A DNA stretch of 64,000 nt from Candidatus Falkowbacteria bacterium (GTDB lineage: Bacteria > Patescibacteriota > Patescibacteriia > Patescibacteriales > UBA12075): contig JAZDLN010000011.1 of NCBI GenBank assembly GCA_043801965.1, positions 44,511-108,510 of the forward strand, in the 5' to 3' direction. Both the position numbers and the translations under genes were made by a program. A model generated the notes under the pieces. That model did no database searches, was not told where the DNA came from, and worked only from the letters and a program-made list of their open reading frames with translations. Positions within the stretch are counted from its first letter, which is position 1; the number at the start of each line of letters is the position of its first letter. Positions 1-64,000 of the stretch are shown here, piece after piece.

Positions 1-116
1 GCGTCCGCGGGCAAATCCAGATTATCCGGATTAAAAAACCCGGATTTTTCCCATCTCGCGTAAATCTCATCCTCATAAAGCCCCGGTTCGTACGCCTTAG
101 GCAATTCTTTGTTCAT
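1..116 (-). CDS. valS: class I aminoacyl-tRNA synthetase N-terminus, probably valine--tRNA ligase (5' part only, gene runs off window start)
   Basis: Reverse-strand ATG at 114-116 opens MNKELPKAYEPGLYEDEIYARWEKSGFFNPDN, the LPKxYxP..Y..W.....F opening typical of ValRS. Absent from the ORF track because it is truncated by the window edge. Confidence 0.5.
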   Translation of the reverse strand, partial: MNKELPKAYEPGLYEDEIYARWEKSGFFNPDNLDLPAD

Positions 117-295
117 ATATTTAAAAATATTACTTATATTACTACTTTTTACGTTACCAAATAATGCTTTTTTTGGCAAGCCGACGGATACGATCTCTGA
201 CTAAATTTTTTAGATTTTTTTTATTTAATATTAAATAAAATTAATCTAAATATACGCGCTTATTGTTTTCTTAATTGACCTGTTTTTAAAAAACC

Positions 296-324
296 TTGAC
301 ACGCTCGTTTTTATCGTGTATATT
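296..324 (+). promoter_or_regulatory. sigma70-like promoter
   Basis: TTGACA (296-301), 17-nt spacer, TATATT (319-324). Confidence 0.4.
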
Positions 325-381
325 AAAATCTTAAACATTTTAATCTATACTTAATAATCGCGACCCGCTTAAGGCGCGGAC

Positions 382-420
382 AAACCATGCTTCTCGATGG
401 TTTTTAGTTTTTTATTTTTT
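382..420 (+). terminator. hairpin plus T-tract between the promoter and the DHH gene (attenuator or end of a short transcript)
   Basis: aaaccat-gcttctcg-atggttt followed by tttttagttttttatttttt. Confidence 0.3.
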
Positions 421-435
421 ATTCAACCCTGACAC

Positions 436-1578
436 ATGCTGACGCAAGAGCAACAAATTTTCGAACAGATCAAAAAGGCCAAAAGCGTCCTGATTACTTT
501 CGGCAAAACCTGGAACGGCGACGCGGTCGCGTCGTCCCTGGCCTTTTACCTGCTTCTGAAAAAACTCGGCAAGAACGTGGAAATCGCGGCGGAAAATTTC
601 GATCAGGGAAAATCCTATTCCTTTCTTCCTTCTTACGGATCTATCCGGCACTCCCTGGATAATTTGAGGAAATTCATCGTTTCCCTGGATATTACGAACG
701 CCAAGGTCGGAGCCATAAAATATAAGGTAGAGGAAAACGTCCTTAACTTCATTATTTCCCCAAAAGAGGGCTTTTTTACGCATGACGACATAAAATCCCT
801 TTCCGGGGATTTTAAATATGACCTGGTGATCGTTCTCGATACGCCCGACCTTGAGTCTCTGGGGGAAATTTACGACAAAGACACGGAATTTTTCTATCAG
901 GTACCCATAATAAATATCGCCCACAACTCGAATAACGAGGAATTCGGCCAGATAAACCAGATAGAACTTACCGCCATTGCCACGGCCGAAATCCTTTTTA
1001 ATCTTTTCTCCGGATACTCCCGCGACCTAATCGACGAGGATATCGCCACCTGCCTCCTGGCCGGCATTATCTCGAAAACCCGCAGTTTCAAAACCCAGAA
1101 TATCACGCCGCAATCCCTGTCGATATCTTCGGAACTTATCTCCCTGGGAGCCAGGCGCGAAGAGATCGTAAACCAGCTTTACCGCTCCCGGTCTTTGGAC
1201 GTCTTAAAGCTTTGGGGGCGGGTACTGGCTAGACTTACGGCCACCATGGATAATTCCCTTGTTTGGTCGGTTTTGACCGAGATGGATTTTCAGAAAACAA
1301 ACACCGGGGAAAACGATCTTCCCGAGGTCATTGATGAACTCATAATAAACATTCCCCAGGCCAAGATCGTTCTCCTTATTTATGAATACGGACCGGAAAA
1401 AAACACGCAGGCCATGATCTACTCGATAAAAAATATCAATTCCCTCAATCTGGTAAAAAAATTCTCGCCTGTCGGAACTAAAAATTTCGTCCGGATAAAT
1501 ATCCTAAAACCCATTTCCGAAGCGGAAAAGGAAATCGTAGATCACATTAAGGAAAGCTTAGGTAAATTAGCGATATAA
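436..1578 (+). CDS. DHH/DHHA1 family phosphoesterase (NrnA-like oligoribonuclease / pAp phosphatase)
   Basis: 380-aa ORF with overall DHH-family layout and a GIISKTRSF segment resembling the GGxxDTGxF motif. Rho-independent terminator follows. Confidence 0.75.
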   Translation: MLTQEQQIFEQIKKAKSVLITFGKTWNGDAVASSLAFYLLLKKLGKNVEIAAENFDQGKSYSFLPSYGSIRHSLDNLRKFIVSLDITNAKVGAIKYKVEENVLNFIISPKEGFFTHDDIKSLSGDFKYDLVIVLDTPDLESLGEIYDKDTEFFYQVPIINIAHNSNNEEFGQINQIELTAIATAEILFNLFSGYSRDLIDEDIATCLLAGIISKTRSFKTQNITPQSLSISSELISLGARREEIVNQLYRSRSLDVLKLWGRVLARLTATMDNSLVWSVLTEMDFQKTNTGENDLPEVIDELIINIPQAKIVLLIYEYGPEKNTQAMIYSIKNINSLNLVKKFSPVGTKNFVRINILKPISEAEKEIVDHIKESLGKLAI

Positions 1579-1590
1579 ATAAATATCGAA

Positions 1591-1617
1591 AAAATCCCGC
1601 GTCATGCGGGATTTTTT
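1591..1617 (+). terminator. rho-independent terminator
   Basis: aaaatcccgc-gtcat-gcgggatttttt. Confidence 0.7.
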
Positions 1618-1622
1618 AATTG

Positions 1623-1759
1623 TGGGCGACACAAGAGTTTCCGCCCGGGGCGGATCCGCCTTTGGCGGAGAACTTGTGACCCCCGCAAATCCCGAAGCGT
1701 CGGGACACGGGGCAAGCTCTACGATGTCAATCCCGAAGCGTCGGGACTCTAACCAAAAA
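1623..1759 (-). pseudogene. decayed 3'-partial copy of tRNA-Val interrupted by three GC-rich hairpin insertions
   Basis: Segments tgggcgacacaagagtt / aacttgtgacc / tctacgatgtcaa / tctaaccaa are collinear with the intact tRNA-Val at 1790-1863. They are separated by 30-, 36- and 17-nt GC hairpins. The 5' acceptor/D strand is missing. Confidence 0.6.
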
Positions 1760-1789
1760 TACCCCGCTTGAAAACAGGGTATTTTTCTG

Positions 1790-1863
<74 letters not shown>

Positions 1864-1905
1864 CTTGAATTATATGATAAACAAAAAAAATAAAATTGTA
1901 AACAA

Positions 1906-1926
1906 GTGCGCCCAGATGGACTTGAA
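1906..1926 (-). repeat. exact 21-nt duplicate of the 3' end of tRNA-Ile (att-like scar)
   Basis: gtgcgcccagatggacttgaa at 1906-1926 equals 2084-2104. Confidence 0.6.
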
Positions 1927-2084
1927 GGGGCGGAAGCCCCACAACATCATTATACTCGTTTTTCGAGCGAAACATGCTGAATGTTTACATTCATGCTTTT
2001 TCTGCTTCTGTGTCTTGCTCAAAATGGTTCAAATCTCTGAACACACAAAATTCTGACGGCTCTGCGGGAGCCGCCATAATTTTG

Positions 2085-2158
2085 TGCGCCCAGATGGACT
2101 TGAACCATCGACCCCAGGCTTATAAGGCCTGTGCTCTAACCAACTGAGCTATGGGCGC
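2085..2158 (-). tRNA. tRNA-Ile (anticodon UAU)
   Basis: Reverse complement GCGCCCATAGCTCAGTTGGTTAGAGCACAGGCCTTATAAGCCTGGGGTCGATGGTTCAAGTCCATCTGGGCGCA. Stems are perfect and the anticodon loop is CTTATAA. Confidence 0.85.
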
Positions 2159-2196
2159 TTTTTTGCGATAAATATATATAAAATTGTTCCGATCTA

Positions 2197-2345
2197 TGCC
2201 TTTTGGACTTGCCCCGTCATCCGACGGGGCACCGGGCCGGATGACCCGGTGAACCATCGACCCCAGGCTTATGAGGCTTGTGCTCCCTGCCGGCAGGCGG
2301 GTAACCAACTGCCTGTCCCGCCAAAGCGAAGCGTCAACGGGGAGT
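2197..2345 (-). pseudogene. decayed CAU-anticodon paralog of the adjacent tRNA-Ile with three GC-rich insertions
   Basis: Core GAGCACAAGCCTCATAAGCCTGGGGTCGATGGTTC is near-identical to the tRNA-Ile(UAU) body. Insertions lie in the D region (30 and 17 nt) and T-loop (40 nt). The acceptor stem is no longer complementary. Confidence 0.55.
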
Positions 2346-2670
2346 TTATGGTTTCAAACTCTTAATCAATATAGCATAATTATCCTTTTTTTTCAAGAGT
2401 TAGGGTTTTTTAAAAAACAAGGCTATCGATTAATCCGAAATTTGTTCATGTTAATATTGACGAATAACTGCGGCGCCAACGGACTTTTTCCAGTCTTCTA
2501 AAATATCTTCTCTCTTTTGCCAGGCAAAATTCCGGAAAATATTTTAAAGTAGCTTCAACCCGAAGCCATGACGGCGGATTTTTGAAAAGCTGCATTATTA
2601 TTATACAAAAAATCCCTCAGATTTCAAGTGTCAAAGAATCCGAGGGATCAAGGTTCAAAAGTTCAAAAAA

Positions 2671-3315
2671 TTATAGCGCCAGTTGCGGGGCCACGAGACG
2701 AGGCCGGCGCACGGCGTTCCAGACGAGCGAGTTCTCAAGGCGAAGCACGTGGACATTGAGACGGCCGCCGGAATACAAGGCCACGTCGGCGACAAAAAAC
2801 TCTCCTTTGGATTGAAAGAAAAAGAATGTTCCGTATCCGTCGTCCCGAAGCCAATTACGGTGTTTCTTCACGGAGAGCTTGATCTGCGCCTGCGTGAAAC
2901 AAAGCCTCCGGATGTCCCCGTTGAGAGAACCGAACATATCCGCAAAAGTACCGTTTTTTACCATCTCATAAACGACAGCCTGCGTTTTGCCGGTTGCCGG
3001 TCCCGGTTCGTCCGCACCCCAGTTTTTAAAATCCGGGTCAATCCATGCGAACACATCGGTCGCATCCGCCAGAGTTTCGGTTCCATCGACTGCGTCAATG
3101 ATGAGTGTCTCGCCGCCGGAAACGAGCCTAAGAAAAGTTTCGCGGACCATGCTGATCCAACACTTTTCTTTGCGGAGAAACTTTTTTAATTCTCCCAGCC
3201 ACTCCCGGCCGCCTTCTCCTGATAATTTTTCCGCCAAATCGCAGATCGTTCCCAATGCTTCCATTGGGAGATCCACGATTTTCCGAACCACCGCACCGAG
3301 CATGTCTTTTGTCAT
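2671..3315 (-). CDS. hypothetical protein (GC-rich gene next to the tRNA cluster)
   Basis: 214-aa ORF. The many overlapping alternative-frame ORFs indicate locally high GC. No motif recognised. Confidence 0.55.
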   Translation of the reverse strand: MTKDMLGAVVRKIVDLPMEALGTICDLAEKLSGEGGREWLGELKKFLRKEKCWISMVRETFLRLVSGGETLIIDAVDGTETLADATDVFAWIDPDFKNWGADEPGPATGKTQAVVYEMVKNGTFADMFGSLNGDIRRLCFTQAQIKLSVKKHRNWLRDDGYGTFFFFQSKGEFFVADVALYSGGRLNVHVLRLENSLVWNAVRRPRLVAPQLAL

Positions 3316-3612
3316 GGTCAGTCCTCCTAAAAAAGTTTTTTGCTGGCGGGCTTGGCCAATATGGTTTCACCACAGCGGAAAAAAGTCTATTCTTGAAATT
3401 TTTTATAAAAACCTCTTTCCGCTGTGACAAACCTTTAGTATTAGATATAAAAAGAACTATTTCATGTTGATTTTATATTATATATCAAAATGTAATTTTT
3501 GTCAAGTTCTGTTTGCTTTTAAAATAATAATATATTATAATAACAGTATAGTAATAATCCCGATGCATCGCGTTAAAATACAAACAACGCTTTGCACTGA
3601 ATTTTAAATATC

Positions 3613-4107
3613 ATGAAAAAATTTTTCCGAAAAATATCGGGTCTGGGCCGCGATAACCCGATCAATTTAGCGGATGAAAAAGCTGATTCCGAGAATGAGG
3701 AAGTTTATGAAGAATTGGAAAAAGAACTGGAGGCCGGGGAAGAAGAGGAAAAAGAATGGCTGGGAGAGGAATATGAAGAGGGTCAATTATCAATAGATGT
3801 TTACCAAACCCCGAAAGATCTGGTGGTAAAATCGACCATTGCCGGCGTAAAACCGGATGATATCGATATCTCGATCAATAACGACATGCTGACCATCCGG
3901 GGTAAACGGGAAATGCAGGATAGCATAAAAGAGGAAAACTATCTTTATCGCGAATGCTATTGGGGCTCTTTTTCGCGCTCCATTATTCTGCCCCTGGAAA
4001 TAGAACCCGATAAGATAGAGGCGTTTTTGGAAAACGGAATTCTGACAATCGTCCTTCCGAAGGCTAAAAGCGCTAAAGAAATTTCCATAAAAGTAAGGGA
4101 GAAATAA
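3613..4107 (+). CDS. Hsp20/alpha-crystallin family small heat-shock protein
   Basis: Alpha-crystallin domain LSIDVYQTPKDLVVKSTIAGVKPDDIDISINNDMLTIRGKRE...GILTIVLPK, with an acidic N-terminal extension. Confidence 0.9.
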   Translation: MKKFFRKISGLGRDNPINLADEKADSENEEVYEELEKELEAGEEEEKEWLGEEYEEGQLSIDVYQTPKDLVVKSTIAGVKPDDIDISINNDMLTIRGKREMQDSIKEENYLYRECYWGSFSRSIILPLEIEPDKIEAFLENGILTIVLPKAKSAKEISIKVREK

Positions 4108-4124
4108 AATTTTAGCGGTTATTT

Positions 4125-4337
4125 ATGCGCGTAAACCTAATTATCGACCGCTTTGAGGGAGACAAGGTGGTGTTTAAAACTGAAAACAACGCGACGGTCG
4201 TTTGGCCCAAGGACGCCCTGCCGGAAAATATCCACGAAGGCATGGTTTTAACTTTTACGATTAACTCTAACGGTAAAGAGGATAACGACAAGCGGCTGGC
4301 CAAGGATATATTGAACGAAATTCTACAGCCGGAATAA
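4125..4337 (+). CDS. DUF3006-like small protein
   Basis: MRVNLIIDRFEGDKVVFKTEN opening resembles the DUF3006 IDRFEG signature. Confidence 0.5.
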   Translation: MRVNLIIDRFEGDKVVFKTENNATVVWPKDALPENIHEGMVLTFTINSNGKEDNDKRLAKDILNEILQPE

Positions 4338-4340
4338 TAT

Positions 4341-6218
4341 ATGGCCGGAGAAAAAAGGGAAAAAAAACATCTTTTCTTAGAATGGTTACTGACTGTCATG
4401 GCCATTTTTTTTGTATTGGCCGTTTGTCTGTCCGCCGCTTATTGGGGATACTCCGAAAAATACGCCGATAAGATATATCCCGGCGTGCATGCCGGCCGAT
4501 ATGACCTTTCCGGACTGTCACGTGACGAGGCGAAGAGCATCATGAACCAAAAAACCGATATTATCCACAAGCAAGGTATTATTTTTTCTCACGGCCAGTA
4601 TCGCGCTTCCCTCTTCCCGCTCATATCTTCCGTCGAGGGCGATTTAGCTTACCGGATCTTCGATTTCGATATCGAAAAAAACGCGGAAGACGCTTATGCC
4701 TTCGGCCGGAGGGACGGCTTTTACGACAATTTAAAAGCACGGCTAAGGTCCTTGCTTATTCCGTATCGTTTCGATATTTATTACATCATCAACGAGAAAG
4801 AGGCGGAAAAATTCCTGAACGAAAATTTCTCGCGCTTCGTGGAACCGGCGAAAGACGCCAAGCTGGTCATTGACGCCGCCGACGCTAAAAAACTGAAATT
4901 TTCAGTCGAAGCGGAAAAGGTCGGACAAAGCATCGACTATCGGAAGACGGTCGATCTCCTGAAAAAAAATTTGGGCGCCCTCGATAATAATCCGATCGAA
5001 GTGATCACCGATGTCGACTATCCTAAAATTTATGAAAGCGATTGCCTTAATATAGAGTCTCAAGCGGAAAAAATGCTTTCCGTGGCACCTCTCTCTCTCG
5101 CCTACGGTACCGATGTCTGGCAGGTAAACTTTAGCCATCTGACCGACTGGCTCGTCTTAAGGCCCGGTCCGGGTTCCGGACAGGAAGACAAGGTGGTGGT
5201 CGGCCTCGACCCGGTAAAGGGGAAAAAATTCCTCTCTGAGTGGGTAGCACCTAAAATAGACCGCCCCGCCCAAAACGCCAAATTCGAAATTAAGGACGGC
5301 CGGGTAGCCGAATTCCAGGCGAGCCGGGACGGTTTAGAGCTTAATATAAACGAAAGCTTCGATCGGCTGGAAACGGAATTACGGGAAGGCCGCGATCGGG
5401 TAGAGTTGGTTGTCGGGGACAAAAAAAGCGCCCTGCAGACCGAAGAGATCAATGATCTGGGCATAAAAGAGATAATCGGCACCGGGCATTCGAATTTTTC
5501 CGGCTCGCCGGCCAATCGCCGGCATAACATAAAAACAGGCGCCGATTCCTTAAATGGCGTTATTATTAAGCCGGGGGAAGAATTTTCGCTCATAACCACC
5601 CTGGGGAACATCGATAAAGAAGGCGGCTATCTGCCGGAACTGGTCATCAAGGACAATAAAACCGTTCCCGAATACGGAGGCGGCCTCTGCCAGATCGGTA
5701 CGACCATGTTCCGGGCGACGATTAAAACCGGCCTGCCGGTTACCATGCGGCGCAACCACTCATACCGGGTGTCATATTACGAGCCCGCCGGTACGGACGC
5801 CACCATATATAATCCCTGGCCGGATTACAAATTCATGAATGATACCGGAAACCATATCCTGATCCAGGCGCGCATCGAAGGCAACGACCTTTATTTCGAT
5901 TTCTGGGGAACCCGTGACGGACGGGAGGCGGAGGCGACCGAACCCGTCATAAATAATATCGTCAAACCGGCGCCGACTAAATTTATAGAAACTACGGACC
6001 TTAAACCGGGACAGAAAAAATGCACCGAAAGCGCTCATAACGGCGCCGATGCTTCTTTCGACTATACGGTTACCTATGCCGACGGCAAAACGGAAAAAAA
6101 GACCTTCAAATCGCATTACGTGCCTTGGCGCGAAGTCTGCTTTATCGGGGTAGAAAAATTATCGACCGAAAACAAGGAAACCGCCGCCACTTCTTCGCCC
6201 GAAGCGATTCCGCGATGA
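4341..6218 (+). CDS. VanW family protein with N-terminal membrane anchor
   Basis: VanW core GGGLCQIGTTMFRATIKTGLPVTMRRNHSYRVSYY. TM helix near the N-terminus. Confidence 0.85.
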   Translation: MAGEKREKKHLFLEWLLTVMAIFFVLAVCLSAAYWGYSEKYADKIYPGVHAGRYDLSGLSRDEAKSIMNQKTDIIHKQGIIFSHGQYRASLFPLISSVEGDLAYRIFDFDIEKNAEDAYAFGRRDGFYDNLKARLRSLLIPYRFDIYYIINEKEAEKFLNENFSRFVEPAKDAKLVIDAADAKKLKFSVEAEKVGQSIDYRKTVDLLKKNLGALDNNPIEVITDVDYPKIYESDCLNIESQAEKMLSVAPLSLAYGTDVWQVNFSHLTDWLVLRPGPGSGQEDKVVVGLDPVKGKKFLSEWVAPKIDRPAQNAKFEIKDGRVAEFQASRDGLELNINESFDRLETELREGRDRVELVVGDKKSALQTEEINDLGIKEIIGTGHSNFSGSPANRRHNIKTGADSLNGVIIKPGEEFSLITTLGNIDKEGGYLPELVIKDNKTVPEYGGGLCQIGTTMFRATIKTGLPVTMRRNHSYRVSYYEPAGTDATIYNPWPDYKFMNDTGNHILIQARIEGNDLYFDFWGTRDGREAEATEPVINNIVKPAPTKFIETTDLKPGQKKCTESAHNGADASFDYTVTYADGKTEKKTFKSHYVPWREVCFIGVEKLSTENKETAATSSPEAIPR

Positions 6219-6248
6219 TCTAATGATATGATATTTAAAATAAGCAAA

Positions 6249-6281
6249 AGAGACGAGGCATGCCTCGTCTCTGTGATTTTT
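6249..6281 (+). terminator. rho-independent terminator
   Basis: agagacgaggca/tgcctcgtctct perfect hairpin followed by gtgattttt. Confidence 0.7.
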
Positions 6282-6302
6282 AAACAACAAAAAAAGACCA
6301 AC

Positions 6303-6405
6303 TAAAGCGGCCAGGCAAGAAATTTTCGTCAGGAAAAACTTAGTTCTAGAACCGAATTTTTCCTAACAGAAAGATCCCCATGCTTGTCGTGCCTGTGCCG
6401 CTTTA
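6303..6405. other. ~100-nt rod-like nested palindrome (structured element of unknown role)
   Basis: Outer stem taaagcggccaggca / tgcctgtgccgcttta, middle stem aggaaaaa / tttttcct, apex gttctagaac. Confidence 0.35.
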
Positions 6406-6582
6406 ACCGGCCTTAATTTAGAAAATTCAAGTTAATATAACATCTTAGCACACCGCGGAAAAGTTGTCAAGACTAATATACTACCTTAAAAATATTTTAT
6501 TTAAAATTAGCAAAAAAATTTATATTATTTTTGCCTGTTTATAGACATCTAAAGTATAACAACGCTTTATTAATAAAAAATT

Positions 6583-6610
6583 AAAAAACCGTCTTTATCT
6601 TAAGACGGTT
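6583..6610 (-). terminator. rho-independent terminator of the EndoQ-like gene
   Basis: aaccgtctt / aagacggtt hairpin with an A-run on the plus strand, which is a T-run on the minus strand. Confidence 0.65.
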
Positions 6611-6631
6611 CATGAAACAAAGATTAAATAA

Positions 6632-7885
6632 TCAAAAAAGCTTCGTCTGCCCCCTTTCTTCGTCCGTAAAAATCCTGATCCGTCCGTATTGCCCATCAAA
6701 ACCAGGCTCGATCCGCAGCCGACCCTCCCTTACCCGGCGTATGCCTTCGACAACGGCGGGCGATAAACCCTTGGCTAAATTCCCGATCGGCTCATCAAGA
6801 AGAATGTTTATTTCATTGCTGTATTGCCCGATAATATTATTATATTCGGTTTGCACCTTGACGGACGTCCGGCTCTTTACCCCTAATACTTCAGCTATGA
6901 TCTTATCAAGTTCCACCAATTTCCTTGCTCCCGGCGCTCCAGCGGGCCTAAAACCTTCTTTCCGGTCGGCTAGCTCTTCCACCCGGTTAAGGACTCCGAC
7001 CACCAGCGGTTTTTTGCATTTAGGACAAATATTTTTATGCTTTTTCGTTTCGGCGGGCTTAAAGCGCACGCCGCAATCACGATGGCCATCGAGATGATAC
7101 ATGCCTTCCTCTGGATAAAACTCCAGCGTATAATCAAGATATGATTTATCCGTCTTTTTGTTTTTTATAACATCGTATAATTCGTCATAAGAAACCACGG
7201 CTAATTCGAAAACGTTGGCTTCGCGGGCGATGTTGGGGAGCGAATGGGCGTCTGAATTGGACAAAAGCGTAAAATTATCCAAGGCCGAAAGCCGCCAGTT
7301 CATTTCCGGATCGGAAGACAAACCGGTTTCGTAAGCGTAAATATCTTTCGTATATTCTCCGAAGCATTCTTCCATAGTGTCGAAGCCGGACTTTGACCCG
7401 AAAACCGAAAACCAAGGCGTCCAGATATGCGCCGGATAAATCAAAAATTTCGGATGAATAGAAAGGCACAATTTCATCAACTCTTCCGCGCCCATACCGA
7501 GTATCGGCCGGCCGTCCGAACGGATATTATAATGCTTATCGAGATATTTATTTAATTCCGCCGCGGCCGCGATAGAGGGCGCCTGAACGACGACATGGAT
7601 CCGCCGACAACGGTCGTTCTTTTTATAGATCAAAGCCAACTCCGTGGACAAAATAAATTTTATCTTATCGTCCGGCATTGCCTTCAATTTATATAATCCG
7701 CTGTTATTTATCTCTTCCAGTTCGTTTTTTATGGAACTGAACCAATCCGGAAAAGTAAAATCCCCGGTGGCGATGATATCGACGCCTTTAACCCGGCAGG
7801 TTTTATCAATATTAGCCAACGTCAAATCCCGCGAGCAAGCCCGCGAGTATTTCGAATGGATATGCAGATCGGCTATCTGGCGCAT
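6632..7885 (-). CDS. PHP-domain endonuclease Q-like protein (TIGR00375-type)
   Basis: N-terminal ADLHIHSKYSRACS PHP motif, internal zinc ribbon CPKCKKPLVVGV, ~417 aa as in EndoQ. Confidence 0.65.
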   Translation of the reverse strand: MRQIADLHIHSKYSRACSRDLTLANIDKTCRVKGVDIIATGDFTFPDWFSSIKNELEEINNSGLYKLKAMPDDKIKFILSTELALIYKKNDRCRRIHVVVQAPSIAAAAELNKYLDKHYNIRSDGRPILGMGAEELMKLCLSIHPKFLIYPAHIWTPWFSVFGSKSGFDTMEECFGEYTKDIYAYETGLSSDPEMNWRLSALDNFTLLSNSDAHSLPNIAREANVFELAVVSYDELYDVIKNKKTDKSYLDYTLEFYPEEGMYHLDGHRDCGVRFKPAETKKHKNICPKCKKPLVVGVLNRVEELADRKEGFRPAGAPGARKLVELDKIIAEVLGVKSRTSVKVQTEYNNIIGQYSNEINILLDEPIGNLAKGLSPAVVEGIRRVREGRLRIEPGFDGQYGRIRIFTDEERGQTKLF

Positions 7886-8139
7886 AAACTATTAATTTTT
7901 TCCCGGTTTATTTAAACGCTTTTTCTAATGAATTTTATTCGAACTTAATTATACCCCCCCGCTTCCCTCCAAGCTGTTTTTCGATTACAACAATATCGTG
8001 CGCTTTTCTTAATTATATATTTTAAGCAAAACTTTGACAATATGGATCATGCTGGTTTTTTTGCAAAAAGGCCTTTTGTTTTTAGGGATATTTCTGTATA
8101 ATTAAAGATAAATAACCATGTTTAATACATAAAGCCAAT

Positions 8140-9075
8140 ATGTCTATATTAACTAATTCGCTGTTGCTTTTGATCCTGTTCGCGGTCCTCGGGGTGGCCG
8201 CTGATTTCGCCGTCCGGAATATAAAATATATCGCTTCGGTTCTCAAGATGAGATTATTCGCTTTCGGGATCCTGCTTGGCCTTATTACCACCCTGCCGGA
8301 ACTGTCCGTCGGCATAAACGCCACGATAGACAAGGCCGCCTCCTTATCGGCCGGAAATCTCCTGGGCGGCGTAATCGTTCTTTTCGGCCTCGTTCTGGGA
8401 ACCAGCCTTTTCCTTAACCGCCAGATCGATACTGACGATAATCTAAAAACCCTCATTCCGGAAATGGCCGTGATATTTTCTCCGGTGTTATTCGGCTTGG
8501 ACGGACGCTTTGGACTTTTAGACGGCCTTATGATGATCGGCTTATACCTGGCGCTCCTTTACTATCTCTATCGCGCCAACCATACTATCGGGGGATCGCG
8601 TTTTGGCCTTATAGACAAAAACAAGATCGCCCGGGCGGCGCTTTTATCTATCTTCGGGATAATATTCATCCTTCTGGCTTCTCATTGGATAGTGGAGATA
8701 TCATTAAACCTTTTGCAATACTTTGGCATAAGCAAGCTGCTTATGGGGGTTTTGGTTTTTTCTATCGGAACGAATTTGCCGGAAATAACCATTACCGTGA
8801 CCTCCTGGCGCAAGAATATCTCCGAACTTTCCCTTAGCCATCTTCTAAGCTCCGCGTTTACCAATACGCTTGTCCTGGGAGTTCTCGCGTCAATCCAGAC
8901 GATTACTTTTACTGTCGGGCCGGCTTACTGGATTTTGATGTTTTTCATTATTCTTTTATTGATGTCATTCCTCTCTTTCTACCATAGCGGAAAAAAAATG
9001 GACCGGCGCGAGGGATTGATGCTCCTGTTGATTTACGTGGTATTCTTGGCCGCTAATTTATTGATAATAAAGTAG
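8140..9075 (+). CDS. Ca2+/cation antiporter (CaCA, YrbG-like) membrane protein
   Basis: Two alpha-repeats, GNLLGGVIVLFGLVLG and GTNLPEITITV. Multi-TM. Confidence 0.75.
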   Translation: MSILTNSLLLLILFAVLGVAADFAVRNIKYIASVLKMRLFAFGILLGLITTLPELSVGINATIDKAASLSAGNLLGGVIVLFGLVLGTSLFLNRQIDTDDNLKTLIPEMAVIFSPVLFGLDGRFGLLDGLMMIGLYLALLYYLYRANHTIGGSRFGLIDKNKIARAALLSIFGIIFILLASHWIVEISLNLLQYFGISKLLMGVLVFSIGTNLPEITITVTSWRKNISELSLSHLLSSAFTNTLVLGVLASIQTITFTVGPAYWILMFFIILLLMSFLSFYHSGKKMDRREGLMLLLIYVVFLAANLLIIK

Positions 9076-9091
9076 GTTTTGCCGGTATATT

Positions 9092-10276
9092 ATGCTTACA
9101 AAGAAAAAAAACGATACCTTGGGCGTCCTGGCGCGGCTGTTGCGGGAGAATAAAAAAAATATCATGAGCGCCAACCGGCGCGATATTTTATCCTGCCGAA
9201 GCGCCGACGCGTCCATGCTTGACCGCCTGAAAACGGACGAAACTAAAATTTCCGGCATGATAAAGGCGCTCAACCTGGTAAAAAAAATGCCTGATCCGGA
9301 AAACCGGACGATCTATTTTCATAAGCACCGCAACGGGCTTAAGATAGAAAACAGAACCGTTCCTTTCGGCACGATCCTCATAATCTACGAATCCCGTCCT
9401 GACGTTACGATCGAAGCGGCCGCTGCCGCTTTTAAAGCAGGCAACAGAGTGATCCTAAGGGGCGGGACGGAATCCAGAAAGACTAACCTGATTTTAGTGA
9501 AACTCTGGCGCGAGGCTTTAGCGGCTAACGGAATTTCAAAAGACCATGTTACCTATCTTGATCTAGACAGAAAAAAAACAAAAGAATTCATCAAAAACAG
9601 CCAAGAGCCCGATCTGATAATTCCGCGCGGCGGGCAGAAGCTTATCGATTTTGTCAAAAAAAATACTGATATTCCCGTGATCGCTAGCGGCCGGGGAAAT
9701 AATTTCTTGTATCTCGATAAAAAATCCGACCCGGCCATGGCCGCGAAGATAATAATTAACGGCAAATCGAGAATAAGCGTATGCAACGCCCTGGATAAAG
9801 TTCTTATAAACCGTGATCTTCCGGATCTGAAAAATATACTTTCAAAATTAGTAAACTCTCTTTCGTCCGCCGGTATCGCCGTATACGGAGACCGTCCGGT
9901 ATGCCGCCTCGATAAAAGTATAAAAAATATCAGGGACAATTCCGTATTCGCCGAAGAATTCTTGTCCGCCAAGATACTTTTAAGCCTCGTTAAGGATATA
10001 GACGCGGCCATAGACCTCATAAATAAATATTCCGGCGGCCATTCGGCGGCCATAATCACGGCCGACGCGAAAAAGGCTTTAAAATTCCAGAACGAGGTTG
10101 ATTGCGCGGCCGTTTATCATAACGCCTCAACGAGATTTACCGACGGCGGAGAATTCGGATCAGGCGCGGAGATTGCGATAAGCACGCAAAAGCTGCATTT
10201 CCGGGGACCGATCGGGCCGAACGAGCTTGTTACCAATAAATGGTTCATAAGCGGCCGCGGCCAGATCAGGAAATAA
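9092..10276 (+). CDS. proA: glutamate-5-semialdehyde dehydrogenase
   Basis: YESRPDVTIEAAAAAFKAGNRVILRGG, GGHSAAIIT, NASTRFTDGGEFG motifs. Confidence 0.9.
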   Translation: MLTKKKNDTLGVLARLLRENKKNIMSANRRDILSCRSADASMLDRLKTDETKISGMIKALNLVKKMPDPENRTIYFHKHRNGLKIENRTVPFGTILIIYESRPDVTIEAAAAAFKAGNRVILRGGTESRKTNLILVKLWREALAANGISKDHVTYLDLDRKKTKEFIKNSQEPDLIIPRGGQKLIDFVKKNTDIPVIASGRGNNFLYLDKKSDPAMAAKIIINGKSRISVCNALDKVLINRDLPDLKNILSKLVNSLSSAGIAVYGDRPVCRLDKSIKNIRDNSVFAEEFLSAKILLSLVKDIDAAIDLINKYSGGHSAAIITADAKKALKFQNEVDCAAVYHNASTRFTDGGEFGSGAEIAISTQKLHFRGPIGPNELVTNKWFISGRGQIRK

Positions 10277-10289
10277 CCAGACAAAAAGT

Positions 10290-11051
10290 ATGAAAAAAAA
10301 ATTAGTGATAAAAATAGGGACATCGACCCTCACGGCCGGCACCGACCGGATCTCCTACGGCAAGATCGAGGATATCGCCCGGCAGATTGTTACCCTGAAA
10401 AAAGCGTACGATATCGTCCTGGTCTCTTCCGGCGCCATTGCCGCCGCCCGGCAATTCATAGACATAAACGGCCACCGGAAAAAGGTTGACTCAAAGCAGG
10501 CGATGGCGGCGATCGGCCAGCCTAAACTTATGGGTATCTACGACGAGGTTTTCGGCGGCTTCGGATTAAAAACCGCGCAATGCCTTATGACCTACCGGGA
10601 TTTCGAGGATAAAACGGCAAAAAACAATACGAAAAACACGATAGGAAAACTCCTTGAAAACGATTATATCCCGATTATAAACGAAAACGATACGGTCGCG
10701 ATCGAAGAAATAATTCTGGGGGATAACGACAAATTATCCGCTTTGGTGGCTTCGATCATAAAAGCGGATCTTTTGATTATCGCCTCCGATATCGACGGGC
10801 TGTACGACAAAAACCCCCATCTGAATAAAAACGCGGTCCTGATCGAAGAGGTAAGGAATCTAAACCGGGTCGCCGCTTTCGCGGAAGAAAAAAATTCCGG
10901 TCCGGGAACGGGCGGGATGACCTCGAAGATCCAGGCGGCCGTTATCTGCCGGAAAAACAAAATAGAAATGTGGATCGTCAACGGCGGCAAAAGCGGCTTT
11001 CTGGCGCAAGCCCTAAAAAATAAAATCCCTTTTACTAAATTCAAATTTTAA
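10290..11051 (+). CDS. proB: glutamate 5-kinase (no PUA domain)
   Basis: KLVIKIGTSTLT, VLVSSGAIAAA, NENDTVA, GTGGMTSK motifs. Confidence 0.9.
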   Translation: MKKKLVIKIGTSTLTAGTDRISYGKIEDIARQIVTLKKAYDIVLVSSGAIAAARQFIDINGHRKKVDSKQAMAAIGQPKLMGIYDEVFGGFGLKTAQCLMTYRDFEDKTAKNNTKNTIGKLLENDYIPIINENDTVAIEEIILGDNDKLSALVASIIKADLLIIASDIDGLYDKNPHLNKNAVLIEEVRNLNRVAAFAEEKNSGPGTGGMTSKIQAAVICRKNKIEMWIVNGGKSGFLAQALKNKIPFTKFKF

Positions 11052-11054
11052 ATT

Positions 11055-11828
11055 ATGAATTACGGCTTTATCGGTTTCGGCAACCTAGGCAGGGCCCTAT
11101 ACCTGAGTTTTAAAGACGACAAAAATCTGTCTTTCGCTTACGTGTCTAAAAATAACAAGCCTAAGGATATCCGGCCAATGAAAACTATCCCGTCCCTGGT
11201 TTCCTTTTCCGACGTGATCTGGCTGTGCGTAAAACCCAAAGACCTTGCGTCGGTACTGTCTGAATTGCGAACGGCCGGCCTGGGCGGCAAAACGATCGTT
11301 TCGGCTGTTGCCGGAAAAAATATCGCTTCCATCCGGAAATATCTGGGGAAAGATCCGGAATTGATCAGGATAATGCCGAACCTGGCGATCGCTTACAAAA
11401 AATCGGTTACCGCTTTTTACGCGGATAAGAAAAATTCCGCCAGGGCGAAAAATATCGGGCGCGTGCTCTCGCGGTCGGGGCGCGTGATCGAATTGCCGGA
11501 AAAGCATTTTGATCTGTTCACTGCTGTTTTTGGCAGCGGCCCGGCCTTCCTGCTCGAAATAATGCGCGTATTCGGAAACAAGATCAATGAACTTGGCATA
11601 GCGAAAAATGACGTTAATTCCCTGTTAGCCGATCTCGTAGCCGGCACGCTTATTCATTTCCAGGAAAACCAAAGCGAAAAAAGCATTGCGGATCTGATAA
11701 ACGGTATCGCCAGCAAAGGCGGAACGACCGAGGCCGGACTCGCATATTTTAAGAAAAAAAATCTGGATAAACTGCTGGCCGGAGTTATTACGGCAGCTAA
11801 AAACCGATCAATAAAAATAAGGACTTAA
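11055..11828 (+). CDS. proC: pyrroline-5-carboxylate reductase
   Basis: GFIGFGNLGRAL Rossmann motif, SKGGTTEAGL C-terminal motif. Third gene of a tightly packed pro operon. Confidence 0.85.
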   Translation: MNYGFIGFGNLGRALYLSFKDDKNLSFAYVSKNNKPKDIRPMKTIPSLVSFSDVIWLCVKPKDLASVLSELRTAGLGGKTIVSAVAGKNIASIRKYLGKDPELIRIMPNLAIAYKKSVTAFYADKKNSARAKNIGRVLSRSGRVIELPEKHFDLFTAVFGSGPAFLLEIMRVFGNKINELGIAKNDVNSLLADLVAGTLIHFQENQSEKSIADLINGIASKGGTTEAGLAYFKKKNLDKLLAGVITAAKNRSIKIRT

Positions 11829-11842
11829 ATTTTTTAAATTAT

Positions 11843-14248
11843 ATGAATTTTGAAAAAAAATTAAATACGGCTCCGGAAACTCCAGGGGAGCCGGAAATGA
11901 AAAAAATAACCGAAGAAGAATTCGGGGCTTTGCAAAAACTCGGATCAAGGGCTAAGGGCCTGGCTCGAGCCTTAACCTTTTTTACCGCCGTTAATCTGGC
12001 AGGCTGTACTTTGCCCAAAATTAAAAATGAGGAAAGCAATCGCATAAAACCCGCCACCAGCGCCGGAGAAGTAATGCCGGAATCGGAAAAGCCTAAAGAC
12101 CTTTACGATGCGCAGATCAACGCCGCGAGACAAGAAGAAGCGCCAAGCGCGGAAGAGATCAAAGAAATAATCGAATACAAAGAGAAGTATCCGCCGGAAT
12201 TCTTAAAAAGAGCGCATAAACTAAAAGGAGTGGCCGGTATCGGCCTTGCCGCCATGATCCTAGAGGCCAAAGAAAAATCATTGGTTAGTTTTCTGGGAAA
12301 TGCTTCTAACTATGAGGGAATTCAAGGTTTAGATTTAAAAAAAGAAGTCAACAAAGCCATACAGGAAGATCCGACCGGCTTTCTTCTTTGCGCCTTGGGT
12401 TTGAAAAGTATTATGGGTAACGACCTGAAGCAGGCCATTCTGGAGGCCGCTCCCAAGGATTATTTTATGTTCCTGACAAACGCCCCCTACTACAAAGATA
12501 TCCTGGGTGCCGAACTAAAACCGGCGATCATTAGGGCGGGGGAGGCGTATCCCTGGCTATTTTTAAGTAATGCTCCATATGTCAAAGAAATCCTAGGAGA
12601 CGACTTGTCTGCTGAAATCGCGAAAGCCGTGCCGGTGGCTCTGAAAAATTATATTAGCAATGCCCGCAAGCTTAAACAGATAATGGATCCCGCTGAGTGG
12701 CAATCCCATCTGGAAGCGGCTTTTGCGGCTTGCCCGGGGGCTATAAATGAATATGGCGGACTTCTGGAATCTATAAAAAAACCTGAGTTAGAATCGACAG
12801 CTGCTTTGAAGAATATTAAGAACACGCAAACAGCAATTCTTTTAAACGACATGGTTAAGCACGGCTTATCAGAAGACGATGCTTTAAAAATAGTTAATAA
12901 CGAGGACGCGCTATTAAAGGCTTTGGTTAAGATAAAATGCGAACCGGATCATCTTGGCCGGATTACGGTTGAAGAAAACCTGAAAACATTGAGTTTGCAA
13001 AAAGTCAAACAGATCAATGATCTTCATGAGGAGATGGACGCTGTCAGATTTAAATCCGTTAATGACGCTTCCCCTGAAGAATTATACAACCTATCGGTTT
13101 ACGGCGAAGAAGAAATCTTTACCTCTACTTTTAACGGTTTTTTTAACCGAATGACAGCTAAAATGAGCCGGGAAAAGCTTAACGGCGATGACCTGCTCAA
13201 AAAAACAAACAGGAATAAATTCAGAACCTTCATAAAGGAATGCGCCGGCTTCAATCGTCTCAATGAATTCCTCCAAACAATGAGCCGGGAAAGCGCGCAC
13301 GCCTTGCTTACCGATGTCGTATCTAATCTTGACGCAGCCGATGATAAACTAGCCCAAGCGACCACGGTCGCTGATATTTTCGGAGTTGTTAACGACGAAA
13401 AGATTTTAACTGTATTACAGGAACAAATTAAACTGGAATACGACCGGGTAAGCGGTCCGCAAACAGGCGCAAATAACAAAATCCTTTACGGCATCCTAGC
13501 CGGGATGTTCGGTGACCGAGCGCTTGTCCATAAAGATTGGTTTAAAAAGATGTCCTATGAATTTAAGCTTGGTAATTTTACGGAAGTAAAATCAACCGAT
13601 CTTTTTAACTCGGAGGGCTTAAATGTTCAACAATATCTCTTTTATAATGACAAAGACGGCCACGCTTCTTTCAAGTATTTTATGGCCCAATATAAAGATG
13701 AACGCAAGTGGCGGATAGAAAAAAAAGACCACTACGCTATTATCAGTTCCGTGGGCAACGGAAAAAAAATAGCAATGTACGCGAGTTACCCGGAATTTGA
13801 TCGTGATGCCCCCGATGAAATCGAGATGGCACTCAAGGCGAAAAACATACGTACGCATGTTATGGTGCACCGCGGCCACAGTTATCATACCCCTAAAACC
13901 ATTGACGGAATATCGTCTGACACTAAAATAGTTTCCTTGGGCGGCTGCGGGGGTTATAATAACCTTTATGGGGTATTGGAAAGATCTATTAATGCGCATA
14001 TTATCTCCACTAAAGGCACCGGTTCTATGTATGTTAACGATCCTTTATTTAAGATGTTAAACGAGGCGATTTTATCCGGAAAAGATATATCCTGGCCGGA
14101 GTTTTGGGCTTCGGCCGAGAGAAGGCTGGGTAAAAATCCCGATTTCCGCAACTACGTCGCTCCGCATAAAAACCTAGGAGTTATGTTCCTGAAAACCTAT
14201 AACAAAGAGCTTGAGAGAGCGAAAGATCAGCTGGTGGCAGAGAAATAA
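11843..14248 (+). CDS. large hypothetical lipoprotein with internal repeats
   Basis: Lipobox-like NLAGC about 55 aa in. Repeated N-A-(S/P)-Y-x-(E/K)-(G)-I-x-G-x-(D/E)-L segments. C-terminal HRGHSYH...SLGGCGGY region. Confidence 0.65.
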   Translation: MNFEKKLNTAPETPGEPEMKKITEEEFGALQKLGSRAKGLARALTFFTAVNLAGCTLPKIKNEESNRIKPATSAGEVMPESEKPKDLYDAQINAARQEEAPSAEEIKEIIEYKEKYPPEFLKRAHKLKGVAGIGLAAMILEAKEKSLVSFLGNASNYEGIQGLDLKKEVNKAIQEDPTGFLLCALGLKSIMGNDLKQAILEAAPKDYFMFLTNAPYYKDILGAELKPAIIRAGEAYPWLFLSNAPYVKEILGDDLSAEIAKAVPVALKNYISNARKLKQIMDPAEWQSHLEAAFAACPGAINEYGGLLESIKKPELESTAALKNIKNTQTAILLNDMVKHGLSEDDALKIVNNEDALLKALVKIKCEPDHLGRITVEENLKTLSLQKVKQINDLHEEMDAVRFKSVNDASPEELYNLSVYGEEEIFTSTFNGFFNRMTAKMSREKLNGDDLLKKTNRNKFRTFIKECAGFNRLNEFLQTMSRESAHALLTDVVSNLDAADDKLAQATTVADIFGVVNDEKILTVLQEQIKLEYDRVSGPQTGANNKILYGILAGMFGDRALVHKDWFKKMSYEFKLGNFTEVKSTDLFNSEGLNVQQYLFYNDKDGHASFKYFMAQYKDERKWRIEKKDHYAIISSVGNGKKIAMYASYPEFDRDAPDEIEMALKAKNIRTHVMVHRGHSYHTPKTIDGISSDTKIVSLGGCGGYNNLYGVLERSINAHIISTKGTGSMYVNDPLFKMLNEAILSGKDISWPEFWASAERRLGKNPDFRNYVAPHKNLGVMFLKTYNKELERAKDQLVAEK

Positions 14249-14270
14249 AAAATATATTTGGCGCGGAAAT

Positions 14271-14302
14271 AAAAAAACCGGAAGTTAAGCTTCCGGTTTT
14301 TA
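14271..14302. terminator. bidirectional terminator between convergent genes
   Basis: aaaaaaaccggaag-ttaa-gcttccggttttt. Confidence 0.7.
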
Positions 14303-14315
14303 TATGGCGAAATAC

Positions 14316-15413
14316 TTAATTTACGTATTTAGTAAGATTCCGCGGCGTATCGATCTTAAGCCCCTTACTGACCGCTATCTCATAGGCCAGAAGCTGCAAG
14401 GGGATAATGGATAAAACCGGAACGAATATCTCAAGGGCCGGCGGAATATATATGATATCATCCGCCAGGTCTTTAAGCCGGCTGTTGCCCGCAGTCGTGA
14501 CGGCCAGGATGCGCGCGCCCGCTTTTTTTACCTCTTTGATTATTCTCGCGTTATCCTCGTAAACCGGATCTTTCGGCGCCAGGAATATGACCGGAAATCC
14601 TTTTTCTATGATCGCCAATGGTCCGTGCCGGAATTCGCCGGTCGCGAGACCTTCGGCGTGGAGATAAGCGGTTTCTTTGAGCTTCAAAGCCGCCTCCAGG
14701 GCGATCGGATAATTGTATTTTTCCCCCAATACGGCGTAGCCTTTTTCCTGTGCATATTTTCCGGCTATCTCTTTAATTTCCGACCCCAGCTTTAAAACGG
14801 CGCCCATTTTATCGGAAAAAGACCTAAGCTCCGTGATTGCCGACTCAGAGAGTACCGGCGGCTTCCGGTTCAGGCTGTCGAAATAAACCGCCAAGAGCCC
14901 CAAGAGCATTATCTGGCTCGTGAATGTCTTGGTGGCCGCCACGGCTGATTCCTGGCCGGCTTCCGTGTAAACGCTGACATCCGCGTATTTCGCCAGAGAG
15001 GAATTAAATTCGTTCGTTATGCCGATAAGGAAGGCGTCTTTCTCTTTGGCGAGACGAGCCGCTCTTAATACGTCGCCGGTTTCTCCGGACTGGCTTAAAA
15101 GTATCACGGCCGTCTTGCTTTCGATTACGGCTTCGCGCTTGGCGAATTCATCGGCCGTTTCATATTCGCAATTCATGCCCGTCAGTTCCTCAAAAGCGTA
15201 ATTGCCGTAGATTGCCGCGTGATAAGACGTGCCGCAACCCAAAAAAATGATCCTTTGGATGTTTTTAAGAATCCTGATTTTGTCGTCGCCGAATTCTTCG
15301 AAAACCGCGCGTCCTGTTTTAAAGTCCACGCGTTTATTGATAATATCCTTGATGATTTCCGGCTGCTCCCGGATTTCTTCGATCATTTTCGATTGTCCAT
15401 CGTCGTTCTTCAT
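14316..15413 (-). CDS. double-SIS-domain sugar isomerase (GlmS C-terminal half-like, no glutaminase domain)
   Basis: GCGTSYHAA and SQSGETGD SIS motifs. The C-terminus TPRNLTKYVN parallels glmS KPRNLAKSVTVE. Confidence 0.8.
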   Translation of the reverse strand: MKNDDGQSKMIEEIREQPEIIKDIINKRVDFKTGRAVFEEFGDDKIRILKNIQRIIFLGCGTSYHAAIYGNYAFEELTGMNCEYETADEFAKREAVIESKTAVILLSQSGETGDVLRAARLAKEKDAFLIGITNEFNSSLAKYADVSVYTEAGQESAVAATKTFTSQIMLLGLLAVYFDSLNRKPPVLSESAITELRSFSDKMGAVLKLGSEIKEIAGKYAQEKGYAVLGEKYNYPIALEAALKLKETAYLHAEGLATGEFRHGPLAIIEKGFPVIFLAPKDPVYEDNARIIKEVKKAGARILAVTTAGNSRLKDLADDIIYIPPALEIFVPVLSIIPLQLLAYEIAVSKGLKIDTPRNLTKYVN

Positions 15414-15519
15414 AAAATTTTATGTAAATAATACTCAATATTAATTTATCACTTTTAACGCATTTGAGCAAATAAAAATCATGCTCCGGTAGGAGCGTGA
15501 TTTGAATTTCCGGTATTTA

Positions 15520-16236
15520 TTATTTTTTGCTTAAAGCGGACCCGCCGCCCGTATAAACCGCTTCCGCCAGAATGCTTTCCGCGCGTTTAAGACTCGGCAG
15601 ATCCGATACCTGGAGCCAATCCGTGGTCTTTTCGATGCCGACCGGCCAATCCCGGGCCATCCGGGCGATAGTCTGGGGTAATCCGTATTCCCGGCCGTCG
15701 TGGACGGGAACAAGATCATAATCAAAAATTTTTTTATTTAGTACGTACATGGCCGCGTTAGCCAGGGCCCGGCTTTTATTATGCGCGCCTTCGATAATAT
15801 CGGCTAAACGGCCGGCGTTATCCAAAACGACGCGGCCGCCGCTGAATTTACCGCTTGCCTCTCTGGCTAATATGCATTGTTCGTGCTTAAGGCATCTTTC
15901 CGCGTCGCCATATCCGTAAATATCGTCTCCCATTATGACCAGAAACCGCTCGCCTAATTTTTCCCGGCAGGCGTGGATCGCGTGTCCGGTGCCTAATAAT
16001 TTTTGCTGTTTGACGTAGCTTATCTTCCGGCCGCCGAACTCATAGCCGAAATGATTCATGATCTGCTCGCCTAAATATCCGACGACAAAAATAATTTCAT
16101 TTATTTCTTCCGGCAAACGGTCCAGATTGTGTTCGATTAAATTTTTTCCCGCCGCCTTGACCATGGGCTTGGGCACGTGGTAGGTTAACGGCCGAAGCCT
16201 CGTGCCTCGTCCGGCGGCCAGTATTACTGCTTGCAT
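15520..16236 (-). CDS. sugar-phosphate nucleotidyltransferase
   Basis: MQAVILAAGRGTRLRPLTYHVPKPMV signature (GxGTRLxPLT). Confidence 0.8.
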   Translation of the reverse strand: MQAVILAAGRGTRLRPLTYHVPKPMVKAAGKNLIEHNLDRLPEEINEIIFVVGYLGEQIMNHFGYEFGGRKISYVKQQKLLGTGHAIHACREKLGERFLVIMGDDIYGYGDAERCLKHEQCILAREASGKFSGGRVVLDNAGRLADIIEGAHNKSRALANAAMYVLNKKIFDYDLVPVHDGREYGLPQTIARMARDWPVGIEKTTDWLQVSDLPSLKRAESILAEAVYTGGGSALSKK

Positions 16237-16265
16237 ATTTTATCGGTATTAAGAATATAGTATCT

Positions 16266-16322
16266 GGTATTTAGCGATAAAATACGACCGCTAAATACTA
16301 AATACAAAATACTAAATACTTA
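16266..16322. repeat. AT-rich hairpin followed by tandem degenerate 7-mers (TAAATAC type)
   Basis: gtatttagcg...cgctaaatac then taaatac aaaatac taaatac. Confidence 0.6.
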
Positions 16323-16331
16323 ATTTAAATA

Positions 16332-16940
16332 TTATTGTAAAATTCTTAACAATTCATTAAAACTAAACTCTTTCATATTATGCCGGATATTTTTTGAATG
16401 CGGGCTTTTCACTAAAATCGTCCTGACACTGTCTCCCAGAGCTTTTTTGATGGCGATATTTTCCCGCGCGTTATCGTTTATTATTAGCGCCTGGCCTCGG
16501 CTCTTTTTTAAAAACTTCAAAACAGAACCTTTATTCTTATCGGTTATAATGATCCTGTTAAAATGTTGTTTTATGCTAAGCCCGTTCACTTTCGCTTTTT
16601 GCCAGCGGTTATCGCCGAAGGTGAGCAGTATTAATTTATTTTTTCTTTTTTTAAGTTTACAGAGCAAATCTTCCGCCCCGGAATAAAGATATTTGTCCAT
16701 ATTTTTAAACAAGGCCCTGACCTTTTCGCGCGCCCGGACCCCGTCCATGATATATCCGTCTCTTTTTAAATAATTAATGTGCTTATAGCCGCTGTATTTC
16801 CGGGTAAACAATAATTCCGGGAAATACTTGTCCCGGGTAGAATTATAAACTCGCGGACTTATGCCCATAGCCTTAGGCAGATCCAAAAGTAATTTTTTCG
16901 TATCAAGTAAAGTAAAATCGAGATCAAAAACGTAAATCAT
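16332..16940 (-). CDS. HAD superfamily hydrolase
   Basis: MIYVFDLDFTLLDT motif I. Confidence 0.6.
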   Translation of the reverse strand: MIYVFDLDFTLLDTKKLLLDLPKAMGISPRVYNSTRDKYFPELLFTRKYSGYKHINYLKRDGYIMDGVRAREKVRALFKNMDKYLYSGAEDLLCKLKKRKNKLILLTFGDNRWQKAKVNGLSIKQHFNRIIITDKNKGSVLKFLKKSRGQALIINDNARENIAIKKALGDSVRTILVKSPHSKNIRHNMKEFSFNELLRILQ

Positions 16941-17016
16941 ACAATCAAATAATTTAATCCCGCCGCTGCGGGACGAGCGTCAATTCGCCGTAGCATATTC
17001 TTGAAAAATGTTCATT

Positions 17017-18030
17017 TCATGCCTCATCGGCTTGCCGCGAGGTAGTTGATTTAAAAATTATCTTCTTTATAACCCCGGCCAGTTTTTTCGGATCGTGCCG
17101 CGCGATATCGCCGGAAGCGTTTAAAAGGTCTTTTCTGATTATTGTCCTGTTCCCCCAGGTATCGCGGCGGCCTATTTCCACTAAACCGGCTTTTTGCTGC
17201 CGGTATTCTTCCAATACTTTTTCTTCCGGCCGGGCCGAGTTCAGTATGGCGATGTCAACGGTTTTTTTAAGAAAACGTTCCAGACCGGCAATAAAATCGC
17301 GGGCGGTAAAATCGTCGGTTTCGCCGAATTTAGTCATAATATTAACTACATAGACCAACTTCGCCCTGGTCCTGGCTATGGCTTCCGAGACGCCTTCGAC
17401 CAGGAAATTCGGGGTAATACTCGTATAAAGATCCCCTGGACCGATCAATATATAGTCGGCGGATCGGATAGCCTCAAGGACTGGCGGATAAACCTTGACC
17501 TCTTCGCTCGCGTGGGGAGCTAAAAAGGTATGCTTGATGCGCCCGCGCGTTTCTCCGCGCGGCACGTCGATCGCCGCCTCCCCGTAAAGCCGCCGACCAT
17601 CGGTTAATTCCGCCACCAACGTGGCTTTGTCGATGGTAACCGGCAGAACCGTACCGGCGCTGTCCAGTATCTCTCCTAAGGCCTTAACGCTTTCCGGAAA
17701 ATCGTCGGTATACTGCGACAGCATGGTTAAGAGCATATTGCCGACGCTATGGCCCTTAAGTTTATTTTCCCCGCTAAAGCGCTTCTGCAGAAGTTCCCGG
17801 TAAATTTCCCGGTTTCGGGACAGGGCTAAAACGCACTTAAGGATATCGCCGGGCGGCAAAACCCCAAGCTCGTCCCGAAGACGTCCCGTCGAACCGCCCG
17901 AATCCATCATAGACACGACGGCGGTTATGTCTATACCGGGAAGGTCTCTTAAACCCGAGAGCAAAGCGAATTGCCCGGATCCGCCGCCGATTGTGACGAT
18001 TTTTTTATTCGTGCTGGTTGTATTCGACAT
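17017..18030 (-). CDS. YvcK/CofD-family (UPF0052) gluconeogenesis-factor-like protein
   Basis: IVTIGGGSGQFALLSGL and VSMMDSGGSTGRLRDELGVLPPGD motifs. Confidence 0.85.
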   Translation of the reverse strand: MSNTTSTNKKIVTIGGGSGQFALLSGLRDLPGIDITAVVSMMDSGGSTGRLRDELGVLPPGDILKCVLALSRNREIYRELLQKRFSGENKLKGHSVGNMLLTMLSQYTDDFPESVKALGEILDSAGTVLPVTIDKATLVAELTDGRRLYGEAAIDVPRGETRGRIKHTFLAPHASEEVKVYPPVLEAIRSADYILIGPGDLYTSITPNFLVEGVSEAIARTRAKLVYVVNIMTKFGETDDFTARDFIAGLERFLKKTVDIAILNSARPEEKVLEEYRQQKAGLVEIGRRDTWGNRTIIRKDLLNASGDIARHDPKKLAGVIKKIIFKSTTSRQADEA

Positions 18031-18061
18031 ATAAATTTTATAAATTAAACCTTAAAAATGC

Positions 18062-18206
18062 AAAGAAAAACAAGATACAAGTTACAAGTTACAAGTTACA
18101 AACAAATTTCAACTCTCAATATACAATAACCAAACTGATATTATACTTGTGATTTGTAATTTGAAATTTGTTTGTGTCCTTGTGTCTTGTCTCTTGTTTC
18201 TTACAG
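18062..18206. repeat. long imperfect palindrome whose arms are tandem degenerate 7-mers (CAAGTTA / TTGTnnC)
   Basis: Left arm caagata caagtta caagtta caagtta caaacaa atttcaa. Right arm ttgaaat ttgtttg tgtcctt gtgtctt gtctctt. Core caaacaaatttcaa / ttgaaatttgtttg is perfectly complementary. Confidence 0.75.
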
Positions 18207-18226
18207 TCCCTTAACGGGCGTTTCTG

Positions 18227-18880
18227 TCAACTATTTCCCAAAAATTTTTTTAAATCCAAATCCGCCCAATCATGAACTAAAACATCCGCCGGATATTCGC
18301 GTTCATCTTCCCGCGCGATCAGCCCGACACATTTCATGCCCGCGCGTTTAGCGGCGGTCATGCCGCTCATCGCGTCTTCGAATACCAGACATTCATCCGG
18401 ACGAGCTTTCATCTTTTTAGCGGCCAGTAAAAATATGGCCGGATCCGGCTTGCCTTTCTCAACTTCATCGCCGGAAGTGATGGTTTTAAATTTATCTTTC
18501 AGCCCTAATTTATTTAAAACCGCCATGACGTATTCTTTCCGCGAAGAAGAGGCCAGGGCAAGACCGTATCCGCGATCTTTAAGATGTTCAACCAGCTCGA
18601 CCGCGCCAGAAATCGGACCGGCTTTTTGTTTGGCCAGATCAATAACTTTTTTCCATTTTTCCTCAATAATCCTGTTAACATCGGCGCTTTTATCCCGTAA
18701 AAGCTCTTGAAAAAATTCGCTAGTTTTCACGCCGGAAAATCGGCTTTCGATTTCCGCTGCGCCGATCTCCACTCCATGATTATTTAAAATTTCCGCCTCT
18801 ACCGCCGATTGTATCTTATTGGTGTCTGACAGCGTCCCGTCCAGATCGAAAATTATAGTTGTGATTTTAAGGGTTGACAT
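18227..18880 (-). CDS. HAD hydrolase, beta-phosphoglucomutase/phosphatase subfamily
   Basis: IIFDLDGTLSDT motif I, SSS motif II, KGKPDPAIF and EDAMSG motifs. Confidence 0.8.
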   Translation of the reverse strand: MSTLKITTIIFDLDGTLSDTNKIQSAVEAEILNNHGVEIGAAEIESRFSGVKTSEFFQELLRDKSADVNRIIEEKWKKVIDLAKQKAGPISGAVELVEHLKDRGYGLALASSSRKEYVMAVLNKLGLKDKFKTITSGDEVEKGKPDPAIFLLAAKKMKARPDECLVFEDAMSGMTAAKRAGMKCVGLIAREDEREYPADVLVHDWADLDLKKFLGNS

Positions 18881-18953
18881 AATTTTAAAAAGATGCTAAT
18901 TTTAAGTATTAGTTTAAGCTCTTTGACAAAACTCAAAAAACAGAGGCTGAAAA

Positions 18954-19346
18954 ATGGAAAAAAAGGAAATTGTCATTATCTCTGAACATTTTGAAACCAG
19001 GCACGATGAAATCATGTGCTATAGTCTCTTCGGGGGCGAAATTGACAAGCGCGGATTCATGGATAATACCCGCTGTTTTTCCCGCTTATTTGATGGTCAA
19101 AATTCGGTTCTGGAGATGATCATCCGGAACAATGATCCGGATATCATCGTGATAGATGAATACGCCGGTCAAAATCTTTCTTTGGCAGCGGCCGGAGCGA
19201 TCAACTCTTTCCGTGAAGCAGGTTACAGAGGGATGATCATTGTTATTGATTGTTACGGCTGCGCCGATATTAATTGGAAAGATGCTGGCGCCGACTTTTC
19301 GGGCACTTACAGTCAGGTAGCTTGTTTTATAAAAAATCTGTCCTAA
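18954..19346 (+). CDS. hypothetical protein, receiver(CheY)-like fold suspected
   Basis: Beta-alpha pattern IVIIS...PDIIVIDE...MIIVID, but without the N-terminal acidic pair. Confidence 0.4.
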   Translation: MEKKEIVIISEHFETRHDEIMCYSLFGGEIDKRGFMDNTRCFSRLFDGQNSVLEMIIRNNDPDIIVIDEYAGQNLSLAAAGAINSFREAGYRGMIIVIDCYGCADINWKDAGADFSGTYSQVACFIKNLS

Positions 19347-19378
19347 AAAATAAAAAGATTCAAAAAGGAGAAAAAATC

Positions 19379-19738
19379 ATGGAAAAAAGTAAAACCGTCA
19401 TCGCCTTGATCCTGCTGGTCGCCTTCGCCATTTTTTCGCCCTCAACCGCTTCGGCTGAAACTTACGAATATCCCGACATTCAATTTTTACCCGAATCCAT
19501 GGATAAAATCAATTGGTCGGCGCTCGACCTTGATAACAGTCCTGGTAAATACAAACTTATCGGTGTTCAAGGCGCTGGTTTAATAAAAATGAAAGATGTG
19601 GGCGAAAAGCATGTTATTGATCTGCCGCCCAATACGCTTGTCGTTATTAACTACAATCTGCGCATTATAGAAATGGTCGAACTAGTAGGTATTGATATTT
19701 TGGCATATGAATACGGCATCGCTGTCGTAAAAAAATAA
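19379..19738 (+). CDS. small secreted hypothetical protein
   Basis: Start moved to the ATG at 19379, behind RBS aaaggag. Signal peptide MEKSKTVIALILLVAFAIFSPSTASA. Confidence 0.5.
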   Translation: MEKSKTVIALILLVAFAIFSPSTASAETYEYPDIQFLPESMDKINWSALDLDNSPGKYKLIGVQGAGLIKMKDVGEKHVIDLPPNTLVVINYNLRIIEMVELVGIDILAYEYGIAVVKK

Positions 19739-19762
19739 AAAAATTTATACGAAAAAAAGGAT

Positions 19763-19948
19763 ATGATTATGACAGAAAATAGATTAGAGATTATATTATT
19801 ACTCGAAACCATTCTTCTTTTTATCGTACTGGCCGTCGGCCCCTATATGCAGTTTACCGCCTTCTACGCTTTAACCATATCGATTACAGCTCTATTGAGC
19901 CTTACGCTGGATCTCTGGGCGCGAATGCCAAGTATAAATATTAGCTGA
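19763..19948 (+). CDS. small two-TM hypothetical protein
   Basis: 61-aa hydrophobic ORF directly after the previous gene. aaaaagga lies upstream. Confidence 0.3.
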   Translation: MIMTENRLEIILLLETILLFIVLAVGPYMQFTAFYALTISITALLSLTLDLWARMPSINIS

Positions 19949-20067
19949 CCCAAACTATCAAGGAACCCAGTATTAAAATCTATTTTCTGACCGCGCAGGC
20001 AAATTTCACTTAACCATTGTCTTAAAATTAGGCAAAAAAATCTTTAAAAGTAGCTCATTTTTATCCC

Positions 20068-20094
20068 AAGGAACCAACCACGGTTCCTTTTTTA
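20068..20094 (+). terminator. rho-independent terminator
   Basis: aaggaacc-aaccac-ggttcctttttt. Confidence 0.65.
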
Positions 20095-20117
20095 TTGGTT
20101 CGCCGTTTCCCTCCTTT

Positions 20118-20217
20118 CAAGCCCTCTGCCCCGGCTTACTTCGTTCGCCGACCCCTCTCCGGTACCGGAGAGGGGTGCCGAGCGCAAGCGAGGCGGGGAG
20201 AGGGTTTGTTTAGAAAA
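20118..20217. repeat. GC-rich ~100-nt palindromic element, copy 1 (GGAGAGGGG family)
   Basis: aagccctctgccccggcttacttcgttcgccgacccctctccggtaccggagaggggtgccgagcgcaagcgaggcggggagagggttt. Self-complementary about the ggtacc centre. Confidence 0.8.
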
Positions 20218-20222
20218 TAAAT

Positions 20223-20585
20223 TTATCTATCCATTTCTCTTCTTATTTTCCCTATTACCGCCTGAAGGTCATCTATAACTTCGGCATTGGTAAACCTCAT
20301 AATTCTATATCCCTGCCCGATAAAAAATTCTTGCCTAAATTCATCATACTCCTTGATTTCCTCTTTATTATGTATTCCTCCGTCAACCTCAATAATCAAT
20401 CTTTTGGAAAAACAACAAAAATCAACGATATACCGATAAGAGCCGAAACAAAACGGAACCTGTCGTTTGAATTTTACGTCTAAAAAATTATTTCTAACCC
20501 TTTGCCACAGTAATTTTTCCGCTGGTGTCATTTTCTTTCGTAAAATTTTTGCGATATCGTATATGTTGGTCGGATATTTATTCAT
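20223..20585 (-). CDS. DUF559 (Vsr/restriction-endonuclease-like fold) protein
   Basis: LRKKMTPAEKLLWQRVRN...FKRQVPFGSYRYIVDFCC...LIIEVDGGIH...D..R...F...GYRIMRFTNAEV, a typical DUF559 pattern. Confidence 0.8.
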   Translation of the reverse strand: MNKYPTNIYDIAKILRKKMTPAEKLLWQRVRNNFLDVKFKRQVPFCFGSYRYIVDFCCFSKRLIIEVDGGIHNKEEIKEYDEFRQEFFIGQGYRIMRFTNAEVIDDLQAVIGKIRREMDR

Positions 20586-20632
20586 ATGTTATTACGGGCA
20601 CGGCTTTCTCTCTAATCCTCCACTCGCCTTTC

Positions 20633-20732
20633 GAGCCCTCTCCCCCGGCTCTCTTCGTTCGCCGACCCCTCTCCCTGCCTACCGGTAGGCAGGCGGTACC
20701 GGAGAGGGGTGCCGAGCGCAAGCGAGGCGGGG
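20633..20732. repeat. GC-rich palindromic element, copy 2 (same orientation as copy 1, carries a nested insertion)
   Basis: Matches copy 1 arm for arm except for 20 extra nt at the apex. Confidence 0.8.
20675..20694. repeat. 20-nt mini-palindrome nested in the apex of copy 2
   Basis: ctgcctaccggtaggcag(gc). An 18-nt perfect palindrome inserted between ctcc and ggtacc, relative to copy 1. Confidence 0.75.
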
Positions 20733-20769
20733 AGAGGGTTTTGTTTAACCGGAGAGGGGGCAAGCGTCT

Positions 20770-22593
20770 CTATTCTACGGTAACACTCTTCGCTAAATTA
20801 CGGGGTTTATCCACATCCCGATTATTTAATGCCGCTATATAATAAGCGAAAAGCTGGAGCGGCACGGCGGCAAGTATCGGCGTAAGCATCTCCAGAGTCG
20901 GCGGTATGTATATGACGTCATCGGCGATAACCTCGATCTCATTGCTGCCCTCGGTCGTTATCGCGATAATGCGGCCGTCACGCGATTTTATCTCTTCCAT
21001 ATTGCTTAGATTCTTTTCATAAACCGAATCCCGGGGCGCGATAAAGACGCTCGGAAAATTCTCGTCGATCATGGCCAGAGGCCCGTGCTTCATCTCTCCG
21101 GACGCGAAGCCTTCGGCGTGGATATAGGATATTTCCTTTAATTTCAGGGCTCCCTCACGGGCAGTTGGCTGGTTGTATTTCCGCCCCAGATACGCGAAAT
21201 GCTCCGCGTCGCGGTATTTGGCGGCGATAGCGGCGATATAGTCGCTTTGTTTTAAAATTGTTTCAATTTTAAAAGGCAAAAGCTTTATTTCTTCAAGTAT
21301 TTCCCGGGCTGACCCTTGGGTCATGCGCCTTTGCCGTCCCAGGAGAACCGTCAAAAGGGCCAGGATCGTTGTCTGAGACGTAAAAGCCTTGGTAGAAGCG
21401 ACGGAAATTTCCGGACCGATATGATTGTAGATGCCGGCATCAACTTCGCGCGCGATCGTAGATCCGACCACATTCACGATTCCCAGGGTAAAAGCCCCCC
21501 TGGCCTTCGCCTCGCGTACCGCCGCCAACGTGTCGGCCGTCTCTCCCGACTGGCTTACCGCCAAAACGGCCGTAGACGGACCGAGCGCCGGAGAGCGGTA
21601 GCGGAATTCGCTCGCCCACTCAACTTCCGCCGGCACCCCGGCGTGCTCTTCGAGCATATATTCGCCCGTGAGTCCGGCATGATAAGCCGTACCGCAGGCT
21701 ACGATCACCAGCCGGTCTATTTCCCTTAATTTGTCGGAAATAGCGTCAAAGCCGCCGAATTTAACCAAACCATCTTCGGCGATAACCCTTCCTCTGACGC
21801 TGTCTTCTATCGCCCGCGGCTGCTCAAATATCTCTTTGAGCATAAAATGCGGATAACCGCCTTTTTCGGCGCGTTCAATATCCCATTCAATCGAGTGGAT
21901 ATTTTTTTCTATGGCCCGCGCCTGGCCGTCGAATATCCGATAACCGCTGTCTTTTATTTCCGCGATTTCGCCGTCCTCCAGGTAAATAACGTCCCGGGTA
22001 TGGCGGATTACGGCGGCCGCGTCCGAGGCCACGATCATCTCTTCCGGACCGATGCCGAGTATGAGCGGACTGCCGCGCTTAACGACCACGATCTTATCCG
22101 GTTCATCGGCGTGGATAATCGCCAAGCCGTAAGCCCCTTCCAGCATGCCGACCACGGCCGTAACGGCCGAAATTATATCGCCGTCATAAACTTCTTCTAT
22201 CAGGTGGGGTATTACCTCGGTATCGGTCTCGGAAATAAATTCATGCCCGCGGTCCCGGAGGCTGGCCTTTAGGGCCTGGTAATTTTCAATAATGCCGTTG
22301 TGGACAACCCTGATCTTGCCGGAGCAATCAAGATGGGGGTGGGCATTTTCTTCCGTGGGTCGGCCGTGCGTGGCCCAGCGGGTATGGGCGATCCCGACCC
22401 GTCCGGCGATCGGACGACCGGCGATCTTCTTGTCTAATTCGCAGATCTTCCCGACGGCTTTAAAATCGGAAAAGTCTCCGTCCCAAACGGACAGCCCGGA
22501 GGAATCATAGCCCCGGTATTCTAATTTTCTTATGCCATCCAAAAGGATGGGCGCGGCCTCTTTCCGGCCGACATAACCCACGATGCCGCACAT
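20770..22593 (-). CDS. glmS: glutamine--fructose-6-phosphate aminotransferase (isomerizing)
   Basis: True start taken at MCGIVGYVG (catalytic Cys2, ATG at 22591-22593). Two SIS domains with GTAYHAG and SQSGETADT. C-terminus KPRNLAKSVTVE. The track ORF carries a spurious 34-aa N-terminal extension. Confidence 0.92.
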   Translation of the reverse strand: MCGIVGYVGRKEAAPILLDGIRKLEYRGYDSSGLSVWDGDFSDFKAVGKICELDKKIAGRPIAGRVGIAHTRWATHGRPTEENAHPHLDCSGKIRVVHNGIIENYQALKASLRDRGHEFISETDTEVIPHLIEEVYDGDIISAVTAVVGMLEGAYGLAIIHADEPDKIVVVKRGSPLILGIGPEEMIVASDAAAVIRHTRDVIYLEDGEIAEIKDSGYRIFDGQARAIEKNIHSIEWDIERAEKGGYPHFMLKEIFEQPRAIEDSVRGRVIAEDGLVKFGGFDAISDKLREIDRLVIVACGTAYHAGLTGEYMLEEHAGVPAEVEWASEFRYRSPALGPSTAVLAVSQSGETADTLAAVREAKARGAFTLGIVNVVGSTIAREVDAGIYNHIGPEISVASTKAFTSQTTILALLTVLLGRQRRMTQGSAREILEEIKLLPFKIETILKQSDYIAAIAAKYRDAEHFAYLGRKYNQPTAREGALKLKEISYIHAEGFASGEMKHGPLAMIDENFPSVFIAPRDSVYEKNLSNMEEIKSRDGRIIAITTEGSNEIEVIADDVIYIPPTLEMLTPILAAVPLQLFAYYIAALNNRDVDKPRNLAKSVTVE

Positions 22594-22676
22594 ATTTGTT
22601 GAAGTTATCCGCCCAAGGCATATTCGCCTTGGGCGGGGAGTAAAAAATAAAAAAATATAAGTTTGCCGCTGCGGGC

Positions 22677-23426
22677 TTACGAGATTTTCTCCCAAAGCGC
22701 CAGAAATATGATCTTCTGCGTCGCGTAGATCATTTCATTCTCGATAATAACGCCGACCGGCGCGCCTTTCTTGTCCCGGGAAATAAAAGCGCATTTTCCG
22801 TTATAAATAATGATAAAAGTAGCCGAATCCTTTCTGGTCCCAAGCCAGCGGCGCTCGTCCAATCCGCTTACCTTCCCGCCCGATGCGAGGGAGATAGCTT
22901 TGACGCGTATCTCTTTTTTTATCCGGTTGGCCGTAAACTCCGGATAAGCATTATTAATATCGCTTGACGCCTTGGTGGCCGAATAAACGTAATATTCCCG
23001 TTCCTTTTTGTCCGCGTCTTTCATGGCTAAAAGCACGTCGTCAAGGATCGTGCGTATTCCGGACTTGCCCTCATAAAATTTCGTGGTTGGCTGGCTCGTC
23101 TCGCCCTTATCCTGGATGGATCTAAGCTCGGGGATCGCTTCTTTTATCTTTTCCCTTGTCCGGAAAAATTCCCGCTCCTGCTTCCCGATAATATCGTTTA
23201 GTTTTTCCGGATCTTCGGCGACAAATCTCTGTTTCGTGTCATGATGATAAAAACTTACCAAGCCGTCTTCCTGCAATTTTTTCAATATATCGTAAACTGT
23301 GCCGCGATTAAGGCCGGTAAGTTTAGCCAGTCCGCGCACGGAAACCGCTCCGCACTCCAAAAGGCTAAGATAGACTTTGATTTCCTTGTCGGATAAACCT
23401 ATTTTTTTAAAAACTGATAAATCCAT
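22677..23426 (-). CDS. TrmB-family transcriptional regulator
   Basis: N-terminal wHTH LSDKEIKVYLSLLECGAVSVRGLAKLTGLNRGTVYDILKKLQEDGLV. Confidence 0.75.
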   Translation of the reverse strand: MDLSVFKKIGLSDKEIKVYLSLLECGAVSVRGLAKLTGLNRGTVYDILKKLQEDGLVSFYHHDTKQRFVAEDPEKLNDIIGKQEREFFRTREKIKEAIPELRSIQDKGETSQPTTKFYEGKSGIRTILDDVLLAMKDADKKEREYYVYSATKASSDINNAYPEFTANRIKKEIRVKAISLASGGKVSGLDERRWLGTRKDSATFIIIYNGKCAFISRDKKGAPVGVIIENEMIYATQKIIFLALWEKIS

Positions 23427-23739
23427 AATATTATAATATTTTTAAAACATATTTTAAATATACTACCGATCCATAAATGTGTCAATAATAATCCTACAGC
23501 TTACGAAAAAATGTATTATTTATACCTAATTTTAAATATAATATATATAATAATCTGTCATAAATAAAATAACAAAATTATAAAAAATAACTAGTTATCC
23601 ACAAGAGTAAAATAATATAGACAAACCGTACGCTAAATACCGCGTTTAACGATTTTGGAGCCGATTCAAGTCCATTGACATCAAATAAAGTATGATGTAA
23701 TATGAAAATATGTAATGTTGATAACTTGGTAAAATAAAT

Positions 23740-24573
23740 ATGGAAAAACGCGACAGACTTACCGTTACTCTAAAAAAAGAGGTGCTTAATAATCTGGATA
23801 AATACATTGACGGCTCCCGCATACGCAACCGTTCGCACGCGGTCGAGTATATCCTCGAAAAGCACTTCTCCCCTAAAGTTAAAAAGGCCGTAATACTCGC
23901 CGGTGGCCGCGGACTAAAAATGCGCCCCTTTACCTACGAAATGCCGAAAGCCATGATTCCGATAAACGGCCGGCCCGTACTTGAGTATATAATAGAAAAT
24001 CTCCGGAGGAACGATATCCGGGAAATAATCGTTTCGATCGGTTATCTCGGAAAAAAAATCGAGGAATATTTCTCCGATGGCGCCAAATTCGGTGTAAAGA
24101 TAAAGTATCTTAAACAGGGCAAAGAGAGCGGGACCGTGACCCCCGTTCTGGACGCCATGAAACTCGTAAAAGACGGCCCGTTTCTGGTCTACTATGGAGA
24201 CGTCCTGTCCACCATTGACCTTCTCGATATGGGTGATTTCCATCTGGCTGGAGGCGCCGTCGCCACCATGGCCATCACCTCGGTTAAAAAATCTTCCGAT
24301 TGGGGGGTGGTCAGGATGCAGGGAAACCGCATATACTCGTATCTGGAAAAACCGGATTCGCGCAAAGACCTGTCGCATCTTATCAACGCCGGAATATATA
24401 TTTTCGAACCGGAAATATTCAAATACCTGAAACCGGGCATGAAAAAACTGGAACACGAGGTTCTGCCGCTTTTAGTCGAACGGAAAGCCTTGAACGGCTA
24501 TCTGTTCGCGGGAGACTGGTTCGATGTCGGCAATCCGGAAATATACAAGAACGCCGTCCAGGGCTGGATCTAA
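23740..24573 (+). CDS. ribbon-helix-helix domain fused to a sugar-phosphate nucleotidyltransferase
   Basis: N-terminal RLTVTLKKEVLNNLDKYIDGSRIRNRSHAVEYILEKH (CopG/RHH-like), followed by AVILAGGRGLKMRPFTYEMPKAMIPI. Confidence 0.7.
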   Translation: MEKRDRLTVTLKKEVLNNLDKYIDGSRIRNRSHAVEYILEKHFSPKVKKAVILAGGRGLKMRPFTYEMPKAMIPINGRPVLEYIIENLRRNDIREIIVSIGYLGKKIEEYFSDGAKFGVKIKYLKQGKESGTVTPVLDAMKLVKDGPFLVYYGDVLSTIDLLDMGDFHLAGGAVATMAITSVKKSSDWGVVRMQGNRIYSYLEKPDSRKDLSHLINAGIYIFEPEIFKYLKPGMKKLEHEVLPLLVERKALNGYLFAGDWFDVGNPEIYKNAVQGWI

Positions 24574-24587
24574 GATCCGACAAAAAA

Positions 24588-24707
24588 AATCGCACGAAAC
24601 GCAAGGAAAACTTTCTCGAGAGTTTTTCTAGCCATTCTTTTTTCGTGCGATTTAAGAATGGCGGAAAAACTTTCTAAAAAGCCTTCCTTGAAAAAGGAAG
24701 GCTTTTT
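24588..24707 (+). promoter_or_regulatory. leader with mutually exclusive hairpins and a terminator upstream of the kinase-like gene
   Basis: Stem 1 pairs 24588-24598 with 24642-24652. Stem 2 pairs 24631-24639 with 24654-24662 and overlaps stem 1. Terminator gccttcctt-gaaa-aaggaaggcttttt at 24681-24707. Confidence 0.35.
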
Positions 24708-24755
24708 ATACTGCGTTCTACGTTCTTTACCAATATAAGAAAGGAGATATCCGCC

Positions 24756-25712
24756 ATGTCAGAAAAAATCCTAAAGGAACTCGGCTTCGATGAGTGCGTT
24801 TGCGAATTGCCTTCGGGTTTTCACGCCTCGGTCATGCTGGTTAACGATAAATCATGCCAAAAGGTAGTAAAAATCATAAGCAAATCCTGTTTAAATGAGG
24901 AAGCGGCCGCTTTAGAGCTCCAAAAAGACATCATCGCTTATTACGATGAACTCAAAAAAATAAATATCCCCACACCCGAAAACGACATAAAGATCATCCG
25001 CAACGATTGCGGATACGATCTCGTGATCGTGAGCCCTTTCTGCGGATTTAACTTAAGTGATGCCATTAAACACGGCTCAGAGGCCGAGTGCCTGGAGGCG
25101 GTATCGTCAATCCTGTCCGTTATCGGCAAATTTTTCACTAATCGTATCGGCGAAAAAAGCTACGAGCTTATCTGCGGACTCGACCCCAAACCGGACAATT
25201 TTACCCGCGATCAAAAGGGAGATGTCCACTACATCGACCTTATGCCTCCCCGGTACCGTAAGAACGGCCACGCGCTCGTGGAATTCCCCGCCCCCCGGTC
25301 GAAAAACGGATACGACCTCGCCTATTTTAGGCATTTCGATATCCGGGGTATAACCCTCGTATTCCGTACCCAGCTGTGCCGCTTAAGGCCGTCTCTTCGG
25401 CCGCAGATCCTCAGGCTTCTTGCCGCTTTTTACGAAAAAACCCTCCTGCCGGAACGCGACGGCTATTTCGAATCTTTCCCGGGAAATATTTTTAATCGCG
25501 CCGATCGGGCCGAACGGCAAAAGATCATCGCGGAAATAAAAGAGGACGATATGTACCTCTTCCGGGATATCGCCACAGAGCTGGCTTTCGAAAATCCGAA
25601 TCGTTGCGGAAAAAAATGGCTGGAAGAAATATTCCACCTCACGCACTTTTACGACGACGTCCCCTCTTTCGAAAACGCCAGAAAAATAAAACAGATGCTT
25701 AAAAGCGTCTGA
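24756..25712 (+). CDS. protein-kinase-like (APH/ePK fold) phosphotransferase, substrate unknown
   Basis: VVKIISK lysine motif, catalytic-loop-like GLDPKPDNF, downstream IDLMPP. RBS aaaggag. Confidence 0.5.
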   Translation: MSEKILKELGFDECVCELPSGFHASVMLVNDKSCQKVVKIISKSCLNEEAAALELQKDIIAYYDELKKINIPTPENDIKIIRNDCGYDLVIVSPFCGFNLSDAIKHGSEAECLEAVSSILSVIGKFFTNRIGEKSYELICGLDPKPDNFTRDQKGDVHYIDLMPPRYRKNGHALVEFPAPRSKNGYDLAYFRHFDIRGITLVFRTQLCRLRPSLRPQILRLLAAFYEKTLLPERDGYFESFPGNIFNRADRAERQKIIAEIKEDDMYLFRDIATELAFENPNRCGKKWLEEIFHLTHFYDDVPSFENARKIKQMLKSV

Positions 25713-25736
25713 TTCCCTACAAACAACCGGTATGAA

Positions 25737-26603
25737 CTACCGGTTTTTTATTGCGTCTTTTAACGCGGCGTAATGCTTTTCCGGAAGCCAATTGCCGCCC
25801 AAAGGGATTTCCGGGTGATGCACCGGACCGTGCCAATCGGAACCGCCGGTAACGGCCAAACCGTTTTTTCCGGCAATGGCTAATAATTTTTCGGTCATTG
25901 GTCTGTTATTCTTGGTTGAAAAACATTCCAATCCGCGAAGCTTTCTCCTGATCAATAGATCTATTAAGCCGAAAAAGATCTTACCGCCCTTTCGTTTCCC
26001 GTATTTTTTTTCGAACTTAATGATAGTTTCCCCGCCGTGTGCTAAAACCGCCAGACCGCCCGCTTTTTCGATCAGGCGTACAGCCTCGAAAGGCGTCAAA
26101 GCCCAATTCCCGCAAGCTACGCTCTGTTCTTCCACCGTCTTTTTCGCCTCTCCGTATCGAAATCCCGAGCGCTTCGTCAGTTCCATTACAATATCATGCT
26201 TCGTCAGGCAGGCTCGCGTGGGCTTGCTTTTTAAAATATTGGAAAAATTCAAATTATAAAAACCGCATTTGACGAGATTGGCCGTGATCTGGCGCATCCT
26301 TTCCCTATAACCCGCCAAAGTCTTCTCAAGGCCCCTCTTAAGAACGTCGCCGTCGAATTTCCCGGCATACCCGAGAATATGCAATTCGACGCCTTCATGC
26401 ATGGCGCTTATTTCAATTCCCTGAATAAATTCCACGCCTATTTTTTTAGCCAGACTGGCTTTCTTGTGCAAACAAAACCAGGTATTGTGGTCGGTAATAG
26501 AGATAACACCTAATTTTTTTTCCCGCGCCAGATCAATAACTTTGGCGAATTCAAAATCGCCGTCGGAAAGGCTCGAGTGCAGATGGAGGTCGATTTTTTT
26601 CAT
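25737..26603 (-). CDS. PHP-domain phosphoesterase
   Basis: KIDLHLHSSLSDGD, ISITDHNT and GGSDWHG motifs. Confidence 0.75.
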   Translation of the reverse strand: MKKIDLHLHSSLSDGDFEFAKVIDLAREKKLGVISITDHNTWFCLHKKASLAKKIGVEFIQGIEISAMHEGVELHILGYAGKFDGDVLKRGLEKTLAGYRERMRQITANLVKCGFYNLNFSNILKSKPTRACLTKHDIVMELTKRSGFRYGEAKKTVEEQSVACGNWALTPFEAVRLIEKAGGLAVLAHGGETIIKFEKKYGKRKGGKIFFGLIDLLIRRKLRGLECFSTKNNRPMTEKLLAIAGKNGLAVTGGSDWHGPVHHPEIPLGGNWLPEKHYAALKDAIKNR

Positions 26604-26741
26604 ACAAGCGTGTCATTTGAAAATTCTTTTCCCTGTTTATACTTTACAATTTCGGAGTAAAAAAAGCAATATCGCTAAATATAATAGTAAAAAAATTAAA
26701 ATAATGGTATAATAAATTTAGCTTTTATAAATTACATATTT

Positions 26742-27473
26742 ATGAATAAAAAAAATATTAGCCTAAAGAAAAAAATATTTTTGCTCTTGATGATCGGGGT
26801 AATAATTCTTATCGTAATTTTATGCGCTTATCTCTTAATGTCGAAACTGGCCGAAAATAATATTACCTATAAATCTTTTCCCGCGGCCGAACCGCCGAAT
26901 ATCAAACCTAACGATCGGGAACAAATTGATTATCAGTTGCAGAAACATCAATTATATGATGACTGGAAATGCGTAAATAATAATTCGACTGACGCGATCC
27001 CGTGCGATGAAAATGATCTTGAATACACGGGAGAAGAGGGAGAATGGATTAAATTCGTCGATACGGATATATCAAATTTTAAAAAAATTTTTCCTTCGCT
27101 GGCTTCCGGCGTAGTTATGAAGGACGCGAGAACCGGCTTATTTTGGTCTGACACCGTCGGACAAGCGGCAAATAATCTCGACTATTGCAAAAAATTCGAG
27201 CTTGACGCGGACGGAGACGGCAATGATGAAACCGGATGGAGACTTCCCACTCACAACGAATTGATTCAGGCATACATCAACGGATCTGCCAACAACCTGC
27301 CCAATCCGTATACTTTTTGGTCTTCTTCTATTTTTAAACGACCGCCGATGAAATACTATAATATTAACGGTATGGATGATAATTCATTCGTATGGTTTGC
27401 CAACCTATTTAACGGGGCCAGCAACCTGGCCAATAAGAATTCCAAGCTGTATATCCGTTGCGTGCATGAATAA
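26742..27473 (+). CDS. membrane-anchored DUF1566 (Lcl C-terminal, C-type-lectin-like) protein
   Basis: N-terminal TM helix. GLFWSD...GWRLPTHNELIQAY...FWSSS pattern. Confidence 0.65.
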   Translation: MNKKNISLKKKIFLLLMIGVIILIVILCAYLLMSKLAENNITYKSFPAAEPPNIKPNDREQIDYQLQKHQLYDDWKCVNNNSTDAIPCDENDLEYTGEEGEWIKFVDTDISNFKKIFPSLASGVVMKDARTGLFWSDTVGQAANNLDYCKKFELDADGDGNDETGWRLPTHNELIQAYINGSANNLPNPYTFWSSSIFKRPPMKYYNINGMDDNSFVWFANLFNGASNLANKNSKLYIRCVHE

Positions 27474-27496
27474 ATTTTATAAACTAAATCTATAAT

Positions 27497-28327
27497 ATGA
27501 TTAAGTTCGGCAGAATCAATATTACTAACAACAATAAACGGACGTTTTGGTATTTTATGTTATTGTTGTTATGCGCGGCCATTCTCTTTGACACTAATAT
27601 ATTTTTAGCGTCCGCTAAATTCAATAAACGTCCCTTTATTTTAAAAGAAGTGCCTAGATTTTCAGTGTTTTATTGTATGGAATACAAATCAGACACAAAT
27701 GACGGCCGCTGGGAGAAAATAACGGACGGGAATACGGAAAACGCTCTTGTCGGTTCGGGTGTTGTCGTTAAAGATAAAAAAACCGGACTTTACTGGTCAG
27801 ACGCATATGATTCCGACAAAGACGGCAATCCGGACATCATAAGCAATGAATTCCAAATCGTTTTACAAAACGGAGGAAACGGTTGCGATAATGCGGATAT
27901 AAACGCTGGCAATTGCGACGCCGGAAAATTCCAAAAAAAGGGCAAGGCGATTGAACATTGCGAAAATCTTTTATTGGACGCGAACGGCGACGGCGTTGAT
28001 GAAAATGATTGGCGTCTGCCGACGCAAAAAGAATTGATGCAGGCGTATCTTGACGGGTCGAACACCAATCTTCCGAATTCCGGCCATTTCTTCTGGTCCG
28101 CCACCGAAAGCTCTTATGCTTTAGCCGATATGGCCTGGTATGTCGATTTGGGATCCGGCTTGTCGTTGGAAGAATATAAACGATATGGAAATTATTCAAA
28201 AATGGAAAAACTATACGACAGCAATGATATAAATTACAGAAAACAAATCGATACTTTTGTCTGCGATTCTATATATAATTCCGGCGGCATTGAAATTCCG
28301 CTCGTTTATGCCCGTTGCGTCCGTTAA
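27497..28327 (+). CDS. membrane-anchored DUF1566 protein, tandem paralog
   Basis: GLYWSD...DWRLPTQKELMQAY...FWSATE, ending ARCVR like its neighbour's IRCVHE. Confidence 0.65.
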   Translation: MIKFGRINITNNNKRTFWYFMLLLLCAAILFDTNIFLASAKFNKRPFILKEVPRFSVFYCMEYKSDTNDGRWEKITDGNTENALVGSGVVVKDKKTGLYWSDAYDSDKDGNPDIISNEFQIVLQNGGNGCDNADINAGNCDAGKFQKKGKAIEHCENLLLDANGDGVDENDWRLPTQKELMQAYLDGSNTNLPNSGHFFWSATESSYALADMAWYVDLGSGLSLEEYKRYGNYSKMEKLYDSNDINYRKQIDTFVCDSIYNSGGIEIPLVYARCVR

Positions 28328-28368
28328 CCGCAAAACACAATAAACGTCCTGAAAATAAGAAATAAAAT

Positions 28369-28398
28369 AACCGCTGAAATTTATCAGCGGCTTTTTTA
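28369..28398 (+). terminator. rho-independent terminator
   Basis: aaccgctga-aattta-tcagcggctttttt. Confidence 0.7.
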
Positions 28399-28482
28399 TT
28401 TTAATTTATCTGCGTACCTGTTAATTTCGGAAAGTATTGAAAACCATTTTAAAAAAAGTTTTCAAATAAAAAAACACCATTG

Positions 28483-28598
28483 TTCTGGCGGCGACCTACT
28501 TTTCCAGGGTTAAAACCCAAGTATCATCGGCGCTGGAAGGCTTAACTTCTGAGTTCGGGATGGGATCAGGTGTGACCCTTCCGCTAGAACCACCAGAA
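28483..28598 (-). rRNA. rrf: 5S ribosomal RNA
   Basis: Reverse complement contains CCTGATCCCATCCCGAACTCAGAAGTTAAGCC. The terminal helix is extended by ccattgttctgg / ccagaacaatgg. Confidence 0.9.
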
Positions 28599-28634
28599 CA
28601 ATGGCGTTTTTTTCGTAATTAAAACCAAAAATGT

Positions 28635-31702
<3,068 letters not shown>

Positions 31703-31834
31703 ACATTTTTGATTTAAAAACGTGTTCTCGTCCTGAATTTGCCTAGTTCCCGCCCTGACCGCTAATTGCAAAAGCGGCAGATATCGGGAATTCAGGATAT
31801 TTTTGGTTTACTTGATTGATTCTCTATCTATTTA

Positions 31835-31852
31835 TTTAAATTGTTAAAGTTC
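31835..31852 (-). promoter_or_regulatory. boxA-like antitermination element in the rRNA leader
   Basis: Minus strand reads GAACTTTAACAATTTAAA, close to the E. coli rrn boxA GCTCTTTAACAATTTA. Confidence 0.6.
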
Positions 31853-31867
31853 TTTTCAGCCTTTAAC

Positions 31868-31975
31868 AGCTGGCAATTAACTACTAATAAAATTAGTTGT
31901 TAATTGTTAACTGTCAATTGTCCCGGCCAAAGGCCGATCCCTGCCTACCGGCAGGCAGGCGCCTTTGGCGGAAAA
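31868..31975. repeat. AT-rich CAATTAA-type palindrome followed by nested GC mini-hairpins
   Basis: ggcaattaactactaataaaattagttgttaattgttaactgtcaattg, then ggccaaaggcc...ctgcctaccggcaggcagg...gcctttggcgg. Confidence 0.6.
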
Positions 31976-32120
31976 TGTTAATGTTGTTCAAGAAGTAGCA
32001 AAAAACCGCCTAAGCGGTTTGATAACAAGCCAGAAAGTCGGTTTAATGTTATCAAACGCTTTTTAATCTGATCATTATGCTATTCTTCATAAACATTTTT
32101 ATCTAAATTAACGTATTTAT

Positions 32121-32148
32121 ATTATACAGCATTAAAAAATAATGTCAA
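32121..32148 (-). promoter_or_regulatory. near-consensus promoter, probable rRNA promoter
   Basis: Minus strand TTGACA (32148-32143), 16-nt spacer, TATAAT (32126-32121). About 420 nt upstream of the mature 23S 5' end. Confidence 0.55.
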
Positions 32149-32334
32149 GACCGCCGTGGCCCTTAAAATGAATATTTTGGCATATTTTATTTTATTTAAT
32201 ATAAGTCATTTTATTAAATTCATTTCCCGGGCGTTTATCGCCGCGATATCGGTCATCAACATGATTTATTATTTTAAACCACCACCGGCCTTGCCGGTCG
32301 CACGGACTTAATCCCCAAGAATCTTATCGCTCTT

Positions 32335-32497
32335 TGTCATCCCGGGGCTTTAGTCTTCGAGCGAAGCGAGAAGCTAAAGAACCCGGGATCCAGGGTTTCG
32401 CGGTACTTCCATGATATTTCCGTTGACGAGTTAATTATCGCCCAACCCTGGATTCCGGATATTTTTTCCTCCGCTTGGAAAAAATTCCGGAATGACA
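32335..32497. mobile_element. MITE-like element with TGTCAT termini and subterminal hairpins
   Basis: tgtcatcccggg...cccgggatccaggg on the left and ccctggattccgga...tccggaatgaca on the right are inverted relative to each other. Confidence 0.4.
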
Positions 32498-32590
32498 AAA
32501 AACCGACTTCGCCGGAGGATATCTTAAAAAATTAACACAAATATTCAGGTAGGACATTTCTATAAAACCTTTACACATAAACAATACTTC

Positions 32591-32617
32591 TTGACACCCC
32601 CCCCCCATAAGTATGCT
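32591..32617 (+). promoter_or_regulatory. promoter with a C(10) homopolymer in the spacer
   Basis: TTGACA (32591-32596), ten C (32597-32606), ataag, TATGCT (32612-32617). The present spacer is 15 nt. Confidence 0.4.
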
Positions 32618-32788
32618 ACGTTGACTTAATTTCCGGATCGTAAAATCCGGAAATTGTCGTTCTTTCACACTTGATCGGTATAAACGGAATTCCCGCGGAA
32701 ATGAAAAATTTAAAAAAGGAGGTGATAGTAAAAAGCGGTACGGTTAAATTAATCAGAAACCGGCAGAAAGAAAAGAAGAGGAGAAAAA

Positions 32789-35122
32789 ATGAAAAAGGGT
32801 TTTTGGTTTTCGTGCCTGTGCGTTATGATCCTCGGTTTAGCTTGTCCGGCCTGGTCCGGACAGAAAATTGTGGCCTTGGATGGCGAAGCCGGAGATAATT
32901 TTGGCAGTGGCGTGTCATTTTCGGGAGATTATGCCGTTATTGGCGCTAAAAACGGAGATAACAATAATAATGTATCCGCCGGAGCGGTCTATGTATATAA
33001 AAAAACGGCCAACGGCTGGGAGAGTCAACAAAAGATCTCTCTGGATGAGGGAGAAATCGGCGACAATTTCGGCAGCAGCGTCGCTATTGACGGTGATTAT
33101 ATTGTTATCGGAGCGTGGGGAGAAGATACCGGAACCGGCGCCGCCTATATCTTTATGCGGAGCGGCGAAACCTGGAGCCAACAGGCGAAACTTACCGCGG
33201 GCGACGATAGCGCGACTTGGCGTTATTTCGGGTGGAGCGTGGCAATAGAAGGAGACCGCGTTATTATATCCGTTAATTTAGACGACGACATGGGTATTAA
33301 TTCCGGATCGGCATATGTGTTTAAACGCAGCGGTACGACCTGGTCCCCGGAAGGAAGTAAATTGTTGGCTGAAGACGGCTTAGCCGGTGATTGTTTCGGT
33401 CGCCAGGTGTCGATATCCGGAAATTACGTGATCATCGGTGCCGATCTCGACGACTTTAGCGGTAAATATAACGCCGGATCGGCCTATATTTTTAAATGGA
33501 ACGGAGAAGATTGGGAGCAGACGGCAAAACTGACCGCCGAAGGCTACGCGACGACTAATGATTATTTCGGATGGAGCGTGGCGATCGACGGCGATTATGC
33601 CATAGTCGGGTCGTACGAGGACGATCTTTCGGGTAAAGCCAACGCCGGTTCGGCATATGTATTTAAACGTAATGAAAATCAGGAGACCTGGTCCCCGCAG
33701 GCGAGGCTGACCGCGAGCGACGCCGCGGCCGGCGATAATTTCGGCTGGAGCGTTACTACGAATGGTGAATACGCGATTATCGGTACCTATGGCGACGACG
33801 ACAAGGGGGATCACTCCGGTTCGGCCTATGTATTTAAACGGAGCGGTACCAGCTGGTATCAAAAAGAAAAAATAGTGCCCATAGATGGCGGGGTTTACAA
33901 TTGTTTCGGCTACAGCGTGGATATTTCCGACACCAATTTCATCGTAGGCGCCTTTAATGATGATGACAAAGGGTATGGTTCCGGTTCGGCTTATACCTTC
34001 CCCTACCAGATCCCCACGGACCTTGGCGGCGCCGCGCTTACCGGCCTGGCTTTCTATAATGTGGGCGAAACCGACAAGATCCGCTTTAACCTGACCGCAG
34101 AAACCTCAGTCGCCTTCCTCTCCGCCGGCAACCTCGACCTTAAGGGACGGGTGCTGGATGTGTACGGTAATCCGGTATATGACTGCAACAATGATGAGTG
34201 GAGCAATGGTTATACCGATATCGGCGAGTGTACGTGCGCAAATTCTGGCTACAGCTCCGAAGAAACGCGTCAGGGTAACACGCAAACGAATTTCATGTAC
34301 CGCAAACAGAATTTGGCTGCCGGAACTTATACGCTTGAAGTTACACCGGAAGACGAAGAAACACTAATTACGATAGGCGACCCTCCGGCTCCGCGTGTGT
34401 ATTCAATTGTGTTCTTGAAACGCCCCAGCGACTCCGATACCTTCTTCGAAGGTGCGGACGCTTTAGTTAGCGATAACGACACCGGCAACGATTATCTCGA
34501 CATCTACGTTAAAGCGCTTTATCCGGAATTCTACGATGATGTTGATGAATTAATACCGCCCGATTATGGATACACGGACGACTATGCGGAAGTAAACTTT
34601 TGCACCGACGAAGTGTGCGCGGAAAGGCAGTGCAAGGCCTTTACTAAATTTTACCTCAAAGTAATTCTGGAGAAACAATCACCAACCATGCGTAGTAATG
34701 GCGCTATTAATACCGCCTGGTCGACATTTGATGACTCTGATAATAATTGCGTTGCCGACTGGGATTATATACTTGAAGAAGAAGAAAGCGCTCTGATCTA
34801 TCACAGCCAAAATCTTGGCCTATTCGGTCCCGGTGCTTGCGCATCCCCTCCGGATCCAGTTGAAGATTATTTTTACAACCCCGATACGGAAACCATGGTG
34901 CGCGACAATGATGCCGACCCGTTGAATTTTTTCCAAAGAGGCGATATCTTCGTCCAAAACCATCCTGACACCAATCCCGATCCCGAAATAGACACGAGTT
35001 TCCAGCATTACGGGATAATTTATGAGGGCACAACTGTCTTTGATACCAACTATTCAGAAGACGGTATGCTTAAAAAAGCTGCGAGGAACAAAAATGAATG
35101 GAAGGTAGTTAGACCGGAATAA
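32789..35122 (+). CDS. secreted FG-GAP (integrin-alpha-like) beta-propeller repeat protein with C-terminal extension
   Basis: Signal peptide MKKGFWFSCLCVMILGLACPAWSG. At least 7 repeats of GDNFG(W)SV.I.GDY.IIGA....G.AY(V/I)F. RBS gaggag. Confidence 0.8.
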   Translation: MKKGFWFSCLCVMILGLACPAWSGQKIVALDGEAGDNFGSGVSFSGDYAVIGAKNGDNNNNVSAGAVYVYKKTANGWESQQKISLDEGEIGDNFGSSVAIDGDYIVIGAWGEDTGTGAAYIFMRSGETWSQQAKLTAGDDSATWRYFGWSVAIEGDRVIISVNLDDDMGINSGSAYVFKRSGTTWSPEGSKLLAEDGLAGDCFGRQVSISGNYVIIGADLDDFSGKYNAGSAYIFKWNGEDWEQTAKLTAEGYATTNDYFGWSVAIDGDYAIVGSYEDDLSGKANAGSAYVFKRNENQETWSPQARLTASDAAAGDNFGWSVTTNGEYAIIGTYGDDDKGDHSGSAYVFKRSGTSWYQKEKIVPIDGGVYNCFGYSVDISDTNFIVGAFNDDDKGYGSGSAYTFPYQIPTDLGGAALTGLAFYNVGETDKIRFNLTAETSVAFLSAGNLDLKGRVLDVYGNPVYDCNNDEWSNGYTDIGECTCANSGYSSEETRQGNTQTNFMYRKQNLAAGTYTLEVTPEDEETLITIGDPPAPRVYSIVFLKRPSDSDTFFEGADALVSDNDTGNDYLDIYVKALYPEFYDDVDELIPPDYGYTDDYAEVNFCTDEVCAERQCKAFTKFYLKVILEKQSPTMRSNGAINTAWSTFDDSDNNCVADWDYILEEEESALIYHSQNLGLFGPGACASPPDPVEDYFYNPDTETMVRDNDADPLNFFQRGDIFVQNHPDTNPDPEIDTSFQHYGIIYEGTTVFDTNYSEDGMLKKAARNKNEWKVVRPE

Positions 35123-35142
35123 ATTGTTCCTAAACCAAAACT

Positions 35143-35179
35143 AACCCCCGTTGATATAAAATGTCAACGGGGGTTTTCA
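35143..35179. terminator. bidirectional terminator between convergent genes
   Basis: aacccccgttga-tataaaatg-tcaacgggggtttt. Confidence 0.7.
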
Positions 35180-35193
35180 TTACTAAATTTTGT

Positions 35194-36108
35194 TCATTCA
35201 TTATCTTTGGAAAATCGTATTGAATCAAAATCGAAATCAACTCCATCGCAACACCGAGATTCAAAGCGCGCAAACTTTGTTATTGAGTTTTTGGGATCAT
35301 AAATAAAACTATGGTTATAACTTCCAGTAAAATTGGCAGACGGAGTGTGAAAATAACACTTTTCTCTAATTTTGCCCTCAATTATTCTTTCTTTTGCCGA
35401 CGCGGAGCCTGGGCCATCCATATTAAAGGTATTAAGCTCTTCTTTAGACGGCTCATAGGGTTCAGCTAATTCCATATGCACCCATTTTTTTTCTTTATAA
35501 TCCTTAACGACAACCTTACAATCATCCGGATTTTTCCCCTCCCGAGTTATCAATTTTTTAATCGCCTCTTCTATAGTCTCATCGCTAGATTTACTAAAAA
35601 CCGTTATTTCCTGTGAACCATCATCATAAGTATTACCCATAATGGAATAACATCCCTTATCTTCGTGACATGGAGCCGCTTGATACTTATCGGATCGCAA
35701 CCATAAAATATTTATTTTATCACCCTTCTCGTAAACTAAAGTTTTACTGGGCATAGCCCTAGTGAACTCAATGCCCAAATTAAAACTTCGGTAAACTCCA
35801 TAAGTGGTGGTCGCTTCTTTTTGTTTTAAATCGTCGTTTTTTTGGTCATCCATTTCTTTCTGTAAAGCCTCAACTTGGCTTTGCGCTTGGGCGATTTCGC
35901 TTTGCGCTTCGCTCCGGACGCTAGTTGCGACCGCGGCCCGGTCTTTGACCATTTTTTGCATTAAGGCGAAATAGGTTCCGCCACCCGCGACGATAGCGGT
36001 AATGATCACGGCGACCGCGATCATCGGCCAATGCTTATGATCGGCGGTTTTCGCTTTTTCGCCCACCGGATTAGCGGACGTCGTTTGTGTTTGTTGTTCT
36101 TGTTCCAT
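35194..36108 (-). CDS. hypothetical membrane-anchored protein
   Basis: 304-aa ORF with one TM helix (WPMIAVAVIITAIVAGGGTYFAL) and a coiled-coil-like segment. Confidence 0.55.
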   Translation of the reverse strand: MEQEQQTQTTSANPVGEKAKTADHKHWPMIAVAVIITAIVAGGGTYFALMQKMVKDRAAVATSVRSEAQSEIAQAQSQVEALQKEMDDQKNDDLKQKEATTTYGVYRSFNLGIEFTRAMPSKTLVYEKGDKINILWLRSDKYQAAPCHEDKGCYSIMGNTYDDGSQEITVFSKSSDETIEEAIKKLITREGKNPDDCKVVVKDYKEKKWVHMELAEPYEPSKEELNTFNMDGPGSASAKERIIEGKIREKCYFHTPSANFTGSYNHSFIYDPKNSITKFARFESRCCDGVDFDFDSIRFSKDNE

Positions 36109-36224
36109 GTGGTTATGTTAGATTTTTAAAATTTTATTGGCTGTTTATATTATAGCATAAATAGCGAAAAAAAATAGAATTTGGATTTTTAACGGCTAGC
36201 TCTCATCCTTGTTGCGCCAATAAA

Positions 36225-36315
36225 TACCCTCTCCCCCGGCTCGCTGCGTTCGCCGACCCCTCTCCGGTACCGGAGAGGGGAGCCGAAGCGAAAGCGGGGG
36301 CAGGGAGAGGGTTTG
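36225..36315. repeat. GC-rich palindromic element, copy 3 (solo)
   Basis: ataccctctcccccggctcgctgcgttcgccgacccctctccggtaccggagaggggagccgaagcgaaagcgggggcagggagagggtttgt. Confidence 0.8.
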
Positions 36316-36348
36316 TATTGTAGGGGCTACGAACGTTTTTCAACTCAA

Positions 36349-36428
36349 AAACCCTCCCCAGACTTGGGGAGGGTGCGATCCTGAGCCGCGCCGACGGAGA
36401 GCGGGTGGGGGAAGAGCGGGGAGGGGTG
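36349..36428. repeat. degenerate GC-rich hairpin cluster related to the GGAGAGGGG family
   Basis: aaaccctcccca-gact-tggggagggt, then gacggagagcgggtgggggaagagcggggaggggtg. Confidence 0.5.
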
Positions 36429-36641
36429 AATAAATAAAAACCGCAAAATTATCTGGAATTTCGGTTTAAAGCCGAACATGAAAGAATATTCGGCCGGGAA
36501 GATTCATGCCGGGCGCTGATCATCGGATATGACAGGAAGTCCAGCAATTACCGGGATAAAAAACTTTTGGCTTATACTTTAATCAACCTAAGATACTTTT
36601 GCGGTAAGTCGCAATGACTTCAATTTAAAAAACATATCACA

Positions 36642-37985
36642 TTACAGAAATAATTTTTTGGCTTTTTCGGTTATATAATAATATATAGTTTTCCCCTCTT
36701 TGTTTTGCTCAAGAAATCCAAGCTTTAATAATTCTTTCAAGTCCTTTATGGCTGTTTTATTAGCTACCTGAAAAACATTCATGTGTATCCTTATACTGGT
36801 CTTCTCGCTTGGCTCCCCGTATAAAAATTGCAGTAATTTTACCTGTCTTTCATTAAAACCATGGCTCATTTTACCGGCTCTGCCCATAGTCGAATTTATA
36901 GCCGCTTGCTTGTCCAGATAATCCTTAAATTCCTCGACGGCCTGCTCTATTTTTTTCGTATGGTAGTCGATAAAATACGTTAAATCATTATCGTCCTGCT
37001 CGCTATAAACATAAGCCATGGTATATTGGACCGGGGATTTTTTGATTATTTTCGAAATAGGCAAATAAGCGAAGGCCCAGTATTTCTTCTGGAGCAGGTA
37101 CCAATAAAAAAGCAATCTGGCTATTCTGCCGTTACCGTCAGTAAACGGGTGTAAATATCCAATCCAAAAATGCAGCATAATAGCCTTTATGACCGGATGG
37201 ACGAAAAGCGTTTCCGATTCATCGTTGACGAATTTTATGAATCTGTTCAATTCTTTTTTAACAAACGGCATTTCAGGGGCTTTGTGGTAGACGATACCGC
37301 TTGCCTTGTCAGTAACGAATATTTCGTCCTGCTCGCTCCTGAGCTTCGGTTTTTCACCATCCGGAGTCAGGGTATCCTTCGTTATCATTCCATGCAATTC
37401 CATTAACAAATCCAGATCCATGTGCCTGTCTTTATAATCCTCTTCGATCAATTTCATGGTGGTGTAATTATTCAATATCATCTGCTCCGATTCATTTTTG
37501 GGCTTTCTGCCCTCTTTTAAAAATTGTTTGGCTATTTTTCTGCTCGTGCTCGCTCCTTCGAGCTGGGAAGAGGCGATCGCCTCTTCCATTATCCCCCTGG
37601 AAATAAGCCTTTGCTTTTCCTGTTTGTCCGTCTCTGCTTTGGAAGAAAATAACTCACCACCGGTGTTTAAATCGATTTCATGAAAAAATTTTTCCAACTT
37701 CGGCAGTTTTAACCACGTAAAAATTTTTCCGTTTTCTGATTTTATCGGACTCGGAAATGATCTCGCTTTTCTCATGAGTTTTAATATCTGCCATAACTCT
37801 TCCCGGGAATATCCCCGCGGAATCGGCTCCTTATATTTTAATTTATCCCAGGAAATGTACGGATTAAAAGTGTTTTCCAAAAATAAAAAAGAATCACCCT
37901 GCTGACCGTTAAAAAATCTGGAAATTACTTTTTCCTTATTTACCTTTGATAAATCAGGTTTTTTTATTGAATAAAATTCCGCCAT
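36642..37985 (-). CDS. Fic/DOC family protein with C-terminal wHTH
   Basis: Fido motif HPFTDGNGRIARLL. Confidence 0.85.
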   Translation of the reverse strand: MAEFYSIKKPDLSKVNKEKVISRFFNGQQGDSFLFLENTFNPYISWDKLKYKEPIPRGYSREELWQILKLMRKARSFPSPIKSENGKIFTWLKLPKLEKFFHEIDLNTGGELFSSKAETDKQEKQRLISRGIMEEAIASSQLEGASTSRKIAKQFLKEGRKPKNESEQMILNNYTTMKLIEEDYKDRHMDLDLLMELHGMITKDTLTPDGEKPKLRSEQDEIFVTDKASGIVYHKAPEMPFVKKELNRFIKFVNDESETLFVHPVIKAIMLHFWIGYLHPFTDGNGRIARLLFYWYLLQKKYWAFAYLPISKIIKKSPVQYTMAYVYSEQDDNDLTYFIDYHTKKIEQAVEEFKDYLDKQAAINSTMGRAGKMSHGFNERQVKLLQFLYGEPSEKTSIRIHMNVFQVANKTAIKDLKELLKLGFLEQNKEGKTIYYYITEKAKKLFL

Positions 37986-37999
37986 ATATTTTGAATGTA

Positions 38000-38091
38000 A
38001 TTACACTTATACTACACTCATATTACATCGATACTATGAATCCGTCAATAGGAGTGTAATTACACTTATATTACACTTATGTTACGCACAA
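38000..38091. promoter_or_regulatory. two blocks of three 11-bp direct repeats (iteron/operator-like) upstream of fic
   Basis: attacacttat actacactcat attacatcgat (38000-38032) and attacacttat attacacttat gttacgcacaa (38059-38091). Confidence 0.5.
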
Positions 38092-38204
38092 TAAATTACT
38101 AAGAACACAAAAATTTCAGAAACGCTTATAGTCTCTCGTATTAATATATCTGGCTTATATCTGATTATCAGATTAATCGAGACTACAAAAAAATAATTAT
38201 AAAT

Positions 38205-38230
38205 AAAAGCGCGCCCAGGGGCACGCTTTT
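38205..38230 (-). terminator. terminator downstream of pilT
   Basis: aaaagcgcgcc-cagg-ggcacgctttt. Confidence 0.5.
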
Positions 38231-38311
38231 ATTTTAGCTTAAAAAATCAATAATCTTAAAATTTCCGGTTGTATATTACCCTCTTCCGGTTTCATGCTTC
38301 ATGTTTCATGA

Positions 38312-39367
38312 TTATAGAAACTTGAACTTCTCCAGTAATTCCGGACTGATCATGTGCGCCTGGGCGGTCTCCTTCGAGATCAGTTTTTCTTTGTATAATC
38401 TCTGCAGATCCTGATCGATCGAGACCATGCCTTCTTTCGAGCTCGTTTCAATGACCGTCTTTAACTGGGCCGATTTCCCTTCGCGGATAAGATTCGCGAT
38501 CGCGACCGTGTTGATCATGATCTCGCGGGAAGAGACGCGCCCGCCGTCGATCTTAGGGAGTAACCTTTGGGAGATGACGCCCGCCAGGGTCGTCGAGAGC
38601 TGCATCCGGACCTGGTTTTGCTGGTGCGGCGGGAAGATATCGATTATCCGGTCGATCGTCTGGGACGCGTTATAAGTATGGAGCGTGGCGAGGACTAAGT
38701 GCCCGGTCTCGGCCAGAGTGATCGTCGTGGCGATCGTTTCAAGATCGCGCATTTCGCCGACCATGATCACGTTCGGATCCTGCCTTAAAGCGTGCTTTAA
38801 GCCCTCGGCGAAAGAGACCATATCGCTTCCGAGCTGGCGCTGGATAATAATGCTCTTCTTGGGCTTGAAGAGATATTCGATCGGGTCTTCCAGGGTTATG
38901 ATATTGCAGAACCGGTTCTCGTTTATGTAATTGACCATAGCGGCCAGGCTCGTCGATTTGCCGCAACCGGTCGGGCCGGTCAAAAGGATAAGCCCCTGCT
39001 GAAGGTCGAGAAGTTTATAGATGACGTTGGGCATCTCGATCTCTTCCAGGGTCGGCATCTTATCGTTGATCACGCGGGCCACGAGGCCGATATTCCCTTT
39101 TTCAAAATGCAGGTTTATCCGGAAGCGGAAATGCTCGATCTCAAAGCCGATATCAAGCTCCCGTTCGCGCAGGAACTTTTCTTTTTGGGCCTCGTTTAAG
39201 AGAGAGTATACCATCTGCTCCATGTCCTTGCCCGCGAGGCTTTTCTTTTCCTGGATATAGGTAAGATTGCCGTCGATCCGCAGCGCCGGCGGCAGGCCGA
39301 CGACCAGGTGAAGATCGGAGGCCTTTTTGTCCGCCGCGATCTGGAATAGATCTTTAATATTTGTCAT
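38312..39367 (-). CDS. pilT: type IV pilus twitching-motility ATPase PilT
   Basis: Walker A GPTGCGKST, conserved DPIEY..., MVGEMRDLETI and LVLATLHT boxes. Confidence 0.9.
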   Translation of the reverse strand: MTNIKDLFQIAADKKASDLHLVVGLPPALRIDGNLTYIQEKKSLAGKDMEQMVYSLLNEAQKEKFLRERELDIGFEIEHFRFRINLHFEKGNIGLVARVINDKMPTLEEIEMPNVIYKLLDLQQGLILLTGPTGCGKSTSLAAMVNYINENRFCNIITLEDPIEYLFKPKKSIIIQRQLGSDMVSFAEGLKHALRQDPNVIMVGEMRDLETIATTITLAETGHLVLATLHTYNASQTIDRIIDIFPPHQQNQVRMQLSTTLAGVISQRLLPKIDGGRVSSREIMINTVAIANLIREGKSAQLKTVIETSSKEGMVSIDQDLQRLYKEKLISKETAQAHMISPELLEKFKFL

Positions 39368-39467
39368 ATTGATTTTTACACAAACTAATACTTAATACTC
39401 ATACTTAAATAATACCACAAAAATGGAAAATAAAAAAACCATCCCTTTTTAAAGATGGCTCTGATTT

Positions 39468-39731
39468 TTATCTGATAAACCAGTTTTTAAGGTCCGGTAT
39501 AGCCGGCAATGACAAAGCATCCATCAGATGAGGAAAAAAATAAACCATATTACCGGATATCATCCCCGCGAACATCGCGATTGCGTAAGACAAAAAAATA
39601 GCGCCCTTGACCGTCTGCTTATATTTTTTAAGCAAAAACACTAAAACGGTCACCGCGAATACTACCTGCAGCCACGCCATAGTAAAATACCCGATAAAGA
39701 TCCCGATCAGGCAAAACACTAAGAACCACAT
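39468..39731 (-). CDS. small three-TM hypothetical membrane protein
   Basis: 87-aa hydrophobic ORF. Confidence 0.4.
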   Translation of the reverse strand: MWFLVFCLIGIFIGYFTMAWLQVVFAVTVLVFLLKKYKQTVKGAIFLSYAIAMFAGMISGNMVYFFPHLMDALSLPAIPDLKNWFIR

Positions 39732-39788
39732 TTTTTTCTCCCCCTGGTTAAAAGAACTTTATTTAAAAAAAATTATTATCTAATAATA

Positions 39789-40094
39789 TCAAGCTCTTTC
39801 GTTCTTCATGAACTCCATTTTCAATATATCCATGGCTCTGTCGATAACCGCTAAATTCTTCCGGCCGGCATCATCGTTTCTGACCCATTTCAGGCTTAAC
39901 TCATAATATTTTTCCCTGATGGTTTCCATCAATAGATGGTCGTTCGGTTTGAAACCGAAAATTTGACGCGCCTGCTCCAGCGTTATATCATCCGTATCTT
40001 CGATTTTACCGTCGAAAATATCCGGCGCTTGTCTCATGTTTGGTTCTTTCTCTGTCATCCGTGGGTTAGTTATGAATAATTCGCCATTCGACAA
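39789..40094 (-). CDS. hypothetical protein
   Basis: 101-aa ORF. Start uncertain and no motif recognised. Confidence 0.35.
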   Translation of the reverse strand: MSNGELFITNPRMTEKEPNMRQAPDIFDGKIEDTDDITLEQARQIFGFKPNDHLLMETIREKYYELSLKWVRNDDAGRKNLAVIDRAMDILKMEFMKNERA

Positions 40095-40141
40095 TTTTTC
40101 CCCGCCTACAGGCGGGGCGAGATCGGCAATCGGCTATCCCA

Positions 40142-40834
40142 TTACCACCCTTTCTCTATGATCCCGTTCCGGGCGGCTTCGACCTGCGCCTCCTGCTTAC
40201 TTGAGCCCTCGCCCTCGGCCACGAGTTCGTCGCCTAAATACAGACCAACCACGAAGATCTTGGCGTGATCCGGACCGGATTCTTTCAAAACCTTGTAGTA
40301 CGGGGTTACCCGGTAGATCTCCTGCGCCTTTTCCTGGAATTTCGATTTCGGATCGAGGTAAAGCTTGTTGGTAAGGATATTTTCAAGCTTGCTTAAGATA
40401 AAAGTCTTAATGAACTTCTTGGCGGCGCTGATCTTCTGATCGAGATAGACCGCTCCGATCAAAGCCTCGACGGCGTTGGCCAGGATATACTGTCTGGCCT
40501 TGGAGTTAGAATCCTTGGATTCGCCCCGGGAAAGGTAAAGATAGTCCTCGAGGCCGATCTCCTGGGCTATGATCGAAAGCATTTTCGAGTTGACCAGACT
40601 GGCCCGCCAGTTGGTAAGCTCCCCTTCCGGAGTATCAGGATAATTCTTGAATAAATATTCGGTAACCACGATCTCCAGGACCGCGTCTCCCAAAAACTCC
40701 AGCCGTTCATTGTGATAGAGTTCGAATTGCGGATGCTCGTTAAGATAAGAACGATGCACCACTGATTGCTTTAAAAGATCGATATTCTTGAATTCGATAT
40801 CGATCGTTTTTTCCAGTCTGGAAAAATCCCTCAT
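40142..40834 (-). CDS. rnc: ribonuclease III
   Basis: NERLEFLGDAVL catalytic signature and a C-terminal dsRBD. Confidence 0.92.
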   Translation of the reverse strand: MRDFSRLEKTIDIEFKNIDLLKQSVVHRSYLNEHPQFELYHNERLEFLGDAVLEIVVTEYLFKNYPDTPEGELTNWRASLVNSKMLSIIAQEIGLEDYLYLSRGESKDSNSKARQYILANAVEALIGAVYLDQKISAAKKFIKTFILSKLENILTNKLYLDPKSKFQEKAQEIYRVTPYYKVLKESGPDHAKIFVVGLYLGDELVAEGEGSSKQEAQVEAARNGIIEKGW

Positions 40835-41000
40835 AAAATTTCCATTGCTAGATTATTGAATTGCTAAATTAGAAACAATATAACAATGCAACAACGTAAC
40901 AACTAATATTGATTTACCGGCTTAGCCGCGGACGCGCAACTAAAAATAACGCGTCTCTCCCGCTTGTCGGCAGCCGTGTATTTGCGCTATCGTATAGCGG

Positions 41001-41468
41001 TTATTTTTTAATTTCCTCTTTACCGGCCTCCTTAACGGCTTCCGGTTTTTTTTCCGTGTCCAGGTCCTTGTAGATCGCGCCCAGGACCCCGTTGACGAAT
41101 TTGCCCGACGAATCGGAACCGAAGGTCTTGGCGATCTCGATCGCTTCGTTGATCGCCACTTTGGCCGGAATATCGCGGTTGAATACGAGTTCGTAAACTC
41201 CGATCCGCAGGATATTGCGGTCTACGATCGTTATCTGGTCCAAGGGCCACTCGGTGGCATACTTGGTGATATACCGGTCGATGTCCGGCAGGTTCTCCAT
41301 AACTCCGCCGATAAGCTCGCTGACGAAACCGCGATCGTCGAATTCGGGCGCGAAGTTCTTAAAAACCCCCTTAACCACGTCTTCCAATTCAATCCCTTCT
41401 TTGCCCTGGAAATCCCATAAAAAAAGGGATTGCATGGCAATGGTTCTGGCTAGATGCCTGTTTGACAT
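41001..41468 (-). CDS. nusB: transcription antitermination factor NusB
   Basis: [15 protein letters not shown] opening and a NusB-like helical core ([22 protein letters not shown]). Confidence 0.85.
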
Positions 41469-41518
41469 ATTTATTAGCTTTTAGCTATGGGTGTCCCGAT
41501 AATGCCGGGACTGTTTTG

Positions 41519-41719
41519 TTATTTAGTTTTTTTAGCTTTTTTCGGCTTGATCGCTAGGACTTCCCGGCCTTTGTAAAAACCGCAAAACAGACAGGTTTCG
41601 TGCGATTTTACGGCTTGGCCGCATTTGGGGCATTTCGCTAAATTGCTTTTTTTAAGAGCGAGATGCGACCGTCTGCGCCGTTTAGCGCTTACTGGTCTTC
41701 TTTTTGGCGGAACTGGCAT
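41519..41719 (-). CDS. rpmF: 50S ribosomal protein L32
   Basis: MPVPPKRRPVSAKRRRRSH...CPKCGQ...H..C..CG.Y. Confidence 0.9.
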   Translation of the reverse strand: MPVPPKRRPVSAKRRRRSHLALKKSNLAKCPKCGQAVKSHETCLFCGFYKGREVLAIKPKKAKKTK

Positions 41720-42099
41720 ATTATGATCGTCGATTTGTGAATGTCGAATAGCCCGTTAGCTTGAACATTTCCAAATCAGGACATTTTATTATTAAAATTA
41801 CTTCTAATATACCTAATATAACGGAAAATTTATAAAAAGTCAAATGTTCCCGAATTATTAGTAAAATTACGGATATTCCCAGGATTTTATATTTCTCATT
41901 CTTCTTGCTTGTTGGCGCTTTTATCTCCCGTCAATCTAAATAATAATCAATAATACCTTCCATATTTTTCATAAGGCTAAATCATTATTTTTTTATAAAT
42001 AATAATTGACATTTTAAGAAAAATTATGTAATATTTAAAATTAAAAACAGCTTTGTTTTATTATTGTTCATCACAATCTAGCACAAACAGGGAGGTAAT

Positions 42100-42801
42100 A
42101 TGAACACGATTTGCGAAATTATCGTTTGGATCAGCAATAATATACTGTTGTCGCTTTTGTGGTATACCGTATTTTCGGTGCTGGCCGGACTCGTATGTTC
42201 CGTCCTGGTGATGGTAAAACACGAAGACGGGCGCTGGGGGGGCATCAAAGAAGACAGTCTTATTCTTAAAATTTTCTACGGTGTGAATTTATTTATGCTT
42301 TGGTGTGATTTTAATATTACTGTCCCGGACAACAGCTGCAGGCTAATCAGAACCTTTATTCTTTCGTTCCTCTTGTCCCCGCTGATTATTTTTTTCCACC
42401 TAATGATGTTCCTGGTGCATGGGCTTGTGGTTGGATTGATAGGAATGATTTTCGTAATGGGGCGCGTCCCTAAAACCGCAAAAATCCCCATAGCTTGGAA
42501 AAAAGAGGATTATTTTTCTCTGCCTTTCTATTTGAGTCCCGCTTTCCTATTTTTTCTAAGTTCGTTTTACTGGGGCTGGGAATTCTGGCGAAAAATTATC
42601 CAGGGCATGAGCGCCGGTTTAACGGGGGGAGACGAAGCGTTCCGGGCCATATTCGCTTTTTTGACGTATTTTGTCGGGACCGTTTTGTTCCTGGTGCTCA
42701 TATATCTCGTTTACAAATTTTTTCCACGCGAGAAAACAAAAACCGTCGTAGAATCACTGAAGAATAAATACTGTATTAAATTCATTTCACTCAAAGAATA
42801 A
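42100..42801 (+). CDS. hypothetical polytopic membrane protein
   Basis: 233-aa ORF with at least 6 hydrophobic helices. RBS gggagg. Confidence 0.55.
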   Translation: MNTICEIIVWISNNILLSLLWYTVFSVLAGLVCSVLVMVKHEDGRWGGIKEDSLILKIFYGVNLFMLWCDFNITVPDNSCRLIRTFILSFLLSPLIIFFHLMMFLVHGLVVGLIGMIFVMGRVPKTAKIPIAWKKEDYFSLPFYLSPAFLFFLSSFYWGWEFWRKIIQGMSAGLTGGDEAFRAIFAFLTYFVGTVLFLVLIYLVYKFFPREKTKTVVESLKNKYCIKFISLKE

Positions 42802-42861
42802 AACGACGCTTAAGTTCGAAAAATATAATATTATTAATCTGCTCTTTTTGAAAAATAAAAC

Positions 42862-42890
42862 GCAGGGTCAAATAACCCTGCTTTTTGTTT
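42862..42890. terminator. bidirectional terminator
   Basis: gcagggt-caaata-accctgcttttt. Confidence 0.65.
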
Positions 42891-43082
42891 TTATCGACTT
42901 ATAAAGCCGCCCCATAAATTGCCGCATCTCGGGCATCGTTTCCAGTATACCCAGCCGTTTTCGGTATGGTTATAGATCCCGCGCCAATGGAAAAGGGCGC
43001 ATCTTAAGCTGCCTCTCCGAATCCATCGTACTGACAGGTATAGTCCTAGATAAAACGAGAAAATAATAATGAACGAATACAC
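42891..43082 (-). CDS. small hypothetical protein (TM helix plus CxxC)
   Basis: GTG start preceded by a strong RBS, aaggagg. Confidence 0.45.
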   Translation of the reverse strand: MYSFIIIFSFYLGLYLSVRWIRRGSLRCALFHWRGIYNHTENGWVYWKRCPRCGNLWGGFISR

Positions 43083-43115
43083 AGATTCCTCCTTCTTGCG
43101 TTGAAATTTCCAAAA

Positions 43116-44312
43116 TCAATAAATGAACATCGCGTCGCCGTAACTATAGAAACGGTATAAAGACTTTACGGCATGAGCATAGGCTCTGTCAATGTTGTCT
43201 TTGCCCGCGAAAGCCGAAACCAGCATTAAAAGAGTCGATTTCGGCAGATGAAAATTCGTGATCATGACATCGACGATCTTGAACTCGTAGCCGGGATAAA
43301 TAAATATGTCTACGTTTTTTTGAAAACCCTTAAATTGTTTTTCGTATTGAGTGTTTTGAAATTGATTATTGATTGGATATTGGATATTGGATATTGGATA
43401 TTCGGAAACCATAGCCTCAAGCGTGCGGGTCGAAGTGGTGCCTACGGTAATAATGCGTCGTCCCTGATGCTTCGCTAAATAAACGTTAGCCATGGTTTCG
43501 GCCGATACCTCGACCCATTCCGCATGCATTTTGTGATCAGTGATGATTTCCGCTTTGACCGGCGCGAAGGTGCCCAGACCCACGTGCAGCGTGACATATT
43601 CTATTTGTACGCCCTTCGCTTTTATCTTCTCCATCAATTCCGGCGTGAAATGCAGTCCGGCGGTCGGCGCCGCCACCGATCCGGTCTTATTTTTATCCGC
43701 GTAAATTGTTTGATACGATTTCTCGTCATTAATCAATTCGTTACGCGTTACGCGTTTTGCGTTACGCGAAATGTACGGTGGCAGCGGCGTCTGCCCGATT
43801 TTCTCCACGATCTTCATCATCTCCTCGCCCGCCTTATTGAATTCAACGGTAAAAGTACCGTCGCCGTTATTTTTTATTGCCAGCGCCTTAAGGCCGCCGT
43901 CAAATTCCACTTCTAAACCCTCTTTGCGCCGATGTCCCCCAACCAGGCAAATCCAGCGATCTCCCCTCGCCCGCGGCGAAGCCGGGGGAGAGGGGTCGGG
44001 GGTGAGGGCATGCACCAGAAAAACCTCAACACGCCCGCCCGTACCCTTCCGCTCCCCGATCAAGCGCGCTGGAAAAACTTTGGAATTATTCAAAACCAAA
44101 ACATCGCCGGTTCGCAAATAACCGACGATATCATAAAAATACTTGTCTTCAATTCCAGGCGCTCCCACCCCCTCTGTATCTCCCCCTCCGGCAGGGGGAG
44201 AAAAACGGCGTAATACCAAAAGCCGCGAGTGGTCCCGCGGTTCTACCGGCTCCTGAGCGATAAGCTCTTTGGGCAAATTGTAATCAAAATCGCTTAACTT
44301 CACATAACGCAT
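43116..44312 (-). CDS. queA: S-adenosylmethionine:tRNA ribosyltransferase-isomerase, carrying four in-frame repeat-derived insertions
   Basis: LSDFDYNLPKELIAQEP, PLPPYI, VAAPTAGLHFT, VTLHVGLGTF, ITVGTTS and NFHLPKSTLLMLVSAF...FYSYGDAMFI motifs. 398 aa versus the ~350 typical. Confidence 0.9.
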   Translation of the reverse strand: MRYVKLSDFDYNLPKELIAQEPVEPRDHSRLLVLRRFSPPAGGGDTEGVGAPGIEDKYFYDIVGYLRTGDVLVLNNSKVFPARLIGERKGTGGRVEVFLVHALTPDPSPPASPRARGDRWICLVGGHRRKEGLEVEFDGGLKALAIKNNGDGTFTVEFNKAGEEMMKIVEKIGQTPLPPYISRNAKRVTRNELINDEKSYQTIYADKNKTGSVAAPTAGLHFTPELMEKIKAKGVQIEYVTLHVGLGTFAPVKAEIITDHKMHAEWVEVSAETMANVYLAKHQGRRIITVGTTSTRTLEAMVSEYPISNIQYPINNQFQNTQYEKQFKGFQKNVDIFIYPGYEFKIVDVMITNFHLPKSTLLMLVSAFAGKDNIDRAYAHAVKSLYRFYSYGDAMFIY

Positions 44313-44370
44313 AGCGCATAACGCATAACGCTCTTTGTGCGTTACGCGTTATGCGTTCCACGTTACGCGT
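44303..44370. repeat. palindrome of TAACGCA / TGCGTTA 7-mers spanning the stop of one gene and the start of queA
   Basis: cataacgc atagcgca taacgca taacgc - tctttg - tgcgtta cgcgtta tgcgttc cacgtta cgcgt. Confidence 0.7.
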
Positions 44371-44935
44371 TCTCGGCCCGGTTCTTCTGCACCAGCTTGA
44401 TTATTATGTCCCGGATGTGGTCCGGATTCGGCACCTGGCGGAAACTGAAGCGCTCTTCCGCGGTACCGGCCGTCTGCACGTGCACGTCGCCGAATTTTAA
44501 TACCGTCGGGATAAAACCGTGCGTCTCGCTCGTCACGTCCTGGATGCGGAAAAGCTTGTGCTCGGCCACCACCCGCGAAAAAAAACCTCGCTGATCGATA
44601 TAGATTATCCGGCGGTTCGTTATTATCCACGAATCGAGATAATAATCAACGAAAGAAAAAAAGAAAAAAAGCCAAACAAAAAGATAGTAAGCGCTTGTCC
44701 CAAGGGTAATCAGGGGAAGGGAAACGGTACCGGCTAATACGGTGGCGTCATTATTTATCATCAGATAAAAAAACCCGACTGGCAGAACTAAAAGGACGGC
44801 GAATATAACGACGCGCTTGAAAATTATAAAAATATCGCGCCTGACGACACGGACGATCGATTCGTCTGGAAGTTTGTTGGGAAGATAATTAAGGGATAAC
44901 ATTTTAAACAATAAAATACTAAAGGTTAAAAACAA
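44363..44935 (-). CDS. membrane protein with bacterial PH (bPH_2, YdbS/YdbT-like) domain
   Basis: Two TM helices, then WIITNRRIIYIDQRGFFSRVVAEHKLFRIQDV...KFGDVHVQTAG. Confidence 0.65.
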   Translation of the reverse strand: MFLTFSILLFKMLSLNYLPNKLPDESIVRVVRRDIFIIFKRVVIFAVLLVLPVGFFYLMINNDATVLAGTVSLPLITLGTSAYYLFVWLFFFFSFVDYYLDSWIITNRRIIYIDQRGFFSRVVAEHKLFRIQDVTSETHGFIPTVLKFGDVHVQTAGTAEERFSFRQVPNPDHIRDIIIKLVQKNRAENA

Positions 44936-44948
44936 AAATTATTTTTTC

Positions 44949-45071
44949 TGTCATTTCGACTGGAGCGGAGCGGAAGGAGAAATCTTTAATATGCCGGAAA
45001 CCTTAATAATAATGTTCAACTGATACACAGAGTATTATAGATCTCTCCTCCCGCGGGTCGTCGAGATGACA
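44949..45071. mobile_element. MITE-like element with 12-bp TGTCATYTCGAC terminal inverted repeats
   Basis: tgtcatttcgac...gtcgagatgaca. Internal ggagaaatc / gatctctcc. Confidence 0.45.
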
Positions 45072-45078
45072 AAAACGT

Positions 45079-45345
45079 TTATTGAAACGGCATCGGCCTT
45101 TTAAAGGCGTCAAGCAATCCTTCGAAGAGCGAAATATTTATGTCCCATTCTAGCTGGTTAATATAATAAAACGAAACGGAAAGCATTACAACGGCCACGA
45201 CTAAGAAAAAAAACGTCGACAAAAACGTAAAAAAGGTCTTGAAGCCGAACTTGAGCATATGATAAAGACCGGCCAGGAAGAATATGGCCCAGAGCGCCAG
45301 AAAAGCGTAATAGATATATAGAAGTATTACTAAAGAAAAAGTCAT
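45079..45345 (-). CDS. small hypothetical membrane protein
   Basis: 88-aa ORF with 3 hydrophobic helices. Confidence 0.4.
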   Translation of the reverse strand: MTFSLVILLYIYYAFLALWAIFFLAGLYHMLKFGFKTFFTFLSTFFFLVVAVVMLSVSFYYINQLEWDINISLFEGLLDAFKRPMPFQ

Positions 45346-45374
45346 ACGATGCGTAACGATTCATTAAAAATTTT

Positions 45375-45512
45375 TAATTATCAATTTTCAATTTACAGTG
45401 AATTTCCAATTTTTTAATTTTTCAAATACCGGCTTATCGGCTTATGGCAATAAATAATTTAAATTGAAAATTTGATCATTGATTGAAAATTGTAAATTGA
45501 AAATTGTAAATT
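45375..45512. repeat. palindrome with arms of degenerate 7-mers (AATTTNC / GAAAATT)
   Basis: aattatc aattttc aatttac ... gaaaatt gtaaatt gaaaatt gtaaatt. The centre carries ccggcttatcggcttatgg. Confidence 0.75.
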
Positions 45513-45558
45513 ATAACCTGTTTCTTTTTTGAATATAACAAAAATATAAACCGGGGTA

Positions 45559-46620
45559 TTACGCATTACGCATTAAAGTCCCTTGTCCCGGTTTCTTTCT
45601 TCCCAGGTGTCCGTAAGCGAGGTCGGTCGCGAGCCTTCCCCGGGGAGAGCGGTCTAAAAACCCGAGCTGCATAAGATAGGGCTCGTACACGTCCTCGACC
45701 GTGGCCATATCCTCGCCGGTGGCGGCAGCGATGGTATTTAAGCCCACCGGGCCGCCTTTGAACTTGTCGATAATAAGCTCAAGGATCTTACGGTCGATCC
45801 AGTCAAGGCCGAGTTCATCGACATCAAGCATCTCGAAAGCGTCGCGGCAGTGCTCCGGGTTTATCGTGCCGTTGCCGCGGACGTCGCAATAATCCCGCGT
45901 CCGTTTTAAAAGGCGGTTAGCGACCCGAGGGGTGCGGCGGGACCGGCGGGCGATCTCCCGGGCGGACAGATCGTCAATGCCGATGGAAAGTATCCGGGCG
46001 CTGCGGTTAACTATCCGTTCGATATCGTCATGCTCGTAATAGTTAAGATGATAAACCATGCCGAACCGGTCCCGTAAAGGCGCGGAAAGCAAACTCATCT
46101 TCGTGGTCGCGCCGATGATCGTGAATCTGGGAAGATCGATCCGGAGCGTGCGCGCGCTTGGTCCTTTGCCGATGATAATATCAAGGGCGTAATCTTCCAT
46201 GGCCGGATACAGTATCTCTTCGATCGTTTTATTCAATCGGTGGATCTCGTCGATAAAAAGAATATCGCCCTCGGCAAGATTCGTGAGAATCGCTGCTAAG
46301 TCGCCCGACTTCTCGATGGCCGGTCCGCTCGTAATGCGGATATTGGTTCCGAGTTCGTTCGAGAGTATATGGGCGAGCGTCGTTTTTCCGAGTCCGGGAG
46401 CGCCGTATAAAAGGACATGCTCGATGGGCTCTCCCCTTTTTTTCGCGGCTTCGATCGCTATCCTTAAATTCTCTTTTACCTTTTCCTGTCCGATGTATTC
46501 CTCCAGTGTTTTCGGCCGCAATGTCAAATCAAGCCCCGAGTCCTCGGAACCGTTCTCTTTATTCGCGATAATGCGTTCTTTGTCGTTTTCCATATCTCTA
46601 TTGTAGCTATTTAAAGGCAT
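45559..46620 (-). CDS. ruvB: Holliday junction branch-migration helicase RuvB
   Basis: [19 protein letters not shown], Walker A GPPGLGKTT-like [19 protein letters not shown]. The last codons and the stop lie in ttacgca ttacgca 7-mers. Confidence 0.92.
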
Positions 46621-46629
46621 TTTGGCAAA

Positions 46630-46657
46630 TAAAAAACCCGGACTTTTGTGTCCGGGT
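46630..46657 (-). terminator. rho-independent terminator of the lipoprotein gene
   Basis: acccggac-ttttgt-gtccgggt, with a T-run on the minus strand. Confidence 0.65.
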
Positions 46658-46678
46658 GGATATTGTCGATCTCTGTTT

Positions 46679-47032
46679 TTACTTCGTTATTTTTGTCAGG
46701 CGGTGTTTTTGTTTGTCTATGTAAATATCATATGAGGCGTCCGTATCAAGTTTTATGACAACTTCTTCCGGGGCCTGCATCTCCCTGAACGGCCACCACA
46801 CTCCCGTACTTATAGAAATCAGTCTGATTATTTTTAATTCTCTTTTTTCATAACTGAATTCAGCTTTTTCGCAGGCTAAAACAATGTGATTATTTATCTC
46901 CCAATCAAGCAACCTCTCAACCGTTACAAAGCTTTTCGCGTTTATTTCTTTTTGCGGCAAAAACTCACTGTCATCGCCGCAGCCAACGCAAACAACAATT
47001 ATAAACGCAATTACTATAGCGAATGATCTCAT
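46679..47032 (-). CDS. small hypothetical lipoprotein
   Basis: Start moved to M28 (ATG at 47030-47032) behind RBS aaggaggg. [21 protein letters not shown] lipobox-like. Confidence 0.55.
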
Positions 47033-47135
47033 CAACACCCTCCTTATTGTTAATGAACAAAAAAAACATAACCGTTTTGCGATTATGCTAGCACAAAAAA
47101 ATGAAAAAGTCAATTTCCGCCGCCTGTCGCGCGCT

Positions 47136-47957
47136 TCACCTTACGTGCTCCGTGCTGTTGTCCGTCTTTCTCACTAAAGCCATCCTGACCATATTCTTGG
47201 TCTGCTCGGTAAAATCAGATTCAAGAATCCATCTTAAGAACTCGGGATCGTTTTCCGCCACCCAGGACAGAGATTTTCCCTGGTACTTGGAAAAAGCGAA
47301 ACAGGCCTCCCCCTTTTCCCAGTAAAATTTCCGGATATTATCCACCCGGAATTCGTCGTCCGGCTCGTGTATCCGGTTGATGAACCCCCAGTCCCTGACC
47401 TCATTATACCTTTCCACTTGCTTCATCAGGACTTCCGCCGCCGCTTCGGCGTATTCCATTATGTTCTTGCGGACGGTCAGGCGCTTGCGGCAATAATAGT
47501 CGTAAGCCGAAGCCAGGTTGGACGGAGCCATATAGTTATAGACCTTCTTCGAATCGATCACCTGCTTGCTGTTATAATCGAAGTCCATTCCCACCCGGAC
47601 GAATTCCCTTCGGAGGACCGGCAGATCGAAATCTAGGATGCTGAATCCTCCGTAATAACAGCCGTTGAACACATCCCAAAGCTCCTGAGCCTTGTCCCGG
47701 AAAGCGGGCTTATCGGCAACGTCTTCGTTCCTGATACCGTGGATCGTGGTCGCTTCCTCGGATATCGGCGTTTCCGGATTTAAAAGCACATTCTCCTTCT
47801 TTATCTTTCCGTCTCCCCATATTTTAATATAGGCGATCTCGATGATCTTATCGGAGCTCATTGATATCCCGGTCGTTTCAATATCGAAAATAACGAGCGG
47901 CTTGTCGAGTTTAAGCAGTTTATGGATCTTTTTGTATTCCCCACCCATTGTGAACAT
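47136..47957 (-). CDS. DEDDh 3'-5' exonuclease (DnaQ-like) with C-terminal extension
   Basis: ExoI motif VIFDIETTG. The C-terminal KYQGKSLSWVAENDPEFLRWILESDF resembles the domain often fused to such exonucleases. Confidence 0.7.
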   Translation of the reverse strand: MFTMGGEYKKIHKLLKLDKPLVIFDIETTGISMSSDKIIEIAYIKIWGDGKIKKENVLLNPETPISEEATTIHGIRNEDVADKPAFRDKAQELWDVFNGCYYGGFSILDFDLPVLRREFVRVGMDFDYNSKQVIDSKKVYNYMAPSNLASAYDYYCRKRLTVRKNIMEYAEAAAEVLMKQVERYNEVRDWGFINRIHEPDDEFRVDNIRKFYWEKGEACFAFSKYQGKSLSWVAENDPEFLRWILESDFTEQTKNMVRMALVRKTDNSTEHVR

Positions 47958-47997
47958 AATAAAAAATTATAATTTAAATCTTTTATACCCTTTAGGC

Positions 47998-48092
47998 ACA
48001 AAATGTAAAATGATAATGAAAAATTTATAATTAAAACGTTGCGGTATTTTGCATTTTAAACTGTCATTTTACATTTTGAGATTTGCATTTTT
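47998..48092. repeat. palindrome with arms of AAAATGN / ATTTTNC 7-mers
   Basis: caaaatg taaaatg ataatga ... attttgc attttaa actgtc attttac attttga gatttgc. Confidence 0.65.
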
Positions 48093-48600
48093 AATTAAAA
48101 AACTCTATGGTTTTCCGTATCTCTTCCCGTATCCCCAATATGCAATCATAATTCTCTACTTCCAGGGCGTTTACCCAGGCGTAATCCGTAAAGGCACCAG
48201 CCTCTAATTTAACCTCGCCGCTTTCGTATTTTGCAGCGAATTTGACTAGGACGACCGGAATGCCGTCCGGACGGACGAAAGCCACGCTGTTTATGTAAAC
48301 AAGATTATCGCCGATCTTAACGCCGGCTTCTTCCCGCGCTTCCCGCTTCAATAAATCTTCCACGGCGTTCTCGAAATCGAATACGTCGCCGTTCATGCGC
48401 GTGGGCTTGGACATATCCAGATTATCCCATTCGAGTTTGCCGCCTGGCACGCAGTATTTTCCCGGATGAACCTTTTCGCGGTCGCTTCTTTTTAATATCA
48501 GACAGCGGCCATCCTCTTCGCGGTAGATCACGACATTGGCGACAAAATAAAAAAGCTTGTCAGGCTTGGCGTTGTCTAAGCTTATTTTTTCCGCGGGCAT
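48091..48600 (-). CDS. NUDIX hydrolase
   Basis: Nudix box GGKLEWDN...LLKREAREEAGV. Confidence 0.8.
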   Translation of the reverse strand: MPAEKISLDNAKPDKLFYFVANVVIYREEDGRCLILKRSDREKVHPGKYCVPGGKLEWDNLDMSKPTRMNGDVFDFENAVEDLLKREAREEAGVKIGDNLVYINSVAFVRPDGIPVVLVKFAAKYESGEVKLEAGAFTDYAWVNALEVENYDCILGIREEIRKTIEFFN

Positions 48601-48674
48601 GAATTTTGGTTTATCCTTAAAATAAATATATCACACTAACATTATAACACAGAAAGCTAGGAAAAAACACAAAT

Positions 48675-48700
48675 AAAAAATACCCTACGGAGTATTTTTT
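48675..48700 (-). terminator. weak AT-rich hairpin/T-run after tRNA-Arg
   Basis: aaaaaatacc-ctac-ggagtatttttt. Confidence 0.4.
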
Positions 48701-48705
48701 ATTTG

Positions 48706-48777
48706 TGCTCTCGGTTGGAATCGAACCAACATTACAAGTTCCGGAAACTTGCGTCCTATCCATTGAACGACGAGAGC
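48706..48777 (-). tRNA. tRNA-Arg (anticodon CCG)
   Basis: Reverse complement GCTCTCGTCGTTCAATGGATAGGACGCAAGTTTCCGGAACTTGTAATGTTGGTTCGATTCCAACCGAGAGCA. Anticodon loop TTCCGGA. Confidence 0.9.
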
Positions 48778-48791
48778 GTTTTTATCATTGT

Positions 48792-48892
48792 ACTTGCGTC
48801 CTACTTGCCCGCCGAAGTCCCGACGCTTCGGGACGCAGGTGGGTCCATTGTCCGCCAAAGGAGGATCAGCCTCTGGCTGAAACGACGAGAGC
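48792..48892 (-). pseudogene. tRNA-Arg 5'-half copy 1 (positions 1-31) with 30- and 40-nt hairpin insertions in the D arm
   Basis: acttgcgtccta[40 nt]tccattg[30 nt]aacgacgagagc is collinear with 48749-48777. Confidence 0.6.
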
Positions 48893-48912
48893 ATAAAATA
48901 TTATATTGTAAA

Positions 48913-49008
48913 TGCGTCCTACTTGCCCGCCGAAGTCCCGACGCTTCGGGACGCAGGCGGGTCCATTGTCCGTCAAAGGCGGGGAGCCTCTGGCTGAAAC
49001 GACGAGAG
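48913..49008 (-). pseudogene. tRNA-Arg 5'-half copy 2, tandem duplicate of copy 1
   Basis: Same architecture about 120 nt further on, with a few substitutions (ggtggg to ggcggg, gaggatcagcc to gcggggagcc). Confidence 0.6.
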
Positions 49009-49155
49009 TGTTGTTTATTTTTTTGCTTGCGCCCTGCCCGACCGCATAAAGGCGTAAAAAACGAATATGCTCCCATATTACATGTTTTGACGGAATTTGT
49101 CCAGTGTCGGAAATATGCTATAATAAGAATAATCTAAGTAAATTAAATAAAAAAT

Positions 49156-49560
49156 ATGCCTTTACTAGAATGGAAAGACGACTATAGCGTAGGTGTCGAA
49201 GAATTAGACGATCAGCACAAAAAAATGTTCGGGCTGATAAACGGCCTGCATGATAATATGCAGACAAAGATTATGGATAAAAACGACCTGGAAAAATTAT
49301 TGTCCGAATTGGCCGCTTACGGCAATAATCATCTCACCACCGAAGAAAAATATTTCACGCTTTACGGTTATCCGCTAAAAGAAGAACATGAAAAAGCTCA
49401 TGGATTTTACCGGGAAAAGATCAAAAACTTTCTAGCGGGAGAAAGCAACCATTTCGCGTCATTCGAAATAATAGATTTTCTGGAGGACTGGTGGCTTGGG
49501 CATATCATAACCATGGACAAAGCCTATGAGCCGTTTTTTAAGGAAAAAATAAAATCATGA
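49156..49560 (+). CDS. hemerythrin-like metal-binding protein
   Basis: LLEWKDDYSVGVEELDDQHKKMF opening, with later H...E...H and WLGHI motifs. Confidence 0.85.
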   Translation: MPLLEWKDDYSVGVEELDDQHKKMFGLINGLHDNMQTKIMDKNDLEKLLSELAAYGNNHLTTEEKYFTLYGYPLKEEHEKAHGFYREKIKNFLAGESNHFASFEIIDFLEDWWLGHIITMDKAYEPFFKEKIKS

Positions 49561-50150
49561 AGATCGTATTCGCCACCCATAACCCGGGCAAACTCGTTGA
49601 GATGAAAAAAATGCTCCCCAGCTTCGAGGTTTTAAGCGCTTCCGAGGCCGGAGTATCTGAAGACGTGGAGGAAGACGGGGAAACTTTTGCCGCCAACGCC
49701 TTGAAAAAAGCGCGTTTCGTCGCGTCTAAAACCGGCGAGTGGGCGGTAGCGGACGATTCCGGGCTGTGCATCGACGCGTTAGGGGGAGAACCCGGCGTCT
49801 ACACCGCCCGCTGGGCTCTTGGCCGCGACCTGGTCGAATATACCCTGGAACGAACCAAGGATGTCCCGGAAAAAAAACGCGGCGCGCGCTTCGAAAGCGC
49901 CGTTGCCATAGTTTCACCGGCCGGTTCAGAAAAAGTTTTCACGGGAGTGGTCCGGGGAGAGCTCGCCCTCGCTCCCCGCGGACAGGCGCTCCCCAAACTT
50001 CCTTATGACGTTATTTTTATTCCGGAAGGATATAAAAAAACCTTCGCCGAAATGAACGAAGATGAAAAAAATTCCTTAAGCCACCGCGGCCAGGCCTTCC
50101 GGCTTATGCGGGCTTATCTGGAAAACGCTTTACCGGAAAATATTGGCTGA
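49557..50150 (+). CDS. rdgB: non-canonical purine NTP pyrophosphatase (RdgB/HAM1)
   Basis: KIVFATHNPGKLVEM, DDSGLCIDALGGEPGVYTARW and SHRGQAF motifs. 4-nt overlap with the hemerythrin gene. Confidence 0.88.
   Translation: MKIVFATHNPGKLVEMKKMLPSFEVLSASEAGVSEDVEEDGETFAANALKKARFVASKTGEWAVADDSGLCIDALGGEPGVYTARWALGRDLVEYTLERTKDVPEKKRGARFESAVAIVSPAGSEKVFTGVVRGELALAPRGQALPKLPYDVIFIPEGYKKTFAEMNEDEKNSLSHRGQAFRLMRAYLENALPENIG
50099..50132 (+). repeat. 34-bp direct repeat, left copy (inside rdgB 3' end)
   Basis: ccggcttatgcgggcttatctggaaaacgcttta, identical to 52018-52051. Confidence 0.85.
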
Positions 50151-50186
50151 AAAAATTTAACGTCCGCTATTCTACTAGGATTTTAA

Positions 50187-50226
50187 CAAAAAAACCACCC
50201 ATATTTATGGGTGAATTTGTTTTTTA
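50187..50226. terminator. bidirectional terminator between rdgB and the ALDH gene
   Basis: aaaaaacc-cacccat-attt-atgggtg-aatttgtttttt. Confidence 0.6.
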
Positions 50227-51804
50227 TTAACTTTGTATCAGGCCGCTTATCGGAGGAAAAGGACCGATATCACGGATAATACAACGCGTGGCGCTCCAGG
50301 TCTGGATGATGGCTTCGGGCGTACCGATGCCGGCGCCGCGCGGGTCGCCGCAGGGTCCGAACCAATGGTTTTGCGGAGCGCCGGTCGTGCGAGCCCGGAG
50401 ACCGGCGTAGGTCGTGCCGTTAACTGTCTCTCCCAGGATTTTACCGATAAACTCCTGATCATTAGAGACTACGGCCGCCGTCAGGTGGTTTTTCATCCGC
50501 TCGCAGGCAAACATGATCATATCCAATTCGGACTCTTTGTAGGTAGTCACGACCTGGACCGGTCCGAAAACCTCAGTGGTCACAAGTTTAAATTTGTCGG
50601 GATAAATAATCTCAACCAGAGGAACGTACACGGCCGTCGGCTCAATGGCGCCGTAGCAGGCCGGGATGCTGTGGCCCCTTAGGGGTTTACCGCCGAACAG
50701 GATTTTTACTCCCGAAATAGCGGCCAGCTTGCTGATATGCTCAAGCATCGCTTCGGTCGTCCGGGTTAGAACCGGCCCGATTGTCAAGTTTTCCAGACTT
50801 CTTTGCCCGGCAAGCGCCTTGAGACGGGCGAAAAAAACGTTCGGGCCGCCGGCTAATTTCTCCGGCACGAATAAGATTGATTGGGCGGAACATTTCTGTC
50901 CGCTGGCCGCGTAGGCGTCCTGGTCGCATTGCCAGGCGATATAGGGAAGCGCTTCCGCTGGGATATCGGCGCCTAAAATCTTCCAGTCGAACCCGGCGTC
51001 TTCTATTCGGATCTTGCCGTTAAGCATTTTGGCCAGTTTTTCGGCGACCGTGCTTGAACCGGTAAACTGAGTCAGACGCAAATCATCTTTGGCTTCGCGC
51101 AATAGATTATTCATGGTTTTGCCGTCGCAGTGTATTAAATCCACGTCCGTCATGGGCAGGCCGCAGAAATGGAGCAGGCGTAAAAACTGTTCGATTACCA
51201 CCGAAACCTTGGTCGCGGCCTTGACCAGCGGACGGTTGCCCATGTATAGGGCGCCCATCATATGAAGCGCCGGAATCTCCATCGGAAAATTAAAAGGCGC
51301 GATGATCGCGACCGGACCATAGGGCCAGCGGAAATGCTGCGGCTGTTGCCCGGCGTGATCCCCAGGGTCAATGCTGCCGCGCGCCAAAAACCGAACCTGG
51401 TCGCCGCTAAAATTTTTTAAAAACTGGGCGGTAACCGTTACTTCGCCGAGGCACTGCTTATATGACTTGGGCATGACCGACTGGATCAGGCGGGCAAAAT
51501 AATCCGCTACGGCCGCGTCTTCGAGCGTCGCGGCGACGCGGAAAGAAACCTGCGCCAGCATAAGATAGCGCTCCACGTTCTTAAAGGGGTTATGCAGTCC
51601 GCTTTTGGGGCAGGATTTAAGCCCATTAATAAACGACCTAAGCTCGGAAACCCCGGTATTAGGATATTTAAGCATGGGCTCGCCGTTCAAAGGATTTACG
51701 AGCGTGGCGTAGCGGGCCGCACCCGTCCATTTTCCGTTAACCAGGTTTTGAAGCTTTTGTTTTCTTGACTCCAGATCTTTTAAAAAATCACCGATCTTAT
51801 TCAT
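50227..51804 (-). CDS. aldehyde dehydrogenase family protein, 1-pyrroline-5-carboxylate dehydrogenase-like
   Basis: FTGSSTVAEKL and catalytic GQKCSAQS motifs. 525 aa. Locally GC-rich, with many overlapping frame ORFs. Confidence 0.7.
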   Translation of the reverse strand: MNKIGDFLKDLESRKQKLQNLVNGKWTGAARYATLVNPLNGEPMLKYPNTGVSELRSFINGLKSCPKSGLHNPFKNVERYLMLAQVSFRVAATLEDAAVADYFARLIQSVMPKSYKQCLGEVTVTAQFLKNFSGDQVRFLARGSIDPGDHAGQQPQHFRWPYGPVAIIAPFNFPMEIPALHMMGALYMGNRPLVKAATKVSVVIEQFLRLLHFCGLPMTDVDLIHCDGKTMNNLLREAKDDLRLTQFTGSSTVAEKLAKMLNGKIRIEDAGFDWKILGADIPAEALPYIAWQCDQDAYAASGQKCSAQSILFVPEKLAGGPNVFFARLKALAGQRSLENLTIGPVLTRTTEAMLEHISKLAAISGVKILFGGKPLRGHSIPACYGAIEPTAVYVPLVEIIYPDKFKLVTTEVFGPVQVVTTYKESELDMIMFACERMKNHLTAAVVSNDQEFIGKILGETVNGTTYAGLRARTTGAPQNHWFGPCGDPRGAGIGTPEAIIQTWSATRCIIRDIGPFPPISGLIQS

Positions 51805-52017
51805 CTTTCTCCTCCCGATACGTCTTTATGGCTCTTAAATAATTATAAATGTGCGCGATAAATTATTTACAAACTTAACATACGCGCCGCTCGGCGTCAA
51901 TCTCAGCGCGCAACTACCGTAAATAAAAACAAGCCGCCTAAACGTCTGTTTTATTCTTTACGTATGTTTACTTAAATAAATTATTTTTTATAAAGACGCA
52001 TACACTCCAGCGAGTTG

Positions 52018-52051
52018 CCGGCTTATGCGGGCTTATCTGGAAAACGCTTTA
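52018..52051 (+). repeat. 34-bp direct repeat, right copy (orphan rdgB 3' end)
   Basis: Identical to 50099-50132. Read in the rdgB frame it continues aaa taa, giving ...YLENALK-stop. Confidence 0.85.
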
Positions 52052-52072
52052 AAATAAAATAGCTTAATTAAT

Positions 52073-52924
52073 TTAAGCAACCATTGCTTTGGCCGGGGCT
52101 TCTGTCTCGGATTTTCTATTTTTAGCATACGCGCCCATTTCGCCTCCACTCATCTGATTATTGGCCTCTTTTCTTAATTTTCTTATAAACATGTCTAAGT
52201 CTGTATATTTTTTTTCTACCTCCGGATTTATATATGATATAAAAAAACTAAGTGTGCCCATAATATTATGCAATTTCGGCACGTTGTCTGATTTTGCGGA
52301 CATTCCTAGGCGTATAGCCTGCCGCAATTTTTCCACCGACATCTTATCAAGGGCCACATGTCTTATCCGATCATCCAAAGAGCGTCTTTCAAATGCTTCT
52401 TTGCCGTCAGGCGAAAGTTTTTCTTTAAAAGCGGAAATATCGTCTTCTGTTACATCTCCTTCCGCGATCATAAAATCCAGAATCAACTCTTCCGGATTAA
52501 CCGGATTTTCTTCTTCAAAGTATTCTTCTTTATGCCTTGGATTGGGATGGTGTATACAGTTCTCCCCCCACTCCTTAACGAGCCTTTTAAGATTCCGGAA
52601 TTTTCCGTTTCCGTCCGTAATGCTTTGATCCAAAAAATTCAGGGCATCGCTAATGGTATTCATGGAAAACGTTTGAGCACCGTCCGAAGTTAAAAACGGT
52701 ATCAGATGTTTAAGTTCCTCTTCCGAAAATTTAAACAAAACCGCGTATTCGGCCTGCTTATCCTGATCGATCATGTCAAAGCGTTTCTGGCGCTGAGGAA
52801 TTAAAGACATTCTTAGATTTTTAATATCTTCCGGCGTGACCTTGGTTTTTAAAATCGCAAAGTCCGGCGCTTTGTACGGAGCCGGTTCCTGGCTATTTAA
52901 AGTTATTTCTCTAATATTTTCCAT
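52073..52924 (-). CDS. hypothetical protein
   Basis: 283-aa ORF with no recognisable motif. Confidence 0.5.
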   Translation of the reverse strand: MENIREITLNSQEPAPYKAPDFAILKTKVTPEDIKNLRMSLIPQRQKRFDMIDQDKQAEYAVLFKFSEEELKHLIPFLTSDGAQTFSMNTISDALNFLDQSITDGNGKFRNLKRLVKEWGENCIHHPNPRHKEEYFEEENPVNPEELILDFMIAEGDVTEDDISAFKEKLSPDGKEAFERRSLDDRIRHVALDKMSVEKLRQAIRLGMSAKSDNVPKLHNIMGTLSFFISYINPEVEKKYTDLDMFIRKLRKEANNQMSGGEMGAYAKNRKSETEAPAKAMVA

Positions 52925-53099
52925 ATTTTTGAATTAAAATTTTTAGCACCATTCTAGTATTTAATTTTAGCAAATTTTAATGATTTTGTCAAATGATTGC
53001 GGAGATTTAAATTGACACTTATTTAATTTTATGATATTGTATATTATTATTTATTTAAATTGTTCCTTAAAGACTAAATTATAGCGAAAGGATAACATA

Positions 53100-53513
53100 A
53101 TGAAAACCGCTTATATGTGGCTCTTGTGTTCTATTACCGCGACCGGCTTCGCGGGGTGGGCCATAGTATTCCAAAAAGCCGGAATACCTCCTTACTGGCG
53201 TCCGCTTCTTCTTATGCTTAGCGGACTGCTGCCGGCTCTCATACCCCTCTTAGCGGCGCGAAATATTTCTCCATTATTCGATAAATGGTCGTTTTGGAGC
53301 GTGCTGGCGATCGTTACGGCCCTTCTAAACGGCGTCGCCGTAATAACGTACGGCTATGCGGCTAAAAACTGGGAATTATCGCGAGTCGTGCCGATCGTCC
53401 TGACCCTTACCGTCATCTTATCCATTATCGGCGGACGATATTTACTGGGTGAACCGATCACGATCAATAAGATAATCGGCCTTTTCGTGGCAATTTACTT
53501 CTTTTCGAGATAA
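53100..53513 (+). CDS. small DMT/EamA-like 4-5 TM membrane protein
   Basis: 137-aa hydrophobic ORF. RBS aaaggat. Confidence 0.5.
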   Translation: MKTAYMWLLCSITATGFAGWAIVFQKAGIPPYWRPLLLMLSGLLPALIPLLAARNISPLFDKWSFWSVLAIVTALLNGVAVITYGYAAKNWELSRVVPIVLTLTVILSIIGGRYLLGEPITINKIIGLFVAIYFFSR

Positions 53514-53524
53514 GGAGGAAAAAC

Positions 53525-53845
53525 ATGATCGTAAGATGGCTCGTTTATTCACTGGTCGTTTGGGGTGTGTGCTCTCTATCGCCCGGAATCAGCGTCAAAA
53601 ATTTCTGGACCGCGATGCTTGTATCAGCCCTTATGGGGGTCATTAACCCGTCCGTTAAGCCTGTGCTCATTCTCATAACTTTGCCCGTTACCATCATAAC
53701 AATGGGCCTGTTCTTGTTCGTAATAAATGCCTTGATGCTTATGCTGGCATCCACCGTTGTTAATGGCTTTATTATAGCGAATTTTTGGGCGGCGCTACTT
53801 GCGTCACTGGTAATTTCCATCGTTTATAACTTAGCAATTGATTAA
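53525..53845 (+). CDS. phage holin family IV / YvlD (DUF360) membrane protein
   Basis: PGI.V..FWTA.L.A...G.IN...KP.L...TLP.TI.T.GLFLFVINALML pattern. RBS aaggagg. Confidence 0.7.
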   Translation: MIVRWLVYSLVVWGVCSLSPGISVKNFWTAMLVSALMGVINPSVKPVLILITLPVTIITMGLFLFVINALMLMLASTVVNGFIIANFWAALLASLVISIVYNLAID

Positions 53846-53906
53846 ACAAAAGCCCTTGAAAAATCAGGGGTTTTTTATTTTGTATTAGCTATAAAATAAT
53901 TTTCCC

Positions 53907-53935
53907 TTGACAATTTTTATATATTGTGTTATGAT
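53907..53935 (+). promoter_or_regulatory. near-consensus promoter for the 59-aa ORF
   Basis: TTGACA, 17-nt spacer, TATGAT. Confidence 0.5.
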
Positions 53936-53973
53936 TACATTATTAAAAACTAACCCAAAAAAAGGAGGCCAAG

Positions 53974-54153
53974 ATGGCCGAAGAATTCAAAAAAATCGAA
54001 ATCGTTCAGGTGCCGGACCGTAGCGGTCCGGTAAAAATCAAAATCGTGGACGAGATCTGGGTCGGCACGACTGCCCGGGTGTCTTTCCCGGTCTATGATG
54101 GTGGTCCATACCGGACCATCCCCAATATGACCGGGCACGCCATGTGCGCCTAA
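53974..54153 (+). CDS. 59-aa hypothetical protein, missed by the 60-aa ORF cutoff
   Basis: RBS aaaggagg 5 nt upstream of the ATG. Translation MAEEFKKIEIVQVPDRSGPVKIKIVDEIWVGTTARVSFPVYDGGPYRTIPNMTGHAMCA. Has its own promoter and terminator. Confidence 0.55.
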   Translation: MAEEFKKIEIVQVPDRSGPVKIKIVDEIWVGTTARVSFPVYDGGPYRTIPNMTGHAMCA

Positions 54154-54174
54154 CCTGCCTCTCGCCAACATTCA

Positions 54175-54228
54175 CCCCCGCGAAACGATCCAAAACAACG
54201 GAAAGCTTCGACGGGGGCTTTCTTTTTT
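54175..54228 (+). terminator. hairpin plus T-run
   Basis: cccccgcgaa...ttcgacggggg followed by ctttctttttt. Confidence 0.5.
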
Positions 54229-54239
54229 CGATTTATCCC

Positions 54240-54268
54240 TTGACAATAATGTTAGAATAATATAACAT
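54240..54268 (+). promoter_or_regulatory. promoter for the DUF2178-HTH pair
   Basis: TTGACA, 17-nt spacer, TAACAT. Shares the cccttgacaat context with the promoter at 53907. Confidence 0.4.
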
Positions 54269-54315
54269 ATAAATATAGTTAGAAATATATAACTTTAATA
54301 ATAACCAAAAAATTT

Positions 54316-54702
54316 ATGACCAAAAAACATTATACCGGCTGCCGCCTGGTTATAATTATGGCCTTAAGCGCGGCCATCGCCGTCAGTATCAATGCCGCCA
54401 ACTATTACCTGCCCCTAATTTTCGTGATAACCGCTATGGCCGGACTGCACTATTGTCGCAAACAGCTCAAGACCGATGATGTTATGGCGGACGAACGTGA
54501 TTATAAAATTGCCGGCGACGCCGCTCGTTATACGATTACGATCTACGGAGGTCTGGGAGCGATCGGCACTTTCGTTTTCATGGCCGTTTCCGATAAAAGC
54601 GGGTGGCTCTACGACCTGAGTCAATATTCGGCCTATAGCGTCTGCTTCCTTATGCTCTTAAACGCCTTTTTATTCAAATACCTGTCTAACCGCGGAAAAT
54701 AA
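54316..54702 (+). CDS. DUF2178-like membrane protein
   Basis: 4 TM helices with a central [16 protein letters not shown] segment. Paired with a short XRE regulator, as is usual for this family. Confidence 0.55.
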
Positions 54703-54704
54703 TT

Positions 54705-54899
54705 ATGAAAAACAAGATCAAGGAACTGCGTACTCTTTATAACCTGACCCAGGAAGAATTGGCTCGCCGGGTAGGCGTCCGGCGGGAAACGATTCTGTTT
54801 TTGGAACAGGGTAAATACAATCCCTCGCTTAAACTCGCACATGACGTCGCCCGTGAACTAAAGACCAGCATCGACGAATTATTTGATTTTGAAAATTAA
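54705..54899 (+). CDS. XRE-family short HTH transcriptional regulator
   Basis: [43 protein letters not shown]. Confidence 0.85.
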
Positions 54900-54954
54900 G
54901 GCGGGCTGAAATTAAAAAGGAACGTTTTTTCACGTTCCTTTGTTTTTTATGTTT

Positions 54955-55137
54955 TTATTCGTCTAACCAGCTTTTACCGCACCGCGTGCAAAAACATCCG
55001 AACATGATCTGCGCAATATGCCGTCCGTTGCCGTGTTTTTTCTGTTCGCATTTTTCCTGGCATTCCTTACAGGCTCCGTCATTTTTATTGTCAATCGTCT
55101 TACCGCAAAGACAGCAATTTCCCCTCTGGCTTTCCAT
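54955..55137 (-). CDS. small cysteine-rich (zinc-ribbon-like) protein
   Basis: CCLCGK...CKEC...CTRCGK. Confidence 0.35.
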   Translation of the reverse strand: MESQRGNCCLCGKTIDNKNDGACKECQEKCEQKKHGNGRHIAQIMFGCFCTRCGKSWLDE

Positions 55138-55142
55138 CTAAA

Positions 55143-55736
55143 TTATCCCCCACTTGTTATTTTGCGGTCTTTTTCAATTTTCAAAATAACGTCTCTTAAT
55201 AACGATAATTTTTCGGCTACCTGTTCGCTCGCCGCCCGAAGCCAAGCGCCTTCTTCCCGTTTTTTCATGTATTCAATCTTTTCTGTATCGCGGCGGTAAA
55301 CCGGCTTAAGGCCATAGCCCTTTATGATTTTATCGCGCCAATCGCCGGGCACATGTTCCGGTTTTAAAGTTTCAATTTTAAGCTGGGCGATAATTTTAGC
55401 CGCGTCCAATTCGTCCAGGTGATCGATCAGTTTCGCTATGTCGCTGTTTAAGCTGGCGTCCAGTTCGCCGTTTTCGCAATCCACTTCTACGGTACAAAAG
55501 GGGCCATTAGCCCGACCGGAAGAAAAAATCATCCAATAGCCATCCCGATAGGCGCGGCCCTTGATCGGGGAAAATCCGCCGCGCCCGTCCGCCATTAACG
55601 CTAACCAGGGGATTTTTTGCCACAAATCCTTCTGAACCCGGCAATAATCCCTGATTCCGCGCTCAAGCTCTTTTTCTGTTTCTTTAGATTTCTTTCGCAA
55701 ACCCGATAACTCTTTTTTGATTATTTGATTTTTCAT
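55143..55736 (-). CDS. hypothetical protein
   Basis: 197-aa ORF with no motif recognised. Confidence 0.45.
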   Translation of the reverse strand: MKNQIIKKELSGLRKKSKETEKELERGIRDYCRVQKDLWQKIPWLALMADGRGGFSPIKGRAYRDGYWMIFSSGRANGPFCTVEVDCENGELDASLNSDIAKLIDHLDELDAAKIIAQLKIETLKPEHVPGDWRDKIIKGYGLKPVYRRDTEKIEYMKKREEGAWLRAASEQVAEKLSLLRDVILKIEKDRKITSGG

Positions 55737-55942
55737 TTCCCGCTCCTTGCTTTAACGACTTAGCTAAAAAATTTTTTGGTTTTTCAAGGTTCGTTTATAA
55801 TATGATTTAATTATATAATTTGAAAATATTATAGTAAATTTTTATATACAAACTATGATAATTTTTTATAAATAATCAAAATATTTGTTTATTTTTAGAT
55901 AATTAGTTATACTACAAGTAGTAAATATTTTACGACAACCAT

Positions 55943-56674
55943 ATGATTGACTATAAGATAATATCCGATTTGGGATTAACAGATAAAGAAACGGCTCTTT
56001 ACATGGCTTGTCTCAAGTCTGGACCGTCCGGGGCTTCCGAGCTGGCCAAAACTACCGGCATTCAACGGACCCATATTTACGATCTGGCCGAAAAACTCGC
56101 GGACAAAGGTTTCCTGACCCAAACCAGGAAAGAGGATAAAAGATTATTCGCGGCCAGATCCCCGGAAGAGATACTCGCGGCCAAACGGATCGAACTGAAA
56201 AAATTCGCGGATAGCATTCCGGAACTTGAAAAATTGGCGAGCCGGAAGAATAACAGACCGAAGATCGTTTATTACGAAGGCGGCCGGGAGCTTAACAAAA
56301 TGATGGAGGGGTCGATCTGGGGCGAGGGCGAATGCCTGATCTGGGGCGATGACCTGTTCTACACCAAAGACGACAAAGAATATCAGAGAAGAAACATCGC
56401 GCAAAGGCTTAAAACCAATACCCGCTGCCGGGTCCTGGCCGCCGTCTCTAACGCGACCCTTGAATCGCAAAAAAAAGATAAAAAAGAGTTAAGGGAAACA
56501 AGGCTCCTGCCTCGGAACTTGTTCGAATCCAGGGTGAACCTGACCGTATACAAAAATAAAACCATGGTCGCCAACCATGCCAAGGATTTCGGTTTCGCGG
56601 TGGAAGACGAGGATTTCGCCAATACCCTGAAGGCGATCTTCGAGCTTATCTGGAAAAGTGGACGAGTTATTTAA
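55943..56674 (+). CDS. TrmB-family transcriptional regulator (second copy)
   Basis: LTDKETALYMACLKSGPSGASELAKTTGIQRTHIYDLAEKLADKGFL. Confidence 0.75.
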   Translation: MIDYKIISDLGLTDKETALYMACLKSGPSGASELAKTTGIQRTHIYDLAEKLADKGFLTQTRKEDKRLFAARSPEEILAAKRIELKKFADSIPELEKLASRKNNRPKIVYYEGGRELNKMMEGSIWGEGECLIWGDDLFYTKDDKEYQRRNIAQRLKTNTRCRVLAAVSNATLESQKKDKKELRETRLLPRNLFESRVNLTVYKNKTMVANHAKDFGFAVEDEDFANTLKAIFELIWKSGRVI

Positions 56675-56755
56675 AATTGCAGTATATTTTAATCGATTTC
56701 TTTATCTTCGGCAATAATGCTATAATAATAAAACATAAAAATTAACAGACGATCT

Positions 56756-57220
56756 ATGGCAAAAAATAAAAAACGCGTGGCAATCTTCTCTTTTACCTGC
56801 GACGAAGGTTGTTCAATTTATCTTATAGAAATATTCAACAAAAAACTCGTGGAATGGCTTGCTAAAATGGAACTGGCTTATTTCCTATCCATCAAGGATA
56901 AGGTCGAAATAAAAGATTTCGATATAAGCCTGGTAGAGGGGGTCATTAGCACGGCCAAAGACAGGAAAGAAGTCGAAAAAATCCGGGCCGCGAGCAAAAT
57001 CCTAATCGCCATGGGCTCTTGTGCCGCTACCGGCCAACCGTCCGGGCAGAGAAATCTATTCAATGTCGAACAGGCCGCGGAAATAAAAACCGAACTCGAG
57101 GCGAACGATTATCTGCCTAAATGCCTGTCTATCAAAGAAGCGGTCAGGGTGGATGACGAGGTCCTGGGCTGTCCGATCGACGAAAATAAATTCATCGAAG
57201 TATTCGAAAAATACTTATAA
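56756..57220 (+). CDS. [NiFe] hydrogenase small subunit, minimal (single-cluster) type
   Basis: 154 aa, with four Cys in FTCDEGCS, MGSCAATG and LGCPID contexts, as in group 3 delta / NuoB-like subunits. Confidence 0.7.
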   Translation: MAKNKKRVAIFSFTCDEGCSIYLIEIFNKKLVEWLAKMELAYFLSIKDKVEIKDFDISLVEGVISTAKDRKEVEKIRAASKILIAMGSCAATGQPSGQRNLFNVEQAAEIKTELEANDYLPKCLSIKEAVRVDDEVLGCPIDENKFIEVFEKYL

Positions 57221-57289
57221 TCAATAAAACCGAACTGCCCCTTGAAATATTTTATGATAAAAATATATGTTTATTTTTGCCGATAAAGA

Positions 57290-57422
57290 TTAATTTTCAA
57301 TTATCAATGACCAATTTTCAATTTTCGTGTTTTTCGCTCAATTACATAGTTATGCCGGATAGTAAATCGTTAAAAATTATTAATTTAAAAATTGATTGAA
57401 AATTGTTAAATTGATAATTTGG
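57290..57422. repeat. 7-mer-armed AT-rich palindrome between the two hydrogenase genes
   Basis: aattttc aattatc aatgacc aattttc aattttc ... aaaaatt gattgaa aattgtt aaattga taattt. Confidence 0.7.
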
Positions 57423-57499
57423 AAGTTCATTAAAATACGGATAACATGAAAAAAATATCATGCATTTAAAAAACATATAAAAATCTTCAAATAACTCAT

Positions 57500-58795
57500 A
57501 TGCACACAACAAACTTAAACGTATCAATCAATAAACTTTCCAAGATCGAGGGACACGCCGATCTTGATATAAAGATCAGGGACGGAAAGGTCGAGGATGT
57601 GAGCCTCCGGGTCATGGAGAATAAGCGCTTTTTCAACCAGGCCGTAAAGGGCAAGCCCTACGGCGGCGTTCCCCAGCTCGTATCGCGCATTTGCGGCACC
57701 TGCTCGATAGCGCATCTGACCGCCTGCATCGAGGCGGTGGAAAAAACCCTGAAGATCCGGCCGAGCGCGCAAACCATGCTCATGCGCAAACTGACCATGT
57801 ACTCCCTGATGATCCGCGATCACGCGCTTCATCTTTATTATTTCGTGCTGCCGGACATTTTCGGCGTGGACTCGATCCTCGATCTGGCCGAAAAAGAGAA
57901 AGAGCTCGTGCATCAGTCGCTCCACGTCAAAGAAGCCGGCAATAACCTGTCGAACCTGATCGCCGGCCGGGCCGTTCACGCTCCCTTTGAAGCTGTCGGA
58001 GGCTTCAGCCGGATCCCGGACAAAATGAAATTCCCGGCCATGATAGAAAAGTTAAAAAGCATCCGTCCCTATATCCTGGCTCTGGCGGAGATACTTTATG
58101 CCTGTGATTGGGTACTTAATCGAAAAACCGATTTCGTGGCCATAAAAACCCCGGATTTTTCCTTTCTGGAGGGCTTTATCGCTTCATCGAGCGGCGCTTC
58201 GATAAAAGAAGAGGATTATTGGGACCATCTTCATAACGTCGTTTTGCCCTATTCCCAGGCCTCGGGGTTCGAATTCGAGGGTCATCCTTATGTCGTCGGA
58301 TCTTTGGCGCGGGTTAATCTTAATAAGGATAATTTGCACGCGGACACGAAACGCGACATGAAAAAATATCTTGATATTTTCCCGTCAGACAATATCTATC
58401 ACAATAACCTGGCCCAGGCGATCGAGATCATGCATTCGATCGACCATGCCGTCGAAATACTTTCCACGGCGGAATTCAAAGAGGAAAAACCGGCCGAACC
58501 GGAGTCGCTCGACGGCGAAGGCGTCGGCGCGATCGAGGCGCCGCGCGGCACGCTTTATTATTGGCTGGGTATAAGCAGGGGAAAGGTACGATACGCCAAC
58601 CTGGTTATACCGACCGCCCAAAATCTCATAAGCATGCGCGAAGACGTGCGCGACGCGGCCACGAAAATTTTAGCCTGCGAAAAAAACGATAAATCCTGCG
58701 AGGAAAAAATCCGGAAAGAGGTGGAAAAAATCATCCGGGCTTACGACCCCTGCATGTCCTGCGCTTCGCATTTTTTACGGGTTAACTGGGTATAA
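57500..58795 (+). CDS. [NiFe] hydrogenase large subunit (group 3-like)
   Basis: N-terminal RICGTCSIAH (RxCGxCxxxH) and C-terminal DPCMSCASH (DPCxxCxxH) nickel-binding motifs. Confidence 0.88.
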   Translation: MHTTNLNVSINKLSKIEGHADLDIKIRDGKVEDVSLRVMENKRFFNQAVKGKPYGGVPQLVSRICGTCSIAHLTACIEAVEKTLKIRPSAQTMLMRKLTMYSLMIRDHALHLYYFVLPDIFGVDSILDLAEKEKELVHQSLHVKEAGNNLSNLIAGRAVHAPFEAVGGFSRIPDKMKFPAMIEKLKSIRPYILALAEILYACDWVLNRKTDFVAIKTPDFSFLEGFIASSSGASIKEEDYWDHLHNVVLPYSQASGFEFEGHPYVVGSLARVNLNKDNLHADTKRDMKKYLDIFPSDNIYHNNLAQAIEIMHSIDHAVEILSTAEFKEEKPAEPESLDGEGVGAIEAPRGTLYYWLGISRGKVRYANLVIPTAQNLISMREDVRDAATKILACEKNDKSCEEKIRKEVEKIIRAYDPCMSCASHFLRVNWV

Positions 58796-58821
58796 TAATG
58801 AAACATACGACATAAAAATAT

Positions 58822-58851
58822 AAAAAACAGCCTGTATAAAGGCTGTTTTTT
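58822..58851. terminator. bidirectional terminator
   Basis: aaaaaacagcc-tgtataaa-ggctgtttttt. Confidence 0.7.
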
Positions 58852-58869
58852 AAAATAAAATTATTTTAT

Positions 58870-59421
58870 TTATTTTGAATTAAACTTATTTTTTAAATCA
58901 TTGAATTTATCGTTATTAAACTTATAAATGCCCCAAGTTATAACTTCAATATCAAAATCTATTGCGCCTACATTTATCCTGTCTAGTAATTGAATAGGGT
59001 AATCGCTCAAATCGTGGGTTATCAAAAATAAATCCGTGCTATGTTTTTTTAAAAAAGCAACATTCATAGCGTCCACTAAAGATACTTGGCTTTTATTTTT
59101 TATCTGTCCGCAATAATTGTATAGAGGAAACAACTCTTCACAGTTCTGATAAATCTCTGGATTAACCGGAAGATTAAAAAATAATTTATCTAAAAAAAGC
59201 TTTATTTGTTGCCTTTCCGATCCGCATTGGGCGATCCTTATAAATTCATTATATATGAACGGATTAATGCATAAAACGCATTTAACTTCTGAGAATAAAT
59301 CAAATAATCCCCCGTATTTCTCGGGGGAACGTCTAAAAATGCAGGATATAACATTCGTATCAACTAAAATGTGTTTGTGAGCAAGAATCTTTTTCACACA
59401 CAATAAATCTATCGGGATCAT
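58870..59421 (-). CDS. PIN-domain-like protein
   Basis: HILVDTNVIS near the N-terminus. The start is uncertain; a GTG at 59397 is possible. Confidence 0.45.
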   Translation of the reverse strand: MIPIDLLCVKKILAHKHILVDTNVISCIFRRSPEKYGGLFDLFSEVKCVLCINPFIYNEFIRIAQCGSERQQIKLFLDKLFFNLPVNPEIYQNCEELFPLYNYCGQIKNKSQVSLVDAMNVAFLKKHSTDLFLITHDLSDYPIQLLDRINVGAIDFDIEVITWGIYKFNNDKFNDLKNKFNSK

Positions 59422-59515
59422 TTTTTAATAAAATATCCCGCACCCTTTGAACTTCTTTGATAAAAATTTCTTTATCAAAAATTTTGTCTTTTGTTTTATC
59501 TTTAATGTCGTTCAT
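59360..59515 (-). CDS. possible 51-aa lysine-rich ORF overlapping the PIN gene start (antitoxin-like position)
   Basis: Hand translation gives MNDIKDKTKDKIFDKEIFIKEVQRVRDILLKNDPDRFIVCEKDSCSQTHFS. Below the track cutoff. Confidence 0.25.
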   Translation of the reverse strand: MNDIKDKTKDKIFDKEIFIKEVQRVRDILLKNDPDRFIVCEKDSCSQTHFS

Positions 59516-59616
59516 TGTTTTTTAATAAAACTTCTTAAAACTATGTCAAAAATAAATTACCATAGTTTTATTAAAGATAAATAAAATGTATATATTAATA
59601 TGTTATCACTCATGAT

Positions 59617-61257
59617 CTAAAAATGCAAGTTTTTAACCATGTACGTCTCTTTCAGCCGATATCCTAGTTTCCGGTAATAACCGCGCACCCCCACTCCGGC
59701 GATGACCGCCATCTTGCCGTACCCGGCCGCGCGCGCGATCTTTTCGGCTTCGGCCATTAATTTTTTCCCCAATCCGGCATGCTGGATTTTCTTGCCTTTC
59801 CCGACCGGCACCAGCTCACCGTAAACATGAAGCTCCCGCACTAACGCTGAATCATTAATACTATCATATGTTTCGTGTTTCATGTTCTGCGAAGACAGAC
59901 GCAGGCGGCAAAAACCGAGCAGATTATTTCTATCGTCTTTATTTTTTGATATAGCCTGTATAAAACACTCTTGTCCGCCCGAGGCTTCATATTTTATAAT
60001 TTCCAATTTCGGATTTCTAATTTCTAATTTCCCGCCTTTTATTTCACGGCATCGAATACAGTCGCATTTCACCCCCCGTTGTTGCATTACCTGTCGTAAA
60101 TTAGTAGTCAGGTTTCCGGCCACGATCGATTCCCCCGGAATATCCCGGATCAGGCGGATGATGCGCACGTATGACGGAACGATATTTTTGCATTTTATAA
60201 TCAATTCGCGCAAAACTTTGTCGGAATAAGGTTTGTATTTCCCTTGTTTCCACCAGCGGTATAATAAACTCCCCCTGGTAACTACGGTCGGATAGAATTT
60301 TATCTGATCCGGCTGGAAACGTCCGTCGTTGAATAATCGTTTGAACATACGAATGTCCCCGGCGGGAGTGGAGCCCGGCAAACCGGGCATAACGTGATAA
60401 GTGACTTTAAAGCCGAAATCTTTAAGAAGCGCGGTCGCCCGGGCGATCGCCCCTACGCCATGTCCGCGTTTATTAAGCTTAAGTATCTTATCGTCAATGG
60501 CTTGTACTCCCATCTCAACGCGGGTGCATCCCAATTCCCGCATCTCCCGGAGTTCTTTCTCGTCTATATAGTCCGGGCGCGTTTCCAGAGTAATCCCGAT
60601 TATCCTGTACTTGGCGTCTTCATTCTTTATCTGCTCCTTTTTTAGAGCATCTTTTAGTTTATCGATATTTTCGTTACGCGTTTTTCGTTTTGCGTTTTGT
60701 GCTTCATGCTTAATGTTTCCTGTTTCATGGAATTCATTCGCTCCCCGGAAGCATTCTTTGATATACCAGTATTTATATTTTTCCGGCAAGACCGACCAAG
60801 TGCCTCCGATCACGATCAATTCGATCTTGGTCGGTTCATGGCCGTTGGCGACAAGCGCTTTAAGCCGGTCGCGGACCTGAACGTACGGATCGTAGCGGCA
60901 GCGGATCGCCCGCATTACGGCCGGTTCGTTCGATAAATAGCTTTGAGGAACGTTTTTTTCGGTTGGGCAATACGCGCATTTGCCGGGGCATTCGTAAGGC
61001 TCCGTTAAAACCGCCACCGGCGCGATTCCTGATAAAGTCCTTATAGATCGTTTTCGCAACAGTCGCCGAACCTCCGGAAGCGGCTTTAGGCTTAGACTAT
61101 TTAACGCTTTAAGTATCGAAGAATTTTCCAAAATCCCGATATGGTGTTTTTTCGCTAATTTTCTTTTAATCAGCATAAGCTCGTTGCCGTCCTTAATATC
61201 CGAAGACAGGAGCTCTTCAACCGCTTTTAATTCCGTTTTATTTAATTTCATCGTCAT
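59617..61257 (-). CDS. Elp3-like radical SAM + GNAT acetyltransferase
   Basis: Radical SAM CPGKCAYCP cluster motif, TRVEMGVQ, and a C-terminal GNAT QHAGLGKKLMAEAEKIA. 546 aa. Confidence 0.85.
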   Translation of the reverse strand: MTMKLNKTELKAVEELLSSDIKDGNELMLIKRKLAKKHHIGILENSSILKALNSLSLKPLPEVRRLLRKRSIRTLSGIAPVAVLTEPYECPGKCAYCPTEKNVPQSYLSNEPAVMRAIRCRYDPYVQVRDRLKALVANGHEPTKIELIVIGGTWSVLPEKYKYWYIKECFRGANEFHETGNIKHEAQNAKRKTRNENIDKLKDALKKEQIKNEDAKYRIIGITLETRPDYIDEKELREMRELGCTRVEMGVQAIDDKILKLNKRGHGVGAIARATALLKDFGFKVTYHVMPGLPGSTPAGDIRMFKRLFNDGRFQPDQIKFYPTVVTRGSLLYRWWKQGKYKPYSDKVLRELIIKCKNIVPSYVRIIRLIRDIPGESIVAGNLTTNLRQVMQQRGVKCDCIRCREIKGGKLEIRNPKLEIIKYEASGGQECFIQAISKNKDDRNNLLGFCRLRLSSQNMKHETYDSINDSALVRELHVYGELVPVGKGKKIQHAGLGKKLMAEAEKIARAAGYGKMAVIAGVGVRGYYRKLGYRLKETYMVKNLHF

Positions 61258-61329
61258 GTTTTTGTGATATGGTTTTATTTGTGATAAAATATAGGCAGAT
61301 CATGAATTATTAAATTAAAGCATAAAATT

Positions 61330-62499
61330 ATGAAAAACACAAGGATTATCGCGCTTTTCGGTTTCGTCGCGTTATTGTTGATCGCGCCTTTAGCGGTCAG
61401 CGCTTACGCGGTTAAAACCGATAATTCGATCTATATCGGACAGGAGGAAACCATAAACGGAAATCTATATGCCGCCGGCAACTCGATCACTGTTGATGGC
61501 ACGGTAACTGGCGACGTATTTTGCGCCGGCCAAACCGTTAATATAAACGGCAAAGTGGCAGGCGACGTATTTTGCGCCGGTGAAGCCCTTAACATTACCG
61601 GGGAAATCGGAGGAAGCGCCCGGGTGGCCGGAAACGCGGTAAACATAACCGGGACGATAGCGAGGAACGTCCAGGCCTTCGGGGCGACCGTTAACCTGGG
61701 ACCGAATGCTCGGGTAGACTGGGATATGTTCATAGTCGCGGCCATGGGCGATATCCGGGGATATATCGGCCGTGATCTCCATGGCGCGGCCGGCAACGCC
61801 GTAATCGCCGGAAAGGTCGGAGGGGACGTTAAATTGCGGCTTGACGAACGGATCAAAGGGGAAAAATACGGGATAAATTACAGCGGACCAAGGCCCCTTC
61901 GGGTTCTTTCGGGAGCGGAAATCGGCGGCAATCTTTTTTATACGGCCGGCATTAAGGGGGATATTTCGGATAACGCCCGAATCAGCGGCGAAACCGGATA
62001 TAGTTTGCCGAAAAATATAACCGACAAAAAAGACCTGGCCGTGGCCGCGATCTGGAGCAGGATCGTTTTTCTCTTCGCGGCGCTGGTGGTCGGCTTGGTT
62101 CTTATAAGTATCGGGCGCAAACAAATAATAATCTTAACCGACCTGATGCTTAACGAGGCCGGTACGGCGGTCGGATGGGGAATTATAATCTCTTTATTAA
62201 CACCGATCATTTGTCTTATCCTTGTCCTGACTCTTATCGGCATACCCTTGGCGCTTATACTGCTGGTTTTATGGCTGATCGTATTGTATTTGAGCAAGAT
62301 AGTATCGAGTATCGCCATTGGACGGGTTATTATGAAAAAAATCCGGGAGCAGGAAAAAGAATCTTTGATCTGGGCCATGGTTCTGGGCATAGTTTTGGGC
62401 TATTTGGCCTTTTCCCTGCCACTGGCGGGTTGGCTTATTTCCCTGGCGGCAGTCTGGTGGGGATTCGGAAGCCTATGGCTCTATCATAAAAAGGCTTAA
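61330..62499 (+). CDS. bactofilin-like beta-helix repeat protein with C-terminal multi-TM region
   Basis: Signal/anchor, then repeated G(D/N)V...G..VNI.G.(V/I).G units, then 4-5 TM helices. Confidence 0.5.
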   Translation: MKNTRIIALFGFVALLLIAPLAVSAYAVKTDNSIYIGQEETINGNLYAAGNSITVDGTVTGDVFCAGQTVNINGKVAGDVFCAGEALNITGEIGGSARVAGNAVNITGTIARNVQAFGATVNLGPNARVDWDMFIVAAMGDIRGYIGRDLHGAAGNAVIAGKVGGDVKLRLDERIKGEKYGINYSGPRPLRVLSGAEIGGNLFYTAGIKGDISDNARISGETGYSLPKNITDKKDLAVAAIWSRIVFLFAALVVGLVLISIGRKQIIILTDLMLNEAGTAVGWGIIISLLTPIICLILVLTLIGIPLALILLVLWLIVLYLSKIVSSIAIGRVIMKKIREQEKESLIWAMVLGIVLGYLAFSLPLAGWLISLAAVWWGFGSLWLYHKKA

Positions 62500-62513
62500 A
62501 TATATTTCCATAA

Positions 62514-62540
62514 CAGCGGCCGGCTGGCCGCTGTTTTTAT
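62514..62540 (+). terminator. rho-independent terminator
   Basis: acagcggcc-ggct-ggccgctgttttt. Confidence 0.7.
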
Positions 62541-62596
62541 TTGCATTATGGAAATTTTTTGTTAAAATGAATAATAGATAATATTAACTTGAATTT

Positions 62597-64000
62597 ATGA
62601 AAATCAACCCTAATATTTTTCGCGGCTACGACTTAAGGGGCGTGGTCGGCAAAGATCTTAACGCGGAAATAGTCGAGCATATCGGACGCGCCCACGGAAC
62701 CTACATGAAACGCCGCGGGATCACCGAGGCGGTGGTAGGTTATGATTGCCGCGCGACCAGTAAAGAATACGCGGACGCCCTGATACGCGGCTACGCTTAC
62801 GCCGGCATTGATACCGTCAATATCGGCATGAATCTGGTCGGTACTTTCTATTGGGCGCAATATTATTTAAAGAGAAGGGGTGGGGCTTTCGTGACCGCTT
62901 CGCACAATCCGGCGGAATATAACGGTTTTAAATTCGCCATTGATTATTCGGAAACTCTCGTGTCGGACGGCATGAACGAACTTAAACGCATGGTTTTAGA
63001 AGAAGATTACGACCGGGCCGATACTCCCGGCAAAATCGAAGAACGCGATGTCCGTCCGGCCTATTTCGAGGATATCCTCAAGCGTTTGCCGGTAACCGGA
63101 AAATTCAAAGTCGTGATCGATCCCAGCTGCTCCACGGCCGGCGCGATCGCGCCCGATCTTTTAAGAAAAGCCGGGTGCGAGGTAATCGAGAGTAATTGCC
63201 GGATAGATCCAGGCTTTCCTTTGGGAACGCCGGATCCGACCGAGATGGCCGTGGCGGAGAGGCTTCGCGCTAAAGTACTGGAAACGGGAGCTGATATCGG
63301 TTTTTCTTACGACGCGGACGGAGACCGGATCGGGATCGTCGATGACCGGGGCGGTATTATCTGGAATGACGTCCTGGTGGCGCTCTTCGCGATCGACGTC
63401 CTTTACGGGCATCCGGGCGCCAAGATCATGTTTAACACGCTCTGCTCGAAAGCGGTACCGGAAACGATACTTAAATACGGCGGCGAGCCGTTCATGTGGC
63501 GGACCGGGCACTCTTTCCTCAAGAAGAAGAACCAGGAGGTAAAGGCCGCCTTCATCGGTGAATTATCGGGACATTTCTTCTTCTCCGCTGATTTTTATAA
63601 CCACGACGACGGTCTCTATTCGACCCTGAGGCTTTTGCATTACCTGGCCCGGACAAACCAGTCGCTTTCGGAAGCGGTGGGCAACCTGCCGCATTATATT
63701 TCGAGTCCGGAGATCAAAGTCGGCTGCGGTGACGAAGCGAAGGTCGCCTTAATGGATAAAATCGCAGAAAAATTAAAAACAGACTATCCGGACGCGGAAG
63801 TGATCGCGGACGAAAGGGCGGGCGACGGCGTCAGGCTGGACATGCCGGACTCGATGTTTATCATCCGCTATTCGCAGAACGGTCCTTACTTAACGGTAAA
63901 ATTCGAGGCCGAGGACCGCAATAAATACGACAGCCTGAAAGTATATATCAATAAACTCCTGCACGGCTACGCCGAAGTAGACTGGAATTTCGGGGTAAAC
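62597..64000 (+). CDS. phosphomannomutase/phosphoglucomutase family protein (3' end beyond window)
   Basis: ATG at 62597 is open to the window end. Motifs FRGYDLRG, active-site TASHNPAEYNGFK, and metal loop FSYDADGDR. Confidence 0.85.
   Translation, partial: MKINPNIFRGYDLRGVVGKDLNAEIVEHIGRAHGTYMKRRGITEAVVGYDCRATSKEYADALIRGYAYAGIDTVNIGMNLVGTFYWAQYYLKRRGGAFVTASHNPAEYNGFKFAIDYSETLVSDGMNELKRMVLEEDYDRADTPGKIEERDVRPAYFEDILKRLPVTGKFKVVIDPSCSTAGAIAPDLLRKAGCEVIESNCRIDPGFPLGTPDPTEMAVAERLRAKVLETGADIGFSYDADGDRIGIVDDRGGIIWNDVLVALFAIDVLYGHPGAKIMFNTLCSKAVPETILKYGGEPFMWRTGHSFLKKKNQEVKAAFIGELSGHFFFSADFYNHDDGLYSTLRLLHYLARTNQSLSEAVGNLPHYISSPEIKVGCGDEAKVALMDKIAEKLKTDYPDAEVIADERAGDGVRLDMPDSMFIIRYSQNGPYLTVKFEAEDRNKYDSLKVYINKLLHGYAEVDWNFGVN

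Follow-up and report, generated by a model that had tools for sequence, protein, structure and literature searches.

The queA gene of a Candidatus Falkowbacteria bacterium, located in a 64-kb stretch of DNA (hereafter the window), carries four in-frame insertions made of two kinds of structured simple DNA, heptamer arrays of about 30 nt and GC-rich hairpins or palindromes, and such DNA is common in this genome. The four positions are recurrent hot spots of insertion, deletion and replacement in CPR-type QueA genes, their content differs between lineages, and between near-identical alleles an insert can be wholly replaced, or be present in one and absent in the other. With modest confidence, these segments are regarded here as structured repeat DNA with a fast turnover, which persists only if it keeps the reading frame, brings in no stop codon and lies where the fold can accommodate it. 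This does not explain why certain arrays show conservation of their DNA sequence.

The queA gene and its product

The queA ORF occupies positions 43116-44312 on the minus strand and encodes 398 aa, or 395 aa from the GTG at 44303, which is the annotated start since the identical NCBI protein has 395 aa; a heptamer array covers the first three codons of the longer frame. The Pfam family PF02547 (QueA) is matched end to end (positions 1-322 of 322, E 3.5e-125), the QueA crystal structures 1VKY and 1YY3 are matched in sequence at E about 1e-86, and 49 of the 49 columns that are invariant among 126 compared QueA sequences, six of them non-CPR, are kept. An AF2 model built with 120 sequences has a mean pLDDT of 80; in structural comparison it hits 1VKY and 1YY3 with E-values of 1e-30 to 1e-31 and TM-scores of 0.66-0.71 when normalised to the target and 0.51-0.55 when normalised to the query. 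The full-length profile match, the invariant residues and the two-domain fold all place the ORF in the QueA family, and the gene order RuvB, bPH_2, QueA, NusB and RNase III is conserved across independent assemblies. The gene encodes an intact QueA that is probably active.

An earlier note on this DNA had described the 398-aa ORF as carrying four in-frame inserts between conserved blocks, and both points are borne out. The segments are insertions relative to the QueA proteins of T. maritima and B. subtilis and to six non-CPR QueAs, and in the AF2 model about 50 extra residues are found at four positions, all of them between secondary-structure elements. The loops at sites 1 to 4 have 21, 20, 18 and 36 residues, compared with baselines of 8, 8, 9-16 (mostly 9) and about 17. 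Given their loop position and the model confidence, it is plausible that the inserts are tolerated as surface loops.

Structure of the four inserts

The site 1 insert (44154-44204, minus strand) adds about 13 aa, SPPAGGGDTEGVGAPG, between strands E30-35 and E53-58 of the model, where the 10-residue block 41-50 has a mean pLDDT of 47. As first noted from the sequence, it holds a perfect GC hairpin (44179-44201; plus strand tctccccct-ccggc-agggggaga) with a 9-bp stem without mismatch, and the RNA fold of the site reaches -26.8 kcal/mol (z -3.5). The derivation of this insert from an intergenic repeat class is not supported, however, because the hairpin has no relative among the repeats of the 64-kb window, the best match outside the site being a non-hairpin string of 14 nt. 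The site 2 insert (43953-44012, minus strand) adds about 12 aa, LTPDPSPPASPRARGDR, at a beta-hairpin turn between E94-102 and E119-125 of the model, and is GC-rich with weak hairpin potential (RNA fold z only -1.6). Its strings AGCCGGGGGAGAGGG and GGGAGAGGGGTCGG are shared with a dispersed palindromic element of ~90 nt, with matches to element copies of 15/15 nt (E 0.004) and 14/14 nt (E 0.014); both motifs of the DUF559-associated palindrome reported earlier are present. The two strings overlap as one 21-mer in queA and form separate arms in the element. Two GC-rich copies of the element (20122-20207 and 20636-20741, within 20122-20741) surround a DUF559 ORF (20223-20585, minus strand), and a solo third copy of ~90 nt lies at 36227-36312; GGGGAGAGGGG, allowing up to one mismatch, occurs 7 times in the window when 0.7 occurrences are expected.

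Sites 3 and 4 are heptamer arrays. The site 3 insert (43737-43773, minus strand) adds about 6-9 aa, RNAKRVTRNE, with about four GCGTAAC units at 43739-43768 (period 7, 4.3 copies, 82% matches); the heptamers had been recognised before, but counted as five CGTTACG-type units. The unit pattern has 7 matches in the window (0.6 expected), recurring in the hairpin at the queA start and in an in-frame array of an Elp3-like gene. The second unit, CAAAACG, is the sole deviant one; with a perfect unit in its place the frame would meet a TAA, so the deviation argues for selection on an open frame. The site 4 insert (43353-43405, minus strand) adds about 19 aa, EYPISNIQYPINNQFQN, between H292-304 and E330-334 of the model, and contains a perfect (ATATCCA)4.4 array at 43372-43402 (period 7, 4.4 copies, 100% matches) together with degenerate 7-mers, so that the seven 7-mers initially listed reduce to a core of four perfect units with degenerate flanks. 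The unit pattern has 4 matches (0.05 expected), and ATATCCA itself is found nowhere else in the 64-kb window. Folded on their own, sites 3 and 4 show no structure (z -0.6 and +0.9). The proposed origin of the inserts from two intergenic repeat classes is thus partly retained: the arrays of sites 3 and 4 resemble the intergenic 7-mer arrays of the window in kind and site 2 shares strings with the palindromic element, whereas site 1 and the unit ATATCCA have no relatives in the window. As an example of an insert junction at the protein level, one predicted peptide spanning such a junction would come from ...SEYPISNIQYPINNQFQNTQYEK.

Comparison with homologous genes

The 120 closest homologs of the window QueA, most of the named ones from CPR bacteria, served as the CPR-type set; DNA of CPR-type queA genes was taken one gene at a time, while non-CPR-type control genes were drawn from among the matches listed, from both genome and metagenome contigs. 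Site 1 is longer than the 8-residue baseline in 36 of the 120 homologs, site 2 differs from its 8-residue baseline in 80, and site 3 has anything from 11 to 37 residues and site 4 from 11 to 66; in the six non-CPR references, sites 1-4 have 5-8, 7-9, 9-16 and 16-23 residues. Alignment with orthologs therefore upholds the segments as insertions relative to non-CPR QueA, but the same four positions are variably filled throughout the close homologs, so the inserts are not peculiar to this copy and a colonisation of this particular gene, as the earlier note proposed, is not what is observed.

The content of the sites is repetitive in other CPR-type genes as well. A 7-aa peptide that can only result from at least three perfect heptamer units is present in 45/120 CPR-type QueAs and in 4/156 non-CPR-type ones, just one of those four being a real array, and perfect hairpins whose stem has 10 bp or more are found in 9/14 CPR-type queA genes versus 6/156 others. 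When nine orthologs were read codon by codon, nearly all filled sites proved to consist of either heptamers in a perfect array or a palindrome that was perfect or nearly so, with sequences that differ lineage by lineage, and four further alleles have palindrome stems of up to 22 and 30 bp. Many lineages have a palindrome, or nothing, at a site where others have an array.

All 120 homologs are in frame, and every insert of every ortholog examined is divisible by three in length and free of stop codons. This bears on two alternatives. In yeast mitochondrial genes, the ribosome bypasses GC-rich palindromic inserts, a precedent for supposing that the segments are not translated, through ribosomal bypass or RNA-level removal; otherwise the gene might be a pseudogene or an assembly artefact. 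Such explanations are extremely improbable, considering the stop-free, multiple-of-three inserts, the specific mutation of the stop-creating unit at site 3, and an intact gene with its conserved residues in a RuvB-bPH_2-QueA-NusB-RNase III context shared by independent assemblies, which also speaks against the pseudogene envisaged at the outset. The second alternative, that in-frame heptamer arrays are phase-variation switches in which QueA is shut down by the frameshift that follows when one unit is added or lost, is hardly less improbable. The neuO repeats are located inside the coding region, where they turn the gene on or off through frameshifts, and the queA arrays resemble them in having, inside an ORF, a 7-nt unit that is not divisible by three, so that a change in unit number shifts the frame. 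Heptanucleotide repeats feature in papers on phase-variable loci such as neuO and HMW1A, and two tRNA-modification genes in the window have heptamer arrays. On the other hand, phase-variable loci have many units and documented length variation, while the queA arrays have about 4 units, at which slippage should be rare; besides the intact frame of all homologs, no copy-number variants were seen among the assembled sequences, and arrays have a tight length range of 27-35 nt within genes and between them alike, so that frame is not what sets array length.

A different possibility is that the loops are adaptive as protein, for instance as CPR-specific contacts with tRNA or partners, with repeat DNA as the raw material. 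A FPISNFQFPNK/KQF-type peptide does recur at site 4 in many homologs, and RPE inserts have been argued to be compatible with fold and function (PMC10969869). However, one unit family occurs at site 4 in both orientations, encoding the unrelated peptides FPISNFQ and WKLEIGN, which argues that the identity resides in the DNA and not in the peptide. Furthermore, insert sequence, length and presence vary among close relatives, synonymous positions are conserved that selection on the peptide would not require, and the site 1 insert is modelled with low confidence, all of which make an adaptive peptide improbable.

Turnover and conservation of the inserts

The alleles P0035 and P0082 have 97% core identity and are identical in DNA over about 700 nt, yet they carry unrelated palindromes at site 1 and have 24 versus 144 nt at site 2. 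The window QueA is 86% identical to P0002 outside the inserts, and their sites 1-3 are unrelated in sequence. A palindrome encoding RCRTPY...RVSDT at site 3 is shared by P0104 and the distant P0007 and is missing in P0103, a close relative of P0104. No target-site duplication is readable at the P0035/P0082 or P0103/P0104 junctions, where whole loops are swapped between conserved flanks, and no transposase genes documenting mobility were found; these points, like the distribution of the site 3 palindrome, count against the explanation favoured here. The turnover between close alleles supports passenger repeat DNA, for which several steps can be proposed: arrays and perfect palindromes would arise by replication slippage or template switching, genome-specific palindromic elements may spread or undergo gene conversion, and alleles would be shuffled between strains by homologous recombination, with selection keeping lengths in multiples of three, without stop codons and at positions tolerated by the fold. 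The segments would then be translated as extra loop residues, mostly unstructured, and would be passengers instead of adaptations.

Some arrays behave otherwise. In the (ATTTCCA)4 array at site 4, P0002, P0004 and P0007 agree at 8-9 of 9 codons, as against a synonymous-codon identity of 0.42-0.50 in the rest of queA; this conservation at the codon level counts against neutral passengers, which should decay, and the narrow range of array lengths counts against plain slippage, which does not predict it. In addition, a hairpin at 44303-44371 (minus strand), whose arms are inverted heptamer arrays (GCGTAAC-type versus GTTATGC-type), reaches across the stop codon of bPH_2, the gene upstream, and the two candidate start codons of queA, with a predicted fold of -43.3 kcal/mol (z -5.4). 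Loci L168 and L169 have a start hairpin with the same GCGTAAC-type unit at the same position, and the unit (GCRTAAC) and position are conserved in a lineage only 63% identical in protein.

These observations are the main ones in favour of arrays and hairpins being functional DNA or RNA elements within coding sequence, maintained by selection at the nucleic-acid level with the peptide a by-product, either as binding sites for a protein reading heptad-spaced repeats or as DNA or RNA structures governing how stable the mRNA is and how translation starts or pauses. The codon-by-codon agreement of (ATTTCCA)4 between lineages in which synonymous sites have otherwise reached saturation, the uniform array length of about 30 nt, and the strong conserved hairpin that would sequester the start codons all agree with it, and site 3, being a repeat of the 5' arm of the start hairpin, could compete for the 3' arm. 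Intergenic arrays also occur in inverted pairs between co-directional genes, and for TAACTGA and G-rich heptamer repeats, regulatory roles have been proposed, and each CspB molecule reportedly binds a single heptamer (PMC4679880, PMC4692102). Still, functional elements are rather unlikely: the units at one site change from lineage to lineage, many lineages have a palindrome or nothing there, inserts are present or absent between near-identical alleles, sites 3 and 4 are unstructured on their own, an Rfam scan matched no family at or near queA, and no candidate binding protein was found. A broader proposal, which is unlikely, is that ~30-nt arrays and perfect palindromes in CPR genomes are written or maintained by a structure-specific process that is active there, or belong to a class of cis-elements under selection, the arrays being signals for a heptad-reading factor and the turnover reflecting a dedicated, ongoing mechanism in place of generic slippage. 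The sites of such a process may be recurrent and include loops of conserved enzymes and gene starts.

Under the favoured explanation of passenger repeat DNA, the case is of interest since CPR bacteria have small genomes and proteins that are short on average (PMC9297842), and a conserved enzyme would here be about 15% longer through repeat DNA inside it, with loops refilled with new perfect repeats faster than 3% protein divergence. The inserts would provide a natural map of insertion tolerance in a fold and an example of non-coding repeat dynamics making protein sequence, and what shows up in alignments of CPR proteins as short "lineage-specific insertions" may be repeat DNA instead of adaptations. 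Should the conservation of some arrays at the DNA level have a functional cause, it would indicate a class of cis-elements so far unrecognised, in a very large and poorly understood branch of bacteria.

Relation to known repeat systems

The Rickettsia palindromic elements (RPE) to which the inserts had been likened are ~150 bp long, form defined families and encode a conserved peptide (Ogata et al. 2000, as summarised in PMC10969869). According to the same source, RPEs resemble the queA inserts in being hairpin-prone repeat DNA in frame within unrelated housekeeping genes, in varying in presence between orthologs, and in sitting, as has been argued, where the fold tolerates them. In contrast, the queA pieces have only 18-57 nt (6-19 aa), short of the ~100-150 bp of RPEs, and their peptides differ between orthologs; the dispersed element is matched in queA at site 2 only, over 14-15 nt and with three copies of ~90 nt in the 64 kb searched; two of the four segments are tandem heptamers and not palindromes; and the same four QueA loops are filled again and again, with differing sequences, throughout an entire radiation. 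The RPE-like reading thus stands as regards frame, variability among orthologs and loop position, and fails as regards an element of ~150 bp and a conserved peptide. Nor do the heptamer arrays behave as mobile elements of RPE type, since their units are locus-specific and have no element-like consensus.

The arrays are closer to heptameric simple sequence repeats, such as the cyanobacterial STRR, having 7-nt tandem units in at least 3 copies, an excess of period 7, and a mostly intergenic location near gene ends, occasionally inverted. Heptamer repeats of this kind include GGGAATC and GGGGA(T/C)T in Xanthomonas and Nostoc (PMC4692102) and TAACTGA in Beggiatoaceae, with a few cases within ORFs (PMC4679880). 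A strong bias towards about four units is also shared with G-rich repeats (PMC4692102), but most units in the window are not G-rich, and the G-quadruplex rationale for four units consequently does not apply. The Falkowbacteria arrays differ in that the unit changes locus by locus, with at least 12 different units in the window where STRR-like repeats have one or a few fixed ones per genome, and in that they are found in frame in conserved enzymes, at conserved positions.

REP sequences have a GTAG head, are mobilised by RAYT transposases and are extragenic by definition. The window palindromes are like REP, BIME and MITE sequences in being short and genome-specific, and the site 2 inserts of P0002 and P0005, which read GTAGAGACG...CGTCTCTAC, also recall them. 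The window palindromes are devoid of the GTAG head, however, and the queA inserts are intragenic. In the literature on heptamers, simple sequence repeats and palindromes of CPR or Patescibacteria, no report of repeat DNA in queA-type loops was found.

Repeat DNA elsewhere in the window

Five perfect period-7 arrays of at least 2.5 copies are present in the window, compared with 0 in shuffles, and no perfect arrays have periods of 6 or 8-12. The density of period-7 arrays is 13.4 per 100 kb in CPR loci versus 0.85 in other loci. A phage-borne origin was rejected for (AATTTCC)4, since it was found in a single one of 2.9 million viral contigs, and a protein search for other families carrying the AATTTCC array, with a synthetic (NFQFPIS)6 sequence, retrieved only short unannotated ORFs, some of them cyanobacterial. 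Two hairpins were rejected as in-gene inserts: the one at 22609-22636 lies in the 5' leader of glmS, given that the true glmS start is MCGIVG, and the one in a Fic gene encodes ordinary sequence. The expected presence of similar motifs in other ORFs was confirmed within the 64-kb window by an Elp3-like ORF on the minus strand, which has in-frame heptamer arrays at 59868-59886, 59998-60032 and 60678-60729 (within 59868-60729). Its array at 60670-60696 and queA site 3 share 89% identity, and in comparison with Elp3 5L7J its residues 175-204 are inserted.

The queA gene and its four inserts

The queA ORF of the window (43116-44312, minus strand, 398 aa) is not a pseudogene. Its match to the QueA family profile PF02547 runs from end to end (positions 1-322 of 322, E 3.5e-125), the protein keeps all 49 columns that are invariant in an alignment of 126 QueA sequences, six of them from outside the Candidate Phyla Radiation (CPR), and the gene order RuvB, bPH_2 protein, QueA, NusB, RNase III and T2SSE ATPase is kept in independent assemblies of relatives. 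The identical NCBI protein, from a Candidatus Falkowbacteria MAG, has 395 aa, and the annotated start is thus the GTG at 44303; the extra N-terminal codons of the 398-aa version, ATG CGT TAT, are part of a heptamer array.

The positions proposed in the earlier note for four in-frame inserts (sites 1-4) are confirmed by HMMER alignment with two QueAs of known crystal structure, 1VKY from Thermotoga maritima and 1YY3 from Bacillus subtilis: gaps open at exactly those places. Counted as residues between conserved anchors, the loops of the window protein are 21, 20, 18 and 36 residues long at sites 1 to 4, compared with 5-8, 7-9, 9-16 (mostly 9) and 16-23 in six non-CPR QueAs, a total gain of about 50 residues. 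Site 1 holds a perfect hairpin with a 9-bp stem at 44179-44201 (fold -26.8 kcal/mol, z -3.5), and the GC-rich site 2 has only weak hairpin potential (z -1.6). Sites 3 and 4 are period-7 arrays, the former with 4.3 copies (43739-43768), the latter perfect and with 4.4 copies (43372-43402). The patterns of both arrays are far above chance. Period 7 stands out in the window, which contains five perfect arrays of at least 2.5 copies at this period, shuffled sequences having none; at periods 6 and 8-12 the window has no such array. At site 3 one unit reads CAAAACG instead of CGTAACG, whereby the in-frame TAA of a perfect GCGTAAC array is lost, the outcome that would be expected from selection for an open reading frame; that the inserts are not translated is one of the less likely readings.

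An AlphaFold2 model built on a 120-sequence alignment (mean pLDDT 80, pTM 0.78) matches 1VKY and 1YY3 with E values of 1e-30 to 1e-31, and all four sites are predicted to lie at loop or turn positions. Site 1 falls between strands E30-35 and E53-58, with a 10-residue block (41-50) of mean pLDDT 47, site 2 between E94-102 and E119-125, site 3 after the PLPPYI motif in a stretch of generally low confidence, and site 4 between helix H292-304 and strand E330-334.

The same four loops in relatives

Relative to non-CPR QueA the segments are insertions, as had been claimed, but the same four sites are variable across the 120 closest homologs, which are 53-70% identical overall and, where named, mostly from CPR. 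These homologs (P handles below) range from 339 to 453 aa, with the variation concentrated at sites 1-4: an insert is present at site 1 in 36 of the 120, site 2 departs from its 8-residue baseline in 80, site 3 spans 11-37 residues and site 4 spans 11-66.

DNA was obtained for twelve orthologs and for one more from a metagenome scan (L handles denote loci carrying queA); the inserts were codon-aligned for nine orthologs, and four further alleles were compared in two DNA alignments. Nearly all filled sites are either a perfect heptamer array or a perfect or near-perfect palindrome, and one site can hold either. Perfect arrays occupy site 3 in P0005 (AGAATCA) and P0018 (GACGACA), and site 4 in P0002, P0004 and P0007 (ATTTCCA, in P0002 four copies followed by four of ATATCCA), P0005 (ATTTTCA), P0008 (AAAATCG) and L001 (AAATCTG). 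Palindromes are found at site 1 in P0018, P0035 and P0082 (stems of 24, 22 and 30 bp), at site 2 in P0002 and P0005 (GTAGAGACG...CGTCTCTAC), at site 3 in P0007, P0008 and L085, and at site 4 in L085, P0103 and P0104.

The proteins were also scanned for 7-aa peptides translatable from three perfect heptamer copies, which are rare by chance because only 11,256 exist. Such a peptide is present in 45 of the 120 homologs (36 at site 4, 11 at site 3, one at site 2, none at site 1), compared with 4 of 156 non-CPR-type QueA ORFs, where only one of the four is a real array. Of 14 CPR-type queA genes, 9 have perfect hairpins with stems of 10 bp or more, compared with 6 of 156 others, and the density of period-7 arrays is 13.4 per 100 kb in CPR loci versus 0.85 elsewhere.

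At L086, whose non-CPR-type QueA is 48% identical, site 4 contains an in-frame (CCCTATA)4.7 array, and another array of the same unit lies about 2 kb upstream, the two occupying 832-861 and 2794-2826; in-frame arrays thus also occur outside the close CPR set. A fifth variable position was seen in P0103 (locus L170), where a 24-nt hairpin-containing insert encoding SPSASSGQ (alignment A5, columns 466-489) sits in another loop of the beta-barrel domain; the near-identical P0104 is without it.

Turnover between alleles

Homolog pairs that are near-identical outside the four sites are completely different inside them. The cores of P0035 and P0082 are 97% identical, and about 700 nt of their DNA match at 100%. 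Site 1 holds a perfect palindrome of 44 nt in one and an unrelated one of 73 nt in the other, and site 2 measures 24 versus 144 nt. A 51-nt palindrome at site 3 sets P0103 and P0104 apart, and essentially the same one is found in the distant P0007. P0002, the closest relative of the window protein, is 86% identical to it outside the inserts and unrelated in sequence at sites 1-3. In both DNA alignments (P0035/P0082 and P0103/P0104) identical and diverged blocks alternate as a mosaic. The shuffling of alleles through homologous recombination probably plays a part in turnover, and no target-site duplications are visible in either alignment. Phase variation and adaptive peptides are less likely explanations of the inserts.

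Kinship with other repeats of the window

The proposed derivation of the inserts from two intergenic repeat classes has some support at site 3 (shared arrays) and site 2 (short strings), but is not supported at site 1, which has no relative within the window, its best match elsewhere in it being 14 nt and not a hairpin. Site 3 matches the array at 44339-44371 and, at 89% over 27 nt, an in-frame array (60670-60696) of an Elp3-like radical-SAM/GNAT tRNA-modification gene (59617-61257, minus strand). That gene has in-frame heptamer arrays at 59868-59886, 59998-60032 and 60678-60729, and residues 175-204 of its protein are an insertion relative to Dehalococcoides mccartyi Elp3 (5L7J). The site 4 unit, ATATCCA, has no other occurrence in the window; its near variants AATTTTC and AATTTCC form intergenic arrays and one array in the Elp3-like gene.

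Site 2 shares AGCCGGGGGAGAGGG (15/15) and GGGAGAGGGGTCGG (14/14) with a GC-rich palindromic element of about 90 nt, the two strings overlapping in one 21-mer in queA and standing on separate arms in the element; judged from these matches, the kinship appears real but short. The element flanks a DUF559 ORF on both sides (20122-20741; Pfam E 1e-31), and a solo copy lies at 36227-36312, 15.5 kb away. DUF559 has a Vsr-like nuclease fold, and the arrangement of ORF and bracketing palindromes resembles that of a small mobile unit from which solo palindromes derive.

Intergenic arrays in the window are typically inverted pairs folding as long hairpins, mostly between co-directional genes, and inverted arrays of a locus-specific 7-nt unit form hairpins at 16270-16324, 18070-18202, 45369-45512, 48000-48078 and 57290-57421. 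At the queA start, the array 44339-44371 is an inverted copy of the array 44303-44331, and the two together make one hairpin (-43.3 kcal/mol, z -5.4) spanning the upstream bPH_2 stop and both candidate start codons. Inverted repeat-array hairpins also lie just upstream of or overlap the queA start in the related loci L168 (519-575), L169 (129-185), L085 and L166, with GCRTAAC units in L168 and L169, as in the window, and 9-nt units in L166.

Origin of the inserts and precedents

The most economical reading is that the inserts are passengers. Structured simple DNA would be produced continually in these genomes, the arrays and perfect palindromes by slippage or template switching and the dispersed GC palindrome by spread or conversion, and within genes such DNA would survive only if it keeps the frame, brings in no stop codon and is tolerated by the protein structure; the same permissive loops would therefore be hit repeatedly.

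Four observations fit neutral passengers poorly. In (ATTTCCA)4, 8-9 of 9 codons are identical among three lineages (synonymous-codon identity elsewhere is 0.42-0.50); array length is almost always 27-35 nt, coding and intergenic alike; the hairpin of inverted GCRTAAC arrays that covers the queA start recurs, unit and position unchanged, in a lineage only 63% identical in protein; and the same palindrome can occupy the same site in distant lineages and be absent from close ones. They keep in view a functional cis-element, or a dedicated mechanism generating the arrays and palindromes, which we nevertheless consider unlikely.

The precedent invoked earlier, the Rickettsia palindromic elements (PMC10969869), applies in spirit to the palindromic inserts but not in element size or family structure. 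The heptamer inserts are closer to the heptameric simple-sequence repeats (SSRs) of cyanobacteria, Xanthomonas and Beggiatoaceae, which show a bias to about four units and an occasional inverted arrangement, as here, but have fixed units and are reported to be under-represented in coding regions (PMC4692102, PMC4679880). In-frame repeat insertion and heptameric SSRs are each already known; the apparently novel point is that, across CPR lineages, the two are combined at conserved hot spots in a conserved enzyme and that alleles turn over rapidly. The literature searched, of which coverage was incomplete, yielded no account of CPR genes that contain heptamer arrays in frame or perfect palindromes.

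Other features of the window

In the region 28483-31701 (minus strand, 5S rRNA adjacent) the 23S rRNA is 3068 nt long, compared with 2925 nt in the model, and therefore probably has an insertion; just upstream are a GC hairpin and a heptamer array (31893-31921). A tRNA-Ile gene with anticodon TAT (UAU) lies at 2084-2158 on the minus strand. Repeats with a 171-nt period at 32976-33840, within a 777-aa ORF (32789-35122), indicate a repeat-domain protein. A tRNA-Arg gene is closely followed on its downstream side by a direct repeat of 78 nt (48787-48864 and 48905-48982, 94% identical), which contains the GC hairpin GAAGTCCCGACGCTTCGGGACGC. The glmS 5' leader carries a perfect GC hairpin with an 11-bp stem (22609-22636), and the true glmS start, MCGIVG, is downstream of it.

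Follow-up and report, generated by a model that had tools for sequence, protein, structure and literature searches.

Partial tandem copies of the tRNA-Arg(CCG) 5' half, interrupted by palindromic hairpins, in the leader of the intact gene of a Falkowbacteria genome

Two copies of the 5' half of a tRNA-Arg(CCG) gene, each interrupted by hairpins, lie directly in front of the intact gene in a Candidatus Falkowbacteria genome, and they raise the question of whether such fragments are the debris of duplication, working parts of an RNA or the trace of a mobile element. Coordinates are those of the window, i.e. the whole 64,000-nucleotide stretch of DNA that was analysed, and the gene, its signals and the array are all read on the minus strand.

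The intact gene (48705-48777; ARAGORN and Rfam tRNA, 61 bits) is the source of the duplicated 5' half. In its 5' leader, two units are arranged head to tail with a start-to-start spacing of 118/117 nt, in line with the spacing of about 120 nt given in the preliminary description, which had also recognised two tandem copies of tRNA positions 1-31. Unit 1 (48792-48892; exact blastn matches of 12 + 12 nt, direct-repeat family D1/D2) is exactly as described there: it consists of positions 1-12 (GCTCTCGTCGTT, 48892-48881), a 30-nt twin mini-hairpin (TCAGCCAGAGGCTGA + TCCTCCTTTGGCGGA, 48851-48880) between positions 12 and 13, positions 13-19 (CAATGGA, 48850-48844), a 40-nt nested hairpin in the D loop after A20 (48804-48843) and positions 20-31 (TAGGACGCAAGT, 48803-48792). 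The nested hairpin has the outer stem CCCACC/GGCGGG, the inner hairpin GTCCCGA-AGCG-TCGGGAC and the tail CAAG, and the tRNA-derived pieces (12+7+12 nt) match the gene at 31/31 positions. Unit 2 (48910-49009; direct-repeat family and blastn) shares this architecture but is not identical to unit 1, from which it differs at 9 of about 101 positions. It has A instead of G at position 1 and TTT instead of AGT at positions 29-31, its twin hairpin (48969-48997) is reduced to 29 nt by a 1-nt deletion and carries four substitutions, and its nested hairpin (48922-48961), a perfect palindrome in this unit, differs from that of unit 1 at one outer-stem base; the tRNA-derived pieces of unit 2 match at 27/31 positions. 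Two copies of the 30-nt core of the nested hairpin are present in the window, where 0 would be expected.

Homology to the tRNA stops, as noted earlier, at position 31, where the 5' strand of the anticodon stem ends, and homology between the repeats runs about 5 nt further, into the spacers (ACAAT). Spacer 1 (ACAATGATAAAAAC, 14 nt, 48778-48791) separates unit 1 from the tRNA and spacer 2 (ACAATATAATATTTTAT, 17 nt, 48893-48909) separates unit 2 from unit 1; both were read from the sequence and from the alignment and have ACAAT..ATAA in common, so the duplicated segment took in upstream leader. The units are thus partial copies of the neighbouring tRNA gene, i.e. duplication products, as had been supposed. 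Upstream of units 1 and 2 there is probably a third, broken copy (about 49010-49051), which resembles the 3' part of a unit (...CGGTCGGGCAGGGCGCAAGC followed by an A-rich spacer) and whose local alignment to unit 1 scored 30.8, exceeding 500/500 shuffles. This decayed unit had been overlooked in the preliminary description. Decay is graded along the array: unit 1 retains full identity to the tRNA, whereas both edges and two hairpin pairs are gone from unit 2, and most of the hairpins from unit 3. ARAGORN reported only the intact gene at the locus and called no tRNA in the units, no Rfam family was found at E<=1 in 48780-49110, and the anticodon loop and 3' half are absent from the units, which cannot make a tRNA. 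The unit was detected only at this locus in the window and not at all in the metagenome scan, unlike a tRNA-derived SINE or MITE, which would have many dispersed copies. A CRISPR/TIGR-type array was also considered and dropped, with only 2-3 units present, all tRNA-derived, and no variable spacers.

The locus was compared across three syntenic Falkowbacteria, namely the window, L120 (its closest relative) and L131 (the most distant), which share the order Ham1/hemerythrin-tRNA-NUDIX-exonuclease-RuvB; the genes flanking the array (NUDIX, exonuclease, RuvB, hemerythrin and Ham1) are thus syntenic in the relatives. Several other NUDIX/exonuclease homologues (L116-119, L132-137) were not syntenic. 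In L001 (RuvB 81%), the flanks match the tRNA of that locus over 9 nt only, and these matches are not individually significant. No exact-protein match was on record for the window NUDIX, hemerythrin, P0001 or P0122, and a six-frame translation of the units, searched as a pseudo-protein for spurious ORFs over homologous units, gave no match. Upstream of the whole array, a promoter scan found a sigma-70-type promoter (TGGACA-17-TAATAT, 49075-49103), and CTGGACAAATT...TAATAT is kept in all three species, whereas the spacer between the hexamers is not. Because this conserved promoter precedes the whole array, the units lie inside the 5' leader of tRNA-Arg(CCG), and because they are located between promoter and tRNA they are probably transcribed, as part of the pre-tRNA leader and not as independent tRNA halves. 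Inspection of the spacers by eye for internal promoters found -10-like hexamers with no credible -35 partners. The position of the units between a conserved promoter and the tRNA had been missed in the preliminary description. Directly after the tRNA, a terminator scan placed an AT-rich intrinsic terminator (48666-48709; inverted repeat I2), where L120 and L131 have a 3' relic/hairpin module.

Variation of copy number among related genomes, proposed earlier as a check, was indeed found: there are 0 units in L120-type genomes, 1 in L131 and 2 plus the decayed third in the window. No unit is found in L120 and its twins, whose leader measures 35 nt, and the L120 tRNA is 100% identical to that of the window. 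The acceptor 5' strand reads GCACCCG in the L131 unit and GCTCTCG in the window, each being the stem variant of the resident tRNA. In L131 the leader before the copy repeats the leader before the tRNA (AAACATAAT; the window equivalent is ACAAT.ATAA). Since the same 40-nt insert occupies the same site in this single unit of another species, the inserts predate the duplication that separated units 1 and 2, which bears out the order of events first suggested. Furthermore, a relic downstream of the L131 tRNA carries the matching 3' strand (CAACCGGGTGCAC) and, in the minimum-energy fold, this 3' mimic pairs with the 5' mimic around a correctly folded tRNA; the window has no such downstream 3' mimic. 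A downstream hairpin module (GGGACGGAGACCCCGCC..GGCGGGGCAACCG) is conserved between L120 and L131. Self-copies are not peculiar to this gene: a same-strand copy of at least 10 nt within 300 nt was found for 12/51 sampled CPR tRNAs, against 1/51 in the antisense control, and the tRNA self-relic pattern is general in CPR loci.

The inserts themselves are members of dispersed palindromic families, and the earlier picture of fragments colonised by mini-hairpins holds for that reason. The twin family is present at 48851-48880 and 48969-48997 in the units, at 31921-31972 in the 23S leader and at 1640-1669 in a tRNA-Val relic, where its 15+15 architecture had already been recognised, and the inner 16-mer of the nested hairpin has four copies in the window, in both orientations. 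A CCTGCC..GGCAGG hairpin occurs at 2286-2301 (in a tRNA-Ile relic), 20674-20693 and 31940-31959, and a 20-nt hairpin is present in one copy of a larger palindrome (20666-20712) and absent from the other (20151-20176). Palindromic families are thus found in other tRNA relics, in the 23S leader and nested inside other palindromes, in either orientation relative to transcription. Meanwhile, L001 has the outer hairpin but not the inner one, as does L007, where it lies inside queA, and palindromic inserts, including ones of other families, are found in frame in queA of the window, L120 and L007. Which hairpins occupy a shared site changes, as seen at unit insert 1 and at one queA insertion site. 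No flanking motif is common to the sites at which related hairpins, nested or outer, are inserted (Val relic, L001, L007 queA), and all unit inserts are placed at loop edges, which could reflect a structural filter, i.e. selection for the fold, instead of an insertion preference.

Two ideas about hairpins were set aside. The 20-nt CCTGCC hairpin was rejected as a tRNA-specific element, with in silico excision restoring a tRNA in only 1/57 viral copies, and three identical 23S hairpins were rejected as insertions, as they replace longer native helices and are also present in L002. No transposase was found among the 10 window ORFs scanned against Pfam. In viral contigs, the inner 16-mer gave chance matches in coding regions only and the 26-nt core of the nested hairpin gave no match. 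A single JGI metagenome scan (CTTGCCC..TCCCGACGCTTCGGGA) recovered no relative of the units, its matches being mostly copies of Flavo-1 RNA (RF01705) from one Flavobacterium-rich sample.

The term degenerate debris, which had been applied to the units together with colonisation, fares less well. A 56-nt core, formed by CAATGGA, the nested hairpin and TAGGAYGCA, is 55/56 identical between the window and L131 with one indel, and the 40-nt nested hairpin matches the L131 copy at 40/40 positions in window unit 2 and 39/40 in unit 1. By comparison, four-fold synonymous sites in three flanking genes are 51% identical between the same two genomes, and at a neutral identity of 0.51 a 40/40 match would arise by chance with a probability of about 2e-12. 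Insert 1 has diverged between window and L131, unlike the neighbouring core, and the promoter spacer, leader and inter-unit spacers are unalignable between species. Because the core is conserved and the acceptor piece follows the resident tRNA stem, the sequences indicate that some constraint or homogenising process is acting on the units, and the 40/40 hairpin and the tracking of the acceptor variant argue against plain debris.

The explanation preferred here, which is given about an even chance of being correct, is that the units are partial tandem duplicates of leader and 5' half, which misaligned recombination with the gene keeps uniform, and that they were colonised by hairpins and are transcribed as leader. 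They would be non-functional copies, head to tail, of a few leader bases and tRNA positions 1-31. The first copy would have come from a tandem duplication that had one of its end-points in the anticodon loop, and would then have been free to take up GC-rich palindromic mini-elements at the D loop or beside it. Misalignment between the copies and the real gene, in recombination or by replication slippage, would change the size of the array and, at the same time, repeatedly overwrite the tRNA-derived pieces with the sequence of the resident tRNA. New copies would be born beside the gene, while the older ones, nearer the promoter, would decay. The units would be transcribed from the upstream promoter within a leader of roughly 300 nt, which RNase P would release by its cut at the tRNA 5' end, and would make no contribution to decoding. 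What was observed directly is the anatomy of the array, the scatter of the hairpin families, the number of copies in each species, the agreement of the acceptor strand with the resident tRNA and where the promoter lies; the recombination mechanism, transcription and processing are inferred. On the other side, conservation of the core is too high for neutral debris, and recombination with the tRNA cannot account for the identity of the hairpin, because the hairpin has no tRNA counterpart. Recombination of this kind would also have only short tracts of homology to work with, 7-12 nt plus about 10 nt of leader.

The recombining duplicates have a serious rival in a selected, cis-acting role of the core, which is possible though doubtful. 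Here, the core and the free acceptor 5' strand would be a structured part of the pre-tRNA-Arg(CCG) leader that could pair with the tRNA 3' strand or with a downstream 3' mimic and thereby affect how the transcript folds, its processing by RNase P, its stability or its yield; another possibility is that the inverted repeat acts as a DNA operator. Such a role would fit a core that outlasts the synonymous sites while insert 1 and the spacers diverge, a unit acceptor strand that co-varies with the resident tRNA (in three sequences only), the predicted pairing of 5' and 3' mimics in L131 and the conserved downstream module of L120 and L131, and the placement of all inserts at loop edges is expected if the D-arm fold is kept. 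However, the unit is dispensable, because L120, the closest species, has none while its tRNA is identical, and the 3' mimic is missing from the window. Changes that break stems are present in both window copies, the third has decayed and the hairpin families occur in both orientations relative to transcription. Furthermore, RNA folding in tRNA sense was no better than that of shuffled sequence (z = -1.0, -1.1, -0.3), and it was the antisense strand of unit 1 that folded better than shuffles (z = -3.7). A further proposal, improbable in our judgement, attributes the same identity to the 40-nt nested hairpin being an active mini-element specific for the D loop of tRNA-Arg(CCG), with units that are young and independent in each lineage. 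This would account for both the identity of the hairpin and the match of units to their own resident tRNAs, i.e. for the same insert at the same site in two species with different acceptor stems, and the hairpin families are clearly mobile or at least recurrent. Nevertheless, sites of the related hairpins have no common flanking motif, no further copy of the 40-mer was found in the window, the JGI metagenome scan or the viral contigs, and both the duplication end-points and the second insertion site at 12|13 would have to recur independently.

It is unlikely that the units are instead the scar of a mobile insertion at the anticodon loop, left by a homing-endonuclease cassette or by an intron-borne or integrase-type element. 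In that case, the element would have brought a replacement leader and 5' part, leaving the displaced 5' half beside a restored gene, its interior would have been deleted later and this would have happened more than once. There are precedents: in L011 a 79-aa GIY-YIG ORF (Pfam PF01541, E=2e-18) stands between the intact tRNA-Leu(TAA) and a 5' relic of it (positions 1-42, hairpin in the D loop). In viral contig L185, a 5' relic that likewise bears a D-loop hairpin is apparently followed by a GIY-YIG-like ORF, after which a second copy is apparently split in the anticodon loop by an intron-like insert with an HNH-type ORF; both L185 ORFs were identified by reading. The end of the relic falls exactly at the anticodon loop, which introns and integrases classically target, and partial tRNA genes arising from integration of elements are well documented (PMC9897764). 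Against this, the window spacers are only 14-17 nt, with no trace of an endonuclease ORF or intron in the 14 nt between 5' part and gene, and the spacer repeats the native leader, which plain tandem duplication explains. Neither a 3' part bounding an element nor an adjacent integrase was found, and no integrase or endonuclease was present among the translated flanking ORFs of the window or the genes called in the relatives. The flanking genes, of housekeeping type, are conserved in all three species. Integrase att duplications involve the 3' part of a tRNA, whereas here it is the 5' part that is duplicated. The remaining possibility, that the units are 5' tRNA halves joined to or paired with a separately encoded 3' half in a split or trans-acting arrangement, is extremely improbable and effectively refuted. 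Only resemblance speaks for it: the unit runs as far as the anticodon stem, and a tRNA-Arg 3' half would be complementary to its ends. However, the intact gene lies 14 nt downstream, and the search for a complementary 3' half suggested at the outset came back empty, with blastn finding no other copy in the 64-kb window, so this is not a split tRNA, as the preliminary description had already thought likely. The unit has no anticodon loop and 70 nt of inserts in its D arm, the sister species L120 lives without it, and the host is a bacterium, whereas split tRNA genes and the bulge-helix-bulge splicing endonuclease are archaeal.

A broader reading is considered rather unlikely. It holds that tRNA genes of Patescibacteria are routinely flanked by hairpin-bearing mimics of their own 5' and 3' ends, installed by a lineage-wide process, with stereotyped GC-rich hairpins that would be grafted on the D- and T-loops of the mimics. 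For tRNA-Arg(CCG), this would make the 5' mimic a transcribed module of the leader, conserved and co-evolving with the acceptor stem, which would act in cis on folding or processing of the pre-tRNA and pair with the 3' mimic where one is present. Standard mini-hairpins would then be placed specifically at the stem-loop tips of structured-RNA genes and relics: in tRNA relics and the variable loop of a tRNA, in the 23S leader and in copies of Flavo-1 RNA, for example, and possibly also as the identical caps that three 23S helices carry.

Very small genomes tend to be regarded as streamlined, whereas this locus presents a clear case of birth and death in a tandem array of tRNA fragments, homogenised, on the preferred explanation of partial duplicates, against the live gene and repeatedly colonised by palindromic mini-elements. 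The 56-nt core, conserved although silent sites are near saturation between the species, could be the sign of either a cis-acting element of pre-tRNA leaders that is new in kind or a mini-element with site specificity. There are also practical consequences for annotation: tRNA look-alike fragments and hairpin inserts in CPR genomes can confuse tRNA counts, break assemblies and spawn spurious ORFs, for example 48703-49137.

Several known systems share features with the array. The split tRNAs of Nanoarchaeum equitans and Caldivirga, which have no intact gene, are encoded as halves with complementary leader and trailer and joined by archaeal splicing machinery; like the units, they include a stand-alone 5' portion that ends near the anticodon arm, but the window has an intact gene and none of their other features applies. 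A closer match is found in the partial, non-canonical tRNA gene fragments of prokaryotes catalogued by van der Gulik et al. 2023 (PMC9897764), most of the documented ones being 3' fragments that derive from integrating elements or CRISPR activity. Like these, the units are pieces of a tRNA beside the intact gene, in direct orientation, without a cloverleaf and as a by-product of genome rearrangement. They differ in being 5' halves, in forming a short tandem array in the leader, in having no associated element and in being interrupted by hairpin inserts.

As for the inserts, REP/BIME and REPIN elements are extragenic and mobilised by RAYT transposases. These are likewise short imperfect palindromes, present as singlets and doublets, thought to act as single-stranded hairpins and inserted without target-site duplication, which is also the case here; unlike REPs, the window hairpins are accompanied by no RAYT or IS200/IS605 transposase among the part of the window ORFs that was scanned, and no accumulation of REPs in tRNA relics is known. 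The repetitive hairpin-forming elements, double-hairpin elements and GC clusters of fungal and sponge mitochondria (PMC2800124) are GC-rich hairpins of 15-20 bp that occur singly, as tandem doublets or nested, are scattered through intergenic DNA and rRNA genes, keep their stems by compensatory changes and have no known transposase, and the hairpins described here resemble them in all of this. In contrast to those organellar elements, they reside in a free bacterial (CPR) genome, accumulate in tRNA-gene relics at the edges of D- and T-loops and include one copy that is conserved across species. Finally, the Rickettsia palindromic elements reportedly described by Ogata et al. in 2000/2002 are said to form defined families of 100-150 bp, against the 15-40 nt of the unit inserts, and the likeness is that in both cases palindromes in a small-genome bacterium occupy intergenic DNA, RNA genes and, in frame, protein genes, here queA.

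Two direct repeats with a spacing of 118/117 nt lie within 230 nt upstream (in tRNA sense) of the intact tRNA-Arg(CCG) gene (48705-48777, minus strand, called by ARAGORN and Rfam), and these repeats, with the matches of their short pieces to the tRNA, establish that the two-unit array reported in the preliminary description is real. Unit 1 (48792-48892, minus) is made up of GCTCTCGTCGTT, a 30-nt twin hairpin, CAATGGA, a 40-nt nested hairpin and TAGGACGCAAGT, and its short pieces are tRNA positions 1-12, 13-19 and 20-31 with zero mismatches. Unit 2 (48910-49009, minus) follows the same plan and differs from unit 1 at 9 of about 101 positions: both outer edges are changed (G1 to A and AGT to TTT), the twin hairpin has four substitutions and lacks 1 nt, and the nested hairpin has a single base altered in its outer stem. 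Two copies of the nested hairpin's 30-nt core are present in the window, where zero are expected. A third unit, partial and decayed (about 49010-49051, minus), ends the 66-nt stretch between the promoter and unit 2, and its alignment with the 3' portion of unit 1 beats all 500 shuffles. The units classify as tRNA gene fragments in the tests applied, and an Rfam search of them returned no family, even at E<=1.

A sigma-70-type promoter, TGGACA-17-TAATAT (49103-49075, minus), is located upstream of the entire array and no terminator-like site was found between the units and tRNA-Arg(CCG), placing the units inside the 5' leader of the tRNA; an AT-rich intrinsic terminator (48666-48709) follows the gene. 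From this layout the units would be transcribed as part of the leader. Two related species have the same CTGGACAAATT...TAATAT promoter ahead of their tRNA-Arg(CCG), and there the bases between the hexamers are not conserved. Modelled fold energies do not point to RNA structure on the sense strand (z = -1.0, -1.1 and -0.3 for the units in tRNA sense; z = -3.7 for the antisense strand of unit 1).

The window exonuclease shares 100% identity with MFH0891414.1, a protein encoded by a Candidatus Falkowbacteria MAG. Loci of the Falkowbacteria RIFOXYB2_FULL_47_14 type (L120, L121, L123 and L124) have the gene order of the window, i.e. Ham1, hemerythrin, tRNA-Arg, NUDIX, exonuclease and RuvB, with 78-90% nucleotide identity in the genes and 100% in tRNA-Arg; zero units are present upstream of their tRNA-Arg and the leader is just 35 nt. 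L131, a syntenic Falkowbacteria locus from an independent Logan assembly, has a single unit (1339-1434) between the conserved promoter and tRNA-Arg. Four-fold synonymous identities of 0.51 and 0.55 for L131, versus 0.66 between the window and L120, put L131 outside the window and L120 pair. The three species thus have zero units, one, and two plus a decayed third. The unit is absent from L001, L116-119 and L138, loci that are more distant or rearranged.

The suggestion that the array is mere duplication debris is at odds with two observations: the unit tracks the resident tRNA and its 56-nt core, from CAATGGA to GCA, is nearly invariant across species. The acceptor stem in L131 is GCACCCG/CGGGTGC rather than GCTCTCG/CGAGAGC, and the L131 version is carried both by the L131 unit and by a 3' relic downstream of the gene (1555-1618), which consists of GATTC, 46 nt of hairpins and CAACCGGGTGCAC. 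The nested hairpin of L131 occupies the same site and matches unit 2 at 40/40 positions and unit 1 at 39/40, while the core is identical at 55/56 with one 1-nt indel; the chance of 40/40 at a four-fold-site identity of 0.51 is about 2e-12. The twin hairpin between tRNA positions 12 and 13 shares its site with L131, but its length differs and its 3' part is only about 10/16 identical, and the spacers are unalignable. As a control, a single insertion site in queA holds differing inserts in the window and L120 and none in the comparison locus L007, a turnover indicating that hairpin inserts are generally not conserved among these species. At this variable site the window queA (43116-44312, minus, 398 aa) has an extra GC-rich segment (43952-44016), and the queA inserts have the look of RPE-like insertions in frame, with turnover from one species to the next.

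The units cannot decode. With about as much belief as doubt, they are read as partial tandem duplicates that would have arisen by duplication of the leader together with tRNA-Arg(CCG) positions 1-31, would then have been colonised by palindromic mini-elements, and may be expanded, contracted and homogenised by slippage or misaligned recombination with the live gene, RNase P presumably removing them along with the leader. Duplication and recombination account for the copy numbers, the leader repeated before each copy, the acceptor strand that tracks the resident tRNA and the decay that grows away from the gene. They leave the nested hairpin's invariance unexplained; the 56-nt core co-evolves with its tRNA, and its conservation across species, likewise unexplained, keeps a functional reading open. 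A selected cis-acting leader element or operator is a possible, if doubtful, alternative. In the predicted fold of the whole L131 transcript, the broken copies of the two tRNA ends pair with each other and the tRNA folds correctly between them; in that predicted for the window, the unit acceptor strand competes for the tRNA 3' strand and the 3' mimic is absent.

A scar left by an endonuclease- or integrase-type insertion is improbable, and recurrent, site-specific insertion of the 40-mer into the same place in both species is more improbable still. The view that a split tRNA is unlikely was upheld, and it is given next to no credence, since the intact tRNA-Arg(CCG) gene is just 14 nt away and no second copy of its 3' half exists anywhere in the window. 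Separately, att duplication fails as a candidate because the wrong tRNA half is repeated and the element is absent.

The inserts are members of hairpin families dispersed in this genome and beyond, and testing assigned them to the repetitive hairpin-forming elements. The twin 15+15 element, whose architecture had already been noted in the tRNA-Val relic, recurs in the T loop of that relic (1640-1669) and is also present in the 23S rRNA leader (31921-31972, minus), where a nested 20-nt hairpin, CCTGCCTGCCGGTAGGCAGG, interrupts the first of its two hairpins; one stem position of the second hairpin is C-G, A-T and G-C across the three loci. The inner 16-mer TCCCGA-NNNN-TCGGGA occurs 4 times in the window, in tRNA relics only and in both orientations, and the outer hairpin CTTGYCC..GGYGGG is found without it immediately after the syntenic L001 tRNA-Arg and within the queA reading frame of L007. 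A filled/empty pair is formed by the palindrome at 20151-20176 and that at 20666-20712, with a 20-nt hairpin near its tip. This 20-nt palindrome, CCTGCCTRCCGGYAGGCAGG, has 57 copies in 48 viral-contig stretches of widely differing GC content. One of the copies is in tRNA-Met(CAT) of viral contig L174 (2239-2330), which contains CCTGCCTGCCGGCAGGCAGG within its variable loop; ARAGORN calls this tRNA with the insert and, following in-silico excision, calls it again at normal length. Most tRNA-relic inserts are at or beside the D loop or T loop, and no target-site duplication was seen around them by direct reading.

The window overall is rich in palindromic elements. Direct ~85-nt palindromic copies (20120-20205 and 20625-20740), the second with the 20-nt hairpin near the palindrome tip, bracket a DUF559 endonuclease-like gene (ORF 20223-20585, minus), and GC-rich clusters at 36225-36428 resemble these repeats. 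A ~170-nt palindromic element (32333-32500) with ends TTTGTCATTCCG...CGGGATGACAAA has ~100-nt relatives in frame in L007 queA (3055-3170 and 3293-3395), which encodes 463 aa versus a 322-position Pfam profile. In the Ga0247722-dominated, AT-rich contigs L098-L115, a ~150-200-nt repeat is present in at least 14 copies (e.g. L104 3151-3178 and 9033-9060), which bear the TCCCGA-CGCT/AGCG-TCGGGA mini-hairpin at varying positions and in both orientations; Flavo-1 (RF01705) Rfam matches overlap one repeat copy each in L098 and L114, and three more, in L100, L109 and L113, lie away from repeat copies.

Broken tRNA self-copies are more widespread. ARAGORN was run over all fetched loci and 300 nt on each side of every tRNA were surveyed: a same-strand self-copy of at least 10 nt was found for 12/51 non-redundant CPR tRNAs, a sample that takes in the window and relatives picked owing to this finding, versus 1/51 in the antisense control. 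Some cases come from outside the genus. In L011, copies of the 20-nt hairpin split the 5' relics of tRNA-Gly (at position 10|11) and tRNA-Leu(TAA) (within the D loop), and in the tRNA-Leu arrangement (5170-5566) a 79-aa, Pfam-checked GIY-YIG ORF separates the relic from the intact tRNA-Leu. Viral contig L185 (480-1300) is similar, with a 5' relic bearing the 20-nt hairpin in its D loop and then a small putative GIY-YIG ORF, and the anticodon loop of its second tRNA copy is split by an intron-like insert with a putative HNH-type ORF. These two arrangements make mobile insertion at the anticodon loop one of the ways in which 5' relics form in these lineages. 3' end relics are found in L024 and L132, and the spacer following L138 tRNA-Ser (2820-2884) looks like a hairpin-split 3' relic.

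Within the window, a tRNA-Val 3' relic (positions 16-75; 1622-1756, minus) lies directly downstream of intact tRNA-Val (1789-1863), with a TCCCGACGCTTCGGGA hairpin in place of the anticodon-stem 5' strand, a 36-nt nested hairpin in the variable loop and the twin hairpin in the T loop. The isoleucine anticodon TAT is uncommon among bacteria; upstream of the intact tRNA-Ile(TAT) gene (2084-2158) is a relic of it (~positions 13-65; 2204-2311, minus) whose D-loop edge and T loop hold hairpins, and a 21-nt copy of the gene's 3' end (positions 55-75; 1906-1926, minus) follows the hairpin GGGGCTTCCGCCCC ~155 nt downstream. Relics downstream of tRNA-Arg or tRNA-Ser in L131 (1555-1618), L120 (5140-5192), L001 (941-988) and L138 (2820-2884) share a plan of T-loop piece, GC-rich hairpins, and T-stem with acceptor 3' strand. 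The hairpin module is conserved between L120 and L131, and the L001 acceptor strand, CAGGTGC, is nearer to the L131 allele than to its own tRNA.

The 23S rRNA match (28634-31701, minus) spans 3068 nt versus a 2925-nt model, roughly 140 nt extra, and no 16S gene is present in the window. Three different 23S helices (29358-29375, 29753-29770 and 31453-31468, minus) end in an identical GNRA-capped hairpin, CCCGAGCAAUCGGG; in the Rfam alignment two are shortened forms of consensus helices that are longer, and the third lies within a local insertion (22 nt versus 8 in the model). One of these helices is identical in the comparison locus L002. A near-perfect TTGACA-17-TATAAT promoter lies near 32110-32150, upstream of the twin hairpin of the 23S leader.

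The literature searched, coverage of which was incomplete, yielded no account of tRNA self-relics interrupted by hairpins in Patescibacteria. Split tRNA genes and tRNA-derived SINE/MITEs both failed the tests as classes, and a dynamic pseudo-tRNA repeat array with mobile hairpins explains most of what is seen at the locus. Rickettsia RPEs and REP/REPIN elements are among the nearest analogues of the inserts. So too are the mitochondrial double-hairpin, RHE and GC-cluster elements (PMC2800124), while the nearest analogue class for the relics is that of partial tRNA genes (PMC9897764).

Follow-up and report, generated by a model that had tools for sequence, protein, structure and literature searches.

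Introduction

Islands mobilised by integrases enter bacterial chromosomes at the 3′ ends of tRNA, tmRNA and conserved protein genes, and attL and attR flank them as perfect direct repeats, some tens of base pairs long. Integrative elements typically use the 3′ end of a conserved gene as their site and preserve its reading frame: a replacement end supplied by the element keeps the gene intact, and the cargo is missing from sister genomes. The target duplications known for prokaryotic transposases measure ~2–15 bp, and one of 34 bp is far longer. Campbell-type single-crossover integration predicts the arrangement X-R-insert-R-Z. A common stretch of 34 bp is in the range of att identity blocks; it is also near the minimum for RecA-type recombination and marks the lower limit for homologous recombination.

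Here we describe a locus in a 64-kb stretch of DNA (the window) from a metagenome-assembled genome (MAG) of a Candidatus Falkowbacteria bacterium, in which an aldehyde dehydrogenase (ALDH) gene lies between two copies of a 34-bp sequence at the 3′ end of rdgB. Like the integrase-mediated islands, it has flanking repeats derived from the target (34/34 identical, and single in the empty site of one relative), the 3′ end of a conserved housekeeping gene as the target, a replacement gene end supplied by the inserted DNA and a cargo missing from sister genomes. Unlike them, it has no integrase in or beside the insert, its cargo is one gene in 1.9 kb, the repeat is without recognisable recombinase-arm symmetry, the site is not recurrent among 84 other rdgB loci, and the replacement tail, PENIG, is unlike the original one. 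With the target-site duplications of transposable elements it shares an exact, sharply limited duplication of the target immediately beside the foreign segment, but the 34 bp are several-fold longer, and the window holds no transposase, terminal inverted repeats or other copies of the insert ends. The arrangement is the one that Campbell-type integration predicts, although a circular form and its source of the 34-mer are hypothetical here. The locus differs from an integron gene cassette in that neither the repeat nor the leader forms a significant attC-like hairpin, no integrase is present in the window, and the insert has its own leader and terminator.

A 34-bp direct repeat at the 3′ end of rdgB

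We compared the window with two relatives, Ca. Falkowbacteria RIFOXYA2_FULL_47_19 (L001) and a Logan contig (L098), both metagenome-derived. The features of the locus are as follows.

49557..50150, + strand: rdgB/Ham1, non-canonical purine NTP pyrophosphatase, 197 aa (Pfam PF01725, E 2e-56, residues 3–186)
50099..50132, + strand: left repeat copy; encodes (F)RLMRAYLENAL of rdgB and ends at a codon boundary; identical to L098 3559–3592
50133..52017, no strand: inserted segment, 1,885 bp; no blastn counterpart in L001 or L098
50195..50214, no strand: hairpin CACCCATATTTATGGGTG, with T-runs on both strands; terminator scan positive on both strands
50227..51804, − strand: predicted ALDH12-type delta-1-pyrroline-5-carboxylate (glutamate-semialdehyde) dehydrogenase, 525 aa, full length (Pfam Aldedh PF00171, E 1.6e-38, residues 34–467)
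51805..52017, − strand: ALDH leader and upstream region; AT-rich, on the insert
52018..52051, + strand: right repeat copy, read as the orphaned original rdgB 3′ end; with its tail aligns to the L098 and L001 rdgB 3′ ends
52052..52072, + strand: putative remnant of the ancestral rdgB tail and a tiny intergenic spacer; K-stop in frame, 5-nt gap relative to L098
52073..52924, − strand: convergent hypothetical gene, 283 aa; no Pfam or NCBIfam match; read as the ancestral immediate neighbour of rdgB

The 34-mer CCGGCTTATGCGGGCTTATCTGGAAAACGCTTTA, originally noticed as a perfect direct repeat, is present in exactly two copies, both on the + strand (50099–50132 and 52018–52051), spaced 1919 bp start to start. 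No further copies were found at ≤3 mismatches, and two matches arose in 0/100 shuffles. The boundaries of the repeat are sharp. The sequences 5′ of the two copies are unrelated (487/1000 shuffles score equally). On the 3′ side a longer, degenerate duplication was considered and rejected: a repeat search gave 44 nt at 91% and blastn 62 nt at 84%, but the 94 nt 3′ of the left copy, compared alone with the sequence 3′ of the right copy, show no significant similarity (148/1000 shuffles), and we therefore take the duplication to be 34 bp. The duplicated length would be 33 bp instead if the first C were a coincidental match. Neither inverted-repeat substructure nor a significant fold was found within the 34 bp.

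The original prediction also connected the repeat with a palindrome near 45430. The sequence CCGGCTTATCGGCTTATGG does exist there, inside an AT-rich inverted repeat at 45429–45447, one base away from where it had been placed; its kinship with the repeat did not hold up, as the spacing of GGCTTAT differs and no match is seen at ≤2 mismatches, so the likeness looks like chance. GGCTTAT is ~2-fold over-represented in the window (22 observed versus 11 expected), and the palindrome at this position in L001 is a different one that lacks the GGCTTAT motif.

The rdgB product passes the curated family cut-off (TIGR00042, 160.3 versus 145.35) and shares 86% and 83% amino acid identity with its orthologues in L001 and L098, respectively. 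Its C-terminal end is ...RLMRAYLENALPENIG-stop, of which the last five codons and the stop (50133–50150) come from the insert and read PENIG. This left tail has no homology to the rdgB end of the relatives (158/1000 shuffles score equally), and the tail after the right copy is clearly related to that of L001 rdgB (0/1000). Continued past the right repeat copy, the rdgB frame reads ...ENALK-stop, which had been taken for the ancestral gene end. That the right copy leads into the ancestral end was borne out, but the exact residues were not: the proteins of the relatives, both 198 aa, end in ...ENALNKNKIT-stop (L098) and ...EKISDQKKLA-stop (L001). The ancestral end was probably ...ENALNKNKI(A/T)-stop, and since the window remnant shows a 5-nt gap relative to L098, ENALK-stop is probably what a frameshift has left of ...ENALNKNKIA-stop, or else a variant of it specific to this lineage. 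The gap falls in an A-rich run. RdgB should still be functional after the insertion, which leaves its Ham1 domain (Pfam match up to residue 186) unchanged.

Two relatives with an empty site

Nucleotide identity is ~83–93% between the window and L001, and L098 is ~74–80% identical to both. L001 is collinear with positions 40896–58791 of the window and has no ALDH there; 4 bp separate the stop codons of its rdgB and of the convergent gene homologous to 52073–52924. The same layout is found in L098, rdgB and the convergent hypothetical gene being 4–5 bp apart in both relatives, and the homologues of the 283-aa gene that directly adjoin rdgB are located at 8602–9411 in L001 and from 3619 in L098. 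The empty site that would be expected had ALDH been inserted into the 3′ end of rdgB with duplication of 34 bp, as originally proposed, was thus found twice. L098 carries the identical 34-mer once, and it is precisely these 34 bp of L098 that both the left and the right flank of the window cover; the corresponding overlap of blastn flank HSPs on the subject is 26 bp for L001 and 34 bp for L098. Among the indels between the window and L001 in the comparable 18 kb, the insertion alone has a long flanking repeat, the longest common substring at the others being 6–9 nt.

A hemerythrin gene is common to the window and L001. L098, which lacks it and is the more distant of the two relatives, is for these reasons read as the outgroup; with both relatives empty, we take the empty state to be the ancestral one and assign the insertion to the window lineage, a polarity given by only two relatives, both from metagenomes. 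ALDH near rdgB was absent in 79 other genomes, and exact-protein look-ups with rdgB, ALDH, the 283-aa gene and hemerythrin returned no match and no strain of the window species.

The locus is very probably the product of a derived horizontal insertion with target duplication in the lineage of this Falkowbacteria MAG. The ancestral locus would have consisted of rdgB and the convergent hypothetical gene, separated by 4–5 bp. A 1,885-bp segment with ALDH, its leader and a terminator would then have entered rdgB within its last codons and duplicated 34 bp there, for a net gain of 1,919 bp, one repeat copy included. The left copy would have been kept in rdgB, followed by the insert-encoded PENIG and stop, and the right copy, together with the old rdgB tail, would have been left behind as an orphaned remnant.

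The insert and its ALDH12-type gene

The content of the insert is as first described, a terminator (hairpin at 50195–50214) and an oppositely oriented 525-aa ALDH (ORF 50227–51804): it comprises a bidirectional terminator, a single intact ALDH gene on the minus strand and the ALDH leader. The hairpin reads as a terminator serving both convergent genes, rdgB and ALDH. The leader has a strong Shine-Dalgarno sequence, GGGAGGAG (complement of 51809–51816), and a consensus scan called no sigma-70 promoter in 51805–52017; read-through transcription from the upstream 52073–52924 gene is possible, as ALDH is co-directional with it. The non-coding parts of the insert contain no significant fold (leader z −0.5) and no Rfam family. 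Small ORFs are not significant, all those other than ALDH being ≤38 aa. The first bases of the insert are CCGG, and the repeat likewise starts with CCGG.

The likeness of the ALDH to P5C dehydrogenases, suggested at the outset, can be made more specific. The protein matches maize ALDH12 (PDB 6D97) with E 7.8e-201 over residues 16–518, and 6D97 is the sole PDB sequence matching it at E < 1e-20. Its FTGSS, IEDAGFDWK and GQKCSAQS align to the same motifs in 6D97, the catalytic Cys and Glu and the NAD-binding motif being kept (motif names are taken from PMC10888605). Plant ALDH12A1 proteins score ~700 bits at ~62% identity, full length, with the FTGSS, EDAG and GQKCSA motifs common to both; Patescibacteria proteins are 60–70% identical. 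The bacterial P5CDH and PutA NCBIfam models score 58–97 bits, far under their cut-offs, and no NCBIfam equivalog model reaches its cut-off. As judged by sequence, the closest characterised relatives are ALDH12 enzymes, not ALDH4/PutA-type P5CDH. PMC10888605, citing Korasick et al., reports ALDH12 in bacteria besides plants and protists. Unlike the plant enzymes, the window protein is bacterial and leaderless, with 525 aa, and its P5C activity is a prediction from sequence.

No ALDH homologue at 70–100% identity was found outside the source MAG among 5.8 billion protein clusters, so that the sampled close relatives are without an orthologue. The nearest homologue, at 70% amino acid identity, is found among Patescibacteria and metagenome proteins, and a neighbour-joining tree places the ALDH inside a prokaryotic/metagenome clade. 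Four homologue loci show four different gene neighbourhoods, with neither flanking repeats nor common non-coding flanks. The ALDH is GC-richer, as had been claimed, only weakly (0.541 versus a gene mean of 0.463, sd 0.052), and rdgB itself has 0.549. Codon usage, originally proposed as a check on the gene gain, does not mark the gene as foreign (log-likelihood −1.062 versus a gene mean of −1.058). Since the ALDH lies within the range of native genes, composition and codon usage neither support nor refute its foreign origin. We infer a different Patescibacteria-type organism as the donor, from the nearest homologues, which are proteins of that kind, and from the native-like codon usage.

Search for a recombinase and an attachment site

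A Pfam search found no integrase, serine recombinase or transposase domains in the insert or in any of 53 ORFs of the window. No terminal inverted repeats join the insert ends, and these ends have no further copies within the window. As a second, attP-like site, the core of the 34-mer gave no match in viral contigs (21-mer scan); the matches of a 20-mer scan of metagenomes were confined to the L001 species once more (L085, L089), two distant rdgB genes and unrelated sequences attributed to chance. One of these last, a 26/27-nt match located in a 634-aa ORF from a high-GC organism in which FMRAYLENALG is encoded by chance, was judged a coincidence. The insert itself has no blastn match in plasmid and phage collections. 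A second copy of the own rdgB 3′ end was seen at 0/84 other rdgB loci, and the rdgB 3′ end is therefore not a recurrent integration hot spot in this sample, in which close relatives are thinly represented.

Three further candidates were set aside. Retroposition of an ALDH transcript does not agree with an insert that extends ~60 nt past the terminator T-run and has no tail. Ligation of a restriction fragment (CCGG) would yield no duplication. CRISPR- or casposon-type integration gives repeats of similar length, but neither an array nor Cas1 is present, and the insert measures 1.9 kb.

Possible routes of insertion

We tentatively favour a route in which a small circular DNA with the same 34 bp was integrated by a single Campbell-type crossover. 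Such a crossover would put one copy of the common sequence at each side of the insert; the catalyst could be a site-specific recombinase working in trans, or the homologous recombination system of the host over very short homology.

A true target-site duplication is possible, though doubtful. Here nicks staggered by 33–34 nt, due to some enzyme of transposase or integrase type in trans or to break repair, would have been joined to a linear foreign fragment and the gaps repaired. The sharp limits of the duplication on both sides and insert ends unrelated to the target are what such a process would leave, and the incoming DNA would need no 34-mer of its own, of which no second source was found. 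However, 34 bp is much longer than the ~2–15 bp generally known for bacterial transposable elements, terminal inverted repeats are missing from the insert, neither insert nor window encodes a transposase, and nothing similar is seen at the other indels relative to L001.

Replication template switching, or microhomology-mediated break-induced replication, is quite unlikely to have made the same insertion. The nascent strand would exit rdgB after ...GCTTTA, copy foreign DNA and re-enter 34 nt upstream of the exit, which yields a duplication of arbitrary length and makes a dedicated enzyme unnecessary. The CCGG that starts both insert and repeat would provide a 4-nt microhomology for re-entry if the donor were circular or continued with CCGG. 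Against this, the microhomology is very short and one junction alone can be evaluated, the foreign template must have been at the fork, and no other such events are found in the 18 kb comparable with L001.

It is very improbable that the structure is an assembly artefact, an ALDH segment of another molecule or organism having been threaded in via a common 34-mer. The window does come from a MAG, its structure is known from the assembly and not from reads, and the repeat length is near common small k-mer sizes. But a foreign molecule would still need the rdgB 34-mer of this lineage, ALDH codon usage agrees with that of the window genes, an in-frame tail and a terminator supplied by the insert suit the locus, and the two genes bear the consecutive protein accessions MFH0891417.1 and MFH0891418.1 in the deposited MAG; final assembly k-mers would usually exceed 34, so that reads would have to support both junctions. 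Scarcely credible is an ancestral ALDH with flanking repeats that L001 and L098 each lost, for although recombination between 34-bp direct repeats would recreate exactly the observed empty site, it would take two independent precise losses (one in the outgroup) and still an earlier insertion to create the repeats, the tails of the full-length 198-aa rdgB products of the relatives match the right-hand remnant and not the PENIG tail, and a non-coding copy 34/34 identical despite >20% nucleotide divergence is unlikely.

Significance of the locus

Read as a derived insertion with target duplication, the locus is a clean instance of horizontal gene gain, though an ordinary one, and no new kind of system. 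We see a slim chance that the 34-bp repeat serves as attachment site for an undescribed, integrase-less, single-gene mobile cassette of Patescibacteria, which would be mobilised in trans as a ~1.9-kb circle aimed at the rdgB 3′ end. If true, this would account for lone ALDH12 genes in a different neighbourhood in each Patescibacteria genome examined, and wider significance would follow if the repeat were a reusable attachment site.

To our knowledge, the mechanisms of gene acquisition in the reduced genomes of uncultivated candidate-phyla-radiation bacteria are poorly documented. Given this scant record, the clean footprint is useful as an example: a well-resolved gene gain in such a bacterium, in which base-pair resolution is reached for the target, the limits of the insert, the duplicated bases and the ancestral state. 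The window also encodes proA-proB-proC, and no proline dehydrogenase was seen in it. With the cargo, a genome that has proA, proB and proC would gain the predicted last step of proline/P5C catabolism; that this catabolic step joins these genes suggests selection on the glutamate/P5C/proline balance.

An ALDH gene between two copies of the rdgB 3' end

The 64-kb window contains precisely two copies of a 34-nt sequence (CCGGCTTATGCGGGCTTATCTGGAAAACGCTTTA), at 50099-50132 and 52018-52051, 1919 bp apart; allowing up to three mismatches reveals no third copy in the window, and two matches were reached in 0 of 100 shuffles. The left copy lies within rdgB, encodes (F)RLMRAYLENAL and terminates on a codon boundary, with PENIG-stop directly after it; behind the right copy, that frame reads K-stop. 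We found no hairpin or symmetry within the repeat. The original prediction described this locus correctly: both copies, their tails, the hairpin and the ALDH ORF were all re-found. The features are:

49557-50150: rdgB (Ham1/RdgB), 197 aa; PF01725 E 2e-56, TIGR00042 above cut-off
50195-50214: hairpin with T-runs on both strands
50227-51804, minus strand: aldehyde dehydrogenase (ALDH) ORF, 525 aa
51805-52017: leader of ALDH, 213 bp, AT-rich, strong Shine-Dalgarno sequence

In L001, the relative Candidatus Falkowbacteria RIFOXYA2_FULL_47_19, the rdgB tail and the end of the gene downstream are significantly homologous to what follows the right copy (0/1000 shuffles). Neither tail is similar to the 94 nt that come after the left copy (148/1000 and 158/1000 shuffles), and the sequence preceding the right copy shows no relation to rdgB. 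These comparisons delimit an insert of 1,885 bp (50133-52017) and a sharp-edged duplication of 34 bp. Since the Pfam Ham1 match in RdgB ends at residue 186 and the insertion replaces only what lies beyond residue 192, rdgB is likely to be still functional. The insert is predicted to supply a bidirectional terminator to the convergent genes, which are now spaced wider apart. The 283-aa hypothetical gene that converges on rdgB lies upstream of ALDH in the same orientation, so ALDH may be transcribed by read-through, or else from its own AT-rich leader, where scanning for consensus promoters gave no hit.

A high-GC soil organism has a 26/27-nt match to the 34-mer core within an unrelated 634-aa ORF (metagenome contigs L088, 4642-4668, and L094, 13626-13652), where it encodes ...FMRAYLENALG...; we regard this as coincidental.

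Empty sites in two relatives

When species-representative genomes were scanned with the RdgB protein, a single close relative came up, L001. Window 40896-58791 is collinear with it at 74-93% identity (blastn), with a common gene order of exonuclease, NUDIX, tRNA-Arg, hemerythrin, rdgB, convergent hypothetical gene, EamA and holin-like gene. Window 50126-52018 has no counterpart in L001, where the flanking HSPs overlap at 8544-8569 and 4 bp separate the rdgB stop (8597) from that of the convergent gene (8602). With RdgB as query, a protein search found a third lineage (83% identity), represented by the 4.2-kb contig L098, on which rdgB likewise abuts the convergent gene (3613 and 3619). There the left HSP of the window stops at 3592 and the right one starts at 3559, an overlap of exactly 34 bp, and the 34-mer is present as a single, 100% identical copy. 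The original prediction had proposed looking for just such a direct junction in relatives, and both carry it.

L098 is treated as the outgroup because it is ~74-80% identical to the window and to L001 alike and lacks their common hemerythrin-domain gene (window 49156-49560, plus strand, overlapping the rdgB start by 4 nt; missing from L098 at 2535-3017), a second gene-content difference at the locus. On this reading the empty site would be ancestral, and the insertion would postdate the split from L001, on the branch leading to the window.

RdgB is 198 aa in both relatives, ending in ...ENALNKNKIT-stop (L098) and ...EKISDQKKLA-stop (L001). The orphaned tail in the window corresponds to the L098 tail with 5 nt missing from an A-rich run (alignment A1), and with these put back would read ...ENALNKNKIA-stop. 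The proposal that ENALK-stop looks like the ancestral gene end needs correcting: the right copy does mark that end, but ENALK-stop is probably a decayed or lineage-specific form rather than the ancestral C-terminus itself.

Elsewhere in the collinear stretch, the region of a 144-aa ORF (46636-47179; N-terminal hydrophobic stretch, no Pfam match) also aligns in L098 but is reduced to ~90 bp in L001 (5660-5752), probably by deletion there; no repeat flanks the L001 gap, the longest string in common being 9 nt. Adjacent ORFs at 56756-58795 (plus strand), with NiFe-hydrogenase small-subunit-like (Oxidored_q6) and large-subunit (NiFeSe_Hases) domains, are conserved in L001.

Identity and composition of the inserted gene

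By homology the 525-aa ORF is assigned as an ALDH12-type P5C (glutamate-semialdehyde) dehydrogenase. Maize ALDH12 (6D97) is its sole PDB match below E 1e-20 (E 7.8e-201, residues 16-518), with the FTGSS, EDAG and GQKCSA motifs conserved; no NCBIfam equivalog reaches its cut-off. Identity is ~62% to plant ALDH12A1 and 60-70% to Patescibacteria and groundwater-metagenome proteins, and a neighbour-joining tree places the protein in a prokaryotic/metagenome clade separate from plants. As ALDH12 has been reported in bacteria as well as eukaryotes (PMC10888605), its presence here is not new in itself. Leaving aside the source MAG's own identical protein (MFH0891418.1, adjoining rdgB MFH0891417.1), the best homologue is 70% identical, which indicates that no sampled close relative has an orthologue. 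Each of four homologues examined has a different, unrelated neighbourhood; none adjoins rdgB or carries flanking repeats. On groundwater contig L097, an ALDH12 homologue is 0.6 kb from a reverse transcriptase (RVT_1) beside a bAvd gene (8142-9530), a pair that suggests a diversity-generating retroelement.

Composition of ALDH and of all window genes (mean ± sd)
GC: ALDH 0.541; all window genes 0.463 ± 0.052
GC3: ALDH 0.636; all window genes 0.539 ± 0.084
Synonymous-codon log-likelihood: ALDH -1.062; all window genes -1.058 ± 0.068

The original prediction called ALDH GC-richer, but composition does not set it apart as foreign (codon log-likelihood -1.062 versus a mean of -1.058); rdgB itself has a GC of 0.549. 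Either a donor of similar composition, such as another Patescibacterium, or enough time for ALDH to adapt would account for this. More deviant are a DUF559 endonuclease-like gene (20223-20585, minus strand; GC 0.34) and a Fic-domain gene (36642-37985, minus strand; GC 0.38).

Other features of the window

The palindrome motif that the original prediction linked to the repeat is present, starting at 45429 and not 45430, in an AT-rich intergenic inverted repeat beside ruvB (~45360-45520, CCGGCTTATCGGCTTATGG at its centre). The link itself needs correcting: the inverted repeat at the matching position of L001 (4402-4621) is another one (CAAGGATACAAGATACAAG / CTTGTATCCTTGTATCTTG); structure is conserved, sequence is not.

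Directly upstream of tRNA-Arg(CCG) (48705-48777) are two tandem units of ~117 bp (48787-49025, minus-strand reading), each starting with a copy of the first 12 nt of the tRNA (GCTCTCGTCGTT), containing the D-loop motif CAATGGA and a conserved GC hairpin (GTCCCGAAGCGTCGGGAC), and ending in TAGGACGCA. L098 has one such unit, whose 5' end co-varies with the acceptor stem of the L098 tRNA (CACCCGTCGTT). The units gave no ARAGORN call and no Rfam family match, with a fold z-score of only -1.5.

The minus strand at 28483-31701 carries 23S rRNA (3,068 nt versus a 2,925-nt model), then 5S rRNA; the rRNA operon appears unlinked because the 64-kb window has no 16S rRNA gene.

Origin and significance of the insertion

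The central claim, horizontal insertion of ALDH at the rdgB 3' end with a 34-bp duplication, stands on the empty sites in L001 and L098 and the single 34-mer in L098. How it happened is inferred. Neither the insert nor any of the 53 window ORFs has a recombinase or transposase domain, the insert lacks terminal inverted repeats, viral, plasmid, phage and metagenome collections yielded no second source of the 34-mer, 0 of 84 other rdgB loci have a duplicated 3' end, and other indels between the window and L001 are without flanking repeats. We tentatively favour Campbell-type integration of a circle, by a recombinase acting in trans or by short-homology recombination: one crossover between circle and chromosome over a common 34 bp would leave a 34-bp duplication, which is too long for the usual staggered cut of a transposase. 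Fill-in of a staggered break is a somewhat less likely source of the duplication, and template switching during replication is improbable. An assembly artefact is very unlikely, since the foreign piece would itself need the rdgB 34-mer of this lineage and the codon usage of the ALDH segment fits the genome. Ancestral presence of ALDH followed by two independent losses is least credible of all.

We are confident that the locus is a genuine trace, and an unusually clean one, of the horizontal acquisition of a single gene by a Falkowbacteria genome. The interpretation in the original prediction holds, subject to the corrections on three points: the ancestral tail, the composition and the palindrome. 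The insertion adds one more case to a known kind of event and does not represent a new system. The window encodes proA, proB and proC (9092-11828, plus strand; glutamate-5-semialdehyde dehydrogenase, glutamate 5-kinase and P5C reductase), the first two above their NCBIfam cut-offs and proC just below; the window showed no proline dehydrogenase. Given this cluster, the acquired P5C dehydrogenase would act on an intermediate that the organism already makes. The significance of the insertion is modest unless the repeat proves to be a reusable attachment site.
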